Positions 1-64,000 of a DNA stretch of 64,000 nucleotides are shown here, one piece after another (the stretch's first letter is position 1; every line of letters starts with the position of its first letter). The position numbers and the translations under genes were made by a program. The notes under the pieces are model-generated. The model was not told the DNA's origin. It made no database searches and saw only the letters and a program-made list of their open reading frames with translations. This stretch comes from Zygnema circumcarinatum SAG 698-1b (taxonomy: Eukaryota > Plantae > Zygnematophyceae). Location of the stretch: assembly GCA_037447605.1 (NCBI GenBank), contig JBBHKD010000010.1, positions 1-64,000 on the forward strand. Reading direction: 5' to 3'.

Positions 1-1242
1 ACAGAAGTTCGGCCACTCTCTGAAGAGTCACCAGCACGCCCTTACTGAGACATGCCATCGCGTTAGTAGGTTGTAGTGACGAGGAGGCTTTCTGCTAAGT
101 CTTCTTTTATATGTTTGTTCTGCATTCTACTATGCGGTGGTATGTTCAGTAGGAATGGTGTGGCCGCACTTTTCAATCAGGCAATGTCGTGACAAGGAGG
201 ATTCTTAGTTGATGGCTAGCGTATGAACACCATAACCAGATTAGGCTTCTGCTTGATCCTAAAATTTAGGTAGGTGACATTTACTATTATTCTTGTGGAT
301 TATGATTATTTACCTCCACGTGGCAACTCCTCAGGTGTGCTTGTTCTGCCGCCTTTGGAATATCTTGTCCTGTCCTCACATCTCTCTTTCTTCGTCTGCC
401 ATAAATGGCGTTGCCTGTTGATAACTGCCTACTTTCTGCTTTCCTTTATGCTAAGTTGCCTCTGTGGACCTTGTTCGTCCTTCTTGACCTCTCTTCTGCG
501 CTGAAGGGCAATCGAGCTGAGAGTTCACTCTTCAAATTGTGCAGATGAGAGTGGTGCACAGCGGCAGTCAGATTCATGGGAAGCAAAATATCAGCTTCAT
601 GTCAAACATGTATGGCTCTCGGGAAGAGATATGAGGAACTGAGCAGAAAGAAAGAGTGAGAAATGCTTTTGGAGCACTTTGGAAATCAATTTCTGCCCAC
701 TGTGTGGTTTGCTTTAGGACCTTACTCTTTCAAGTAAGACGACCTACATTAGCGATGTGGATAGGTTCACCAGCATGCCTGCTGATACGGCTGCAATGTC
801 TGAAGGGAGAACAAGCGAATAGTAGTCGAATACTAGTGGGAGGGCTTGTGCCGGCACTAAACTGCAGAATTCTCTTCGCAGGTACGTGCACAACAGGCCC
901 CTCTTCAAAAGTCCGAAGGCCTTAGGTGAAAGCCTTGAAGCTTTGAATACGAGCACATCCTTGGGGAGGGTCATCCTCCTGGACCTCCTCCTCAACTCCG
1001 AACGTCTGCCCTGCCGGCGGCTTGGGTGGCGCGGCAACCCCGGCAACCTCCGCTACGCGCACCACCCTCCNNNNNNNNNNAACGAACCTAAGTTTGCTGC
1101 GAATGTATGGCTCGAGATTTATGATGGCAACCTGGGCAAGGCCTCTTGCTTAAGGGTTGCCATATTACGATTCATGACAAGCAGCGAAAGAGCGAATGTT
1201 TCCTGTATGGTAGGCAAGAACCGAAATAGTAAAGTTTCATCG

Positions 1243-1422
1243 TTGATGCCTTTCTCATGCACTGCCCTTCCTCCAACCCTCTCTCTCTCTCTCTCTCTCT
1301 CTCCCTCCCTCCCTCTCCCTCTCCCTCTCCCTCTCCCGCTTCTGCACTCCACATCTCCTCCCGACTCGCGTATTTGTTTCAGAGAGAGTCGCATCCGCTT
1401 GCATCTGTCGGGTATTCGCCAT
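1243..1422 (-). pseudogene. Isolated remnant of NTM1 exon 1 (third copy)
   Basis: Near-identical to 20210-20358 and 23905-24053 (ATGGCGAATACCCGACAG...GAGAAAGGCATCAA). Homology stops abruptly at about 1243 and no downstream NTM1 exons follow. Confidence 0.75.
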
Positions 1423-1492
1423 CACTCAAAAATTTAATAATCTCCCTCGAGGAAGCTAAAGATGGACGGACTTTAACGAGTGAGGCACATTG

Positions 1493-2505
1493 TGTTGTTG
1501 CAGCGCCCTCCCTTGGTGGGGCTGCCACTTCTCCTCTACCTTGGGTAGAACTCGACATCTTCAATGAATTGCTCAATCACACAAAGCACACTAAATGCAA
1601 GAGAACAACTCAGCGGAAATATGAAAATGTAAGGAGAAAGCCGACCTAAAACTCCTTAAGATAAAGATGAAATACAACGGCAACACTAGAGCCCAAAAGC
1701 TTCAAGCACCTCTCTTCTCCAAGCTCATTGAATAAACCACCCACTACAATTTGAACTCTTCCCACTATCTCCTTGGCCCTAAGCAAGATAGCCTCATCCC
1801 CAATGTGTAGTCACGAGAAGGTTAACTTCTACCCGAACAATCTAACCCTTAAATACAATATGGCCATTAGTGACATTGTCCGTCACGGCCGCACATGCTA
1901 CGCCTTGCAAGGGCCTTATCGATCCTAATCTCGCCCGTCGGATCCTCCTCGGCTTGCACGGATCGACACATCAATCGCAAGTCGGATCCACTTCTCGGCC
2001 TTATCTCCCGTCCAGGTCCTCCACCGTAGGATCGACTCCTCATTACTTGGCGTCATGTAGGGACCCCGTAAGCCTGGCGCCAACCACCGCCACAAACGTA
2101 CAGGCCTTCAATTTAACCCGACGTGGCTTCGATTAGCCCTTTGTCCTCCAAATAGTCGTGGCGACCGTACCTGCGTCGGTTACGCTCCAGCGATTAGCGC
2201 CTTGTCGCCTTCTCGATTTGTCGGCGTCGCGCCACGTCACATCTGACTCCGCCACGCCGCGCCGCTCACCGACCAATGTCAGGTGTTACACCCATGGTCT
2301 TGGCGCTTCCCAGTCATTACCGATTTACCCGCACCGACGATTACGATGCCTTGCCTTGCCGTCGGACTCTGGCGCTACGCGCACCCCTTAAGACTTGTAC
2401 GGTCGCTGGGCGCCCTCCGTACAATGTCGACAACATGAACACCCCTCCTTAGAGACTTAGTACCAACAGCAGTGTACAACAAGTCCTTAACTGCTTTACA
2501 CTATG
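1493..2505 (-). repeat. Family A LTR (3'-most)
   Basis: About 1.0-kb direct repeat of 4388-5427, bordered by the PPT. Confidence 0.85.
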
Positions 2506-2509
2506 ATCC

Positions 2510-4458
2510 CCTCTTGGTACCAGTTCTCCATAGATCTAGTTCCATGAGACACTCATTTACTCTAGTGTCCGCAGCCAAATGAATAACCCTTGTCCTAACA
2601 AGCTGCCCCCTCTTGATCCAAAGGCCTAGGAGAGAATCTTCCCCCTCTTGATCTCCTCTTGGTTGCCTTTCACATTGATCTGAGGCGCTTCCACTGAACT
2701 CCTCTTAGGTCCGGCAACGGGTATTCCTTTTGTAGTTTGCAACCTTGTACTCGGGGGCGCTCCTTGCCACACAGGTTGAAAGGACCCCTCCACTTCAACT
2801 CCATCCTTGTTTTAGTTCACAACAAGCCCGATTGTTTCGGCCTCCACGGAGCTCACTAACTCACAGTGATCACGGAATTCACTTTTATTCTCACCACCAC
2901 TAATGTCACCCTTTAGGTGATACCAGGTCTTTTGACCCCCTTAGCCTGGCTATCTGAAATGTCATTGGCGAAATAATCCCCTGCTCCCCTGAGCCTCAAT
3001 GCTTGCTCTAGCATCCCCTTTCCTCCTCCAAGCTGGTCTGAATCTATCTTATGGTGATGGGTTTCCTCCACGGGGGTCCTTGGTAGGGATAGCTCAGCCC
3101 TTGAGCCTCCTTCCCACTCTAGAAAGTAAAGCCACCTGTGGTCCCTTGCACAAGACTTGCCACATCTCCTTGTGAATGACACAACTACCCTTCTCAAACC
3201 ATACTCCATAGTCCTTCTCACACAGCTGACTAACAGAGAGGAAATTAATCTGTAGTCCGGGAGTATGCAGTACGTTACCAACATGGACAACCCTCTGCGT
3301 GCTTCCCTCCCCGAGCACCTCCAACTTGACTGTTCCGCCTTGCGTCACCGAGACTCCATCTCGAGTTCTTGCGAGTAGACCCGGCGGGTTCCCTCGAAAG
3401 TCTCCTTCTGCCCGAGAGTGAGTAGATCCGCACATGTGCTGGAAGCACCGGTCAATCACCCAAGGTTTTGGTGAATTCCTTTCAGCTCTAAGGCGTCAAA
3501 CAAACTCATCATTAGGTCCCCAATCACGAGAACATCAAGTTGCGTCTCCGTGAATCCTCTTAGCGTTCATCTCTTGGATACACTGCCATCACCCTCCTCC
3601 TTCTTGCTCGTTTGGGCATGCATTCGGATGAACCACCATTAGAATGTTGGGGCGGTTCTCTTTGAAGTGACCCGGTCTTCCCACAAGAGTAGCAAGTCCT
3701 CACGAGTCTTGACTCTCCACCATCTTTGGCTGCGTTTTGGTCCCTTCTTGGATTCTGTATGAAGCGGCGATTCGCGACCTCGTTTCTCCGAACTTGACTG
3801 TCTTTGCTTGTCAGGGCTTGTCCCTCCTCTACCACTCTCCTCTTGACTGCTCAAAGGTCATCTTAGTCGTGGGCGAGTTCGTAGGCGATTAGCGGTCAAA
3901 TCTATCAGAGCAAGCCTCGAGAATAGACTAATCTTGTGATCCAGGCGACGCCCGTCCGTAAAACTTTGCATCAGATTATCAAACTTGATCACATAGTCTT
4001 TCAGCTCCTCTCTGAATCCAGCGAGTTTTTCCTAGCTCGCGTGTGTAGAGATAAACAACGGTGGCATTATCACCATAAACTAATCTTCTCTAGAGTATCC
4101 CAAATCTCCCGAGCTGTCTTTAACTCTGAAATCAGGTCTGTAGGTTCCTCACTAACGCCAGCACAAAGCACGGTCCTAACCTTGCAATACTTAACCCTCC
4201 ACTTCTCAAACTCAAGTGGTTTAATCTCTGTATCTGGGGCCACAATGGAACCATTCACATACCCCAACAGCCGCTTGTTCTCTCCAACACCGTGAGCATG
4301 TGAAACTTCCATCGCTTGTAGTTCTTCCCATCGAAAGTTGGAATGGTAAACTTCCATCTTCCTGTAGCCGACTCTGATACTACCACTTGTTGTTGCGGCG
4401 CCCTCCCTTGAGTGGGGCTGCCACTTCTCACCTCTCTACAGCAGGTGAGACTCGACAT
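2510..4458 (-). pseudogene. Family A gag-protease ORF, frameshifted, no integrase or RT
   Basis: KFTIPTFDGKNYKRWK, LLGYVNGSI, zinc knuckle CYSCGKTG, protease region, VLHTPGLQINFLSVSQL. No gap and no IN/RT/RH motifs before the PPT. Confidence 0.75.
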
Positions 4459-5427
4459 CTTCAATGAATTGCTCAATCACACAAAGCACACTAAATGCAA
4501 GAGAACCTTTCAGTGAATATGAAAATGTAAGGAGAAAGCCACCAGCCTAAAACTCCTTAAGATAAAGATGAAATACAACTTGACAACACTAGAGCCAAGC
4601 TTCAAGCACCTCTTCTCAAGCTACGTGAATAAACCACCCACTACAAGCTGAACTCTTCCCACTATCTCCTTGGCCCTAAGCAAGATAGCCTCACTCCCCA
4701 ATGTGAGTAACGAGAAGGTTAAATTCTACCAAACAATCTAACCCTTAAATACAATATGGCGCCATTAGTGACATTGTCGTCACGGCCGCACATGCTACTT
4801 TGCAAGACCCCTCTTTATCCCGATCCTAATCTGCGCTGCCGGATCCCCTCTCGCCTTGCACGGATCCAAAGACATCAATGCCGCTGACCTCAGCTCCTTT
4901 ATCTCCATCCGAGTCCTCCACCGTAGGGTCGACTCCCTCATTACTTGGCGTCATGTGGGACCCCGTAAGCCTCTGGCGCCCACCGACCTAGGCCGTACAG
5001 GCCTTGATTCTTTCCCGACTGGTAGCGCCTTCGATTCGCCCGCGTCCTCCCGAAATAGTCATTCGCTGACCGTTACCTGGTGATTACGCTCAGCGGTCGG
5101 CGCCTTGTCACTTCTCGATTTGTCGCGTCGCGCCACGTCACATCTGACTCCGCCACGCGGCGCCCGTATCCGCGGAACTTGATGTCAGGTACACCCATGG
5201 TCTTGGCCTTCCCGAGTCGTACCAGCGATTTGCCGCACCGACATTACGATGCCTTGCCTTGCCAAATCAGACTCTGCGCAGCCCTTCTGGCGCACCCATA
5301 AAGGAACTTGTACGCGGTCGCCCTGGGCGCCTCCGTGCAATGTCGACAACATGAGCTTACCACCCCTCCTTAGAGACTTAGTACCAACAACAGTGTACAA
5401 CAAGTCCTTAACTACTTTACACTAACA
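4388..5427 (-). repeat. Family A LTR (shared middle LTR)
   Basis: On the minus strand it is preceded by a PPT (5428-5437) and followed by the PBS (4385), so it serves both units. Confidence 0.85.
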
Positions 5428-5443
5428 ATCCCCCTCTTGGTAC

Positions 5444-6375
5444 TTAGTTCCCCTTGGGCCCTAGTTTCATGAGACCACTACAATTCCCTAGTGTCCCACA
5501 ACTACATGTATGCTCCCTTGTCTTCACAAGCTGCCCCCTCTTGATCCAAAGGCCCGAGAGATCATCATCCCCCTCTTGATCCTCACTTGGTCGCCTTCCA
5601 CACTCGATCCTGGGCGCTTCCGCTGAACTCCTCATAGGTCCAGCAACCGGGTATTCCTTTGTAGTTGCAACCTTGTACTCGGGCTGCTCCACTACCCTGG
5701 GTTGAAAGGACCCCTCCACTTCAACTCCATCCTTGTTTGGATGCAACAAGCCCGTGTTTCNNNNNNNNNNCTCTGAGTGATCCTGGAATTCGCACACATT
5801 CTCACCACCACTAATGTCCACCCTTTCGGTGATGGGTCTTTTGACCCCCTTAGCCTGGCTATCTGAAATGTCATTGGCGAAATAATCCCCTGCTCCCCTG
5901 AGCCTCAATGCTTGCTCTAGCATCCCCTTTCCTCCTCCAAGCTGGTCTGAATCTATCTTATGGTGAATGGGTTCCTCCACAGGGTCCTTGGCGGGATAGC
6001 TTAGCCCTTGAGCCTCCTTCCACTCTAGAAAGTAAAGCCCACCTTGCTGGATTCCCTTGCACAAGACTTGCCCTGTCTCCTTGTGAATGACCTCACAACT
6101 ACCCTTCTCAAACCATACTCCATAGTCCTTCTCACACAGCTGACTAACAGAGAGGAAATTAATCTGTAGTCCGGGAGTATGCAGTACGTTATCAACATTG
6201 ACAACCCTCTGCGTGCTTCCCTCCCGAGCACCTCCAACTGGATTGTTCCGCTTTGCGTCACCGAAACCCCTTGTCCTGTTGCCGTGTAGACCGAGCGGGT
6301 TCCCTCCAAAGTCTGCTTCTCTGCAAAGAGTGAGTCGTCCACGCACATGTGCCTTGAAGCACCGGAATCAATCAC
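5444..6375 (-). pseudogene. Second family A unit: protease plus C-terminal extension
   Basis: IDSGASRHM, NFLSVSQL, GGLYFL. The ORF runs to ...GLMKLGPKGN* just before the PPT. Confidence 0.75.
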
Positions 6376-6436
6376 CCAAGGTTTCGTTGAATCCTCANNN
6401 NNNNNNNGTCCTTAACTACTTTACACTAACACATTG

Positions 6437-6770
6437 ATGAGGACCAAGTCCTTTCAGTCGAACAGAAGTAGGTTAAACCGACACTTTAGGGTGAAGGGCT
6501 TTTAAAGAGAGGGCTGCATGTGCTTGGGCCGCTTCAGAGACGCCGAAGGATATGGATTAGGGTTAGGGTTCAGGAGGACATGGCGCTCTCAGAAACGGGA
6601 AAGGACTCAGACAACACTCATGAAATAAATTTAATGTTTTATTGAAAGTGCAAGAGGAAGTGAAACTGAACTGAATCAGGACTGGAAGTGAAACTGAATC
6701 TGACTGACAATTTTTGATCCAGTAAGGAAAGAGATAGAAAGCGATGCAATTACCCACAAAATTTTTTTTA
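6437..6770. repeat. Dispersed spacer module, also at about 16690-17060, 20425-20800 and 24120-24470
   Basis: Direct repeats of ATGAGGACC...GATTAGGGTTAGGGTT(C/G)AGGAGGACATGGCGCTCTCAGAAACGGG...(GAAACT)n. Confidence 0.8.
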
Positions 6771-7099
6771 TTTTTTTTACAGAGCGGTCGACCATTTGTC
6801 TCTTTGTAAAGTAAACACCGCGCTCGACAACCTTGATAAAGTCACGAGCTTCGAAGCGCTGACCTTCCCTCACCTCCTCCCACTACGACTAAGTCTTGGC
6901 CTGGCTAGCGGGCAAAGCCCAACATTCAATTATATTTACAAATAAACAATGGTAAAATTCCTTGTGACTCTATCAAGGTCTGCCCCTACAGGGACTTCAC
7001 ATTTAGCGACGATAAAAACCCTCACACTTTCTTTAAGCCTTCCCTAAAACACAATATGAATATTCCACCTCCAAAAGGGCTTATCGACCAACGCCGGAG

Positions 7100-10000
7100 T
7101 GGACTCCGCCTTCAAAGTGGCCTTGACCCGCCGCCCTCTGCATATAATCAATCACACTTTCCACGTTTTTCGTCACGCCTCGTTCGTCCAAAAAGCACAC
7201 TCCCACGTTAAACTGAGCGTCCTTGATCTTCTGTCCCCACTGTTAGTCTCCGCAACATATTTGCAGCCTAAGCATGGGATTGGTCGGCCGCTTTTATGAG
7301 CATTCTCACCGCTCGTACCATGTCCTTTTGAATGATTCCGTTCTCGTCCGCGAAAATCACGCCCAACAGAAACTGTGCATCGTCATCTCCTTGATCCGCC
7401 GCCTTTTGAAACAACTCTACAGCGCGATTCATGTCCTTGTAACAAAACTACCGGTCATGTACAGCATCCCTAACCAGCCCAGGGCATAAGAATCACCATT
7501 CTGCTTGGCGCATGAAGATCGCTGAACGCGCGGTTCCATGTCCTTTTGAAAATTGCACCTCCTTGTCTGGCGCGCTTTTGAAGCGGCTCTGGCCGATTCA
7601 TGTCCCATACTATAACACCACATTACGGTCATATACGGCATCAGCCCCAGATTGATATGAGCTAAAGTTGGCCATTCTCTGCAGTAGCGCCTATAAAACT
7701 GAACCGCTTGTTCCATGTCTTTGGGGACTCCTTGTCCATTCGCATAGCACACGCTTCTGTACTGGGCATCATGGGTTATTCTTCGCAGCGCTTATAAACC
7801 AACGGCCTGCTCCATGTCTTTGTGTGACCTCCATTCCTCGTAGCACCAACCCAATTGTTTTGGGCCCTCGATCTGCCATTCCCTCGGCAGCCGCTGCCTA
7901 TAAAACTGAACGCGGGCTCGCTCCATGCGTTCTTGGGGACTCCTTGTCCATCTTCGCATAGCACACTCTAAATTGTACCGGGCACCACTTTTATGGCTTA
8001 CCCTTCGCACGCCTATAAAACTGAAATCCGCCTCGCTCCATGTCTTTAAATCTTTCATTCCAGCACACACCACACAGGCCGGCCACCTGATGGCCATTCT
8101 CTCGCCGCAGCGCCTATAAAACCGAACGGGCCTCGCTCCATGTCTTCTCGCACTTCCTTCTCCATTACTTTAGCACCAACCCAAATTGATTTGGCCGGAG
8201 GGGATTGCTATTCTTTCTGCGCTGCGCCCGCAAAACTGAACGCTCGTTCCATGTCTTTGGGGACTCCTTCTCCATTCGCGTAGCACCAACCTAAATTGTA
8301 CTGGGCCTCAGGATGGCCATTCTCTGCAGCGCGCCTATAAAACTGAACGGCCTGTTCCATGTCTTTGGGGACTCCTTCTCCATTCGCGTAGCACACGCCT
8401 AAATTGTACTGGGCCTGAGGATGGCCATTCTCTGCAGCGCGCCTATAAAACTGAACGGCCTGTTCCATGTCTTTGGGGACTCCTTCTCCATTCTCGTAGC
8501 ACCAACCTAAATTGTACTGGGCCGGAGGATGGCCATTCTCTGCAGCGCGCCTATAAAACTGAACGGCCTGTTCCATGTCTTTGGGGACTCTTCCATCAGA
8601 AGCACCAACCTGGCCTGTGTTGGGCCTCAGACTGCCATATTCCTCGCAAGTAGCCGCAGGTAAAACTCCAACGCTCGTGTCGTCTTTTTGGGGACTCTTC
8701 TCCATTCTCCGCTGCAGCACACTTAAATCGTACTGGGCCAGTGATGGCCATTTCCTTCGGCAGCCGCCTATATAAAACCTAACGGGCTCGCTCCATGTCT
8801 TTTTGGGGACTCTCTTTCTCCATTCTCTAGCACACCTTAAATTGTACCGGGGCTCGAGGATGCCATTCTTCAAGTAGCCGCTTATAAAACCGGAACGGGC
8901 TCGTGTTCTTTGCTGCTCCGGGACTTTTCTCCATTCTCGTGAAGCATCAAACCCGCAGAACCGGTGGGCCCTGCAGATCTCATATATATTCTTCCTCGCA
9001 AGTAGCCGCTTATAAAACCGAACGGCCCTGCCTACGTCTTTGGGGACTCCTTCTCCATTCTCGTAGCACACGCCTAAATTGTACTGGGCATCACGATGGC
9101 CATTCTCTGCAGCGCGCCTATAAAACTGAACGGCTTGTTCCATGTCTTTGGGGACTCCTTGTCCATTCGCATAGCACACGCCTAAATTGTACCGGCATCA
9201 CGCATCGCCATTTCCCTCGCAAATATAAACCGAACGGGTTGCTCCACGTCTTGGTGACTCAAATCCAAACTCGTAGGCTCTGACCTAAACAAGATCGGCA
9301 TCACGACAAAGCATACTTCGCTAGCCGCCTATAAAACTCAACGCTTGTTCCATGCCTTGGTGACTCCAAATCCAAACTCGGTGAGCCTCGACCTAAACAA
9401 GATCAAGTACACGACGCCATTCAAGAGCGCCGCCTATAAAACTGAACGGCCTGTTCCATGTCTTTGGGGACTCCTTCTCCATTCGCGTAGCACCGCCTAA
9501 ATTGTACTGGGCATCACGATGGCCATTCTCTGCAGCGCGCCTATAAAACTGAACGGCCTGTTCCATGTCTTTGGGGACTCCTTCTCCATTCGCGTAGCAC
9601 ACGCCTAAATTGTACTGGGCATCACGATGGCCATTCTCTGCAGCGCGCCTATAAAACTGAACGGCCTGTTCCATGTCTTTGGGGACTCCTTCTCCATTCG
9701 CGTAGCACCAACCTAAATTGCATTGGGCCGCAGGACGGCCATTCTCTGCAGCGCGCCTACAAAACTGAACGGCCTGTTCCATGCGTCTTCGTGACCTTCT
9801 CCATCCGCCGCAGCGCACACCCCAAATCGGTAGTGGGCATCAATGCCATTCTGTACGCCTATATAAAAACTCCAACGCCTCGCTCCATGCGTCTTCTTTT
9901 GGGGACTTTCACTCTCGCATAATAACACGCAATTGTACTGGCATCAATGCATGGCTGGCCTTCAGCCGCTATAAACCGAACACCCGGCGTGTTCCATGTC

Positions 10001-10406
10001 TGGGGGACTCTTTAGCGTAGCACACACCTAAACTGAACTGGGCATCACGATGGCCATTCTCTGCAGCGCGGCTATAAAACTGAACGGCCTGTTCCATGTC
10101 TTTGGGGACTCCATCACCATTCGCATAGCACCGACCTAAATTTAACTGGGCCTGAGGACTGCCATTCTCTGCAGCGCGCCTATAAAACTGAACGGCCTGT
10201 TCCATGTCTTTGGGAACTCCATCACCATTCTCGTAGCACAGACCTAAATTGCACTGGGCCGTAGGATGGCCATTCTTTGCAGCGCGCCTATAAAACTGAA
10301 CGGCTTTTTCCATGTCTTTGGGGACTCCATTTCCGTTAGCGTATTGCAAAGCTAAACGGAACTGCGCCTCAGCCTTATCCTTGATCTCTTGTTTAAGGGT
10401 TTCGAC
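7100..10406 (-). CDS. Exon 2 of 4HB-Sel1 gene A: about 29-30 tandem Sel1 repeats (108 bp, 36 aa); frameshifts in this assembly
   Basis: Acceptor TTGACTCGTCAG|GTC (VETLKQEIK) at 10406. Repeated GHxxAQxNLGxCYxNGxGVPKDMEQAVQFYRRAAEN. The CCATGTC anchor recurs about every 108 bp from 7318 to 10308. Confidence 0.85.
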
Positions 10407-10756
10407 CTGACGAGTCAAGGCAAGGAGGGGAATCACAAGTCAGCATTGTCGGAAATGCATACCTAAATGGATACAGGCAAAAACTCAGGGTCCAGGGACT
10501 CGGCTTCTGATATGTTCTTAACGCATTCTAAGACAATTTTCCTAACTGGGGGACGGTTCAAATCCACATTCGTTCAATCCACATTCGTTCAAATCCATTC
10601 TCTCCTCAATCTGTTGACGAAGCAGCCTTTGTCCTGGTAGGCAAGTCAATCACAGACAGTGATAGGTGAATCTGCAGATGCATAAACATTTAAAGCCATC
10701 CCAGAAACTTACAGCATGCCATCACAGCGCTTCTGCAAGTCCGCTCCGAAACGCAC

Positions 10757-11182
10757 CTGAGCATTTGGATCGGATTGGGTCCCTAGTAGATTGGTTTTCT
10801 GACTCGGAGAAGGTGGTTGACCGCCTCTCTCCGCTTCTCTCACCACCAGAAATGTCAGCCGGAAGGAGAGCAACTCAGCCTGAATTTGTGTAATTTCTGC
10901 TGAAATGCTGTTAGCAGACATGAGTCGGTACGCAGTGCTCTGGTTGCATTTATTTGCAACAACGATTGCCCTCTTCATGATAGACTGAAACTGGCGTATT
11001 GCAAGTTTTTCTAAATCACTCCCTTGGTAACTTCTACTCTTCATCGCTTCGTACACGATATTCATGGTCTCGCTCAGCTCCTTGCCATTCTTTCTATGTG
11101 ACCTCACGTTCTCCCACACAGCCATCACTTCCTTCACAAGAGACCCGACTTCATTCACAGCAGACAGGGACATAAAATCCAT
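10757..11182 (-). CDS. Exon 1 of 4HB-Sel1 gene A: 142-aa helical domain resembling MCAfunc/MLKL-NTD/RPW8
   Basis: Strong Kozak context GCCGCCATGG. 426 nt open. Donor CAG|GTGCGT in phase 0 matches the exon 2 acceptor. Motifs VRSHRKNGKEL and MKRAIVVANKCNQSTAYRLMSA resemble MCAfunc (judged by eye). Confidence 0.75.
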
Positions 11183-12561
11183 GGCGGCCGGGAAGGTCTC
11201 GCAAGGATTTTCTCCTTCTAATTCTCCTTAATTTTCCCCGTCTTCCTCCCCCGCCCCCTCCCTATACCTCTCCCTCTCCCTTTCTCCCTCTCTCTGATTT
11301 TCTCGTCCTCCAAAAAGCGCGCTTGACCATACGCGAATTCGTATGACCGTCTGCCCACGTCAGCACGTCCGTACGGCCAACGATCCAACGGGGACCTGCT
11401 GTACGGCCAACGGTCGACGGCGGTCAAACGAGAAACTTTGCCGTGCCCGCCGGCGGCGCGGTCAAGCACCAAGAGCGCTACTGTACGCGACTACAGAAAG
11501 CACCCCTAACATTTTCCACGCTCGCTTCGTTTCTTTGACCCAATACGAGATCGGCCAGTCTCCATCAGCCCGTTTGTAACGAGCTCATTCACGGTCCGGC
11601 AGGGGCCCGTTTTCGCGGATAAACGGCGAGTTCCATCAAACGCCCGTTTTTCCAATCGTGATAAAGCGCGTGCACGCTTTGGGCGTCGCCGTGGCCCACA
11701 TTGTACGATATGCGGCGTCCGTCGGCATTTTAGGGTTTTGCGGGAGGCGGCCGGACGCGCCCACTGCAGCCGCCACACTCCCTCCCTTCTCGTCCCCTCC
11801 TTTCCCTACCTTTCGCTGACGCGTCATTGGCGTTGCCTCCTGCAATTCCGGCGGGAGGCTTCGTTCCCTTTCGTCGTCTTCTCTCAGGTTTGGTAGTACT
11901 GGCAACACTCTCGACAGCATTGTGGATCGAAGAGCCCACTCTTGTTCGCGGTGCCCTCGTATCTCCACTTACTAATGCTGGTGCCTTCATAATTTGCACA
12001 CCAGCAATTGGCCACTCTCGTTCGTAAGCCATCTTTTGCTCGGTGATGTACTTTCTCAACAGCAGGTACACATGGAACAACTTCTGAATTGTTTCCAACA
12101 AAGAGCATGAAGATTAAGTTCAGTTGAATCCATTCTTGAGAAATTGAGGAGGATATATGTATGTTGAGCAATTGAGCTAAAAAGCATTACAATCCACAAT
12201 TGTGTATGGCCCCATTCATTTTTCCCATGTGAGAGAAAAATACATTTCGAGATGCTGTTTTGTCCCCGGCGCCACTAAGTGCTCAATCCATTCTGCACAC
12301 ACTTGAGAGCGTTAGGGGGCTGCATTCGAAAGTAATTCGTGCTACCCGGAACAGCGACTCCATTTTTGCTAATTCGCATCCAAGGCACATTCTTGCCACG
12401 ATTGATACATTAATCTTGAAAAGTAGTGCTAGAGCCAGAATGAGTCTGGCTGCTGTCAGGAATGTTTCAAAGCTCAGCTCTGTCTGATTGGTCGTGTTTC
12501 CGCCATAAACAGACACGTATGTCTATTCTCCATTGGCTGATTTCTCTCTTTGTTGTCAAGA

Positions 12562-12809
12562 GGCTTCTTGCTTCTTGCTGCTTGCTGCTTGCTTTTCGCT
12601 TCTGGCTTCTGGCTTCTGGCTTCTGGCTTCTGGCTTCTGGCTTTTTGCTTTTTACTTCTTGCTTCTTGCTGCTTGCTGCTTGCTGCTTGCTTTTCGCTTC
12701 TGGCTTCTGGCTTCTGGCTTCTGGCTTCTGGCTTCTGGCTTTTTGCTTTTTACTTCTTGCTTCTTGCTGCTTGCTGCTTGCTGCTTGCTGCTTGCTGCTT
12801 GCTTCTTGC
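12562..12809. repeat. 7-bp minisatellite (GGCTTCT/GCTTGCT)n with about 90-bp higher-order duplication
   Basis: Directly visible. It generates the spurious LASGFW-repeat ORFs. Confidence 0.9.
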
Positions 12810-15289
12810 GAATTACATACAACCCTACGGAAAAATTATTACATAAACAACTACAGACTACAAAGGCACACAAAGAGACAATAAATGGCAAAGATAAAGT
12901 GAAAAAAAATCATTTTCGAAAAATAAAAACAAAGAGGCAATGGTTTCTATGCACACCTCTATTTCTCTACCCCTTCCTCAACCTTTCTTCTTTCCCTTTA
13001 TTTTCCCCTCATTTTTTAGCCATTGGCTTTGGTGTCGCAAAGCCACTCCAATTTCGTTTTTTTCCTCTCCGAAACACAAGCATCATTAGAAAAAAGCCAT
13101 CCAAGAGAATGGAAGCAAAAATCTGAAAGTGAAAAATTGCCAATCACGTACTCAAATTAATTAAACAAAAAGAATAATAATAATTACAACCCTAATCAAT
13201 TGCTTCTAAAGTAGCTGAATTAACTTGGCGACACAACCATTAGACACGCTAGGTGGCGGAGTCTCCCTCCTTCCTCCTAACAAAAAATCTCCATCGTACG
13301 AGTAAAGGGACACAAAACCCCCCTTCGGCATGCTCAGGCCGTCTCAAACTAATCCTAAAGGCTGAGAATGGGAAGAGCCCTCACATTGCTCATCCTATTC
13401 TAGGGTTAGATGCGAGCTTAACTCTGCTGACCCTCCCTCACACTTAGCGAGCTTCAGCCCGCTTTGGCTGACTGACTCATGGGAAACGCCCGTTGTCGGA
13501 TTCAGGGCACTCGGACTTCTCATCGTGGTTTTCCAAATAAGTTGGCAGCCGTGGCTGGCGCTTAACCGGAGGATTTCCTGCGGCCCGGGCGACTGCGTTT
13601 CACGACCTGGCGGTCGCGGCGTTAGCGGCTTCTAGCCAGCGTGGCGGTCGCGCGCTGGCGTATCTTTGGTAGCCCGCGTGGCTGACGCAGCGAATGAGCC
13701 GTAATGAAGTACACCACCTTCTTCGGACCCGTCACCGGGGAGCGGGCCTGCCGTTACCGCGTGGCAGCCCGCGTCGGCCCGCGTTGGTGAAAACGGCCTC
13801 ATGGAACCCATGGGTCGTCGTCCATTACGACGCCACGTCGGAATAACGGGCTGATGGAAACTGACCCTTAAGGAGCATAGATACTGCTCGGTCATCGATT
13901 TTCGGTGAAAAAAAAAGGGAGAAAGCACAAATTTTAGCATTTTTTCATTGTTTGAATGGCAAGTAAACGTTACAGGCCAGCAAACACTTCTCGTATTGGG
14001 TCAAAGAGACGAAGAGGCTCAAAGAGGTCGCAAAGTTAAACATCCCTCAATGCCACAATGTTTGATGATTGTCCGGATGTGTCTGGCAATGCTTGTGGAA
14101 TTATAATGCGTTTTTAGGGTTTAAAAACCTTTTGGTTCTAAAATCAAATCTGCCCGACGGAAAATGGAGTGTGTATAGACAAAAAAGGTGTAAAAAAATC
14201 ATTTTCGTTTTTAATCCTTTTTTTTTTAAATAGAACCTGCCCGGTGAAAAAAGGTCTGTGTGTAGACAAAAAAGGTGTGAGAACACAATTTTCCAATTTC
14301 AAAATCGTACGGTATATGTGAGGAACAACAAGGAGCTCGTGTAACTAAATGTACGGTACCAATAGGAGCAAGTGTGAGAGAGAGAGAGAGAGGGAGAGAG
14401 AGAGAGAGGGGGCCACTACCGCGCCAGAGCCAGCTCCGTACCGTGTGGCCGTACAGTTCGGTTGGTCAACGCGGAAAGGTGAGGTCTGCGTATTCTAGTC
14501 ATCACGATTAGCGAATAGCGACAAGAAAATTGATGGAGACTTTTGATTGATTGATAGATTGATTGACTAGTGATTGATAGCGACCAGCTCCCCGTGGTTT
14601 CCCCGTGCTGACTTTGACCACGTATTCGTGAGGTCAATGCCACTTCCCATTATCCACTTTTCTAATCAGGTCAACGCAGTACGGCGGTCTGAAAATTTTA
14701 GTCGTCGCGAATCGCGGTTAGCGAACAGTAACAGGTCTGGAAGTTCATGGTCGTCGAACTTTGTCGGGTAGCGAGCAAGTGTCAGACTTTTGTTGTCCGT
14801 ACAGTCTACAGTGTACTCGCGTTATAGTGACCATATCGATCCCAACGTATTTGTGTCACTAGGGCGTGTCAGACTTAACAAAATGTTACGAATATCGAGT
14901 TTTTAGTATTACGAGAATCGAGGTTACTAAGTACTAAAAATCATCGTGCCCCCGAACCTAAACCGAACCGAACGGAAGTCAACTGTGCTAAGTCAACGGG
15001 TCAACGTTGCGAAGATTGACCCGTGGGGTTTACTAAAAAGGGCACTTCTTCGCACGATTTTGTTCGCACCCAAAAGAGGCGCCGAAATGGACGTGCGAAG
15101 AAAATACTGGCGAAAATCGCGTCAACGTGACGTCATGGTTGTTTTCCCGGCTTCCCGCCCGCGCCCGCGCCCGCCCGTGACGCGCAACACGACACAACGA
15201 CAAGCGGACTCCGCGCGCCGCGCCGGCGCTGTTTCTAAGTCTGAGGGCCCCGCGNNNNNNNNNNAGTGGGGTCGAATGTCGGTTACTGC

Positions 15290-16200
15290 CCGGAAAATGT
15301 TTCCACCTCCCTCGAGGCTAGGGTTGGGGGCACGGTCCCCCTCCGACCCGTGCCCAGGGGCACGTGCCCCCCCCCCTTGGGGGGGGGGGCATGCCCCTTT
15401 TTCGTGCCCCGTGACGTGACTGCATTGAGCAATTCAAATCGGCCCCAAAAAGAATATAATATTTTAAAAACGGTACGGGTGAAGGTACGGAAAGTACAGA
15501 TGAATGTACTAAACGTACGGATCAAGGTACAAATGTACGAAAAAATATGAAAAGTACGGACAGTACTCAACACAACTCTCAAAACTGAGGATCCAGCACA
15601 GCACAGTTTTTTAGCTTTTAGTTCTCACCTCTCAACTCTCCTTATGCCTCTTCTCACTTGTATTACCCCTCTTATCTCTTGTCTGCCTCCCACTCCTCAC
15701 CCTAAGAGAGAGAGAGAGAGAGACAGAGAGAGAGAGAGCGAGAGAGAGATGAAATTGAAAATGGAAATCGGAAATGTGGAATGTGGAAATCGGTCTTCTA
15801 TTTTCAACACCCTCCCAAGAGTCTCCCAAGTCTCTGGTGTGTTAAGCAGGTCGTGAAGACAACAAAATCGAACAGATTTTTGAGTGTTACTATTACTGTA
15901 CACATAGTTACTGAGTGAGATCAATGCCAAATCATTTTACTGAGTGCTTTTTCTCTCTTTTCTTTTTTGTTAGAAAGAGATAGTTGCGATGCGGAACTGA
16001 ACGCTGTCTTCAATCGTCACCGGCCCGGGCCCGGTCGTACGAGGTAAGCGTCACGTGACAGGGGGCACGGGGGGGCACGAAATATATGGGGAAAATTTTT
16101 GGAGGCGTGCCCCGGGCACGGACGGTCAAAAATGGGGGGCATGCCCCCCCCCCGGGCATGCCCGTGCCCCCGTGCCCCCAACCCTACTCGAGGCCCTCCC
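15290..16200. mobile_element. Putative non-autonomous TIR element with about 120-bp GC-rich imperfect inverted ends
   Basis: CTCGAGGCTAGGGTTGGGGGCACGG (15311) is inverted against CCGTGCCCCCAACCCTACTCGAG (16169). GTGCCCCGTGACGTGAC (15404) is inverted against GTCACGTGACAGGGGGCAC (16050). No TSD identified. Confidence 0.5.
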
Positions 16201-17413
16201 GCCCGCGGCCGCTGGCTCGTTTTTGGCAATTTCTTGCGGCTGCCAGGAGAGGGCCCCGTCCGGCGCATACGACAAATATCGGCGCCCTCTCCGGCGCGAG
16301 CCATTTGGCTTCGTCCTGTGATTGGCTGCCGTGCGATTTGGGGCTTGTCGTGAGGCGGTTGTCGGCGTACCTCAAACGCGGGAGGGGACTGACCACGTGG
16401 CGATCGATGGATGGCTCACTGGAACCCGTGAGAATTCGACTCACACGTGTGACTGCCGTGCGGGACTGCGAAACTGTCGTCCAGAATAACGGAGCGAGTC
16501 ACATGGAGCGGCAAGCAGGCGAGAGCCTTCACCGACGGGCGGGGCTCTGCAGGTTCGCTAAAACGAGGACTCGAGAGGGCTGTCAACTGGACGAACAAGA
16601 ACTCGCAAACGACCACCAACAGTAAGAGAGAAGCAGCCATGGAGGAAGCTAAAGATGCGACAACCATGGACGGATCTCAACGAGAGAGGCACATGTGATG
16701 AGGACCAAGTCCTTTCTGTCGAACAGAATTAGGTTAAACCGACACTTTAGGGTTAAGGGCTTTTAAGGAGAGGCTGCATCTGCTTGGGCCACTCCGCCGA
16801 CGCCGAAGGATATGGATTAGGGTTAGGGTTGAGGAGGACATGGCGCTCTCAGAAACGGGACAGGACTCAGACAGCACTCGTGAAATAAATTGAATGCTTC
16901 ATTGAAAGTGAAATAGAAAGTGAAACTGAAACTAAAACTGCAATTAAAACTGAAACTGAAACAGGAATAGAAGTGAAACTGAATCTGACTGACAATTTTG
17001 AGCCAGGACAGAAATAGATAGAAAGCGAACACATTTGGGGGCAGAGCTTGGGCGTTCACGCCCTTTATTTTTTCTGATAGCAGCCACAAAGTAGGAGAAA
17101 GGTGGAGATGGGGGAAGAGAGAGAGCGAGTGAGAGACAGGGAGAAGAGTGAGGGTGAGGGAGACGAGGTGCGGGAAAAGTAGAGAGAGAGAGTGAGAGGA
17201 GGAGAGGGAGAAGGAGAGGGTGAGGAAGAGGAGAAGGATGAGGGTGAGGGGGTAAGGCAGAGAGAGGGCAGAGGGAATGGGTGAGGCAGAGAGAGATAGA
17301 GCGAGAGAGAGAGAAATAGAGAGAGACAGGAAGACAGAGGTAAGCGGGGGAGAAGGAAGGGTGGGCCTCTGTAGGTTGACTGAAATGGAGTTGACCTAAA
17401 ATCTAAATCCCTT

Positions 17414-18447
17414 TCAATGTATAACGGCCGGTTGGTTCTTCCGCCTCTTCCTTGAGCTTCTATGTGCCGGCTGTTCCGTAGTCCGTACAGCCTCCGTCGG
17501 CTTCAACGCATACATCCGCACCTGAAATAGGTCTGCGGGAAATTTCCGTTGCAGCTGGAAGAGAAAAAAGACATGGAGAGGGGAGGAGAAGGGAGATTTC
17601 TTGTATATGTTATGGAAAAAATATACACTGCCCGACAAAGGAAAATACGAAAGAAGAATGCATACATCTTCTTTTGAATATTCTGTGAGCAAATTCATAG
17701 AGAAGAGATGTGAAGTGAAGGACCTTTGTCTTAAGAAGGTGAAGCGAACTTTGCTGAAAGAGGTCCCGGAAATGGGCATCTGAGCGAGTCACACTGCTGT
17801 CCTCCTTGTCCACCACAAAGCCTGGAGGGAGGGAGGGAGGGAGGGAGGGAGGGAGAGAGGGAGGGAGGAAGGGAGGGAGAGGAGGGGAAGGAGAGAGGGA
17901 GGGGAGAGAGGGGGGTAGAGACCGAGAAAGTGAGGTGGGAGAGAGAGACAGGGGGAGAGAGGACGAGAGAGGGGGTGAGAGGAAGAGGGCCGGAGAGATG
18001 GGGAATGGGGGAGGGGGAGAGTGGGAGAGGGAGAGAGAGAGACTGACTGTAAGAATCCCTCCCTTAAGACTCCTTAGCGATTTCTTAGCTGTTAGGGTTC
18101 TTAGTAAACAAGACGCTCTCACCTGTTTTTGCAATGTTCTCTTTCAGAACGAAGAGACCTCCCGGCTTCAGACCCGCCTGCAACAAAAAATAAATGCATT
18201 CAGTCCGAGCAGCCACCTCACAACATATAATTCAAAGGAAAAAGAAAAGGGTAACTTCTGCACTCTTATCTTTATCTTCCCTTAAATGATCTGGGAAAAG
18301 ATGGGGAAGGGGGAGTCCGTGGGGGAGGGAGAGAGAGAGGTAGAGGGAGAGGAAAGAATGGAAGCTTATATATGGCTTTATGATTAGAAGGAAAAATCGA
18401 AGGAAGAGTGAAGGCGAGCAGGGAGAGAGATCGAACAAGGATGAAAA

Positions 18448-18533
<86 letters not shown>

Positions 18534-20358
18534 AACCTTGGATCGCTGGAAAAACTCAACAAAGTCTCGGTCTGTGAGGTGACCGATGCACCACTGCACC
18601 CAAATGACATCGTAGCGCTGCTCTTCTGGTGTGAATTTCTGCACTTCTACCCCATTTGTACCCGTCACAAAAGCAACATTATTAACACTTACGGATACAC
18701 GTCATACCTTTACAAGCCTTGAAGGGAAGCGTCAAATTTGATTGAGACTCATGCACTGCACAAAGACTGGAAATCCTCAACATATGGATAAAAATATTCA
18801 TAATTACCGACCGGAAAGCAATCATTACTAATACTTAAGGAGCAGGTAGGAACTCACCGTACCTCTAAGGGCTGACAGAAGAAATTCGAGGCATGATTTT
18901 TTTGGTTTCCGACAGATATTCCTTGAAGACTTGATTTCGCTGCATCAATAAAATGTTGCAAGGGCTCAACAAGGTCAACCTGCAAAAGAAGTACGAAAAG
19001 GTTGATGATGTGATGTGGATCGGATGATTGGATTAACTGACTTATAATAGCACACGAAATGGAATCTTCCATGCATCATTGGAAAAAAAAGGTTGAACAA
19101 AATACTGACGAGAAAAAAAAGATCATCAAGAAAAAGGTATAGGGGCCTACCTCTTGGAAATTATTCAAAAGTAGTTCCTTCGTGACTCGCCCTATTCCAG
19201 CACCACAATCTGAAAGAGCAGCAAATATAGTATTTCTATGAAAATAGAAATACTTTCTGCACAGGCGAGTATGATGCCTCGCTTTGCCAACTCTTCTCAA
19301 TCACTCTCTCACTTTCCCTCCCTCTCTTCTCCTTTTTCCTCTCACCTCTCCCACTTTCCCCTAAGCTCAAACCCGCCATTGCCCCCGTCTCCCCTCTGCT
19401 CTACTTCCCTTCCCTTCCCTTCCCTTCCCGTCCCTTCCCTTCCCTTCCCTTCCCTTCCCTTCCCTTCCCTTCCCTTCCCTTCCCTTCCCTTCCCTACCCT
19501 CCCTTCCACTCCTTTCCCTCTCCCGTCTTCTTTTCCCCTCCCTCCCTCCCTCCCTTCCCCCTCTCTCCCTTCCTCCTGCCACCCGCACTCTCCCTCCCTC
19601 TCGCTTCCCCTTCCTCCTTCCCCTCTCGAGAGTTTTCCCAAAACATAAACCTACCAAGTTTTCAACAATCTTTCATTCTCCACATTTTTTGACAAAAAAT
19701 TCGATGAGATAAGATTTCCGAAATCTTAACCACTACAGTAATCTTACCGACTTTCTCACCTAAAGCGACCAACTTCATCTCCCCCATTGCCGCCTTCGAC
19801 AACTGCTCTCGAAATATCTCCTTCAAAAAAGCGTCGCTTTCTGCGACATCCATTGCGCTCACATCGGCGAAGCCTCCGAGGACTCCGTTCACAGACGGCT
19901 CCACTCCCTGTTCGCACAAAGAGAAGAGTTAGGGTTCAGGATTAGGGTTTGAAGCGTTCAAGCTTAAGGTCTTTTAGGATTTAACTCTAAAAAGGATTTT
20001 AGAGTTTAAGCAGATTAGGGTTGAAAATTTTAGATGTTTAGGTTTAACATCACCGAGAACTTAGAACTTCAGGTGTTCAGGCTTGACTTTATCGAACATT
20101 GAGGGTTGAAATACTTTAAGTATGGGGGATAATAGGGTTCAGAATCTGCCAGATTTCAGCATTTTAGGGTTCAGAAATGGCGATGGGTTAGGGGGTTACC
20201 TCTCACTACTTGATGCCTTTCTCATACCACTCCCTCTTCTTCCCTCCTGTCTCTCCCTCTCTCTCCCTCTCCCGCTTCTGCTCTCCACATCTCCTTCCGA
20301 CTCGCGTATTTGTTTCGGAGAGAGTCTCATCCGCTTGCATCTGTCGGGTATTCGCCAT
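17414..20358 (-). pseudogene. NTM1: Alpha-N-terminal protein methyltransferase NTM1/NTMT1, copy 1 (8 exons; exon 1 has in-frame TAG-TGA)
   Basis: Exons 20358-20200, 19907-19760, 19209-19151, 18979-18863, 18638-18537, 18177-18123, 17821-17724, 17554-17414, all GT-AG and phase-consistent. Motifs GVEPSVNGVLGGF, DCGAGIGRVTKELL, VDLVEP, YDVIWVQWCIGHLTD, GLKPGGLFVLKEN, DSSVTRS, LFQVRMYAL. Confidence 0.9.
18453..18528. repeat. (GA)n microsatellite in an NTM1 intron, much shorter in copy 2 (22187-22217)
   Basis: Directly visible. The neighbouring intron has (TTCCC)n at about 19405-19495 and 23100-23180. Confidence 0.9.
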
Positions 20359-21149
20359 CACTCAAAAATTTAATAATCTCCCTCGAGGAAGCTAAAGATG
20401 GGCGGACTTCAACGAGGGAGGCACATGTGATGAGGACCGCGTCCTTTCAGTCGAACAACAGAATTAGGTTAAACCGACACTTTAGGGTTAAGGGCTTCTA
20501 AGGAGAGGGCTGCATGTGCTTGGGCCCCTCCGGAGACGCTGAAGGATATGGATTAGGGTTAGGGTTCAGGAGGACATGGCGCTCTCAGAAACGGGAGAGG
20601 ACTCAGACAACACTCATGAAATAAATTGAATGCTTCATTGAAAGTGAAATAGAAAGTGAAACTGAAACTAAAACTGCAATTAAAACTGAAACTGAAACAG
20701 GAATAGAAGTGAAACTGAATCTGACTGACAATTTTGAGCCAGGACAGAAATAGATAGAAAGCGAACACATTTGGGGGCAGAGCTTGGGCGTTCACGCCCT
20801 TTATTTTTTCTGATAGCAGCCACAAAGTAGGAGAAAGGTGGAGATGGGGGAAGAGAGAGAGCGAGTGAGAGACAGGGAGAAGAGTGAGGGTGAGGGAGAC
20901 GAGGTGCGGGAAAAGTAGAGAGAGAGAGTGAGAGGAGGAGAGGGAGAAGGAGAGGGTGAGGAAGAGGAGAAGGATGAGGGTGAGGGGGTAAGGCAGAGAG
21001 AGGGCAGAGGGAATGGGTGAGGCAGAGAGAGATAGAGCGAGAGAGAGAGAAATAGAGAGAGACAGGAAGACAGAGGTAAGCGGGGGAGAAGGAAGGGTGG
21101 GCCTCTGTAGGTTGACTGAAATGGAGTTGACCTAAAATCTAAATCCCTT

Positions 21150-22181
21150 TCAATGTATAACGGCCGGTTGGTTCTTCCGCCTCTTCCTTGAGCTTCTATG
21201 TGCCGGCTGTTCCGTAGTCCGTACAGCCTCCGTCGGCTTCAACGCATACATCCGCACCTGAAATAGGTCTGCGGGAAATTTCCGTTGCAGCTGGAAGAGA
21301 AAAAAGACATGGAGAGGGGAGGAGAAGGGAGATTTCTTGTATATGTTATGGAAAAAATATACACTGCCCGACAAAGGAAAATACGAAAGAAGAATGCATA
21401 CATCTTCTTTTGAATATTCTGTGAGCAAATTCATAGAGAAGAGATGTGAAGTGAAGGACCTTTGTCTTAAGAAGGTGAAGCGAACTTTGCTGAAAGAGGT
21501 CCCGGAAATGGGCATCTGAGCGAGTCACACTGCTGTCCTCCTTGTCTACCACAAAGCCTGGAGGGAGGGAGGGAGGGAGGGAGGGAGGGAGAGAGGGAGG
21601 GAGGAAGGGAGGGAGGAGGGGAAGGAGAGAGGGAGGGGAGAGAGGGGGGTAGAGACCGAGAAAGTGAGGTGGGAGAGAGAGACAGGGGGAGAGAGGACGA
21701 GAGAGGGGGTCAGAGGAAGAGGGCCGGAGAGATGGGGAATGGGGGAGGGGGAGAGTGGGAGAGGGAGAGAGAGAGACTGACTAAAAGAATCCCTCCCTTA
21801 AGACTCCTTAGCGATTTCTTAGCTGTTAGGGTTCTTAGTAAACAAGACGCTCTCACCTGTTTTTGCAATGTTCTCTTTCAGAACGAAGAGACCTCCCGGC
21901 TTCAGACCCGCCTGCAACAAAAAATAAATGCATTCAGTCCGAGCAGCCACCTCACAACATATAATTCAAAGGAAAAAGAAAAGGGTAACTTCTGCACTCT
22001 TATCTTTATCTTCCCTTAAATGATCTGGGAAAAGATGGGGAAGGGGGAGTCCGTGGGGGAGGGAGAGAGAGAGGTAGAGGGAGAGGAAAGAATGGAAGCT
22101 TATATATGGCTTTATGATTAGAAGGAAAAATCGAAGGAAGAGTGAAGGCGAGCAGGGAGAGAGATCGAACAAGGATGAAAA

Positions 22182-22223
<42 letters not shown>

Positions 22224-24053
22224 CCTTGGATCGCTGGAAAAACTCAACAAAGTCTCGGTCTGTGAGGTGACCGATGCACCACTGCACCCAAATGACATCG
22301 TAGCGCTGCTCTTCTGGTGTGAATTTCTGCACTTCTACCCCATTTGTACCCGTCACAAAAGCAACATTATTAACACTTACGGATACACGTCATACCTTTA
22401 TAAGCCTTGAAGGGAAGCGTCAAATTTGATTGAGACTCATGCACTGCACAAAGACTGGAAATCCTCAACATGAGGATACAAATATTCATAATTACCGTCC
22501 GGAAAACAATCATTACTAATATTTATGGAGCAGGTAGGAACTCACCCTACCTCTAAGGGCTGACAGAAGAAATTCGAGGCATGATTTTTTGGTTTCCGAC
22601 AGATATTCCTTGAAGACTTGATTTCGCTGCATCAATAAAATGTTGCAAGGGCTCAACAAGGTCAACCTGCAAAAGAAGTACGAAAAGGTTGATGATGTGA
22701 TGTGGATCGGATGATTGGATTAACTGACTTATAATAGCACACGAAATGGAATCTTCCATGCATCATTGGAAAAAAAAGGTTGAACAAAAAACTGACGAGT
22801 AGAAAAAGATCATCAAGAAAAAGGTATAGGGGCCTACCTCTTGGAAATTATTCAAAAGTAGTTCCTTCGTGACTCGCCCTATTCCAGCACCACAATCTGA
22901 AAGAGCAGCAAATAAAGTATTTCTATGAAAATAGAAATACTTTCTGCACAGGCGAGTATGATGCCTCGCTTTGCCAACTCTTCTCAATCACTCTCTCACT
23001 TTCCCTCCCTCTCTTCTCCTTTTTCCTCTCACCTCTCCCACTTTCCCCTAAGCTCAAACCCGCCATTGCCCCCGTCTCCCCTCTGCTCTACTTCCCTCTC
23101 CTTCCCTTCCCTTCCCTTCCCTTCCCTTCCCTTCCCTTCCCTTCCCTTCCCTTCCCTTCCCTGCCCTTCCCTTCCCTTCCCTACCCTCCCTTCCACTCCT
23201 TTCCCTCTCCCGTCTTCTTTACCCCTCCCTCCCTCCCTCCCTCCCTCCCTTCCCCCTCTCTCCCTTCCTCCTACCACCCGCACTCTCCCTCCCTCTCGCT
23301 TCCCCTTCCTCCTTCCCCTCTCGAGAGTTTTCCCAAAACATAAACCTACCAAGTTTTCAACAATCTTTCATTCTCCACAATTTTTGACAAAAAATTCGAT
23401 GAGATAAGATTTCCGAAATCTTAACCACTACAGTAATCTTACCGACTTTCTCACCTAAAGCGACCAACTTCATCTCCCCCATTGCCGCCTTCGACAACTG
23501 CTCTCGAAATATCTCCTTCAAAAAAGCGTCGCTTTCTGCGACATCCATTGCGCTCACATCGGCGAAGCCTCCGAGGACTCCGTTCACAGACGGCTCCACT
23601 CCCTGTTCGCACAAAGAGAAGAGTTAGGGTTCAGGATTAGGGTTTGAAGCGTTCAAGCTTAAGGTCTTTTAGGATTTAACTCTAAAAAGGATTTTAGAGT
23701 TTAAGCAGATTAGGGTTGAAAATTTTAGATGTTTAGGTTTAACATCACCGAGAACTTAGAACTTCAGGTGTTCAGGCTTGACTTTATCGAACATTGAGGG
23801 TTGAAATACTTTAAGTATGGGGGATAATAGGGTTCAGAATCTGCCAGATTTCAGCATTTTAGGGTTCAGAAATGGCGATGGGTTAGGGGGTTACCTCTCA
23901 CTACTTGATGCCTTTCTCATACCACTCCCTCTTCTTCCCTCCTGTCTCTCCCTCTCTCTCCCTCTCCCGCTTCTGCTCTCCACATCTCCTTCCGACTCGC
24001 GTATTTGTTTCGGAGAGAGTCTCATCCGCTTGCATCTGTCGGGTATTCGCCAT
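21150..24053 (-). pseudogene. NTM1: NTM1 copy 2 (tandem duplicate, about 3.7-kb unit)
   Basis: Near-identical to copy 1, with the same TAG-TGA at 23898-23903. An extra 1-nt homopolymer deletion in exon 4 (about 22585) may be a sequencing error. Confidence 0.88.
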
Positions 24054-24631
24054 CACTCAAAAATTTAATAATCTCCCTCGAGGAAGCTAAAGATGGGCGG
24101 ACTTCAACGAGGGAGGCACATGTGATGAGGACCGCGTCCTTTCAGTCGAACAACAGAATTAGGTTAAACCGACACTTTAGGGTTAAGGGCTTCTAAGGAG
24201 AGGGCTGCATGTGCTTGGGCCCCTCCGGAGACGCTGAAGGATATGGATTAGGGTTAGGGTTCAGGAGGACATGGCGCTCTCAGAAACGGGAAAGGACTCA
24301 GACAACACTCATGAAATAAATTGAATGTTTCATTGAAAGTGCAAGAGGAAGTGAAACTGAACTGAATCAGGACTGGAAGTGGAACTGAATCTGACTGACA
24401 ATTTTGAGCGTGGACGGAAAGTGATAGAAAGCGAATGCAATTACCCACATTTTTTTATATATTTTTCCAGAGCAGTCGACCATTTGGTAGGGTCTCTTTG
24501 TAAAGTAAACACCGCGCTCGACAACCTTGATAAAGTCACGAGCCTCGAAGCTCTGACCTTACCTCACCTCCTCCCACTACGACTAAGTCTTGGCCTGGCT
24601 AGCGGGCAAAGCCCAACATTCAGTTAGATTA

Positions 24632-25156
24632 GGGGGTGTCAGACTTAACAAAATCTTACGAAAAGCGTTACGAAAAAAAAGGTTACGAAAGTACTCCGCC
24701 GCAGGAGGATCGCGAGTGTCAGACTTAAAAAATTTCAGTACGCGTGTTCGTAAGTTTGACATCAGAACGAGTACTCCAGTATAATCGCGATCCTCTTGCG
24801 GCGGAGTACTTTCGTAACCTTTTTTTTCGTAACGCTTTTCGTAAGATTTTGTTAAGTCTGACACCCCCTAATCTTAAAAATTGTTCGTAAGTTTGAGACC
24901 AGAACGACTACTTCGGTGACATCGCAATCCTGGTGCGGCGGAGTACTTACAAAACTTTTTTGTTCGTAAGATTTCGTTAAGTCTGACACCCCCTATTTAG
25001 GGGGTGTCAGACTTAAAAAATTTCAGTACGCTTGTTCGTAAGTTTGACATCAGAACGAGTACTCCAGTATGATCGCGATCCTTCTGCGGCGGAGTACTTT
25101 CGTAACCTTTTTTTTCGTAACGCTTTTCGTAAGATTTTGTTAAGTCTGACACCCCC
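24632..25156. mobile_element. MITE cluster: 157-bp unit with 17-bp TIR GGGGGTGTCAGACTTAA flanked by TA
   Basis: Full unit at 25000-25156 (TA at 24998 and 25157). Foldback composite at 24632-24868. Partial unit at 24872-24993. Related end at about 14863. Confidence 0.8.
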
Positions 25157-27037
25157 TATTATAAATAAAGGGGGCGACTATTTACAGTGTACGGATTCTG
25201 AATGTAGTGTACGATTCGCCGGGCAGCAAAAAATCCTTTTTTTGGTTGCCCAACGCTGTTTCATACTTTTTAGAATAGATACAGACCTTTTTTTAGGTAG
25301 GATGTCGCGGATAGTGATTTGAAATGTACCTAGCGTCTACAAGGTATAAGGCATAACCGCGTGGAGCAACATGATTGGTCGCGGCAACATATGGCGTGGC
25401 AAGTATGTTTGGGACCGTGACTGACAAACGAGCACGACAAAAGTGGAGGCCGCGGGCGCGTCGAAATGGCGATAAAAACTGACAGATTTTTCTCAAAAAT
25501 AGCTCCATCTGTGCCCTGTCTTTCTCTGTCAGTTTTAATTCCGGCCATCGGATTCCATGCGCGGCTCCATTGTCGTCTCATTTGTCACAGCGCTGCTGCC
25601 AGTAGTCGGTCTTATGGCCCCTATGCTGTAGCACGCGCACCTGAGTCAGTCTCGTACATCCGCAAACTCTGTATCTATTCTGAGAAAGTCGCGTGGGCAA
25701 GGGTTTTTCTGCCAAGCGATCATATACATTGGGCACTCCTGATGGTCACCTGTGACAGTAAAATTCCTTGTGACTTTATCAAGGTATGCCCCTACAGGGA
25801 CTTCACATTCAGCGACGATAAAAACCCTCACTCTTTCTTTAAGCCTGCCCTAAAACACAATCTGAATACACCACCTCCAAAAGGGCTTATCGATCAACGC
25901 CGGAGTGGACTCCGCCTTCAAGTGGCCTTGACCCGCCGCCACTCCATCACTCTTTCCACGTGTTTTGTCACGCCTCGTTCGTCCAAAAAGCACACTCCCT
26001 CGTTAAACTGAGCGTCCTTGATCCCCTGTCACCACTGTTAGTCTCCGAAACATATTTGCAGCCTCAGCATGGGATTGGTTGGCCGCTTTTGCTTTAACAC
26101 CATGCAAATTCCTGCATCCTATACAATTGAACGGCCTTTTCTATGTCTTTGGGGACTCCTTCTCCCTTCCTGTAGCAGTCACCTAACTTGTCATGCGCGT
26201 GATAACTGCCATTCTCTACAGCGCGCCTATTAAACTGAACGGCCTGTTCTGTTGGTGCAAGGGGCAGCAAGAAAGGAAAGACTCAAGGAAGGGCAAACAC
26301 ATGCCTGGGTATCAGAGCTCAAAACTTTTCTTCTACTTCTCCTTGGGCCACATACCGCTTCCGCCACGATATGCCTTCTCGTCCACCTCTTGCCAGGTGC
26401 GCACAGCGGAAAGCTAAACACACCACCTACAAGAACTTTTCTTCAACTCCTACATGGTCTCGGCTCCTCAACTCCACGCTCCTCCAATGATCTCCTCGTG
26501 TGGAGCAACACACCGCCCATACAATGGTCGCCTCCACTCATCCACCACGTCAATCCAACACGAGGACTCACATGACAAATGATACAGTAGTAAGGAGAAA
26601 GCCCACGGCCCCAAAACTCCTTAAACTTCATGAGTGTAGTACATGTTAGTGTACATAGTTAGTTCAGATTAGCATGTTTGTGTTGGCGCTTAGTTCCTAG
26701 GGGTGTGCTTCTAGGTGTGACATGTATGGGGACGGACTTACTTCAGCGTGCGCGCGGCGGCGAGACCGACCGCGCAACCGTACGGATAGTATGGACCGTA
26801 CGGACCGTACGGTCGGTACGGACAGTACGACCGGGAGTCCGACATTTGGTACCGCGCCGAGGAATCGGTCCTGGCGTACGGAATCGTGGACTGATGCGGC
26901 AGCAAAAGGCGGCGAAGTTGGTGGAGTCGGCGGAGCCTATTTTGCGTACGGAAGATAGTCCTTGTGGGTGACGGCGGGAAGTTCAGCTCGGCAGTAGAGT
27001 ACATGGCCATCTGGGTTAGAGCGGTGGTGTTGGTACG

Positions 27038-27421
27038 TGTTAGTGTTAGTGTATGATAGTTAGACATTGTATGGCACACACTAACTTGTTGTGGTACTCA
27101 GTTTGTAGAACCTGAGATCTGCTAGGCGTAGTGCTCTTAGATCTAGTAATGTCGGTGCTCTGACTTTGGTGAGTGCGCCGCGAGTGCGCGGAGTACGAAC
27201 GAGCGGCGCTGATTGGTCGCGGCNNNNNNNNNNTCCTAACACTCTCTCATTGTGATTTCCGCTGTGCTTGTCTTGTAGCTTCATTCTGTTGTTATGGGCG
27301 ATGAGTGAAGTAAGATAGAGCTTTGAGTGTTTGAATGTCTTCATCCGTGGGAACTCAAGTTCCAATGGAGGGCGACACCCGAGGTGGCGCCGGAAGTGGG
27401 GAGCAGACCCCTGCTTCAACA
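27038..27421 (+). mobile_element. Family E LTR (solo or gap-collapsed) inside the B 5' LTR, TSD GTACG
   Basis: GTACG at 27033-27037 and 27422-27426. The 3' part matches 60860-61047. Confidence 0.8.
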
Positions 27422-27841
27422 GTACGTTGCCAGGCTGGGTGTACTATGCATAGCAAGACACGAAGTAGTTTATTTAGGTTGTTTGAATAAGGTTGTTGCA
27501 TGCATGGTCCCGGCGCGTGTGACGTGACATGGTCACGTCACAGCCCCATACTATATAGTGAGAGTGGGTGTGTAAGTTAGCAACCTTCTTGATATGCATT
27601 GCAAGGCTATGGCAGTTTGAAGGCATGGCTTTGGCAACAGGAGGTGGACCTTTGTGAGGAGTCTCCGTGTGTGGAGAGCTGCCTCACGTGAAGGTGAAGT
27701 GATCATGTGGTGAAAGCTTGACTAGGCTTATGGGGGCTTGAGTTGGAAAGCTTGTCATCATAAAGGAGTTTTAGGCTGGGAGCTTTCTCCTACGTTTTTC
27801 TATTCCGCCTCTCGTGTGTTGTGTATGCACGTGAGTGAAAA

Positions 27842-28221
27842 ATGAGTGAGAGTGCTGCGGGCACCAGGAGGGAAGTTTCCATGGACAGTGAAGAGGGAGA
27901 AAGGGTGGAAGGTGAATTTGCTTCTCATCCCTCTGCCCCTCTCACAAGTGGTATCAGAGCTCATGGTGAAGAGGAAACCGGGGCTAGTGTGAAGTTTAAT
28001 GTCCCTGCATTTGATGGGACAGACTACAAGGGATGGAAGTGGCGGCTGACTCCCATACTTGAAGGGAAGGGACTTCTTGGTCATGTGACTGGGAAGGTGA
28101 AGGCGCCGCCGGCTACATCCGTGGAGGAGCTTGCAAAGTGGAAGGCCCGTGACAACAAGGCCATCACTCAGATTGCAATGAGTGTGAAGGGGACGCCTTC
28201 ACACATGCTCTACGACCTCAG
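27842..28221 (+). CDS. Copia B gag N-terminus (cut by a gap)
   Basis: KFNVPAFDGTDYKGWKWRL...GKGLLGHV...WKARDNKA. Confidence 0.85.
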
Positions 28222-28231
28222 NNNNNNNNNN

Positions 28232-30709
28232 CTTAAGCCGAGGAGGGGACCTTGGCTGCTGGTGTGGGGCGCACCGTGACTATGTGGTGCCCCTACGTGT
28301 GAACCAGTTCTCACGCTTCGAACCTAGGACCTCCGTCGTCCTATAGGGTATCCGATACCCTAACCATTAGGTAATGCATTGGATGGAAACATAAAGCCAC
28401 GCCGGGCCCTAAGTAACCCTTCCCCCTTGGGGTGACTATAGCGTATCGCTACATTACTCCCCCCCTGTGAGAATGGGAACGCCCTCGTTCACGTGTGTGG
28501 GGTAGTAAAGGCAACTCGTAGTTTCAACGGCACGCGTCGAACTCTACGTGATAACCGGGAGGGCTCAGCGATAATCCCGGTCAAGTCCCTTTCCGAGTTG
28601 CGCGGGGACGGCTCGGGAACCCCCCGTGCCGCCCTTGCCCGCTCTCCTGCGGCCTGCGCCTCCCAGTACAAGTTTATGAGCTCCTGGCAATTGGTTAAGT
28701 TGCCCTCGGCTTCCCATGTGCTATGTTCAACCCCATAGCCCAACCATTTCACGAGAAATTCGTGACGGGAAGATCGACCCTTTCTCACAAGACGGTGGGC
28801 TTGAATGGTTTCAACCTCATACTCAAGTTCACCTTCAAGTTCCACTGGTGGGGGAGGTGGTTGGATCCTCCCATCGCTACGGTAGGCCTTTAGCAAACCC
28901 ACATGAAAGACCGGATGCACCTTCATGTGGTGGTAAATCAACGATGGCGACCTCATTATTCGCTTCCGCGGCGGTAAAGGAGTCGATGAAACGGGGCCCG
29001 CGACTACGTGTTCCGCGTGGCTTTGGAGTCTCAAGTTAGCGTACTTAGCAACACCTCGCCATGCCGTTGAAGGTGAGTTGGAGATGCGATGGCGGTCGGC
29101 ATAGGCCTTTTATGCTTGGCCCAGGAAGCATGGCGGTACGCCGTGCCCTGCAAAGCACCCTAGAGACGTGTAGGACAAAAGATCATTTACTTGAGGTTGA
29201 GTCCCATCGATCCCTCGGCTTCAAGGATGGGGGTTCTGTGAGCGCCCATGTTCCACCAGATCGAGGCTTCAGTCATACTTGATTTCTGAGGATTTAGAAG
29301 GAATCCCCGGCCCAAAGTTAAAGGGGAAAAGAAAGAGGTAGTACCAATAGACTCCCCAGTAAAGATTATTGATGGCATACTCCGCCCATTGGGGTGATTC
29401 GTCCCACCCATCCGAGTGGGTCCCACATAATGCGGAGTATCCTCGAGATCCTATTCACCCGTTCCGTCGGCCATCGGTTTCTTGGTGGAAAATTTGTACT
29501 CAACGCACACTTGGCGGTCCCCAGCGATTTTGAGCACTTAGTCAAAATGGTAGGTGAATCGTGGATCACGGTCAGACACAATTTCTGACTGAAGACCATG
29601 CTGGCTCCACACTTTGTCAACATACAACCGTGCAATCTCGTCGGCCCCAGCGGTCTTAGTAGTTGGTGCAAAGTGCACCATCTTCTTTGGCCGTCGACAA
29701 AGGCGGGGATGAGTCATGCCCACAGAGGTATCCGCGGGGAAGATCGTGATCAGAAGTCCATACCCTGCTTGTCCCATTCCGAAAAGGAGGTGTGAGGGTT
29801 GCTGGCTGGCGTGAGGATCCTGCAGTCTACAGGGGTTTTATTTCAGTGAAACCAGTTAGGACCAGCAGAGTACATAAAACTTTCACATCCCTCGAGAGTC
29901 CAGGCCACCAGAACTCTCGGAGCAGTGCCTCACGGGTTTTGGCAACTCCCATGTGACCTCGGTACGGAGGATCATGTAGCTCACCCAGAATGAGCTGCCG
30001 TACAGTCCCGGCCTTGGGCACGACCAACTGCTGGCCGTGGTACCAGAATCCGTCCTTAGACACCACTTTGTCCTTATAGCCATTACCTTGGCCATCCAGG
30101 AACAAAGGATCACCAGCATACCCCTCCTGGATCATCTGTCTGAGTTCAGAGAGAGCAGGAGGGTTGACTGCGTCACTGGTGGAGGGATCTATGACNNNNN
30201 NNNNNTGCACCATGAACAAGGTGCATCCCTCCTTAACTGCTTTGGCCAATTGCATAGCTGAGCACAGATAAGGAGTATCAGGTTGCTTGATAGCAAAGGA
30301 TGTGGAGGTGCCAGGGTGCAGGGTAAGCCGCCTGTCACCACTGTGCAGAATGCAATGTGGGACAGAAAAGTCCAATTGTGCCTTGACCATGGTTAACCAA
30401 GCACTCCCTAAAATAACATCAGTTCCAGGGGCCAGATGAGTCAGAAGACACTTGACTGCCCCGGAGTAGGATTGGAGCTTGATCTTGAGTGTGACGATGC
30501 CAGAGATCTGGCCCTTTCTTCCATCCCCGAAAGTAACACTTTCTGAATGGGGATCTGTGGTCAACCCAAATCTATGGGTGAATGCAGAACTAACAAAGTT
30601 AGCATCTGCCCCAGTATCTAGCAGTATAACTGCTAGGTGGCCATTGGCTGACCCGATGAAGGTCATGGCACGATGGGCAAGGTGGAACATAGATCGCACT
30701 ATATGCGAA
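28232..30709 (-). mobile_element. Chromovirus Gypsy family G1 fragments: protease, integrase, chromodomain, PPT, 3' LTR start
   Basis: LDTGADANF. Integrase zinc-finger region HDPPYRGHMG. HPVFHVGLLK. YEVETIQAHR...FLVKWLGYGVEHSTWE. PPT GGGGGGAGTAA then TGTAGCGATACGC at 28453. Confidence 0.88.
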
Positions 30710-30719
30710 NNNNNNNNNN

Positions 30720-32656
30720 GGTGGAGGCATCAGCTACGAAGTCTCAGGAGGAGACCTCCAGTTCACGAGAGGAGACAGCCAGCATGCCGCATAAGTTGGT
30801 GGCTTCAGAACCACGTGCAGCGGCAAATGAAGAGTTGCTGGAGGAGATGGCTGTTGAGCCAAAGGAGGATGCACCAGCTCCAATGCGAGTTGTAGAGCAG
30901 CCTCAAGAGCATCCCTCCGTGATGGAGAAGACAAGTGGGAGGACCAGGCGGCCTCCAAATCGTTTCAGTCCGGCTGTGCCTACAAAGCGCATGCGGAAGA
31001 AAGCACGAAAGAATGCCCAGGATCATTCTGCATCATTCTCAGGTGACATGGACATGATTGCCCATTGTTACATGGCCCATGCTGTTGAGCCTCAGACTTA
31101 CGGGGAAGCTGTTGAGGGGCCAGATCAGATCAAGTGGCAGGAGGCCATTGATAGTGAGTGGAACAGTCTGATTGAGAATCAGACTTGGCGCTTGGAGAAG
31201 CTCCCACCTGGGAGGCGTGCCATCGGCAACAAATGGGTCTTCAAGGTTAAGAGGAAGGCGGACGGCAGCATCGATAGGTACAAGGCGCGACTTGTGGCCA
31301 AGGGCTACAGTCAGAAGGAGGGGATTGACTACACAGAGACCTTTGCTCCTGTGGTGAAGTTCAACTCCCTCCTTTCCCTCATTTCTATTGCAGCCGCAGA
31401 GGGGATGCATGTCCACCTGTTGGACATCAAGACTGCTTTCTTGTATGGAGATCTTGATGAAGAGATATACATGGAGCAGCCGGAGGGGAAGTGCGAGAAG
31501 GGAAAGGAGAACCTTGTGTGCAGACTCGTGAAGAGTTTGTATGGGCTGAAGCAGGCCCCTCGCGTGTGGTATGAGAAGATCGATGAACTCTTACAGGGCT
31601 ATGGGTTTGATCGTTTTGAGACTGATACTTGTGTGTACTCAGTTGGCGAAGATGATGATAAGTTGTTTGTTGGGGTCTATGTGGATGACCTGATCATGAT
31701 CAGCAAGTCTCTTCGCAGCATTGCAGAGTTGAAGGAGCTCTTGCAGGAGAATTTCCAGATGACTGACCTTGGAGAGGCCCAATATCTCTTGGGGATCCAG
31801 CTGAAGAGGGGGCCAGATGGTTCACTATTCCTTTGTCAAAGGAAGTATGCAGAAGATGTGTTGCGGAAGTTCAACATGTGGGAGTGCAGGCCATGCACAA
31901 GTCCCATGGAGGCTGGAGTTCGCTTCACGAAGGAGATGTCCCCGTCTACAGAGGAGGAGGCAAAGGCAATGGCTGGAGTGCCATATCGATCTGCGATTGG
32001 GAGCCTCATGTATTTGATGACAGGCACGAGGCCTGACCTTGCGAAAGTCGTGAGCACGGCAAGCAGATTCATGGAGAACCCCGGCGAGGAGCATTGGGAA
32101 GGAGTCAAGCGTATATTTCGGTTTCTGAAGGGAACTGTGGATTATGGCCTCAGGTTTGAGAGGGGGACTCGCAGCCGAGTCTATGGCTATACAAACGCTG
32201 ACTGGGGAGGGGATTTGGATTCATCCCGCTCCACATCTGGATACGTTTTCTTGAATGCAGGTGGGGCCATCACGTGGAACTCCACCTTGCGGTCTTGATA
32301 GCCCTCTCGTGGCGGAAAGCGAGAGTATATAGCTGACTTGCCATGCTGGCCGGAAAGTGTGTGTAGGCTGGCGGAACTTCTTTAAGGGAGTAGTGGCGGC
32401 CTGCAAACCCTTACCACTTTCTTCACCGGACAATCAGTCCTCTATTGCTCTAATGGGGAATCCGGTGTTCCACAAGCGGAGCAAGCATTTCCGGATCCAA
32501 TACCATTACGTGAGACAGGAGGTGAGAGAGGGACTTGTCAGTATCAAGTTCATTGGAACCAGGGAGCAGGCAGCCGATATGCTGACGAAGGCAGTCAGTG
32601 GTGAGACCTTGAGGATTAATTCGGATCTCATTGGGCTGGGGCCTCTCAGGAACTAA
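30720..32656 (+). CDS. Copia B reverse transcriptase and RNase H (late frameshifts)
   Basis: [75 protein letters not shown]. Confidence 0.92.
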
Positions 32657-35600
32657 AGTGCCAAAGAGGGGAATGTTAGTGTACATAGTTAGTTCAGATT
32701 AGCATGTTTGTGTTGGGCTAGTTCCTAAAGGGTGTGCTTCTAGGTGCGACATGTATGGGGAGGGGACTCCATTTCAAATATGAGATGGGCGCGAGAGAGA
32801 CTGACTCGCGCAACCGTACGGATAGTATGGACTGTAATGGACCGTACGGTCGGTACGGACAGTACGACCGGGAGTCCGACATTTGGTACGCGCTTGCCGA
32901 GGTCGGTCTGGAGTACGGAATCAAGGAATGATGCGGGCGGCGGGCGACGGGCGCTGGAGTCGGGTGGAGGCGTAAGTGAGCTTACTTTTGGTGTGAGTAA
33001 AGATAGTCTGGTGGGTGTTACATGGAAGTTCAAATTTCTGCTGTAGAGTATATGTGGCCATCTGGGGTTGGGGAGCGGTGGTGTTGGTAATGCTGTTGCT
33101 GGGGTGTACTATGTATAAGAAGACACGGCAGTTTATTTAGGTTGTTTGAATAAGGTTGTTGCATGCATGGTCCCGGCGCGTGTGACGTGACATGGTCACG
33201 TCACAGCCCCATACTATATAGTGAGTGTGGGTGTGTAAGTTAGCAACCTTCTTGATATGCATTGCAAGGCTATGGCAGTTTGAAGGCATGGCTTTGGCAA
33301 CAGGAGGTGGACCTTTGTGAGGAGTCTCCGTGTGTGGAGAGCTGCCTCACGTGAAGGTGAAGTGATCATGTGGTGAAAGCTTGACTAGGCTTATGGGGGC
33401 TTGAGTTGGAAAGCTTGTCATCATAAAGGAGTTTTAGGCTGGGAGCTTTCTCCTACGTTTTTTCTATTCCGCCTCTCGTGTGTTGTGTATGCACGTGAGT
33501 GAAAAATGAGTGAGAGTGCTACGGGCACCAGGAGGGAAGTTTCCATGGACAGTGAAGAGGGAGAAAGGGTGGAAGGTGAATTTGCTTCTCATCCCTCTGC
33601 CCCTCTCACAGTACAAGCTCCTTTAGGAAATCTACATAATCCCTTATGCTAGATTCTCCTCCTCTCATGAGCACTATCCTATCCTCTCATAGATAGCCTA
33701 CGCCCCAACTGCTGTAGCCAAGCACTACTTGCCTCCATGAACTCCTCCTCTACCTCAACACATGAGGGACACACCATCTAGCTCCTTCACTAAAGCTTAG
33801 CATGATGAGAGCTAGTTCCTTCACGACCTTCATACACAAGGCCGGACTCCTCTAGGCCTCAGCCTCTGCCTACTCTTCCTATACAACAACGGTCGAGCAG
33901 CATAACACTCAGAGAGAGTGAGTGAGTGAGGGAGCCAAGCTTGCTCCCTCTTAAACTATGGCGGCCGGCGTGACGTGACCACCGATGTCACGTCACAGGC
34001 GCACTAGCAAGCGCATGCACTCAACAGNNNNNNNNNNCCTAAGCCGTAATTCTACGACCCTAGACCTTCCCTAGACCTGCCGTACCATGCCCTATCGATA
34101 CGGGCACCCCCCATGTTCGGTCCTACACCAAACATGACCGTTCATACATGACATTGTCCCTATACCACCACATTGATGTCCCGGACAACATCCATACTAG
34201 GAACTAAGTACCAACACCTTGATGTACCCTATACATCAACATGTTCCATGTCTTTGGGGACTCCATCGCCGTTGTAATAGCACTTACCTAAATAACACTG
34301 GGCATCACGATTGCCATTCTCTGCAGCGCGCCTATAAAACTGAACGGCCTGTTCCATGTCTTTGGGGACTCCATTTCCGTTAGCGTATTGCACAGCTACA
34401 CGGAACTGCGCCTCAGCCTCATCCTTGATCTTTTGTTTAAGGGTTTCAACCTGACAAGTCAAGGCGAGGAGGGGAATCACAAGTCAGCATTGTCGAAAAT
34501 GCATAAGGAAATGGATGCACGCAAAAACTCAGGCTCTAGGGACTCGGGGTCTGATATGTCCTTTACGCATTCGAAGACAATTTCCTAACTGGGGGACGGT
34601 TCAAATCTCTCCTCAATCTGTTGACGAAGCAGCCTTTATCCCGGCAGGCACATCAATCACAGACAACGACAGGTGAATCTGCACATGCATAAACTCCCAA
34701 ACCCATCCCGGAAACTAACAGAATGCCATCACAGCGCTTCGATTGCAAAATTCGGCACGGAAACCGCGGCTCCCCCTCAACCTGTCTGTCCCGTCCGTAC
34801 TTCGAAATAGGTTACAAAATGAGATGGGCTGCTCAAGCCGCCCGAGCCTCTAACGCTCACTTTTGGCGGTAAGAAGGCCCGCCAAGTATAACGCCGGAAT
34901 CTGCCCCGACGCTCGTATGCACTAGTCGACCTCACCATGGCCAAACCAAATTCGTAAGCCCGTCGGGCCTATTCCGCCGTGTACGGCAGGCCTTTTTCGC
35001 AAAAAGTGGCTGCTCCCCCGCAGGTTTGGGCTCCTCGACATCAAGAAAATAATTATTTTACCTTCGTATCTTCGAGCCAGGTCTGACCCCCCCCTTTTCG
35101 CCCCGCCGCGCTCCCTCCGCCGCCCGCCGCTGTAACAAACCCGACCTCAGCAGGGTTTGAACACAAGACCTCCCGGTACCCACACCAGTGCTTTACCATT
35201 AAAAGGCAACCGCGGATGTAAGTACTAGGCCATACAACACATGTATAGCGTTTCGCTACATTCCTCCCCACCTAAACCGGGCTCGTCCTCGAGCGCACTC
35301 AAGGGTTTTCACGAGCAGCGTTCAAGCTCCTTCAACACATGGACTACGGCCCTAGCCCCTCAGGCCACTAGGGGGACCGGACCCGTAGCATGTGTTAGTG
35401 TATAGTAGTTAGTCACTAGACAAGTTGTTGTTGGGACATTAGTTTTGTGTGCGTGTGTTGTGTGTGTGGCCCTTGGCGGCGATGTGCGCCTAGACCGACG
35501 GGCGGCGGTACGGACTTTGGTCGGCGAGAGGCGTTGGCGTTGGAGTCACAATTGACGAGGCGCGATGCTGGTTATTCGAAAAAATGTGACGTGGCGCGGA

Positions 35601-36324
35601 CGCGGACGATGGAGTCAATCAGATGGTGGCGCGACGCTGGCGGACCCGCGCGCGAATCATAGCGACGCTGCGCGGCGTCACCTTTGGATTGAATGATTCG
35701 GACTTAACGCCATGCGACGTCAGAATGTCGGCGCGCGATTCATCATTGTACGGAGCGGCGTCAGATGTCGGTGGCGTGCGACGACGCGGAGTTTGACGCG
35801 TCATCAATCTTGGAGGCGGGGTCAGATCCTACGGCGCAAGACGTGGATTAGCTTAGAGGCCGAGTCGGATCTGACGGAGGAAACGTACGGGATCCGTGTG
35901 AGCCGACGAGGATCCGACGGCGCAGGATGAGGATCGGGATAGGGCCCTTGCGGGCCGCTAGCCGATGTTGTGAGCTTCGTTGTATGGTAGTGTCACGGAT
36001 GTTGTGACATAGTATATAGTGTGTTGTTTTGTTTGGTTGTTTATCTTAACTTCTGGATCACCAGCGTAGCTATTGTAGACTCTGAGAAGCTGTTGCTCGT
36101 GTTGCTTAACACTACACTTGCTTGTGCTGCGAGGTAGTGGGCTTTTGAGTTTATTGGGCTAGTTGAGAGGGGGTCTCTCAATTGTGGTGTTAAGATCATT
36201 ATTAAGGAGTTTTAGAGCCGAGAGCTTTCTCCTATCCTTTTCTCTCTGTTATTCCGCTGTGCATATTCTGTGAGGTTCACTCTGTGAGTAAAATGGGCTA
36301 TGAGTGAATGTGAGAGTTTGGGAA

Positions 36325-37849
36325 ATGTCATCATCGATTGGAACGCGAACTCCGATGGAAGGTGATGCGAGTGGAGAAGCCGGCAGCAGTGGAGGAGTCC
36401 CTGCACCAACAAGTGGTATCAGAGCTCATGGAGACTCGGAGGACCACGTCAAGTTCAGCATTCCGGCCTTTGATGGGCAGGATTACAAGGCGTGGAGATG
36501 GAGGTTGGTTCCCTTGCTTGTAGGCAAAGGGTTGCTTGGGTATGTTGATGGCAGCATCAAGGCGCCGGAGTTACCGGTTGGAGCCTCAGCGGAGCAGCAG
36601 TCGGAGTACGACGTGGCGCTCGCACGATGGAAAGCCAAGGACAACAAGGCCCTGACGCAGATTGTAATGAGCGTAAGAGGAAGTCCGTCCTCTATGCTTT
36701 ATGATCTGAAGACCTCTCATGCCATGTGGAGATGCCTAGAGGAAATGTATGATGTAAAAGACAATGTGACGATCGTCAGTCTTTACACGCAGCTAGGCAA
36801 GATGAAGATGACTTCAGAGGAGAAACTAGAAGCTTATATGGTCAGATTTGATGCATTGATGGAGAGGTTCATAGCCTTGGGGAAACCGTTAGATGCAGAC
36901 CATAAGACAAGCCAGTTTCTAGGGGGTTTGCCCGGGAGATTCGAAGTTTCAGTGGCAGCCTTGAGGACAGTTCTGACCAATACCTCTATGACGCTTGAAC
37001 AAGTTAAGCGTAGGATAAAGGAGGAGGATTCGATTCAGGATGTCGGCGGCCAAGAAGAGAAGGTGCTCGCGTTGCACACTCGACCGAATCGAAGAGGAGG
37101 AGGCGCCCCGAAGTCAGCCCGAGGAGAACGCTCGAATGTGACATGCTTCACATGTGGCAAGACCGGCCACTACTCCAGCGACTGTTTCAAGAACAAAAGC
37201 AGTCCAGAGAAGGGAGGAAACGCGACTTCATCCGGCAAGAAGGAGAAGAAGGCGTTCAGCGGCACTTGTTTCAAGTGCAAGAAGAGAGGTCACAAGAGTT
37301 CAGACTGCAAGGTAGCAGTTGAGAGCAACCTCATGCTGGCAGAGAATACTGAGCACGATTTTGTGGGAAGGATTCAGGCAGAGGACCTGAAGCGGCCGTG
37401 GCTGATTGACTCCGGCGCTTCCACGCATATGTGCGGAGACACATCGATGTTCTCCAAGCTCGACAACTTGGAGAAGGCTCGCTCAGTTCATTCAGCAACC
37501 GGTGAAGGAGTCACCGTGACGAGAGGTGGAGCCGTGAGGATGATACTCGGAGACGGCTCGGTCATCAATGAAGAAGACATACAAGAGAAGTTGTCAAATT
37601 GGTGACGTTCTTCACACCCCTGAGCTAAAGCAGAATTTCATGTCTGTTAGCCAAGTGTGTAAGAAAGGATACAGTGTTCTGTTTGAGGAGAAGTCATGCG
37701 TGGCCATCCATACAGAAACTGGGAGACAGCTGTTTAGGGGTTATGAGAGAGGAGGGCTGTATTATCTTGATTATAAGAGGGAGAATTATGAGCATGCCAA
37801 TGCAATCTCAGAGAATGCTGTAGATGTATGGCATAGAAGACTTGGTCAC
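36325..37849 (+). CDS. Copia D gag, two zinc knuckles, protease, start of GAG-pre-integrase (one frameshift at about 37600)
   Basis: KFSIPAFDGQDY, CFTCGKTGH, CFKCKKRGH, WLIDSGASTHM, GGLYYL, WHRRLGH. Confidence 0.9.
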
Positions 37850-40800
37850 TGTAACACCCTGCCCCCTGGCAGGCTGCTCTGAGAGTCTAAGTGTCAGGAG
37901 AGGAAGAGAGAGAGAGAAGCGTAGGCTCAATGCTGGTACAAAGAGCTCGGATGGTCCCCCCATCCCAGCAGCCCCCTAAGCCCCTTTCTCGAACTTCTAC
38001 CAAAGATGGAGGACCGGAGCGGACTGCCTAATCGTAGCCCGGCCATATGGCGTGAGACTTTAACCGAAAGACGGGCTATGACAAGCCTTCCGGGTGGTCT
38101 CGCCACATTCACGGCGCGACGCGCTGTCGTGCGGGGCCGGCAAGACGGCTATATTCCCATGTGAGTCGGTCACCGCCGTACCGCCCGCATAGCATTTGAC
38201 GGTATTTCGCCAAAAGATGCCACCGCGATCTTCGTCGCTGCCAAGGGCGCGCCGACAAAAGCGGGGCGGCAAAGGCGGCCAGTATCTCTCGCCGCGATCT
38301 CGGTGAGGGTACGGTGCGCCCGTACATCTCAGATTTTATCACCAAGACGCATCCAAAAGAGGGACCTGTGGGTGGGATACCCATCCCCAAGTACTAGGCC
38401 CAAATGGTCTCCCTCAAGGCCTGCCAGCCCATTCCCCTTCCTCAATGAGACTAGGCGTTCGGGATCAACACAGACGCTAATCTAACCTTGGCGGTTCGAG
38501 CCGCAGGACCTCCTTTCGTCAACATAAGATCCCGAGACCTTACCCCTAAAGCGACAGCCATACATAGTGTACTATGTATAGTGCTCTCCTGTGTGGTCTC
38601 GCTACGCATTGCTACGCTACATTACCCTCGTGAGTATGTGGAACGCCTCGCCTTCACCGGGAATAAGAAAGCTTGGCGTTCTCAAGCAGCTTAAGAGGTA
38701 CGCTCGTCTCAAGGGGTGTACGGAGGCTCCGCCATCCCCGTCAAGTCCTTTCCTCAGTAAATAAGGCGGGACGTGAACTCTAACTCTCGCCCGCTTCTCA
38801 CCTCAGCCAATCATACCCCAGCATAATCTCGTGAGCTCCTTGCAATTTGTCAGATTGCTCTCACGTTCCCACGTGCTATGTTCAACCCCATAGCCCAACC
38901 ATTTCACGAGATATTCGTGGCGGGAAGTCTGACCTCTACTCACTGTCCTGTGTGTCTGAATGGCTTCAACCTCATACTCGAGATCACCTTCAACTTCCAC
39001 TGGAGGGGGAGGTGGTTGGACTCTCCCATCGCTGCGGTATGCCTTAAGAAGACCCACATGAAAGACCGGATGCACTTTCATATGAGCCGGTAAAGCCAAC
39101 CGGTAAGCGACNNNNNNNNNNCTCAGGCGGTCGACAAACACGAGGATGGAGTCAAAACCCCGAGCTGTCACAGGTAAATCTGTGATCAAATCCATACCCA
39201 CACTCTCCCACTTCCTGTAAGGAGGGGCGAGGGGCTGGAGCAAGCCAGGCACAGGTCCCGTGCGAGGCTTATCCCGCTGACAAGTTGGGCATGCGAGTAC
39301 ATACGCCTCCACGTCCGCTGTAATTCCGGGCCACCAGAATTCTCGGAGCAGTGCTTCACGGGTTTTGGCAACTCCCATATGGCCCCTGTACGGAGGATCG
39401 TGCATCTCACTCAGTATGAGCTGCCGTACAGATCCAGCCTTGGGTACGACTAACTGCTTATCGTGGTACCAAAAACCGTCCCGAAGCACGAGCTTGTTCT
39501 TATAGCCACTGCCTCCTACCGTCCGTAGAACAAAGGATCACAATGTACCCCTCCCCGGATCATCCGTCTCGGAATCGCAGAGAGCGGAGGGCCGACCGCA
39601 TCACCGTGGAGGGGTTTGGCGGACAAAAACATACCGAGATGTAAACGCCGGGTTGGCCGCCCTTCGCCTCCACCATCTCGCACTCACCAACACTCGAGTC
39701 GCATTTACGCATCATCCAAAGTTAGATGAATGGGCTGCTCGCCAGCTGGTCCGCTACATTCAGCCTCCCGGCCTCAGATACCCACTTGCAAATGAACCGC
39801 TGGAGGAACTCATACCACAAGGCTCGGCCACCGGAAGAGTCTCTGGCTGAAAGTGGAGAGGAACGCCAAGGACTCCGCGGTTCAAGGGACTAGCGTGACT
39901 GCCACCGCCTCCAAATAGCAACGCCATGTCCTCAGGGCGTGAACAACGGCCAAGAGCTCCTGCTCTGTGGCTGAGTAGTTTCGCTCAGCTGGGTTCATCT
40001 TGCGACTTTCGTAAGCAAGAGGTTGGTCGTCTTGGAACAAGACCGCACCCAAAGCGAACCCCGAAGCGTCACATACCACTTCATATGGCAACCGCGGATC
40101 AGCCAACCTCAACGTAGGTGCTGTCACAAGCGCATGTCTCACACCATCAAATGCCGTCTGGCACTCTGGCGTCCATGCATACGCGACACCGGAACGTGTC
40201 AAATTGGTAAGAGGTGTTACCAACTTACTAAAGCCTTGGATAAACTTACGAAAATAATTCGCAAATCCAAGAAAAGACCGCAACTGATGAAGATCAGCCG
40301 GTATAGCCCATGTCTTTACAGCAGACACCTTGGCTGGATCAGGTTTCAGTCCCTGATCGTTCAAGATATGCCCAAGATACAACAACTCCCGTTGCATGAA
40401 GTTACACTTTTTTCGCTTGGCATAAAACGTGTGTTTTCGCAACACCTCGAACACTTTGCGTACATGCACAAGATGTTCAGCGTCCGTCTTGCTGAATACC
40501 AGGATATCATCCAGGTAGACAAGGACAAACTCATCCATGCCGACGAACATTTCGTTCATCACAGCTTGGAATGTAGCCGGAGCGTTGGTCAGTCCAAAAG
40601 GTAGCACCTTGTACTGGAAGTGACCAATCGGCGTCCGAAATGCCGTTTTAGGAAAATCAGCATCCGTGACACGAATCTGATGGTACCCCTGCGCAAGGTC
40701 GAGCGAGGTGAACACCTTCGCCCCTTGCAGACGGTCCAGAAGATCATCTATGCGTGGTAAAGCAAACCTGTTCTTTACCGTGATCTTATTGAGTGCTCGA

Positions 40801-43395
40801 TAATCGATGCACATTCGCAAAGACCCATCCTTCTTACCAACGAAGAGGATGGGAGCCCCAAAGGGACTTTGGCTGGGCTCAATCCAGCCCTTCTCACGCA
40901 GGTTAGCGAGTTGCTTTCGCATCTCCTCAGTCTCCTTCGGACTAAGCCTATAGATAGGCCGCCAAGGAGGTTTCTGTTCTGGCTCAAGGGGTATGGTATG
41001 CCCCACCCCTCTGGCTGGAGGCAGACCCCTTGGCAGATCGTCTGGGAATACATCCTCAAACGCTTTCAACAAGGGTTGAAACACAGTTGGGACAGTTGGC
41101 ATTGTTTCACCCGCAGTGGGTTGCCACTCCTGGTCCCCGTCATGAGCGTCCTCGGTTGCCGTCATGACTTGCACCATAAACAAGATGCTACTGCTTTTAG
41201 TGCCTGCCCAATCGGTGATGGCGGAGCAATGTAAACGCATTAAAGATGACCGCGATGCAGGCCGTCCCGGCGAGTGCTCGGTTGTAAAGTCATGCCTTCA
41301 TCAGCGCGAGGACGCACTAGGACAACAAAATCTAATCGAAGCGCCCATAAGCCGCCTATTTGCTCCTCAAGATCAAGGCGTCCGCTCTCGGCTAATACGC
41401 CAACAAGCGCTTGACCACCGAGTAAGATCAATCTTCACTTTCACGACGCCGCCGGAATCTCGCCCGCAGGTCTATCCCTAAAGTTACACTATCGGAATGG
41501 AAGCCGACCGCGAAACCCCTCGCTAGCCCCGATAAAGGCCGCTTAACAAAGTTAGCGGCCCGCTGCCAAAGGTCCAAAGAAACCACATTACTGAAAAGTG
41601 TCCATCTACGAACCCCGAAGGTCATGCGCGCATCTACGAGACAAGTGAAATGGACCGTGAGCACATCTCGCGCGCCAGCGCCAAATCGCCACACAGGATG
41701 AGGAGACTTCCCCAGCACAGTGGTAGAAGCTCCAATCACCCACCTAAGAAGGGAGAAGCCCTTCTTCCAAAGCTTTACCACTTTCCACTCAGTCTGTGGA
41801 TAAGCCTTCACTGCCACGTGTTGTGGGAGCAGTACTCGTAGACTGAGTACATGGTCTTTCGACCGCAGCAAGCGCAAGGCATCAAATGCACATTGCACTA
41901 AGGCATCACTGCCCATGGCATTCAAGATGATGACATGCCATTTTTTCATCAAGACAGCATTCGGAAATGCTGTTGGAGCCACAAGCATAGAAGGTGGCAA
42001 TGAATAATCAGCAGGGAATGCATCGCACACAAACAACAGATTCCCGCTGAAAACTCCCCCAATCACTTTAAGAATGTCATCCGCCCTTGGAATACAGCAT
42101 TCTACGCTAGTGATGGCAGCTAATGCGCTGCCCCCCCTACTGTCAAGCCCACCAGCAGAGACCCCTAAGCTGCCGGTGGGGAGCCGTTTTCCGCCGGCCC
42201 TTTCCCCTTCCTATCCTTCTTCTTCGAAGATGGGCAGCCATAAGACCTATTCCCCACCTTTTCCCCGCAACGGAACACTTGTTTTCCTCGCCAAGAAGCC
42301 TCCATCTCCCCGGTGGAGCAAGTTCTCACGGGCCGTGGCCGTTGGTGCCGGCCACGGGTGAGAGGAAGGAAATTTCCTCTTGCCATTTCCCTTAGGTCGG
42401 CCGCCCGGCGCACCAGTTTTGCGCGGCTGTTCGACCGTGTCCGCACGCGGCGGACGGGAAGGCCCTGCACCATCTGTAGACCCAGCGTCAGTTTGAACCG
42501 CAGCTGCAAACATCTGCTCGTCATCCATAGGTCCCCAAGGTTCCAAGGTACGAGGATTCAGCCGGCCGTTTCCTCGAACGTGACGGCCAATCCATGGCCG
42601 AACCTGAAGAAGAACTCTTCGTCCGTGGAACTTGGTAATCAAGCCTGGGCCGCACGCACCCCGTGAGGAATTCAGCCACGCCTGGGCCAGAGCGAGCGAC
42701 TGAACTCGGCCCCGCAAAGACTGATCCGTGATGCTGGTGCGTTTTGAGAAGTTCACTGAACTTCAAAGTCTTTGCCGACAACGCCTTTGCGCCGCATGAC
42801 GCTTCCATGCCACGCTCTCAAAGCGGTGAAGCAAAGTTCACCCATTGATCGGGAGGGCATTGGGTAGCACACAGGTACCCACGCACCTGCCCCAGCCAAT
42901 GATCAATTGGGCAGTCGGCATGCGGCCGATCCCCCCATAAGGAGATCGGAGGGACCTTCGCCCGATTTCTCGGGGGAGGGTCCTGCAAAGCCGGGGCGGA
43001 CCCCCCAATGGGGTCGCCCCGTCCGCCANNNNNNNNNNCCGACGTGCGGCGGCGCGCGGCCAGATCTCTGGCCGCGGGATCCGTATGTCGGTGCGTCCGT
43101 ACATCTGTACGGACGACCAGTACGATCCAAAAGAGGGACCGGGGGTGGATACCCATCCCCAAGTACGAGGGGCCCAGCGGGTCTCCCTCGCGGGTCGGCA
43201 GCCATTCTCTCGAATGAGACTAGGCGTCCGGACCGTACGGCTAACGAACCTTTGGCGGTTCGAGCGGAGGACCTCCTTTTGGTCAACATAGTATCCCGGA
43301 GACCTTACCCCTCGGGTAGGTGCCAGGACGAGAAGACATACATAGTGTGTACTATGTATATGCCTCCCATGGTCTCGCTGTAGCGTTACGCTACA
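37850..43395 (-). mobile_element. Chromovirus family G2 element a, TSD GTCAC
   Basis: GTCAC at 37845-37849 and 43396-43400. 3' LTR 37850-38621. RT motifs [11 protein letters not shown] and YLDDIL, RNase H CDASG, integrase, chromodomain. It interrupts Copia D at RRLGH|SHHRG. Confidence 0.9.
39882..41165 (-). CDS. G2a reverse transcriptase and RNase H
   Basis: [59 protein letters not shown]. Confidence 0.92.
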   Translation of the reverse strand: MTATEDAHDGDQEWQPTAGETMPTVPTVFQPLLKAFEDVFPDDLPRGLPPARGVGHTIPLEPEQKPPWRPIYRLSPKETEEMRKQLANLREKGWIEPSQSPFGAPILFVGKKDGSLRMCIDYRALNKITVKNRFALPRIDDLLDRLQGAKVFTSLDLAQGYHQIRVTDADFPKTAFRTPIGHFQYKVLPFGLTNAPATFQAVMNEMFVGMDEFVLVYLDDILVFSKTDAEHLVHVRKVFEVLRKHTFYAKRKKCNFMQRELLYLGHILNDQGLKPDPAKVSAVKTWAIPADLHQLRSFLGFANYFRKFIQGFSKLVTPLTNLTRSGVAYAWTPECQTAFDGVRHALVTAPTLRLADPRLPYEVVCDASGFALGAVLFQDDQPLAYESRKMNPAERNYSATEQELLAVVHALRTWRCYLEAVAVTLVP

Positions 43396-45338
43396 GTCAC
43401 TCACACCATAGAGGAATGCAGCAGTTGGCTGCGAAGGGGTTAGTCCGTGGGCTAGACCCGGGTGTAGTGGAGAAGGAGCTTGGGTTGTGCCAGGAGTGTG
43501 TGGAGGGCAAGGCGCACAGGAGACCATTCGTGAGGAGTGGAGACGAGTCCTATCGAGCGCGAGAAAAGTTGGAATTGGTACATTCTGACTTGTGTGGCCC
43601 AGTTACACCGGCGACCAACGGCGGAGCACGTTACTTCGTCACGTTCCTTGACGATTACTCAAGGAAGATTTGGATTACGCTCCTCAAGAACAAGTCAGAG
43701 GCTTTCGAAGCCTTTCGAGATTGGCTGAACCAGGCGGAGACAGAATCAGGACAAAAGCTGAAGGCTTTGCGCTCAGACAATGGCGGCGAATTCAAATCGA
43801 AGGAGTTCGCAGAGTTCCTGAAGAACCGCGGTATAAGGCATGAATTCTCTGCCCCCTATTCCCCTCAGAGCAATGGAGCAGCTGAGCGAGTGAATCGGAC
43901 ATTGGGGGACATGGCTCGGACCATGTTGATTGATTNNNNNNNNNNGGAGCGGCCGAGACACGAGGAAACCAGATCGCTTTTCACCTGGTACCAATCTGAT
44001 CCAAGAGAGTGCCCTCAGATTCAGCTGACCTTGTGGGAGTTGCTCACTGCTTCATGATTACCGAGCCACAGACCTTTGAGGAGGCGCACGACGGAGTCGA
44101 TGGCGATAAGTGGCGGGTTGCGATTGATAGCGAATGGGACAGCCTGATCAAGAACGGCACGTGGAGATTGGAGGAGCTGCCTCAAGGGAGGCGAGCTATC
44201 GGCTGCAAATGGGTCTTCAAAGTCAAGAGGAAGGGAGACAAAAGCGTGGATAGGTACAAGGCGCGTTTAGTGGCGAAAGGATACGGCCAGCAGTATGGGA
44301 TTGACTACATGGAGACGTTCGCTCCAATGGTAAAGTTCAATTCCCTGAGAGCCTTGATTTCCATTGTAGCGGCTGAAGGAATGCACGTCCATCAATTGGA
44401 CATCAAGACGGCATTTCTGTATGGTGATCTCACGGAAGAGATTTACATGGAGCAGCCGGAGGGGAAGGTCGTCCCCGGGAAGGAGCACCTAGTCTGTCGA
44501 CTGGTGAAGAGCCTGTACGGCTTGAAGCAGGCGCCAAGAGTGTGGTACGAAAAGGTTGACGATCTTTTGAGGAGGAATGACTTTGCTCGGTTTGAGACAG
44601 ATCATTCGGTGTACCGTCAAGGAGAGGGGGCAGACATCATGTTCGTAAGGATCTATGTGGATGATCTAATCATGGTGAGCCTATCCCTTGAAAGAATCAG
44701 ATCTTTGAAGGAGTTGCTACAGGCAAATTTCAAAATGTCAGATCTGGGAGAGGCGCAGTATCTGCTGGGAATGCAGCTGAAGAGGGGGCAGGATGGAAGC
44801 TTGTTTCTGTGTCAAAAAAAGTATGCTTCAGATGTACTTGCCCGATTTCGAATGGAGGACGCCACGCCATGCTCCAGCCCCATGGAGATCGGCACTAGGC
44901 TATCGAAGGAGATGTCACCTTCGTCGGATGCGGAGGCACAAAAGATGTTCGGAGTGCCATACAGATCCGCGATTGGGAGTCTAATGTACTTGATGATCGG
45001 AACGCGTCCGGACTTGGCGAAAGCGGTGAGCTCGGCCAGCCGATTCATGGAGAATCCGGGCCTCGAGCATTGGGAGGCAGTGAAGAGGATTTTCAGATAT
45101 GTGAAGGGGACGCTCGATTACGGAATCAGGTATGAGAGGGGGCCAACCAGAGTGATTGGCTATACAGACTCAGATTGGGGAGGAGATGTCGATACGTCAC
45201 GCTCGACTTCGGGTTTCGTTTACCTGAATGGAGGAGGAGCGATTTCGTGGAGTTCCAAGTTGCAGGACTCGGTGGCGTTATCGAGCACAGAGGGCGAGTA
45301 CATGGGTGCTTGTCATGCTTCGAAGGAAGGAGTGTGGT
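43396..45338 (+). CDS. Copia D integrase core, RT and start of RNase H (gap at 43936)
   Basis: [49 protein letters not shown]. Confidence 0.9.
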
Positions 45339-46919
45339 TGTAACAACCTGCCCCCTGGCAGGCTGCTCTGTGAGTCTAAGTGTCAAGAGAGGAAGAGAGA
45401 GAGAGAGAGAGGAGCGTGAGCTCAATGCTGGTACAAAGAGCTCGGATGGTCTCCCATCCGGGCGCAGCCCCCTTAAGCTCCCCCCTTCGAACCCCCTACC
45501 AGCATGGAGGACCGGGAGCGGGACTGCCCAATCAGAGCCCGCCGCGTGGCGGTGATCCTTAGCCNNNNNNNNNNCGAGCGGCGCGCCGACGTGCGGCGGC
45601 GCGCGGCCAAATCTCTGGTCGCGGGATCCGTATGTCGGTGCGTCCGTACACCTGTACGGACGACCAGTACGATCCAAAAGAGATCCTTTGCACGCCACAA
45701 GGATCGAGCCCAAGACCTCCTGCGGTCTTGGCAGCGTCCTAACCTATCCGCTAGGCGCTGAGATGAAGGGATAGTCATAGTATCACTATGAGTACGCCTC
45801 CAGGGTCACGCTGTAGCGTTACGCTACATTACTCCCCCCTGTGAGTACGTGAACGCCCTCGTTCACTGGGGAAAAGTAATCTTGGCAGCCTGCAGTTTAA
45901 GAGGTATTCGTCTCTGTCTGCGGGGTGTACGGGAGGGCCCAGCGTTAATCCCGGCCGGGTTCCCTTTCCGAGTAGCTGTGGACGGTTCGGAACCCCTAGC
46001 TGCCTCCTCGGGCCGGCCACCAAAATGGCCCCGCGCCTCCCAAGATAATCTCGTGAGCTCCTTGCAATTTGTCGATTGTTTCACGCTCCTAATGCATGGC
46101 GTTCAACCCTATAGCCCAACCATTTACGATATTCAGGCGGAAGTCCACCTCTACCACAGCCCCGGGTTTGTATGGTCTCTACCTCATACTCGAGGTCACC
46201 CTCAACTTCCACTGGAGGGGGAGGTGGTTGGACTCTCCCATCGCTGCGGTATGCCTTAAGAAGACCCACGTGAAAGACCGGATGCACTTTCATATGAGCC
46301 GTAAAGCCAACCGTGTTTACTCACCACTCCGCTTCACGACCTAAAAAGGTCCCATGAAGCTGAGGCCACAACTTCACGGGTTCCGCCAGTCTTCGTGCGC
46401 AAGTTCGACGCGGCTCGTAAATAGCACTGACGCCTACGCAAATAAGGTTAATGCAGCACCATCACCTATCAGCATAGGCCGCCAATCGCCGCTAACAGGC
46501 CCGCCTTGCCCCTCTCAGAACGCCTCGACATTTTCCGGAGTGAGCACTAACTACGGAGGTTGACTCCCTGTACCTCTCGCGCCCCAAGGATCCGAGTCGT
46601 GAAACATCCATGTTCCAATATCTGGCTGCTGATCTCTTGGCTGCAGGGGATTTAGAGGATGCTGACCAAAGTTCAAGAAGAAAGGAGTGGTACCGATTGA
46701 TTCTTGGAATGCATTATTAATGGCATACTCAGCCACCGGGAGCAGTTCATCCCATCCATCCGGGATGGGTCCCACATAATGCCTCAAATAGTCTTCCAGA
46801 ATCCGGTTCACCCGCTCAGTTTGGCCATCTGTCTGAGGGTGGAAGGCTGTACTCATAGCCTGCTTCGTCCCGATAATCCGGAGGATTTCTTTCCAGAAAT
46901 GGCCGGTGAATCGGGTATC
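45339..46919 (-). mobile_element. G2 element b (partial) inserted in Copia D RNase H
   Basis: LTR end TGTAACAACCTGCCCCCTGG directly follows SKEGVW. LTR to 45828, then PPT, chromodomain and integrase fragments. Confidence 0.85.
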
Positions 46920-48235
46920 NNNNNNNNNNCTGTTATTCCGCTGTGCATATTCTGTGAGGTTCACTCTGTGAGTAAAATGGGCTATGAGTGAATGTGAGAG
47001 TTTGGGAAATGTCATCATCGATTGGAACGCGAACTCCGATGGAAGGTGATGCGAGTGGAGAAGCCGGCAGCAGTGGAGGAGTCCCTGCACCAACAGCATG
47101 CTCAGAGATCACGGTGTTTTTAGGGTGGATTACAAATACCGGGTACTGGCTCTGATACCAATGTAACAAACCCGACCTCAGCAGGGTTTGAACACAAGAC
47201 CTCCCGGTACCCACACCAGTGCTTTACCTTTAAAAGGCAACCGCGGATGTAAGTACTAGGCCATACAACACATGTATAGCGTTTCGCTACAGCCGCCCTC
47301 CGTTTTGTCGCCACGTGCGTCTCACACGTGCGAGAGGCGCTTGCACGTGCGTGATGCGCATGGCGACAAGGCGGGGCACGATTCCTCATCGGCGGATTTG
47401 CTGCCTTTTCAACAAAACCGAAACGCAGAGCCTCTGGAGGCCCTACGTTTCGGCGAGCGGATTTCGGCGGATTTCAGAAATTTGGGGGCATTTTTGAAAC
47501 CTATTTCGTAGTACGGACGGGACATGACAGGTTTGGGGGAGCCGCGGCTTCCGACCCGAAACCTGGAAACGAAATCAATACCTTTCCGTATAGGGAATCT
47601 TTGAATTTCGTAAGCGATGGTCAAGGTTTGACTGTTGGTAATTCCATAGTGGAACCACCCTCGACAAAGTCGCCTCCACTCGGCTCTTGAGTCGTAGACA
47701 TCTTCGCAGCAGCTATTCACGAAGGGAAAGCTCAAGACACATGTAAGACTAGAACACAAAGGTAGAGAAAGCCCCACCGGGCATAAAACTTTGATTTTCT
47801 TTGGGGGTGAAGTACAACAGATTCAAGCAGCCCCTGGCTACTTAATGCAGCTTGCACTACCCCACTTCCTATTTCCCAAGACTAGCAGCACTATTCCTCT
47901 CCTTAACTACAGGCTCGGCCTCAGCTCGCTACACACCCCCATTGGCATGTGGTATGAGGTTCTGAACGTTCCACCTCGCTGCACACTACCCCTAGAGTGA
48001 GATTGGAAGTTAGTTGGTTCAGCGCAGCTGAGCAGTTATGTAGGTGCGGCAGCATGTGACCGGTGTCACATCTGCCGTCGTGCAAGGGCCATGCATCCGG
48101 CAATAGGGGACCCGTGGCGCTTCGCCGTCGATGGTCCCCTCTTGCGGCCCGTGGAGCTTTTCCGACTGAAGTCCCCTTCGCGGCCGTCGCGCCTGAGTCG
48201 CTATTCCGCCGAAGGTAGGCGGGTTNNNNNNNNNN

Positions 48236-50437
48236 GTCGTCCTTGTCGTTTCTGTACTCCGCCATGCAATTGGGCAGAGCACTAAAAACGAGTAGCATCT
48301 TGTTTATGGTGCAAGTCATGACGGCAACCGAGGACGCTCATGACGGGGACCAGGAATGGCAACCCACTGCGGGTGAAACAATGCCAACAGTCCCAACTGT
48401 GTTTCAACCCTTGTTGAAAGCGTTTGAGGATGTATTCCCAGACGATCTGCCAAGGGGTCTGCCTCCAGCCAGAGGGGTGGGGCATACCATACCCCTTGAG
48501 CCAGAACAGAAACCTCCTTGGAGGCCAATCTATAGGCTTAGTCCGAAGGAGACTGAGGAGATGCGAAAGCAACTCGCTAACCTGCGTGATAAGGGCTGGA
48601 TTGAGCCCAGCCAGAGTCCCTTTGGGGCTCCCATCCTCTTCGTTGGTAAGAAGGATGGGTCTTTGCGTATGTGCATCGATTATCGGGCACTCAATAAGAT
48701 CACGGTAAAGAACAAGTTTGCTGCATGATCTTACGGACGTGCCGCGAGGCGAAGGTGTTCACCTGCGGCTGGGCGCACATAGAGTTTATCAGATCCGTGT
48801 CGCGGGATACGTGGAATTTCCTAAAACGACATTCGGACACCGATTAGTCACTTCAGTACAAAGGTGCTACCTTTTGGACTGACCAACGCTCCGGCTACAT
48901 TCCAAGCTGTGATGAACGAAATGTTCGTCGGCATGGATGAGTTTGTCCTTGTCTACCTGGATGATATCCTGGTATTCAGCAAGACGGACGCTGAACATCT
49001 TGTGCATGTACGCAAAGTGTTCGAGGTGTTGCGAAAACACACGTTTTATGCCAAGCGAAAGAAGTGTAACTTCATGCAACGAGAGTTGTTGTATCTTGGG
49101 CATATCTTGAACGATCAGGGACTGAAACCTGATCCAGCCAAGGTGTCTGCTGTAAAGACATGGGCTGTACCGGCTGATCTTCATCAGTTGCGGTCTTTTC
49201 TTGGATTTGCGAATTATTTTCGTAAGTTTATCCAAGGCTTTAGTAAGTTGGTAACACCTCTTACCAATTTGACACGTTCCGGTGTCGCGTATGCATGGAC
49301 ACCAGAGTGCCAGACGGCATTTGATGGTGTGAGACATGCGCTTGTGACAGCACCTACGTTGAGGTTGGCTGATCCGCGGTTGCCATATGAAGTGGTATGT
49401 GACGCTTCGGGGTTCGCTTTGGGTGCGGTCTTGTTCCAAGACGACCAACCTCTTGCTTACGAAAGTCGCAAGATGAACCCAGCTGAGCGAAACTACTCAG
49501 CCACAGAGCAGGAGCTCTTGGCCGTTGTTCACGCCCTGAGGACATGGCGTTGCTATTTGGAGGGNNNNNNNNNNTTCATGGGACCTTTTACGGTCATGAA
49601 GCGAATCGGTGAGGTCGCTTACCGGTTGGCTTTACCGGCTCATATGAAAGTGCATCCGGTCTTTCACGTGGGTCTTCTTAAGGCATACCGCAGCGATGGG
49701 AGAGTCCAACCACCTCCCCCTCCAGTGGAAGTTGAGGGTGACCTCGAGTATGAGGTAGAGACCATACAAACCCACAGGACTGTGAGTAGAGGTAAGACTT
49801 CCCGCCACGAATATCTCGTGAAATGGTTGGGCTATGGGGTTGAACATGCTTGCGTGGGGCATTGAGAGCAATCCTGACTTAAATTGCAAGAGGGCTCGAG
49901 ATTATGCTTGGGGCATGGCAGACGCTGGTGGCGAGGCTGATAGGGGGTTCCAGCGGGCACCGTCCCGCAGCTACTTCGGAAAAGGACTTGACGGGGATGC
50001 GCTGGAGCCCTCCCGTACACCCCGCAGACAGAGACGAATACCTCTTAAACTGCGGGCTGCCAAGATTACTTTTCCCCAGTGAACGAGGGCGTTCACNNNN
50101 NNNNNNATCTGACTCTGTCAGACTTAGCCGTGCGCCGCTGCACGACGGCGCGCCGCGACACGACGCGCCCCGTGAGATGCGGCGAGACCACGGGCTTGTC
50201 CTCAGCCGATAACTCGGCTAAGGATCACCGCCACGCGGCGGGCTCTGATTGGGCAGTCCCGCTCCCGGTCCTCCATGCTGGTAGGGGGTTCGAAGGGGGG
50301 AGCTTAAGGGGGCTGCGCCCGGATGGGAGACCATCCGAGCTCTTTGTACCAGCATTGAGCTCACGCTCCTCTCTCTCTCTCTTCCTCTCTTGACACTTAG
50401 ACTTTCAGAGCAGCCTGCCAGGGGGCAGGTTGTTACA
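48236..50437 (+). mobile_element. G2 element c (partial, plus orientation): RT, RH, integrase end, chromodomain, 3' LTR
   Basis: ORFs 48243-48728 and 48864-49865. The LTR ends GGCAGGTTGTTACA at 50437. Confidence 0.88.
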
Positions 50438-51228
50438 TAGCGTCTTGTGCGCCCGCGCGCGCGCCCGCGTCTGATATGTCGATTCGCGTCCGCTCGAGCC
50501 GATACTCCGTTTCGTATCGGTACCAGAACTTGTCACGTCACATCTGTTCGCGCGACCAGCCTTGTGGCTTGATGTTCGCGTCTAGTTCATTATCTGCTAA
50601 AGATTATGCGCCAAAACGTTGTACGACCTCTAGCCCCGTACAACACTGACCCCCCCTATTGGTTTGGCGCTGGTCAAGGTCTGACTCCCCCTAATTTGTC
50701 GATTGATGTTTCGACTATCGAGTTACAGCATGTGACGAACTGCAAGTTTGTCAGATACCGCAGCACTGTGATTGGCCTGAGCGATTATGATATGGCCAAG
50801 TGATGATCTCTGCACACGTGGTTCGTGCCATTGATTGATTATTTTAGCGATATCGGTACTTTGCTATTTGGCGGCATTAGGAACTACTGCACAACACTAG
50901 CGATCGGGCAGCGCCAGAGTCAACCAGCGCGCAACTTCCTCAAATGTTCCTATACCGGCCACTCGCCGGCCGGCACAATTTTGGAGTCATCGACGGCGAT
51001 TTTAAGTTACACAGAAACTCTGCGACGCCCGTCAGCCGATCGCATTCCCATAAGCGTCGCATGGTATCGCCGACGAACGAGGATTTTTCCACAACAGGCG
51101 ACATTGCTTGCCGGCCGGCAAGATGGACCCACTGGGCAGCTTCTAGCAGTGGGGCGCGAACAGGAAGGTCGCCGAGAGGGAGAGAGAGAGAAGAGAAAGA
51201 GAGGGGAGGGAGAGCAAGAGAAGCAGGA

Positions 51229-51416
51229 ATGGCAAAGCCTGATACCTTCTCGGAAAGTCTGATGGCGGAGATCACTGACAAATTTTCCGACACAAACAAA
51301 CTCGGAAATGGAGGCTTTGGATCGACCTACAAAGGCATGCTGTACAGCACCCTTGTGGTTGTGAAGAGGCTGCTGTTGTTAATTAAGGCCCGGTCCGTCT
51401 CACTCACTTCACTCAC
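51229..51416 (+). pseudogene. RLK/Pelle-family kinase N-terminal fragment (subdomains I-II), truncated by an LTR
   Basis: FSESLMAEITDKFSDTNKLGNGGFGSTYKGML...VVVKRL matches the plant RLK F-S-x-x-N-x-LG-x-GGFG-x-x-YKG pattern. Confidence 0.75.
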
Positions 51417-54400
51417 TGTTGATGTATGAGGTACATCAAGGTGTTGGTACTTAGTTCCTAGCATGAATGTTGTCCGGGAGATCAATGTGCTGGTATAGGG
51501 ACAATGTCATGCATGAACGGTCATGTTTGGTGTAAGGACGGACATAGGGGTGCCTTACGTATCATTAGGGCACGCATGCGGCAGGTCTAGGAATAGTCTA
51601 GGGTGCGTAGGTTTGCGGCTTTGACTTGGGAATCGGACAAAGGGGCGGCGGAGTGCTTGGACAGATTGGAGGCGGCTGTACGGGCCCGGCGCGCTTGAGT
51701 ATACGGACAGCCCAGCGGAAGTTTTGCGGGCAGCGATTTGGAAGCGGCGGGGGCGGATTTGTGTGGCGACATGATTGGTGCGACAGCCGCATAAAACTTG
51801 GCCGCATCCTCTGAAGGTAATGACGTGACGCAGGGTTAGAGCAGTAATGGGTGGAGAACTTGTGAGATGTTTGGGTCGCTGATTGGTGCTTGGCCAGCGG
51901 TGTGTGGAGAATGCAGACCGGCTGAGTCTTGGCGAGTCGCATAAAGTACCCTGACGGCGATTCTGATTGGTGGCGCGCGGAGAGCAAAGTGCGGCAGCGA
52001 GCGACAAGGGAATGTCGGCAGATGAGGCAGCGCCATGTGGACCACTTCGCCCGGGTGGTTAAGCTGGCTCGGAAGTGTCTGGTGGCGAAGAATGCCTGCG
52101 AGGGGCTGGCGGCGGCGGAACTGTACGGGTGGCGGACCCAAGAACTGGAGTCGGTGCCATCGTGCCAGGTTTCACGGCGCGCAGCGGTAAGCTAATTCTG
52201 AGTGCGCCCACTCAGCGGAATACAGGGCGGTCGTGGCGTGACAATTGTGTCACGTCACATCGCCATGGTGCCCAAGAGAGAGCAAGCTTGGCTCTCCTCT
52301 CAAACTCACTAACTCAGCTCAACTCTCTCTGAATGTATCTTTGCTCACATGGGTGGTTGTTTAGGAAGAAACAGCGAGGTTGGCGTAGAGAATCCCGACC
52401 TTATTATATGAAGGTCGTAAGAGGAACTAGCTCTCATCATGCTAAGCTTTAGTAGAAGAAGTTAGATGATGTGTCCCTCATATGTTGAGGTAAGAGGAGG
52501 AGTTCATGGAGGCGATAAGTGCCGTCACTGCGGTCGGGGTGTAGAGCTATCGGAGAGAATGGATAGCTCATGTGAGGAGGAGAATCTAGCATAAGGGATT
52601 ATGTGAATTTCCTCAAAGAGCTTGTATTACACTCTTGAAGTTTAAGAGTTTTATGGCGTGGGCTTTCTCCTTATTCTTGCATCATTTGTCATGTGAGTCC
52701 TGCGTGTTGGATTGGCGTGGTGGATGAGTGGAGGCAGCCATTGTATGGGCGGTGTGTTGCTCCACACGAGGAGATCATTGAAGGAGCGTGGACTTGAGGA
52801 GCCGAGACCATGGAGGAGTTGAAGTGTTCTTGTAGGTGTCGCTTTTAGTTTTCCGCTGTGCGCACCTGGCAAGGGGTGGATGGAAGCCAGATCGTGGAGG
52901 AAGTGGTATGTGGCCCAAGTGGAAGTTGAAGAAAGTTTTTGATCTTCATCCGGGCATGTGTTTATCCCTTCCTTGAAGTCTTACGGGCCTTGCACCAACA
53001 AGTGGTATCCCGAGCTAAGGTTGAAGTCTTGGAGCATTTGGTGCTTAGGTTAGTCTTAGAGCTTATAGTTGTAATCCGAAAAAGAGTACCAAGTGAGTGA
53101 GGGTCTTGGGCATACTAGAGTGGGGTTTGGATCCTTGAGAGTATGAGTTAAAGAGATAGATCCTTGACTAGAGAAAGGCTGAATGGATAGTTCTTTGGGG
53201 GAGCTGAATAGTTGGCGCAAGGTACCAAAAGGATAGCTATGGTCAAACTCGGAGTACGTTTATGGTTTTAAGTTTGTAGCAAAACAAGTTGCTGGAATGT
53301 CTCAGTTTTGAGTAGTCACAAGGAGAGGATGCGTTTGGATTACTAGTCTTGACAGCTCGAGGAAAAGAGTGCGAAAGAAGGCTAGCCTAACGACATTGAT
53401 TCTAACGTCGTTTTGAGAGATCCGGCTCAAGGGAGTCAAGGTCTGGCGGCATGGAGGTGCTGCATTGAGTAGCACACACTTGACGTGACCCAACTCAGCG
53501 GAGTTGGAGGAGGCAACGTGAGAGACGCACAAGCAAGGGTGGCCTAACCCTTTGGGAGCTTTTATGCTCGGATATGTTGAAGGCGAAGTTGCTTCATCAA
53601 AGGATTCGAGGGGAGGACTTACCTGCACTTCGAGAAGTGGAGAAGGCTCCAGTTCCATATCGAGATTGCCACGGTATGTGGAGGGGACTGCCCTCCCAAG
53701 CACGCTCTTGGGATTAGAGACTAGCTTTGGAGTTAGAGACTAACAAACTGGAATCTTCACATCTGTTGTGGGAGAGGCTAAGAGAGGTGTAGAGTGGCAA
53801 GGAGTGCCACGTAAGGAATTAGTTCACTTTAGATGCGTCTGGGGTGAAGGGGGCCCAAGATCTAGGATCTAGGGGAGAAAGCTGCCCAGGAATCATTGCT
53901 TAAATCCTGACTAGTCTGGTGGACAGATCTAGTGGAATTGATAGTCACTAAAGATGTTAGTAAAGGACCACTAAGGAGGAGTTTAGGGAATTCCCCGAGG
54001 AGTAGNNNNNNNNNNAGAGGTAGGGAGGTCGCAACTTTCTACAAGGAGTTTACTTCACCGAGGAGTAGATGTAGCAAAAGGATTAGAGTGGATAGAGTCA
54101 AGAAGCGTTGACAACCATTCAAGGAGGGGCAAGGCTGAAGTCGGACGAGGAGGATTCCATTCCAAGTCGACATTATGCAGCCTGGAGCTTGTGGAGATCA
54201 TTTTGCTAACAAACTTGCAGGGTTGATTCTTGTGGAGGGATCATTCGGATCCAAGGAGATCTCGGCATGGTGGCTCAGTTGTGTCCAGACGTGGACCTGA
54301 TCTTTGTTCGAAGAGTTTGCTGGGAGTGCACGCCTAGTTTACTCGGGAACAAGGGATAGAAATTTTCAGAGGAGGAGCCAAGTTGCTGAACTCAAGAGGA

Positions 54401-55808
54401 GGCAAGAGGAGCTGATGGATCTCGAAGGAGAAGTGGCGTACAGCTGCCTTGGAAGTCAAGGTGCAGTACTTTTAGACCACTGATTTTTTATTTGAATTTT
54501 TTTCTTTAAAAGGTGAAATTATTTTGGAGGCAAGCAGGTGAAGCTAGATGCAGATGGAGACCCTTGTGAAGGGAGAGAGCGGAGTAGCTTGTACTTCTTC
54601 GAAAAGAGGAAGGTGCAGCGGTGGACGTTGGCACGACAGCTTGTGGAGCTCGGCATCAAAGAACTCGGTCACTCAAGCTGGTAGAGCTTGAGGGTGCTTG
54701 CAAGGACTAGAATCTTCAGAGGTGCCTAGGTCCGGAAGTCACAAAGAGACGAGAGCATGCGACATGGAGCTACAGCGTGGTCGCACTCATGAGGGATGGC
54801 GCTCTGAACAGGTACCGCTGGCCTTGCACCTTTTATTGATAGACTTTTGAGGGAGATTTCCGGTTTTCCCTCAAAGGGAAGAAAGATGATGAGACTTCGG
54901 TACATGGTTAGGAGGTGCTTCTAGTGTAGCCCGAAAGACTAATCATGCTTATCATTAGCGGAGGAGCAGCAAGACCATAGGCTGGAGATGCTGACTTCAG
55001 ATGACCTTTCTCCGGAGTGGGAGAAATGAAGAAGAGGCTATGATAGTGGAGGCTGAGCAGTTTTGAAGCGTTGAAGAGAAGACCTTGAAGATTCGAGGAG
55101 CTGCAAGTGATCATGGAGATCAAGTGGCGGCAAGGAGCGCTTGAGGGCGCGGCTGGTGGCAACGGAATCAAGGGAGAGGCAGAGTGTGGAGATTGTCATC
55201 ATGATGATGGTGCAGTACACTTCCCTTCTTGGCATTCCTTAGAAAGTCACTAAGCTGGAGTGAGGTGTTTTCAAATGCATATGAAAGGTGCAGAAATTAC
55301 ACTCGTTGAGATTTTGACACGCAATCAAGAAAGTGTCAAGCAGGGTTTGTAGGACTTTGATAGAGGAAGAGGAACATCTAGTTTGCTGGCTCATTGATGG
55401 AGTAGGTGAGCAGAATTTAGACCCCAAAGGTGGAGTACAAGAGGAGGGTGCCGAGATGACGAAGCTAGAGATGGCTTTGGAGGACCAGTCCTTGTACAAG
55501 GAGGCTGTTTAGCTTAAGAGGGGGTAGGTAAGGTGTTCAGGTTTGGCCTTTGCAGATGGTGCTAAGGAGAGCTTGTCCATGGGGGATGAGTTAGTTCATA
55601 GTGTGAGGTCCCAGGATCGTGTAGAGGAAGTTGTTGGAGGAGGAGGCACTTCATTTGGGAGGAGGCCTACAACAAATGGCGAGAGTACCACGAGGAAGAT
55701 TCGGAGGACAGCTTTGAACGACCTCATGTTTATGAGGGGGTGAGCGGCAATGGAGAAGACGACATTTTGGATGTGTGAGTTGGGAGGAGAAGTTGGGACT
55801 TCTCGGGT
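51417..55808 (+). mobile_element. Family C LTR element: 1584-bp LTR, PBS, degenerate internal region; superfamily unresolved
   Basis: LTR 51417-53000 (TGTTGATG...CACCAACA). PBS variant TGGTATCCCGAGC. No intact gag or pol ORF; only a weak AWW...TW..F gag-like trace near 54260. Confidence 0.7.
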
Positions 55809-55818
55809 NNNNNNNNNN

Positions 55819-56870
55819 GTGACTGTCGTCACCCAACCAACGTACCGGCATTCGGTTGCACCCCTGCCCTGGGCTGCGCCACCCTCTGAAGCTCTCTCTC
55901 TCTCTCTCGCTCTCTCCCTCTCGCTGAACTCTGAGTGCTGGTGTGCTATTCCGCGCAGGCTGAAGGAGTTAGATTTCAGCCGTTACATTTGGTATCAGAG
56001 CCCGTTGCGGCCTTCCTCTTTTAGGAGGACCTGTTGGTCATGGTGACCACTCGCCGGGCCGGAGGGGACCCGGGGCCCTCGGGGCCGCCACCTCCACCAC
56101 CCGTCCCCCGGGACGAGGAGATGGAGGATCACTCAGAGACTGCGCCGGTCCCCATGGAGGGGCCCAGTCCCGAACCCACGGATGGCCAAGGCCATCCGGC
56201 GCATCCTGCCCCTTCCCCCACGCAGCCGATGCAAGCAGCGGCGGAAGTTCCCGCGTCCTTCCCCATGGATGAGACGTTCATCACTGTGGGAGCTGGCGCG
56301 ATCCTAAGGAAAAGGATCGCAGATTTGGGGAAGGAGGTGACTCAGGTCGTCACGGACACCAGGGGTTACCCTAGGAGGATGGACGACATGGAGCTTATGG
56401 TCCGCCGACTGGTGGACACGCTCCAAATGGACTTCAGGGGCCTGGCGGAGAGGCTCCAACGGATCGAAGAAGGTATGCCCCGAAGCCCCCCTCAGGCTGT
56501 AGAGGCAGTGGATGCAGCAGGTCCTAGGGAAGGGGTTAGGCATACCACTCCGGTCGCGTCGTCGTTACCGACGCCTCACCCGGCCGCCGGAAGCAGCCGG
56601 CAGAAGTCCGCACCCCCTGGCTTGTCCACAGGGGGGAGTCACCCCCACGGGGGTGGCAAACCACCCAGCAGTGGGGGACCCCCGTCTGGGGCAGCTGGTG
56701 GGGGCGGGGGAGATCCCGGTCCTCGGGCTGCTCCTCCGCAACCTACTGAGGATGCCAAGCGGAATCGGGCCAAAGTGGCCCCGATTTCCGTTTGGGGTGA
56801 ACATCCTAACACGGACTGCTCGATTGAGCAGTGGTTGGGTCAAACGAAGGGTTACCTTCTGGCGACCAAC
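55819..56870 (+). mobile_element. Gypsy family G3: LTR end, PBS, gag N-terminus (ATG at about 56040)
   Basis: CCGTTACA|TTTGGTATCAGAGCC. RNRAKVAPISVWGEHP...QWLGQTKGYL is homologous to G2 gag at about 42850-43010. Confidence 0.8.
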
Positions 56871-57211
56871 TGTAGCGAAACGCTATACATGTGTTGTATG
56901 GCCTAGTACTTACATCCGCGGTTGCCTTTTAATGGTAAAGCACTGGTGTGGGTACCGAGAGGTCTTGTGTTCAAACCTTGTAGTTGGCAGGTTTGTTACA
57001 TTGGTATCAGAGCCAGTGCCCGGTATTTGTAATCCACCCTAAAAACACCCTGATCTCTGAGCATGCTACGGAACCCGTTCCTTAGTGGCCTGAGGGGCTA
57101 AGGCCGTAGTCCATGTGTTGAAGGAGCTTGAACGCTGCTCGTGAAAACCCTTGAGTGCGCTCGAGGACGCGCCCGGTTTAGGTGGGGAGGAATGTAGCGA
57201 AACGCTATACA
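56871..57211 (+). mobile_element. TRIM copy 2: LTR 56871-57000, PBS, 192-bp internal region, PPT, 3' LTR cut by Copia B
   Basis: Matches TRIM copy 1. Inserted into G3 gag. Confidence 0.9.
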
Positions 57212-58337
57212 TGTTGGTGTACATAGTTAGTTCAGATTAGCATGTTTGTGTTGGCGCTTAGTTCCTAGGGGTGTGCTTCTAGGTGTGACATGTATGGGGA
57301 CGGACTTACTTCAGCGTGCGCGCGGCGGCGAGACCGACCACGCAACCGTACGGATAGTATGGACCGTACGGACAGTACGGCCGGGAGTCCGACATTTGGT
57401 ACCGCGCCGAGGAATCGGTCCTGGAGTACGGAATCGAGGAATGATGNNNNNNNNNNGGTCCATCGTGGGCCATTCGTGCGAAGAGGAGATGGAGAGGGGC
57501 GCGCCAAGGAGCCGTTGGCGCTTGTGCACACAGACTTGTGTGGCCCCATCACCCCAGCGAGCTTGGGAGGAAGTCGATATTTCATCACTTTCCTTGATGA
57601 CTACTCACGAAAGATTTGGGTGGTGCTCTTGACACAGAAGTCTGACGCTTATCCAGCCTTCAGAGCTTGGAAGATGCGTGCAGAGCGGGAGAGCGGCCAT
57701 CTACTCAAGAACCTCTAGTTCACGAGAGGAGACAGCCAGCATGCCGCATAAGTTGGTGGCTTCAGAACCACGTGCAGCGGCGAATGAAGAGTTGCTGGAG
57801 GAGATGGCTGTTGAGCCAAAGGAGGATGCACCAGCTCCAATGCGAGTTGTAGAGCAGCCTCAAGAGCATCTCTCCGTGATGGAGAAGACAAGTGGGAGGA
57901 CCAGGCGGCCTCCAAATCGTTTCAGTCCGGCTGTGCCTACGAAGCGCATGCGGAAGAGAGCACAAAAGAATGCCCAGGATCATTCTGCATCATTCTCAGG
58001 TGACATGGACATGATTGCCCATTGTTACATGGCCCATGTTGTTGAGCCTCAGACTTACGGGGAAGCTGTTGAGGGGCCAGATTAGATCAAGTGGCAGGAG
58101 GCCATTGATAGTGAGTGGAACAGTCTGATTGAGAATCAGACTTGGCGCTTGGAGAAGCTCCCACCTGGGAGGCGTGCCATCGGCTGCAAATGGGTCTTCA
58201 AGGTGAAGAGGAAGGCGGACGGCAGCATTGATAGGTACAAGGCGCGACTCGTGGCCAAGGGCTACAGTCAGAAGGAAAGAGTTGACTACACAGAGACCTT
58301 CGCTCCTGTGGTGAAGTTCAACTCCCTCCGCTCCCTC
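57212..58337 (+). mobile_element. Copia B second copy (fragments; internal deletion in integrase; stop at RT start)
   Basis: LTR start matches 26644. LVHTDLCGP. Linker and RT near-identical to 30750-31370, with GATTAG in place of GATCAG at 58080. Confidence 0.85.
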
Positions 58338-58347
58338 NNNNNNNNNN

Positions 58348-60633
58348 CCCTGTGAGGATGTGAACGCCCTCGTTCACGTGTGTGGGGTAGTAAAGGCAGC
58401 TCGTAGTTTCAACGGCACGCGTCGAACTCTACGTGATAACCGGGAGGGCTCAGCGATAATCCCGGTCAAGTCCCTTTCCGAGTTGCGCGGGGACGGCTCA
58501 GGAACCCCCCGAGCCGCCCTCGCCCGCTCTCCTGCGGCCTGCGCCTCCCAGTACAAATTGATGAGCTCTTGGCAATTGGTTAAGTTGCCCTCGGCTTCCC
58601 ATGTGCTATGTTCAACCCCATAGCCCAACCATTTCACGAGGTATTCGTGACGGGAAGATCGACCTTTTCTCACAAGACGGTGGGCTTGAATGGTTTCAAC
58701 TTCGTACTCAAGTTCACCCTCAAGCTCCACTAGTGGGGGAGGTGGCTGGATCCTCCCATCGCTACGGTAGACCTTTAGCAAGCCCACATGAAAGACCGGA
58801 TGCACCTTCATGTGGGATGGTAAATCCAACCTGTAAGCGACATCATTGATTCGCTTCAGGACCTTAAAAGGTCCTATGAAAACGGGCCACAAAATTTTAC
58901 GCGGTTCACCATAAGCTTTGAGTCGTAGTTCGCCGTGTACTTAGCAACACCTCACGCCTCTATCGGGAAGGTGAGTCGGGTGCACGTGACTGGGCCAACA
59001 TAGGCCTTTTTGTCGCGATCGGCTGCCAGCGTGGTTCCGCTGCGTTCTCCGCAAATAAGCCTCGCATGCTTGTCGACAAAAGATCTGGATCTGGAGGTTG
59101 AGTCCCATCAGTCCCTCTCAGCTTCCAAGGATCGGGGGTTCTGTGGACGCCCATGTTCCACGGATCAGGGGGCTGATCCCTTGGTTGCAGGGGATTTAGA
59201 GGATGCTGGCCAAAGTTCAAGAAGAAAGGGGTGGTACCAATGGACTCCTGGAAAGCATTATTGATGGCGTACTCTGCCACTGGGAGCAGTTCGTCCCACC
59301 CATCCGGGGTAGGTCCCACATAATGCCGGAGGTAATCCTCCAGGATCCTGTTCACCCGTTCCGTCTGGCCATCGGTTTGCGGGTGGAAAGCTGTACTCAA
59401 CGCCTGCTTGGTCCCAACGATTTTGCGTTACCCCCGCCCAAAAAATGGCTGGTGAATCGCGGGATCACGGGCCGACACAATTTCGACCAAGACCATGCCG
59501 GCTCCACACTTTGTCGTAACATACAATCGCACTTCATTTTACCCCAAATGTTTTAGTAGTTGGTGCAAAGTGCACCATCTTGCTGAGTCGATCGACAAAG
59601 ACTAGGATGGAGTCATGCCCCCGAGGTGTCACAGGAAGATCTGTGATCAAGTCCATACCCACACTATCCCATTTCCGAAAAGGAGGTGTGAGGGGATGCA
59701 GCTGGCCAGGGATCCTGCCAGTGCGGGGTTTGTTTCGTTGACAAGTTGGACAAGCGAGTACATACGCTTTCACATCCCTCGAGAGTCCAGGCCACCAGAA
59801 CTCTCGGAGCAGTGCCTCACGGGTTTTGGCAACTCCCATGTGACCTCGGTACGGAGGATCATGTAGCTCACCCAGAATGCGCTGCCGTACAGTCCCGGCC
59901 TTGGGCACGACCAACCGCTGGCCGCGGGTACCAAAAATCCGTCCTAGATTAACCACTTCTTGTCCTTATAGCCACTACCTTGGCCATCCAGAATAAAGGA
60001 TCATTTCGCGATACCCCTCCTAGATCATCCGCCTCCCAGATCGTAGAGAAGGTGGAGGGTTTCGATCAAGGCCAACGGGTGGAGGGATTCATGACAAAGC
60101 ATACCGGAGACGCGAGACTCTGGTTACGTACTTCACCTTCATTATCTGCTCCACCAACACCCGAGTCGACGAAAGTGCACCATCCGTGCAAGATGCCGGG
60201 TCGCTCGCCAAGGTCGGCTACATCTTCAAATTTCCCCGGCCGACATAGACCCACCGGCACAAACCTTTGAGGAATCCCGCCGTGACCCGCGGCTCACGCT
60301 TGTGACAAGGCCCATATTGGGTAGAGAGAGGGTGTCGTCACCGGCTGCGGTGGTCGCGACTGCGACTTTCGCCCCTCTAGTCAGCACCGCCATGTCCTCA
60401 TATGGACCAATCAAGTAAAGCGCTCTGCTCAAGGTGTAATAGTTGCGCTTTAGTGGGATTCATTTTGCGACTTTCATACGCCAGAGGTTGACCATCTTGA
60501 AACAAGACGGCACCCAAGGCGAATCCCGAAGCATCACAAACCACTTCATAAGGTTTGGACGGGGTCCGCTAAACGGAGAGTGGGTGCGGTAACAAGTGCA
60601 TGGCGCACACCTTCGAATGCATCCTGGCATTCA
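58348..60633 (-). mobile_element. Chromovirus G1 second copy: RNase H, integrase, chromodomain
   Basis: Matches 28480-30170. GPFKVLKRINDVAYRL, TAFHPQTDGQTER. Confidence 0.85.
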
Positions 60634-60643
60634 NNNNNNNNNN

Positions 60644-63600
60644 CGGACGCCATATTATATAGTGCATAGTTTTATTATGGGAAGTAACCCACCCACACTA
60701 CTTTGTCATAGTCTCGGGTCTTATTCTGTGCCTGCTCGTGCTGCTAGGCTGCCTACACTTGTGTCGTGAGGTAGTGAGTGAGAGGGACCTTGAAGTAGTG
60801 GGAGAACTTCATTGTGGGAAGACAGTTTTATTATAAGGAGTTTTAGAGCCGTGAGCTTTCTCCTAACACTCTCTCATTGTGATTTCCGCTGTGCTTGTCT
60901 TGTAGCTTCATTCTGTTGTTATGGGCGATGAGTGAAGTAAGATAGAGCTTTGAGTGTTTGAATGTCTTCATCCGTGGGAACTCAAGTTCCAATGGAGGGC
61001 GACACCCAAGGTGGCGCCGGAAGTGGGGAGCAAACCCCTGCTTCAACAAGTGGTATCAGAGCCCAAGGTGGCGAGGAAGACCACGTGAAGTTCAGCATCC
61101 CAGCGTTCGATGGTTCGGACTACAAGGGGTGGAGATGGCGGCTGGTTCCCTTGCTCGTGGGCAAGGGGCTGTTGGGGTACGTTGACGGCACCATCAAGGC
61201 ACCGGTGCAGCCGGAGGGAGCCACGGCGGAGCGGCAGTCGGAGTTCGACACAGCGCTCGCCAGATGGAGGACCAAGGACAACAAGGCCCTCACCCAGATC
61301 GTCATGAGCGTGAGGGGAAGTCCCTCTTCCATGCTGTATGACCTTAAGACTTCACATGCTATGTGGAGATGCTTAGAGGAGATGTATGATGTAAAGGATA
61401 ACGTAACGATAGTCAGCCTTTACACGCAGCTTGGGAAAATGAAGATGTCCTCGGAAGAGAAGCTGAGTGAATATATGGTCAGATTTGATACTCTAATGGA
61501 GAGATTTGAGGCCACGCGAAAACCAAGTAGAGGGAGACTACAAATCAGCCAGCTTCTGGGGACTACCCGCCGATTTGATGTGGCAGCTGAGTTTTAGGAC
61601 CTGCTCTAACGAACACCGATGACCCTTGAGCAAGTGAAACGGAGGATCAAGGAGGAGAACACCGCCCAAGACGTTGGAGGCACCGAGGAGAAGGTAAGTT
61701 ATGCCGCACTCCACGGCTAAAGTTCAAGAGGAGGCGCCGAGCACCGGGGAACGACTCGCCGAGCCGCAGCTACACGCGGCAAGAAGACCGCCACTCTCGC
61801 CGACTGTTACAAGAACAAGAACACCCAAAATCGTAAGGAGCATCACATCCGGCCAAGAAGGGATTCAAGGGAATCCGCTAAATGCAAGAAGTTGCGCCAT
61901 ATATCGATTGCAGAGTGGCGAGACGGTCTCATACCGACCGAACATTCTGATTTTGTTGGGAAGATCCAGTGTCACGGATCCGTTTAGCCATGGTCGTATC
62001 GACTCGGGCGCTCCACGACATGTGTGGGCGCATAAGCTGCATGCCTCTCTAAGGCCGACACCTTGGAGAGGACCGACTGCTCACTCCCAAGAACCTGAGG
62101 AGGGAGTGATAGCTACATAAAAGGAGGTGTAGTAAAGATGATGATCCTCGGAGGCGGCTACATCATCACGAAGAAGAAAGAGAAGAAGCGGTTGTGCATG
62201 GGTGGCGTACTTACGCACCACGATCTGAAAGCAGAACTTAAATGTCCCGGTCAGAGTCAAGTAATAGCAGAGAGTGCAGTCACCTTTAAGGAGAAGTTCA
62301 GCTACCTACTGAGTCGGGAAGGGCTGGGCTGCCGAGGGGTAAGTATGAGAAGCTGGAGGCCCAGATACCTTCATTATAGGAGAGAAGAAGATGAGGGTGT
62401 GATGGCCGTAACTGAGGGTGCAGTAAATCTCTGGCATCGTAGACTTGGTCATCTAAACCATAGGGGACTGCAAAAGCTTGCTGCAAAGGGGCAGGTCCGC
62501 GGGTTAGACGTTGAAGTAGTTGAGAAGGAGCAAGGCTGTTGCAAAGAGTGTGTAGAGGGGAAAGCGCACAGGAGACCTTTCTCGAGGAGTGGAGAGGAGT
62601 CATTTCACGCGCAAGAGAAACTGGAATTGGTTCATACCGATTTGTGTGGACCCGTGACACCGGCAACGAGTGGAGGAGCTCGCTACTTCATCACCTTCCT
62701 CGACGATTTTTCGAGGAAAATTTGGGTGAAAATTCTCAAGTACAAATCTGAAGCTTTCGGAGCGTTCAGAGATTGGCAGACTCAGATGGAGCGAGAGAGC
62801 GGTCAGAACATGAAGACGCTCCGCTCGGACAACGGAGGGGAATTCAAGTCGAAGTGGAGTTCAAGTGGTACTTGAAGGCTCGCTTTAATAGTGCATGAAT
62901 TTTCCGGCCTTACCCTCAAAGAATGGAGTCAGCCGAGAGGGTCATTGTGATCATTGGGGATACATGGCACCTTAATTATGCCGAAGGACATTCCCCTTCC
63001 TAAGAGATCCTTAGAGAGGTACACAAGTGGATGACCGCGAACTTACCTTAGAAATAGATGCCCATCTTCAGGCTTAAAGATCGTGTCTCAAGAGGTGTGG
63101 AGTGGGAGGAAACCCACGTGTGTCCCAATCGGCCATCTGAGCGCCACCGGCCGGCCTAGGACACAAGGCCGGGCTACGCAGGCGTATGAGTAGAAAGTTC
63201 GGACTCAGCCGCGGGAAGTAGTACCTTCGGCTGGGCTGATGGGATGTACGTGACCTACCGGGTGGAACCCTCGAGCAAACGAAGTGCAGAGCTCGAGAGA
63301 CGTTACGGTGGACGAGAAGGGAGCGGTGACTCGGCTAGGTGAGACCCGCACCCCAAAGGCAGGTTTGGAAATTGTGTACGAGGATGTGGAGACCNGCGAA
63401 GAAGGCATGGACGCCTCGTGTCCTGTTTCCAGGAGATTCCACGCCCGGAAACAGGGAGCTGAGCTCTGGCAACGCCAACGTGGAGGCGTCGCGGGAGTTG
63501 AATTCCGGTGGAGCCGTAGTTTAGAGCCGCAACCTTCGACGCGACGCACTACTACACACTCCAATTGTCCGACGAGGAGAACTCGGCCGAAACTGTACCT

Positions 63601-63905
63601 TTGCATGGGCAGGAGTCTGAGGATTTGGAGACGGCTGAGAGAGAGGCTATGTTGTCGAGCATGCCTCCCGGGTTTGTCCCGGGGATTTTCTTCAACACGA
63701 GGAGCCGGAGAGCGCAAGGACCTCGGAGGAGCACCCGTGTGGTGAGGAGGCCTGATCACTNNNGGCCNNNGNNGNNNNNCCNNGTACAGGAAAGAGTGCC
63801 TACAGACTCAGCGGACCTCGAGGGAGCTGCCCACTGTTTTAAGATCACCGAATCGCAAACCTTTGAGGAGGCGCACGACGAGGTCGATGGAGAGAAGTGG
63901 TGAGC
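60644..63905 (+). mobile_element. Copia family E element: LTR end at about 61047, PBS, gag, protease, integrase; degraded towards RT
   Basis: CTTCAACA|AGTGGTATCAGAGCC. KFSIPAFDGSDY, WHRRLGH, LVHTDLCGP, LRSDNGGEF, ITESQTFEEA. Confidence 0.85.
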
Positions 63906-64000
63906 AAAAGAATCTACGTGCCGAGGGATGTAGCTTCTTTGCCGAGAACGCACATGGCTTAATTTGAGGAGTCAGCCGGTGGGAAGAGGGCCACTGACGC

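Follow-up and report, generated by a model that had tools for sequence, protein, structure and literature searches.

The four-helix bundles of RPW8/CC-R, MLKL and HeLo proteins execute cell death in the plant, animal and fungal kingdoms, and it is an open question how they were first coupled to sensors. A locus on the minus strand of the window, the whole 64,000-nucleotide stretch of DNA analysed here, was originally predicted to encode such a bundle spliced directly to about 30 Sel1 repeats; if a relative of the land plants does wire a bundle straight to repeats, with neither a kinase nor an NTPase switch in between, the coupling would take a simple form that can be tested. Does the locus hold such a gene, can it be translated, and what might its product do? 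Its value for the wider question is limited, the array being untranslatable as assembled and the domain assignment holding at the superfamily level only.

Gene structure and transcription

The coding sequence begins at an ATG at position 11182 of the minus strand, in a Kozak context (gccgccATGG). RNA-like contigs of two public runs, X7 and X25, extend to 11237 and define a 5' untranslated region (11183 to 11237, minus strand) in which no ATG precedes that at 11182; this extent is a minimum, because GA-rich low-complexity DNA beyond 11237 was excluded from read placement. Exon 1 (11182 to 10757; 426 nt, 142 codons, phase 0) encodes a predicted four-helix bundle (aa 4–120; 10823 to 11173), discussed below, followed by a Pro/Ser/Gln-rich linker (aa 121–142; 10757 to 10822) that is predicted to be disordered (pLDDT 41–50, with no predicted secondary structure). 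No second bundle exon was found elsewhere in the window by tblastn with exon 1.

Intron 1 (10407 to 10756, minus strand) is a phase-0 GT-AG intron of 350 nt, with the donor CAG/GTGCGT at 10757/10756 and the acceptor ccttgactcgtcag/GTC at 10407/10406; TRF identified a 15-bp mini-repeat within it at 10556–10597. Contigs of three public RNA-like runs (X14, X7 and X25) contain a joint from 10404 to 10755 (cut +2) that omits exactly 350 nt and reads CT..AC on the plus strand, equivalent to GT..AG on the minus strand. The joint is absent from X1, a DNA-like run. The start codon, the exon and the splice are thus as originally predicted, the last confirmed to the base in RNA-like data. The spliced contigs are 98.8–100% identical to the window but differ from it at 3 of 256 exon-1 bases, and so may stem from a twin copy; what is transcribed is the locus itself or a twin with no less than 98.8% identity to it. 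A pseudogene might be expected to lack transcription or splicing; three RNA-like runs do contain spliced contigs here, with the twin copy as a possible source.

Additional introns that would skip the broken repeat units described below are unsupported: a single joint was found across 4.5 kb in the placed public contigs (short contigs cannot resolve joints within repeats), and the broken units are full-length, in-register repeat copies rather than inserts. At the other end of the gene, RNA-like contigs cover a 3' untranslated region or flank (6900 to 7267, minus strand) with no joints, one X7 contig extending approximately 389 nt past 6900. Part of the region below this flank is a dispersed repeat (6430–6744).

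In exon 2, 13 residues precede the first Sel1 unit; the linker between bundle and repeats lies at the end of exon 1. A Pfam scan, together with the spliced exon order, agrees with the earlier claim that no NB-ARC, NACHT or kinase domain intervenes; only the 22-aa linker and the 350-nt intron separate the two modules. MLKL proteins have a brace region and a C-terminal (pseudo)kinase after the bundle, and NLR/STAND proteins have a central NB-ARC or NACHT NTPase. Neither arrangement was found here, and there is no kinase match. We did not find the direct joining of a bundle to Sel1 repeats described in the literature searched.

The Sel1 array and its reading frame

The open part of exon 2 (9969 to 10406, minus strand) encodes a 13-aa helix, three clean Sel1 units and a partial fourth (Pfam Sel1, E = 5.8e-42). 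At the DNA level the array is far longer: TRF, nhmmer and per-unit counts of indels and stops delineate 25 units with a period of 108 bp (approximately 7663 to 10367, minus strand; 68% matches, 12% indels by TRF), to which nhmmer adds three weak C-terminal ones. Clean blocks (approximately 10367–10044, 9728–9514, 9195–9007 and 8522–8308 in the nhmmer unit table) are interspersed with broken ones (10043–9731, 9512–9207, 8946–8526 and 8306–7663). Ten of the 25 units are clean, eight of these at full length, and the remaining 15 are disrupted by in-frame stops and by 68 indel events, of which 60 shift the frame. The divergent C-terminal Sel1-like repeats (7087 to 7561, minus strand) are spread over three frames (Pfam Sel1, E = 2.1e-12 for 7274–7447) and contain an in-frame stop at 7270–7268, after ...AADQSHA, where a paralogous copy near 26090 encodes Glu. 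The assignment to Sel1 is secure, the gathering score of PF08238 (30.7) being exceeded by the clean blocks (141 and 161 bits) and by the C-terminal repeats (47.5 bits), with Pfam E values for Sel1 of 1e-31 to 1e-48. The claim of about 30 repeats therefore holds for the DNA (25 units plus approximately three divergent ones) but not for an open reading frame, which is broken 60 times in 15 units. The first premature stop (9971–9969) leaves a spliced ORF of 142 + 145 = 287 aa, comprising the bundle and 3.3 Sel1 repeats.

The clean units are near-identical in DNA, and 25 of their 36 amino-acid changes, counted in eight units only, are at codons 3, 7, 13, 35 and 36. Such focused change in near-identical repeats is known from the repeat sensors of fungal NLRs.

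Transposable elements are abundant in the window. Two truncated copies of the gene (34242–34740, and 25758–26249 with 24117–24630) sit within it among copia and gypsy remains, and loose ends of placed reads point to further paralogues with other partners. The best explanation of the locus, which we hold with about even confidence, is that it is a decaying member of a lineage-specific, multi-copy bundle-Sel1 gene family of a streptophyte-alga-like genome, located in a transposon-rich region and encoding, as assembled, a product of at most 287 aa. An alternative to which we give appreciable weight, while thinking it less than probable, is that the gene is intact in the organism, encoding approximately 1,200 aa with the bundle and some 26–28 Sel1 repeats, and that the frameshifts and "degenerate" units are assembly errors in a tandem repeat.

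Several observations suggest assembly error. At 7435, three public runs have contigs with one additional base, which joins two Sel1 frames (by contig placement, with the frame effect computed), and at 9494, a 1-nt frameshift in a near-perfect unit, the extra base of one X1 contig restores ...NLGWCYANG..., although this contig may derive from another unit or a paralogue. One base is deleted at 7114 in all four runs. Depth falls to zero in all four runs, the DNA-like X1 among them, at 7504–8107, 8561–9013, 9165–9466 and 9769–10070 with the unique flanks covered; contigs were placed at 95% identity or more, and a hole in their coverage proves nothing. The public contigs mend two of the 60 frame-shifting indels in the assembly and cover no degenerate block, and we found no contig on record encoding the 323-aa or the 157-aa ORF, so that no independent contig is available for these blocks. 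Within the broken units, most of which read as good Sel1 repeats once the indels are ignored, indels are one third as frequent as substitutions (68:213, a high ratio) and the transition/transversion ratio is 0.88. These values too would fit an intact gene, as would the lack of an excess of CpG transitions in the broken units, which in itself neither proves nor refutes real decay.

Other features of the same units argue for decay. The broken units share derived features: for example, three have "cg" inserted ahead of CATGG, five show a GGAGCGAG variant, and a neighbouring pair has an identical deletion. Random error would not give such recurrence of indels and substitutions. Substitutions in the broken units show no codon-position bias (70/77/66). 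Half of the indels are 2–7 nt in length, with insertions about as frequent as deletions, a profile that differs from raw long-read noise. The unique flanks, moreover, contain only about two indels in 1,600 nt.

Fold and possible role of the N-terminal bundle

An AF2 model of exon 1 from the single sequence (pLDDT 71.5, pTM 0.66) consists of four helices (residues 4–24, 27–48, 56–81 and 90–120), in keeping with the helical exon first proposed. In Foldseek searches with this model, the CC-R domain of NRG1.1 leads the PDB matches (TM by target 0.66–0.69), with the MLKL four-helix bundle among the matches listed, so that the AlphaFold and Foldseek check suggested at the outset favours the proposed affinity. 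The leading AlphaFold DB entries are MLKL-domain, DUF7792, MCAfunc, Rx-N and fungal N-terminal-domain proteins. The best cluster there is annotated as "mixed lineage kinase domain-containing protein" (TM 0.72), this superfamily leads the clusters at an E value of 1e-3, and the top 30 cluster matches listed have probabilities of 0.99–1.00, most of the named ones belonging to the same superfamily. Among Swiss-Prot models, DAR5, HR1 and the ADR1/NRG1 group lead. A protein-language-model search placed exon 1 nearest to streptophyte MCAfunc, MLKL_N, DUF7792 and RPW8 clusters (score 0.96, 210 of 256 features shared); all of the listed family-bearing top clusters, the first at 0.96, carry one of these four domains. 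VIA-align superimposed the model on MLKL (4btf) with a Z score of 11.9 (rmsd 2.0 A over 96 residues), although Cbl-N, designed proteins and other unrelated four-helix bundles also reach Z scores of 10–13.

By sequence, family thresholds are not reached. RPW8 (PF05659) is the only Pfam match of exon 1, below its gathering score (12.3–13.5 bits vs 30.4, E = 0.06–0.13) and co-linear over 95 residues (aa 13–107 against profile positions 14–110); PF22215 and PF19584 gave no match in exon 1. Exhaustive phmmer against 1.84 billion representatives returned no true relative, only one spurious coiled-coil repeat protein (P0001), so no family alignment and hence no profile-profile comparison was possible. 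Among PDB sequences, phmmer with exon 1 found HlyD coiled coils only (E approximately 0.1). The model has the antiparallel four-helix bundle, with the connectivity, of the RPW8/CC-R/MLKL-N/MCAfunc (HeLo-like) superfamily, a weak indication alone because the fold is common. Considered with the searches, it indicates that exon 1 folds as a bundle of this superfamily. The MLKL/MCAfunc/RPW8-like affinity proposed for it thus stands at the structural level, through the language model and Foldseek, and not at the level of sequence families.

Intact members of the family may serve as minimal sensor-executor receptors, a role that we infer by analogy with MLKL, NRG1/ADR1 and fungal HeLo/HELL proteins. 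In this scheme the Sel1 solenoid would bind a partner or ligand and hold the bundle inactive; release or clustering would then let the bundle oligomerise on a membrane and disturb ion balance. Alternatively, and somewhat improbably, the bundle could serve for docking or as an adaptor, in the manner of Cbl-N or of the N-terminal domain of plant U-box ligases, and the protein would be a Sel1 scaffold that neither forms pores nor takes part in cell death. Cbl TKB four-helix bundles do reach a VIA-align Z score of 12, level with MLKL and NRG1.1, and helix 4, judged from its sequence, lacks a basic patch of the NRG1.1 type, mutation of which was reportedly required for crystallisation of that protein. 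Sel1 proteins, too, are classically adaptors (cited in PMC7145615). However, the great majority of neighbours in the language-model and Foldseek searches are MLKL_N, MCAfunc, RPW8, Rx-N and fungal N-terminal-domain proteins rather than ligase domains, and the gene has no U-box or other catalytic partner.

The receptor idea can be extended to a class of NOD-less immune or cell-death receptors of streptophyte algae, in which a homogenised Sel1 solenoid with few hypervariable positions senses a ligand and frees an RPW8/MLKL-like pore-forming bundle, the present locus being intact in vivo and broken only in the assembly. We consider this extension quite improbable; if true, such proteins would be a two-module precursor of, or an alternative to, the plant RNL/CNL resistosomes. 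That exon 1 is an unrelated helical ORF resembling HeLo-like bundles by chance is very improbable, since the spurious phmmer match, the HlyD hits and the single-sequence model that would favour chance are set against independent methods that converge on one superfamily, including the 0.96 language-model cluster, the high-probability AlphaFold DB matches and the co-linear RPW8 alignment.

Comparison with known systems

The closest relatives of the repeats among the matches listed (45–65% identity) are bacterial Sel1 arrays fused to protease, TIR or caspase domains, which share the effector-plus-Sel1 layout but are prokaryotic and carry other effectors; none of the top 120 matches (proteins of 178–565 aa) has a four-helix bundle, whether MLKL_N, RPW8 or MCAfunc. 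Fungal HeLo/HELL-NLRs likewise pair a bundle with a repeat array, in their case of homogenised, hypervariable WD40, ANK or TPR repeats, and the clean repeats of the locus are similarly near-identical in DNA with changes at few codons. The gene differs from them in lacking NACHT/NB-ARC and an amyloid motif, and its hypervariability is judged from eight units only.

MLKL (animal and plant) and the MCAfunc/CNR13 proteins match the gene in bundle topology, and MCAfunc and MLKL_N are its nearest language-model clusters; the gene lacks the brace helices and pseudokinase of the former and the PLAC8 domain of the latter. RPW8/CC-R proteins (Arabidopsis RPW8/HR, NRG1, ADR1 and DAR5) provide the sole Pfam match, the best PDB match by Foldseek and the Swiss-Prot leaders. 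They are set apart by the score (12.7 bits vs the 30.4 cut-off), by the Sel1 array as partner, by the lack of a basic patch on helix 4 of the locus gene, and by the NB-ARC-LRR of NRG1/ADR1 and the LIM-peptidase of DAR5, neither of which it has.

Streptophyte algae have NLR-like proteins in which CC/RPW8-like bundles are combined with alternative repeats, and NB-Sel1 fusions occur in Klebsormidium (PMC10952240, PMC7145615). These proteins have a central NB domain where the locus gene has only its 22-aa linker, and they share with it the lineage, an N-terminal bundle of the same type, and the replacement of LRRs by Sel1-like repeats.

Gene structure and splicing

The gene that links a predicted four-helix N-terminal domain (the bundle) to Sel1 repeats lies on the minus strand and starts at an ATG at 11182 (context gccgccATGG); no upstream ATG was found in the 55 nt of 5' UTR, whose extent, to 11237, is supported by RNA-like contigs. 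Exon 1 (11182-10757) is 426 nt long, which makes 142 codons and a phase-0 boundary with the intron. Intron 1, which carries 2.7 copies of a 15-bp tandem repeat at 10556-10597, runs from a donor at 10757/10756 (CAG/GTGCGT) to an acceptor at 10407/10406 preceded by a pyrimidine-rich tract. Exon 2 begins with VETLKQEIKDKAE, and the first Sel1 unit is reached 13 residues in. With ATG, exon 1 end, donor, and acceptor all checked in the sequence, the gene-start coordinates of the original prediction are correct throughout.

Contigs from four public sequencing runs of the same labelled organism were aligned to 6900-11400. One contig in each of the RNA-like runs X14, X7, and X25 skips exactly 10407-10756, the skipped ends reading CT..AC on the plus strand and hence GT..AG in the sense of the gene; X1, a DNA-like run, covers the intron without any joint. 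The predicted 10757/10406 splice is thereby borne out by RNA-like contigs. The gene, a member of a bundle-Sel1 family, is real and is spliced.

The first 86 nt of exon 2 are the same in the window and in one spliced contig of 342 nt, which mismatches the window at 3 of 256 positions in exon 1. Over the whole of that exon the runs show five differences from the window, four of them replacing a residue (E35V, M40V, N77D, and A84E). These differences leave three possible sources for the transcripts: the locus as it stands in a different strain, this very locus with the mismatches being assembly errors of the window, or a twin copy of about 99% identity. At 7004, 7114, 7379, 7435, 10932, 10954, 11065, and 11079, the covering runs agree mutually and disagree with the window. 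These eight sites, spread over about 1.6 kb of unique sequence, are six substitutions and two 1-nt indels; either the window represents another strain, or it retains residual assembly errors.

Some public-run contigs follow the window only as far as 10407 or 11157, beyond which their sequence is unrelated. One of them keeps the intron and has a different exon 2; another differs at its 5' end and carries an insertion of 6 nt (11011-11015). Such loose ends suggest that expressed paralogues combine this intron or bundle with other partners.

The N-terminal domain

An exhaustive phmmer search of exon 1 against 1.84 billion representatives returned a single match, a spurious one to a coiled-coil repeat protein, and a sequence search of the PDB returned only HlyD coiled coils. 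The sole Pfam match, RPW8, scored 12.3-13.5 bits, below the 30.4-bit cut-off, and was co-linear (profile positions 14-110 against amino acids 13-107). Language-model neighbours were streptophyte MCAfunc, MLKL_N, DUF7792, and RPW8 clusters (best score 0.96; 210 of 256 features shared).

A single-sequence AlphaFold model (pLDDT 71.5, pTM 0.66) has four helices, followed by disorder over 121-142. Foldseek placed the Arabidopsis NRG1.1 CC-R domain first in the PDB, with MLKL and the Rx CC further down the list; DAR5, HR1, and ADR1/NRG1-type proteins headed the Swiss-Prot models, and MLKL-domain, DUF7792, MCAfunc, CNR13, Rx-N, and fungal N-terminal-domain proteins headed the AFDB clusters (best match E 1e-3, TM 0.72). 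An Atlas shape search ranked an RPW8 cluster first. VIA-align gave Z 11.9 for MLKL and 11.4 for NRG1.1, values in a range that does not discriminate among helical bundles and that Cbl-N bundles and designed proteins also reach. There is good support for placing the predicted fold in the HeLo-like four-helix-bundle superfamily. The claim of such a bundle thus stands at superfamily level, on Foldseek and language-model neighbours, but not for any single family, the RPW8 match being below its cut-off.

The state of the Sel1 array

Tandem Repeats Finder detected a 108-bp period (68% matches, 12% indels), and a unit HMM recovered 25 Sel1 units between 10366 and 7663, together with three weak units at the C-terminal end, where the repeats are Sel1 by Pfam. 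Ten units are clean, eight of them full length, with 90-98% DNA identity to the consensus. In the other 15, 68 indel events were counted, of which 60 shift the frame, along with 213 substitutions and some stops. No frame remains open across the whole array, and the spliced ORF as assembled stops at 9971-9969, giving 287 amino acids. The roughly 30 repeats originally predicted therefore exist as DNA units but not as readable protein.

This copy of the gene is either decayed or badly assembled. Real decay, to which we give about even credence, is favored by derived indels and substitutions common to several broken units, by mixed indel sizes with insertions and deletions in balance, by the density of copia and gypsy remains, and by two truncated copies of the gene in the window. 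One of these (34242-34740, minus strand) retains the intron, the exon 2 start, and the first two Sel1 units at 82.8% identity to 10198-10733, lacks an upstream bundle exon, and ends near a gap (34028-34037). The other (25758-26249 and 24117-24630, minus strand) is about 91% identical to 6430-7295 and is split in two by an insertion of about 1.1 kb. It holds the 3' flank as well as one Sel1 unit and the divergent C-terminal repeats; it encodes Glu where the main copy stops after QSHA, and a frame break further on is common to both. The copia and gypsy LTR-retrotransposon ORF fragments (5444-6375, 29830-32295, 36304-37602, 39885-41240, 44009-45340, 48864-49862, and 62138-62872), encoding RVT_2, RVT_1 with RNase H, gag, protease, and integrase, occupy most of the window.

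An assembly artefact is possible, if on balance somewhat doubtful. An extra base at 7435 in contigs of three runs joins two Sel1 frames, and another at 9494, in one X1 contig, restores NLGWCYANG. Indels are numerous relative to substitutions, ts/tv is 0.88, and a transition excess at CpG sites is absent. The degenerate blocks are uncovered at >=95% identity in all runs, X1 included, while both flanks are covered, but a gap in contig coverage is no proof either way.

A dispersed repeat of about 320 bp (6430-6744, 16690-17028, 20422-20764, and 24117-24430; 84-91% identity) has its first copy directly downstream of the gene and may be part of the reason why RNA contig depth is high there. A 140-amino-acid plus-strand ORF at 12462-12884 consists of a simple repeat rich in Leu, Phe, Ala, Ser, and Cys (LLASGFWLLASGF...) and probably reflects translation of a microsatellite rather than a gene.

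Repeat variability and known architectures

Streptophyte algae reportedly have NLR-like proteins combining CC/RPW8-like bundles with alternative C-terminal repeats (PMC10952240); NB-Sel1 fusions are reported from Klebsormidium (PMC7145615), and "MLKL family" homologues with Sel1 repeats from Glomeromycotina (PMC8778642). The literature searched yielded no description of a bundle linked directly to Sel1 repeats, a form that would be new among the executor-domain architectures already known.

The clean full-length units number eight, too small a sample for a test, and the codon differences between them comprise 36 replacement and 14 silent changes; 25 of the 36 replacements fall at codons 3, 7, 13, 35, and 36, and codons 14-33 are nearly invariant even in DNA. 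In these eight units the pattern resembles that of fungal NLRs, whose homogenised repeats carry hypervariable sites. Only by analogy do we infer that the protein, originally read as a putative immune receptor, might act as a sensor-executor. The closest sequence relatives of its repeats come from bacteria, in Sel1 arrays whose fusion partners are trypsin-like proteases, TIR, or caspase domains, an effector-plus-Sel1 layout.

Follow-up and report, generated by a model that had tools for sequence, protein, structure and literature searches.

A Sel1-repeat array in Zygnema circumcarinatum with a nearly invariant half-unit and seven variable sites mostly on the putative groove-lining helix

The closest described systems are the highly internally conserved (HIC) repeat domains (TPR, ANK and WD40) of fungal NOD-like receptors such as HET-E, HET-D and HNWD (Dyrka et al. 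2014, PMC4986451; PMC12222747). The rapidly diversifying recognition domains of these receptors are marked by repeats that are almost the same apart from a few hypervariable residues in the groove. Highly conserved repeat arrays assemble badly, with repeats lost or invented in short-read assemblies (PMC12222747). Viridiplantae have few HIC repeats (0.4% in the Dyrka 2014 survey, PMC4986451), and that survey does not mention Sel1 (0 occurrences). The array described here is of the Sel1 type, and its host is a streptophyte alga. Like the fungal HIC repeats, it consists of tandem solenoid units that are near-identical in DNA and vary at few positions. The variable positions of fungal HIC TPRs lie on concave-side helices, and their arrays are hard to assemble, as is this one; repeat number varies between gene copies in the fungi, as it does between the two paralogs (A and B) found here. 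Fungal NLRs carry a central NOD between the effector domain and the repeats, whereas here there is no NACHT or NB-ARC and the repeats begin 13 aa into exon 2. The fungal class is further defined by codons under positive diversifying selection and by repeat numbers that are polymorphic between alleles or strains. Homogenisation of the present array extends over just one half of the unit.

In solved Sel1-repeat proteins the concave inner surface is made by helix 1 (PMC10868440), and the structure of SEL1L likewise has helix 1 on the concave surface (PMC4746701). For EsiB and LceB the proposed binding site is a conserved KAAEQG-type motif of helix 2, the concave face being without conservation (PMC10868440). 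The invariant RAAENG of the present array corresponds to this helix-2 motif. EsiB (4BWR), LpnE (6DEH), HcpC (1OUV) and SEL1L share the 36-aa Sel1 consensus with the array (E 4.6e-80 to 3.3e-52), and all have helix 1 inside and helix 2 outside, as predicted here. To our knowledge, the units of known Sel1-repeat proteins are diverged, with no homogenisation at the DNA level, and none of these proteins has been reported as a fusion with an RPW8/MLKL-like bundle.

The window (the whole 64-kb stretch of DNA that was analysed) is part of a scaffold with numerous gaps (22 runs of 10 N). The gene under study would join a small four-helix N-terminal domain straight to a long Sel1-repeat solenoid, and is laid out as follows.

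10757..11182, minus strand: putative exon 1, a 142-aa all-helical N-terminal domain of four helices; the open reading frame ends at a CAG/GTGCGT donor
10407..10756, minus strand: putative intron, GT...polypyrimidine tract...CAG, with splicing predicted from the sequence
10368..10406, minus strand: start of exon 2, a 13-aa linker helix VETLKQEIKDKAE ahead of Sel1 unit u1
7663..10367, minus strand: Sel1 array u1-u25, ~25 tandem units of 108 bp each (Pfam PF08238)
7081..7662, minus strand: ~5 diverged, non-homogenised C-terminal Sel1 units with several frame breaks

The two exons were searched and folded one by one. Exon 1 matches no Pfam family at E <= 0.01, including PF22215, PF05659 and PF19584, and a HMMER search of 1.84 billion representatives found no relative; its single match, P0121, was rejected as an unrelated coiled-coil repeat protein. 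Language-model (atlas) features place it at 0.96 to the MCAfunc/MLKL_N/RPW8 clusters. A single-sequence AF2 model has four helices (pLDDT 71.5, pTM 0.66), and the top Foldseek matches of that model are to the CC-R domain of NRG1.1 (E 0.05-0.08, TM 0.66-0.69), with MLKL lower. The closest look-alikes in both structure and language-model features (NRG1.1 CC-R, 7L7W, and MLKL, 6D74) are from Streptophyta. However, RPW8/CC-R and MLKL bundles gave no Pfam or HMMER match to exon 1, and the Foldseek match reaches no better than E 0.05, for a model built from a single sequence. The domain may thus be called RPW8/MLKL-like by resemblance only.

The tandem Sel1 array reported in the first-pass annotation is borne out by a TRF period of 108 bp across 8089-10328 and by PF08238 matches that score 141.9 bits over 3 stretches and 218.2 bits over 6, where the gathering cut-off is 30.7. 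When aligned to the unit consensus with wrap-around, the minus strand gives ~25 units from 10367 to 7663, followed by ~5 diverged C-terminal units, the last of which has its TAA stop at 7081-7083. The best PDB match is EsiB 4BWR (4.6e-80), with 6OK3 (9.8e-75), LpnE 6DEH (1.7e-69) and SEL1L (5.6e-58) also matched. A single-sequence AF2 model of three units has low confidence (pLDDT 52.8) and served for helix boundaries; DSSP on it predicts helices from position 35 to 9-10 and from 19 to 31 of each unit, the alternation of helix A, loop and helix B expected of Sel1.

About 46% of the array is clean, in four blocks of at most ~390 nt each, three of them under 360 nt.

10016..10367, minus strand: clean block 1, with u1 (cap-like), u2, u3 and the first 28 nt of u4, indel-free against the consensus
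9430..9785, minus strand: clean block 2, with u7 and u8, preceded by the 3' half of u6 and followed by most of u9, which lacks 1 nt
9036..9196, minus strand: clean block 3, with u12, which lacks 1 nt at its start, followed by the 5' half of u13
8247..8588, minus strand: clean block 4, with the 3' part of u17, u18, u19 and the 5' 60 nt of u20

Units were compared using the full u2, 3, 7, 8, 12, 18 and 19 and the clean parts of u9, 13, 17 and 20, that is, ~7 full and 4 partial units that are mutually non-independent. Identity among the full clean units averages 91.9% in nucleotides and 86.8% in amino acids (range 77-94%); the HIC threshold is at least 85% identity over at least 100 aa, and the readable stretches here are only ~118-121 aa. 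The A-B loop and helix B are encoded by the 60 nt of codons 14-33, where the DNA of clean units hardly varies; the exact 57-nt string for VPKDMEQAVQFYRRAAENG is present in five copies in the array and in one copy in paralog B. The helix-A cassette (codons 34-36 and 1-13, 48 nt) is different. Homogenisation in DNA, earlier attributed to the array, thus holds for codons 14-33 (pS 0.04) but not for the helix-A half (pS 0.29).

Paralog B lies ~24 kb from paralog A and is broken.

34230..34460, minus strand: 5' part of paralog B, with the beginning of exon 2, unit B1 and the 5' 62 nt of unit B2
26255..34229, unstranded: 8-kb insertion in unit B2, with TG...CA ends and a 5-bp target-site duplication (GAACA)
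25880..26249, minus strand: 3' part of paralog B, with the remainder of B2, unit B3 and a C-terminal stretch that has its homologue at 7295-6952 of paralog A

The insertion holds a copia RVT_2 open reading frame (30673-32298), and comparison of transposon copies did not define its LTR boundaries. With the insertion cut out in silico, B2 becomes a perfect in-frame 108-nt unit. The intron at 10407..10756 is conserved in paralog B (36 mismatches and 4 gap events), and upstream homology starts only near the donor site, so exon 1 is not recognisable there. Paralog B has 3 units against ~25 near-identical ones in A, a difference between paralogs and not between alleles.

In indel-free units the amino-acid variation falls at unit positions 3 (Y/C/L/F), 7 (V/W/L/R), 10 (A/E), 13 (E/D/Q/N) and 34-36 (HPT/SPQ/HRD/RPA/HPP/HPQ/HPE). 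Every first-helix residue listed in the first-pass annotation recurs in these units, and the residues it gave for the second paralog (NRD with C-Y-K-Y, and SYH with D-K-D-R) were located in paralog B units. The clustering exceeds chance: the 15 extra amino-acid states are clumped over the 36 codons (p ~0.015), and 9 of the 15 fall on five codons predicted beforehand by TPR numbering (p ~4e-5). Unit 2 of paralog B differs from the consensus at 10 positions, among them all 7 variable ones (hypergeometric ~1.4e-5). Linkage between synonymous variants and the amino-acid variants beside them is complete (GGC-GTG, GGT-TGG, TAT..CAA), which indicates a few cassette haplotypes. Random read error was rejected as an explanation of the variation at the seven sites, because the changes span several nucleotides, are confined to specific codons of otherwise perfect units and are linked to synonymous markers.

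Residues 36, 3, 7, 10 and 13 follow one another at i, i+3/4 spacing along a single predicted face of helix A, and 34-35 are placed at its N-cap. The conserved packing residues A1/L5/Y9/G12 would line up on roughly the other side. This placement is indirect, being drawn from sequence and structure homology. The shared YNLG motif sets the register, such that helix-A position n of Sel1 is TPR position n+2; Sel1 positions 36, 3, 7 and 10 are then TPR 2, 5, 9 and 12, and 34-35 fall at TPR 33/34/1. The hypervariable, ligand-contacting positions of the TPR concave face are 2, 5, 9, 12, 13, 33 and 34 (PMC1261162, Magliery and Regan 2005), on the same helix and face as the variable Sel1 sites. However, that variation is between unrelated proteins, whereas here it is between units of a single array. 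The correspondence also has exceptions: Sel1 position 11 (TPR 13) is an invariant Asn in this array, and position 13 is within the Sel1-specific A-B loop. A binding role for the helix-A stripe is plausible, and the seven residues would most likely determine what is bound in the groove.

We give about an even chance to the account that combines these elements: a four-helix domain on a homogenised Sel1 solenoid, with a helix-A stripe that sets groove binding and with indels that are probably assembly noise. Unequal crossing-over or gene conversion, between units and between paralogs, would keep codons 14-33 near-identical. A few older haplotypes of the helix-A cassette (types V, W, D and Q), which differ at the seven codons, would persist. 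On helix A, which in Sel1 and TPR solenoids faces the concave groove, the seven residues would make up a single exposed stripe. A sensor or immune role for the protein is suggested by analogy. If this account is true, it would hint at an unrecognised class of sensor in an alga related to land plants, with Sel1 repeats joined to an RPW8/MLKL-like bundle, and would supply a concrete route of diversification, cassette exchange across an invariant half-unit. The locus illustrates the pattern poorly: half of it cannot be read, and it may be dead. What it adds is homogenisation limited to a half-unit, together with a synonymous diversity in the variable half that so far precludes a claim of selection. 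A bolder extension is that a streptophyte alga evolved a family of NOD-less receptors independently of NLRs by wiring an RPW8/MLKL-like bundle to a Sel1 solenoid. The specificity of the solenoid would then be diversified as a small set of helix-A cassettes is shuffled between units and paralogs, with the invariant 60-nt helix-B segment as the recombination substrate, in a plant-lineage counterpart of the fungal HIC repertoire; we regard this as improbable.

A neutral origin of the variation is somewhat unlikely. Under it the array would have been amplified recently, and the seven sites would be those of its exposed residues under the least constraint, with no recognition code. Any binding would be through the invariant RRAAENG stripe of helix B in its many copies, for example to a repetitive or multivalent partner. 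The selection test is consistent with such drift. pS is 0.29 in the conserved helix-A codons against 0.0375 in codons 14-33 (permutation p 0.005), and pN at the variable codons is 0.31, giving a local omega of 1.06 (bootstrap 0.57-3.5). This value is near 1 because pS in the helix-A half is high, and the variable sites may therefore be simply unconstrained. Relative to whole-unit pS, omega is 2.7 (range 1.4-8.5, from few units), which argues against drift. The synonymous diversity of the variable half is so far too high for claiming diversifying selection; of the first-pass interpretation, the match of the helix-A stripe to TPR 2, 5, 9 and 12 supports the proposed ligand-binding face. The match of the invariant RAAENG to the proposed EsiB/LceB binding surface (PMC10868440) also favours drift. 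However, variation is confined to one stripe, while the exposed helix-B positions E20, Q21, Q24, R27, R28 and E31 hardly vary. The changes are also chemically radical and multi-allelic, with 6 states at position 36 and 4 at position 7, and paralog B is changed at all seven sites too.

The remaining ~54% of the array is riddled with indels, at ~one small indel per 9 nt.

9786..10015, minus strand: indel-riddled block u4-u6, with 7-16 gap events and 7-10 mismatches per unit against the nearest clean unit
9197..9429, minus strand: indel-riddled block with u10 and u11, a truly diverged unit type (shared substitutions) overlaid with indels
8589..9035, minus strand: indel-riddled block from the 3' part of u13 to the 5' part of u17, with the variant GCGGCTACTTG common to u13, u14 and u16
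7663..8246, minus strand: indel-riddled block from the 3' part of u20 to u25

Within the last of these, u25 is nearly clean and is of the same subtype as u12 (Q at position 13). Mismatches and gap events in degraded units stand at 137:142, compared with 57:6 in non-coding DNA of the A and B paralogs and 53:10 in a 3.7-kb tandem duplicate (Fisher p 3e-10 and 2e-7). Indels and substitutions are thus about equally frequent (~1:1), whereas natural divergence between paralogs in the window gives an indel-to-substitution ratio about ten times lower. Two 2-kb transposon segments (1493-3476 and 4388-6392) also differ by scattered 1-2-nt indels (148 mismatches, 119 gap events). Other transposon copies are ambiguous as noise controls, having scrambled patches and not clean 1-nt indels. 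Self-BLAST of the window is suggestive only, with pairs of both low and high mismatch-to-gap ratio. The indel-riddled blocks are probably assembly noise superimposed on real units, making unit number, unit order and gene intactness unreliable at this locus. The reshuffling of repeats proposed in the first-pass annotation depends on that unit order.

It is unlikely that the gene is instead a true pseudogene in a transposon-rich region, with frameshifts that reflect real decay and clean blocks that are recent gene-conversion patches from intact paralogs. The excess of indels and the same type of noise in unrelated transposon DNA both speak against this. In addition, most degraded units have only 6-14 mismatches, as against 2-16 between clean units (u10 has 17 and u11 has 21), with 7-16 gap events each. 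However, paralog B is certainly broken, by its 8-kb insertion and missing exon 1. The in-frame TAG at 7268-7270 of the C-terminal region is a substitution and not an indel, with GAG at the matching site of paralog B, and the frame break ahead of the last unit is common to A and B; together these suggest some real lesions. Since degraded units also share some derived variants, part of the degradation is real divergence.

That the whole pattern is an artefact, in which short-read collapse or multi-paralog polishing gave the helix-B half a false uniformity and stitched helix-A variants of different genes into chimeric units, is very unlikely: the scaffold gaps, the short clean blocks and the known behaviour of short-read assemblies at conserved repeats favour it, but the seven variable codons lie inside one 48-nt stretch, so that each cassette is phased by a single read, linkage within cassettes is perfect, and paralog B, anchored by unique flanks and the transposon junction, has the same invariant half and variable sites.

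As part of the favoured account, and with the same even chance, the gene family would be alga-specific. Word-based protein searches with the clean Sel1 blocks did not find a protein of the same family within length bands of 178-565 and 67-212 aa, which exclude long relatives; the matches were bacterial and fungal Sel1 proteins of at most 66% identity.

The window is eukaryotic DNA rich in transposons, with copia and gypsy ORFs, many microsatellites and 22 runs of 10 Ns. The gene carrying the Sel1 array, paralog A, shows the following features.

Features of paralog A (minus strand)
Upstream of the array: ORF with an ATG start, ending at donor CAG/GTGCGT, 10757
10407: polypyrimidine-CAG acceptor, 13 codons upstream of the array start
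10367 down to 7663: ~25 Sel1 units (u1–u25; wrap-around alignment to the unit consensus)
8089–10328: 108-bp period (TRF)
3' of the array, ending at TAA 7081–7083: ~5 diverged Sel1 units

In the predicted gene a 350-nt intron lies between exon 1 (142 aa) and exon 2, which an inferred splice would join. The two exons were searched and folded separately, not as one joined protein. The array scores far above the cut-off for Pfam Sel1, and its nearest relatives of solved structure are EsiB, 6OK3, LpnE and SEL1L. Exon 1 has no relatives in Pfam or by HMMER. It is predicted to form four long helices, and its closest look-alikes are the streptophyte MCAfunc/MLKL_N/RPW8 clusters and, among structures, the NRG1.1 CC-R and MLKL bundles (Foldseek E only 0.05); this amounts to resemblance rather than membership. 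Although the array recalls the highly internally conserved repeats of fungal NLRs (PMC4986451), these repeats are Sel1, the host is an alga, and there is no NOD domain between exon 1 and the repeats; given this last absence, the gene is not an NLR. Mean identity among clean (indel-free) units is 91.9% for nucleotides and 86.8% for amino acids, the latter borderline against the 85% internal identity criterion for fungal NLR repeats (PMC4986451).

Units were numbered from the A of AQYNLG (position 1). Indels are absent, or limited to one 1-nt deletion, in seven units (u2, u3, u7, u8, u12, u18 and u19), and a further four have long clean parts (u9, u13, u17 and u20); u1 is divergent and cap-like. 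All residue strings quoted for the repeats in the first-pass annotation are present in the sequence, and amino-acid variation in clean units is concentrated at seven positions.

Residues at the variable positions
Position 3: Y/C/L/F
Position 7: V/W/L/R
Position 10: A/E
Position 13: E/D/Q/N
Position 34: H/S/R
Position 35: P/R
Position 36: D/Q/E/P/T/A

Codons 14–33 are almost without variation. Here the array contains five exact copies of a 57-nt string and paralog B, the second gene copy, contains one, confirming the near-invariant DNA half noted earlier. The clustering of the variable positions is non-random and the pattern is real, since the 15 extra amino-acid states across the unit codons are clumped (p ~0.015), 9 of the 15 fall on five codons predicted via TPR numbering (p ~4e-5), and paralog B provides an independent check. 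Its second unit, with an insertion removed in silico, differs from the consensus at 10 positions that include all seven variable ones (hypergeometric p ~1.4e-5). No description of such a pattern in Sel1 repeats was found in the literature.

A model of low confidence places the helices at canonical boundaries, with helix A extending from position 35 of one unit to 9–10 of the next and helix B from 19 to 31. Positions 36, 3, 7 and 10 follow an i, i+3, i+7, i+10 spacing and share a single face of helix A, approximately across from the conserved A1/L5/Y9/G12 packing stripe. Positions 34–35 cap helix A and position 13 lies just after it. Registered by the common YNLG motif, Sel1 helix-A position n equals TPR position n+2, and the variable stripe therefore corresponds to TPR positions 2, 5, 9 and 12. 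The most variable TPR positions are 2, 5, 9, 12, 13, 33 and 34, all on the concave ligand-binding face (Magliery and Regan, PMC1261162). In Sel1-repeat structures helix 1 builds the concave inner surface (PMC10868440), as it does in SEL1L. Because of this correspondence and the concave position of helix 1, homology supports a stripe that would lie on the groove face. The proposed 'recognition code' is unproven. As a caution for the groove reading, the proposed binding motif of EsiB and LceB is a conserved KAAEQG in helix 2 (PMC10868440), whose counterpart in the array is the invariant RAAENG.

The proposed DNA-level homogenisation holds for codons 14–33, where synonymous diversity in clean units is 0.0375, but not for the helix-A half, where it reaches 0.29 at conserved codons (permutation p 0.005). 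The seven variable codons have a non-synonymous diversity of 0.31, giving an omega of 1.06 against local synonymous sites (bootstrap 0.57–3.5) and 2.7 against those of the whole unit (1.4–8.5). Diversifying selection at these codons is unproven. Synonymous variants are in complete linkage with adjacent amino-acid changes: GGC goes with GTG (V), GGT with TGG (W) and, in u12 and u25, TAT with CAA (Q). This indicates that the helix-A segment represents a few older cassette haplotypes attached to a young, homogenised helix-B segment. The diversity pattern is compatible with cassette exchange with breakpoints within the invariant half, and also with long-maintained variants, but relaxed constraint at exposed sites accounts for it equally well.

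Some 54% of the array cannot be read, and the cause is probably technical. Aligned to their nearest clean units, twelve degraded (indel-riddled) units carry 137 mismatches against 142 gap events, most of the latter 1–2 nt long. Under the same scoring, gaps are much scarcer in natural divergence within the window: mismatches to gaps are 57:6 between paralogs A and B (intron and 3' flank; Fisher p 3e-10) and 53:10 in the 3.7-kb tandem duplicate (p 2e-7).

Other features of the window
16666–20765 and 20398–24435: 3.7-kb tandem duplication, 96.6% identity, GA/CT microsatellite-rich
30673–32298: copia RVT_2 ORF inside the 8-kb insertion of paralog B

When only substitutions are counted, the distance of most degraded units from clean ones is about the same as that between clean units. 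Units u10 and u11 form a distinct type, and GCGGCTACTTG is common to u13, u14 and u16; such shared derived variants indicate genuine diverged units beneath the noise. Short reads are documented to yield mis-assemblies of highly conserved repeat arrays, and long reads to introduce homopolymer indels into them (PMC12222747). The unit order of paralog A as assembled is unproven. Two 2-kb direct repeats of transposon DNA (1493–3476 and 4388–6392) begin TGTTG and are separated by 148 mismatches plus 119 gap events, the latter chiefly of 1–2 nt; they are possibly LTRs of a single element. Their scattered-indel texture is the same as in the degraded units, which suggests low-accuracy sequence patches in the assembly.

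It is also possible that paralog A is a real pseudogene. The TAG at 7268–7270 is a substitution (GAG in paralog B), a frame break ahead of the last Sel1 unit is common to both paralogs, and paralog B itself is certainly dead. The break (7150–7270 in A, 25940–26070 in B) falls between ...AADQSHA(E/stop)AANM... and the last unit (DAQFNVGVCFLDERG...), and may reflect an old lesion common to the two copies, a very short intron or, within the 3' UTR, a relic unit. An 8-kb insertion (26255–34229), whose ends are TG...CA and whose target-site duplication is the 5-bp GAACA, splits the second unit of paralog B; excising it in silico gives back a perfect unit of 108 nt. Segments 27437–27946 and 33102–33610 of the insertion are 98–100% identical, with a 10-N gap after similar sequence in both.

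Just upstream of the gene region, 35 copies of the heptamer GCTTCTT (12563–12809) are organised in a higher-order period of 98 bp (99% match), and both strands contain ORFs rich in leucine and alanine; this is probably plain satellite DNA. Many of the best-scoring database Sel1 arrays, from metagenomes and genomes, carry a fused domain of the trypsin-like protease, caspase-like (PF00656) or TIR (PF01582/PF13676) type, and among the matches listed prokaryote-type Sel1 proteins often have effector-like partners.
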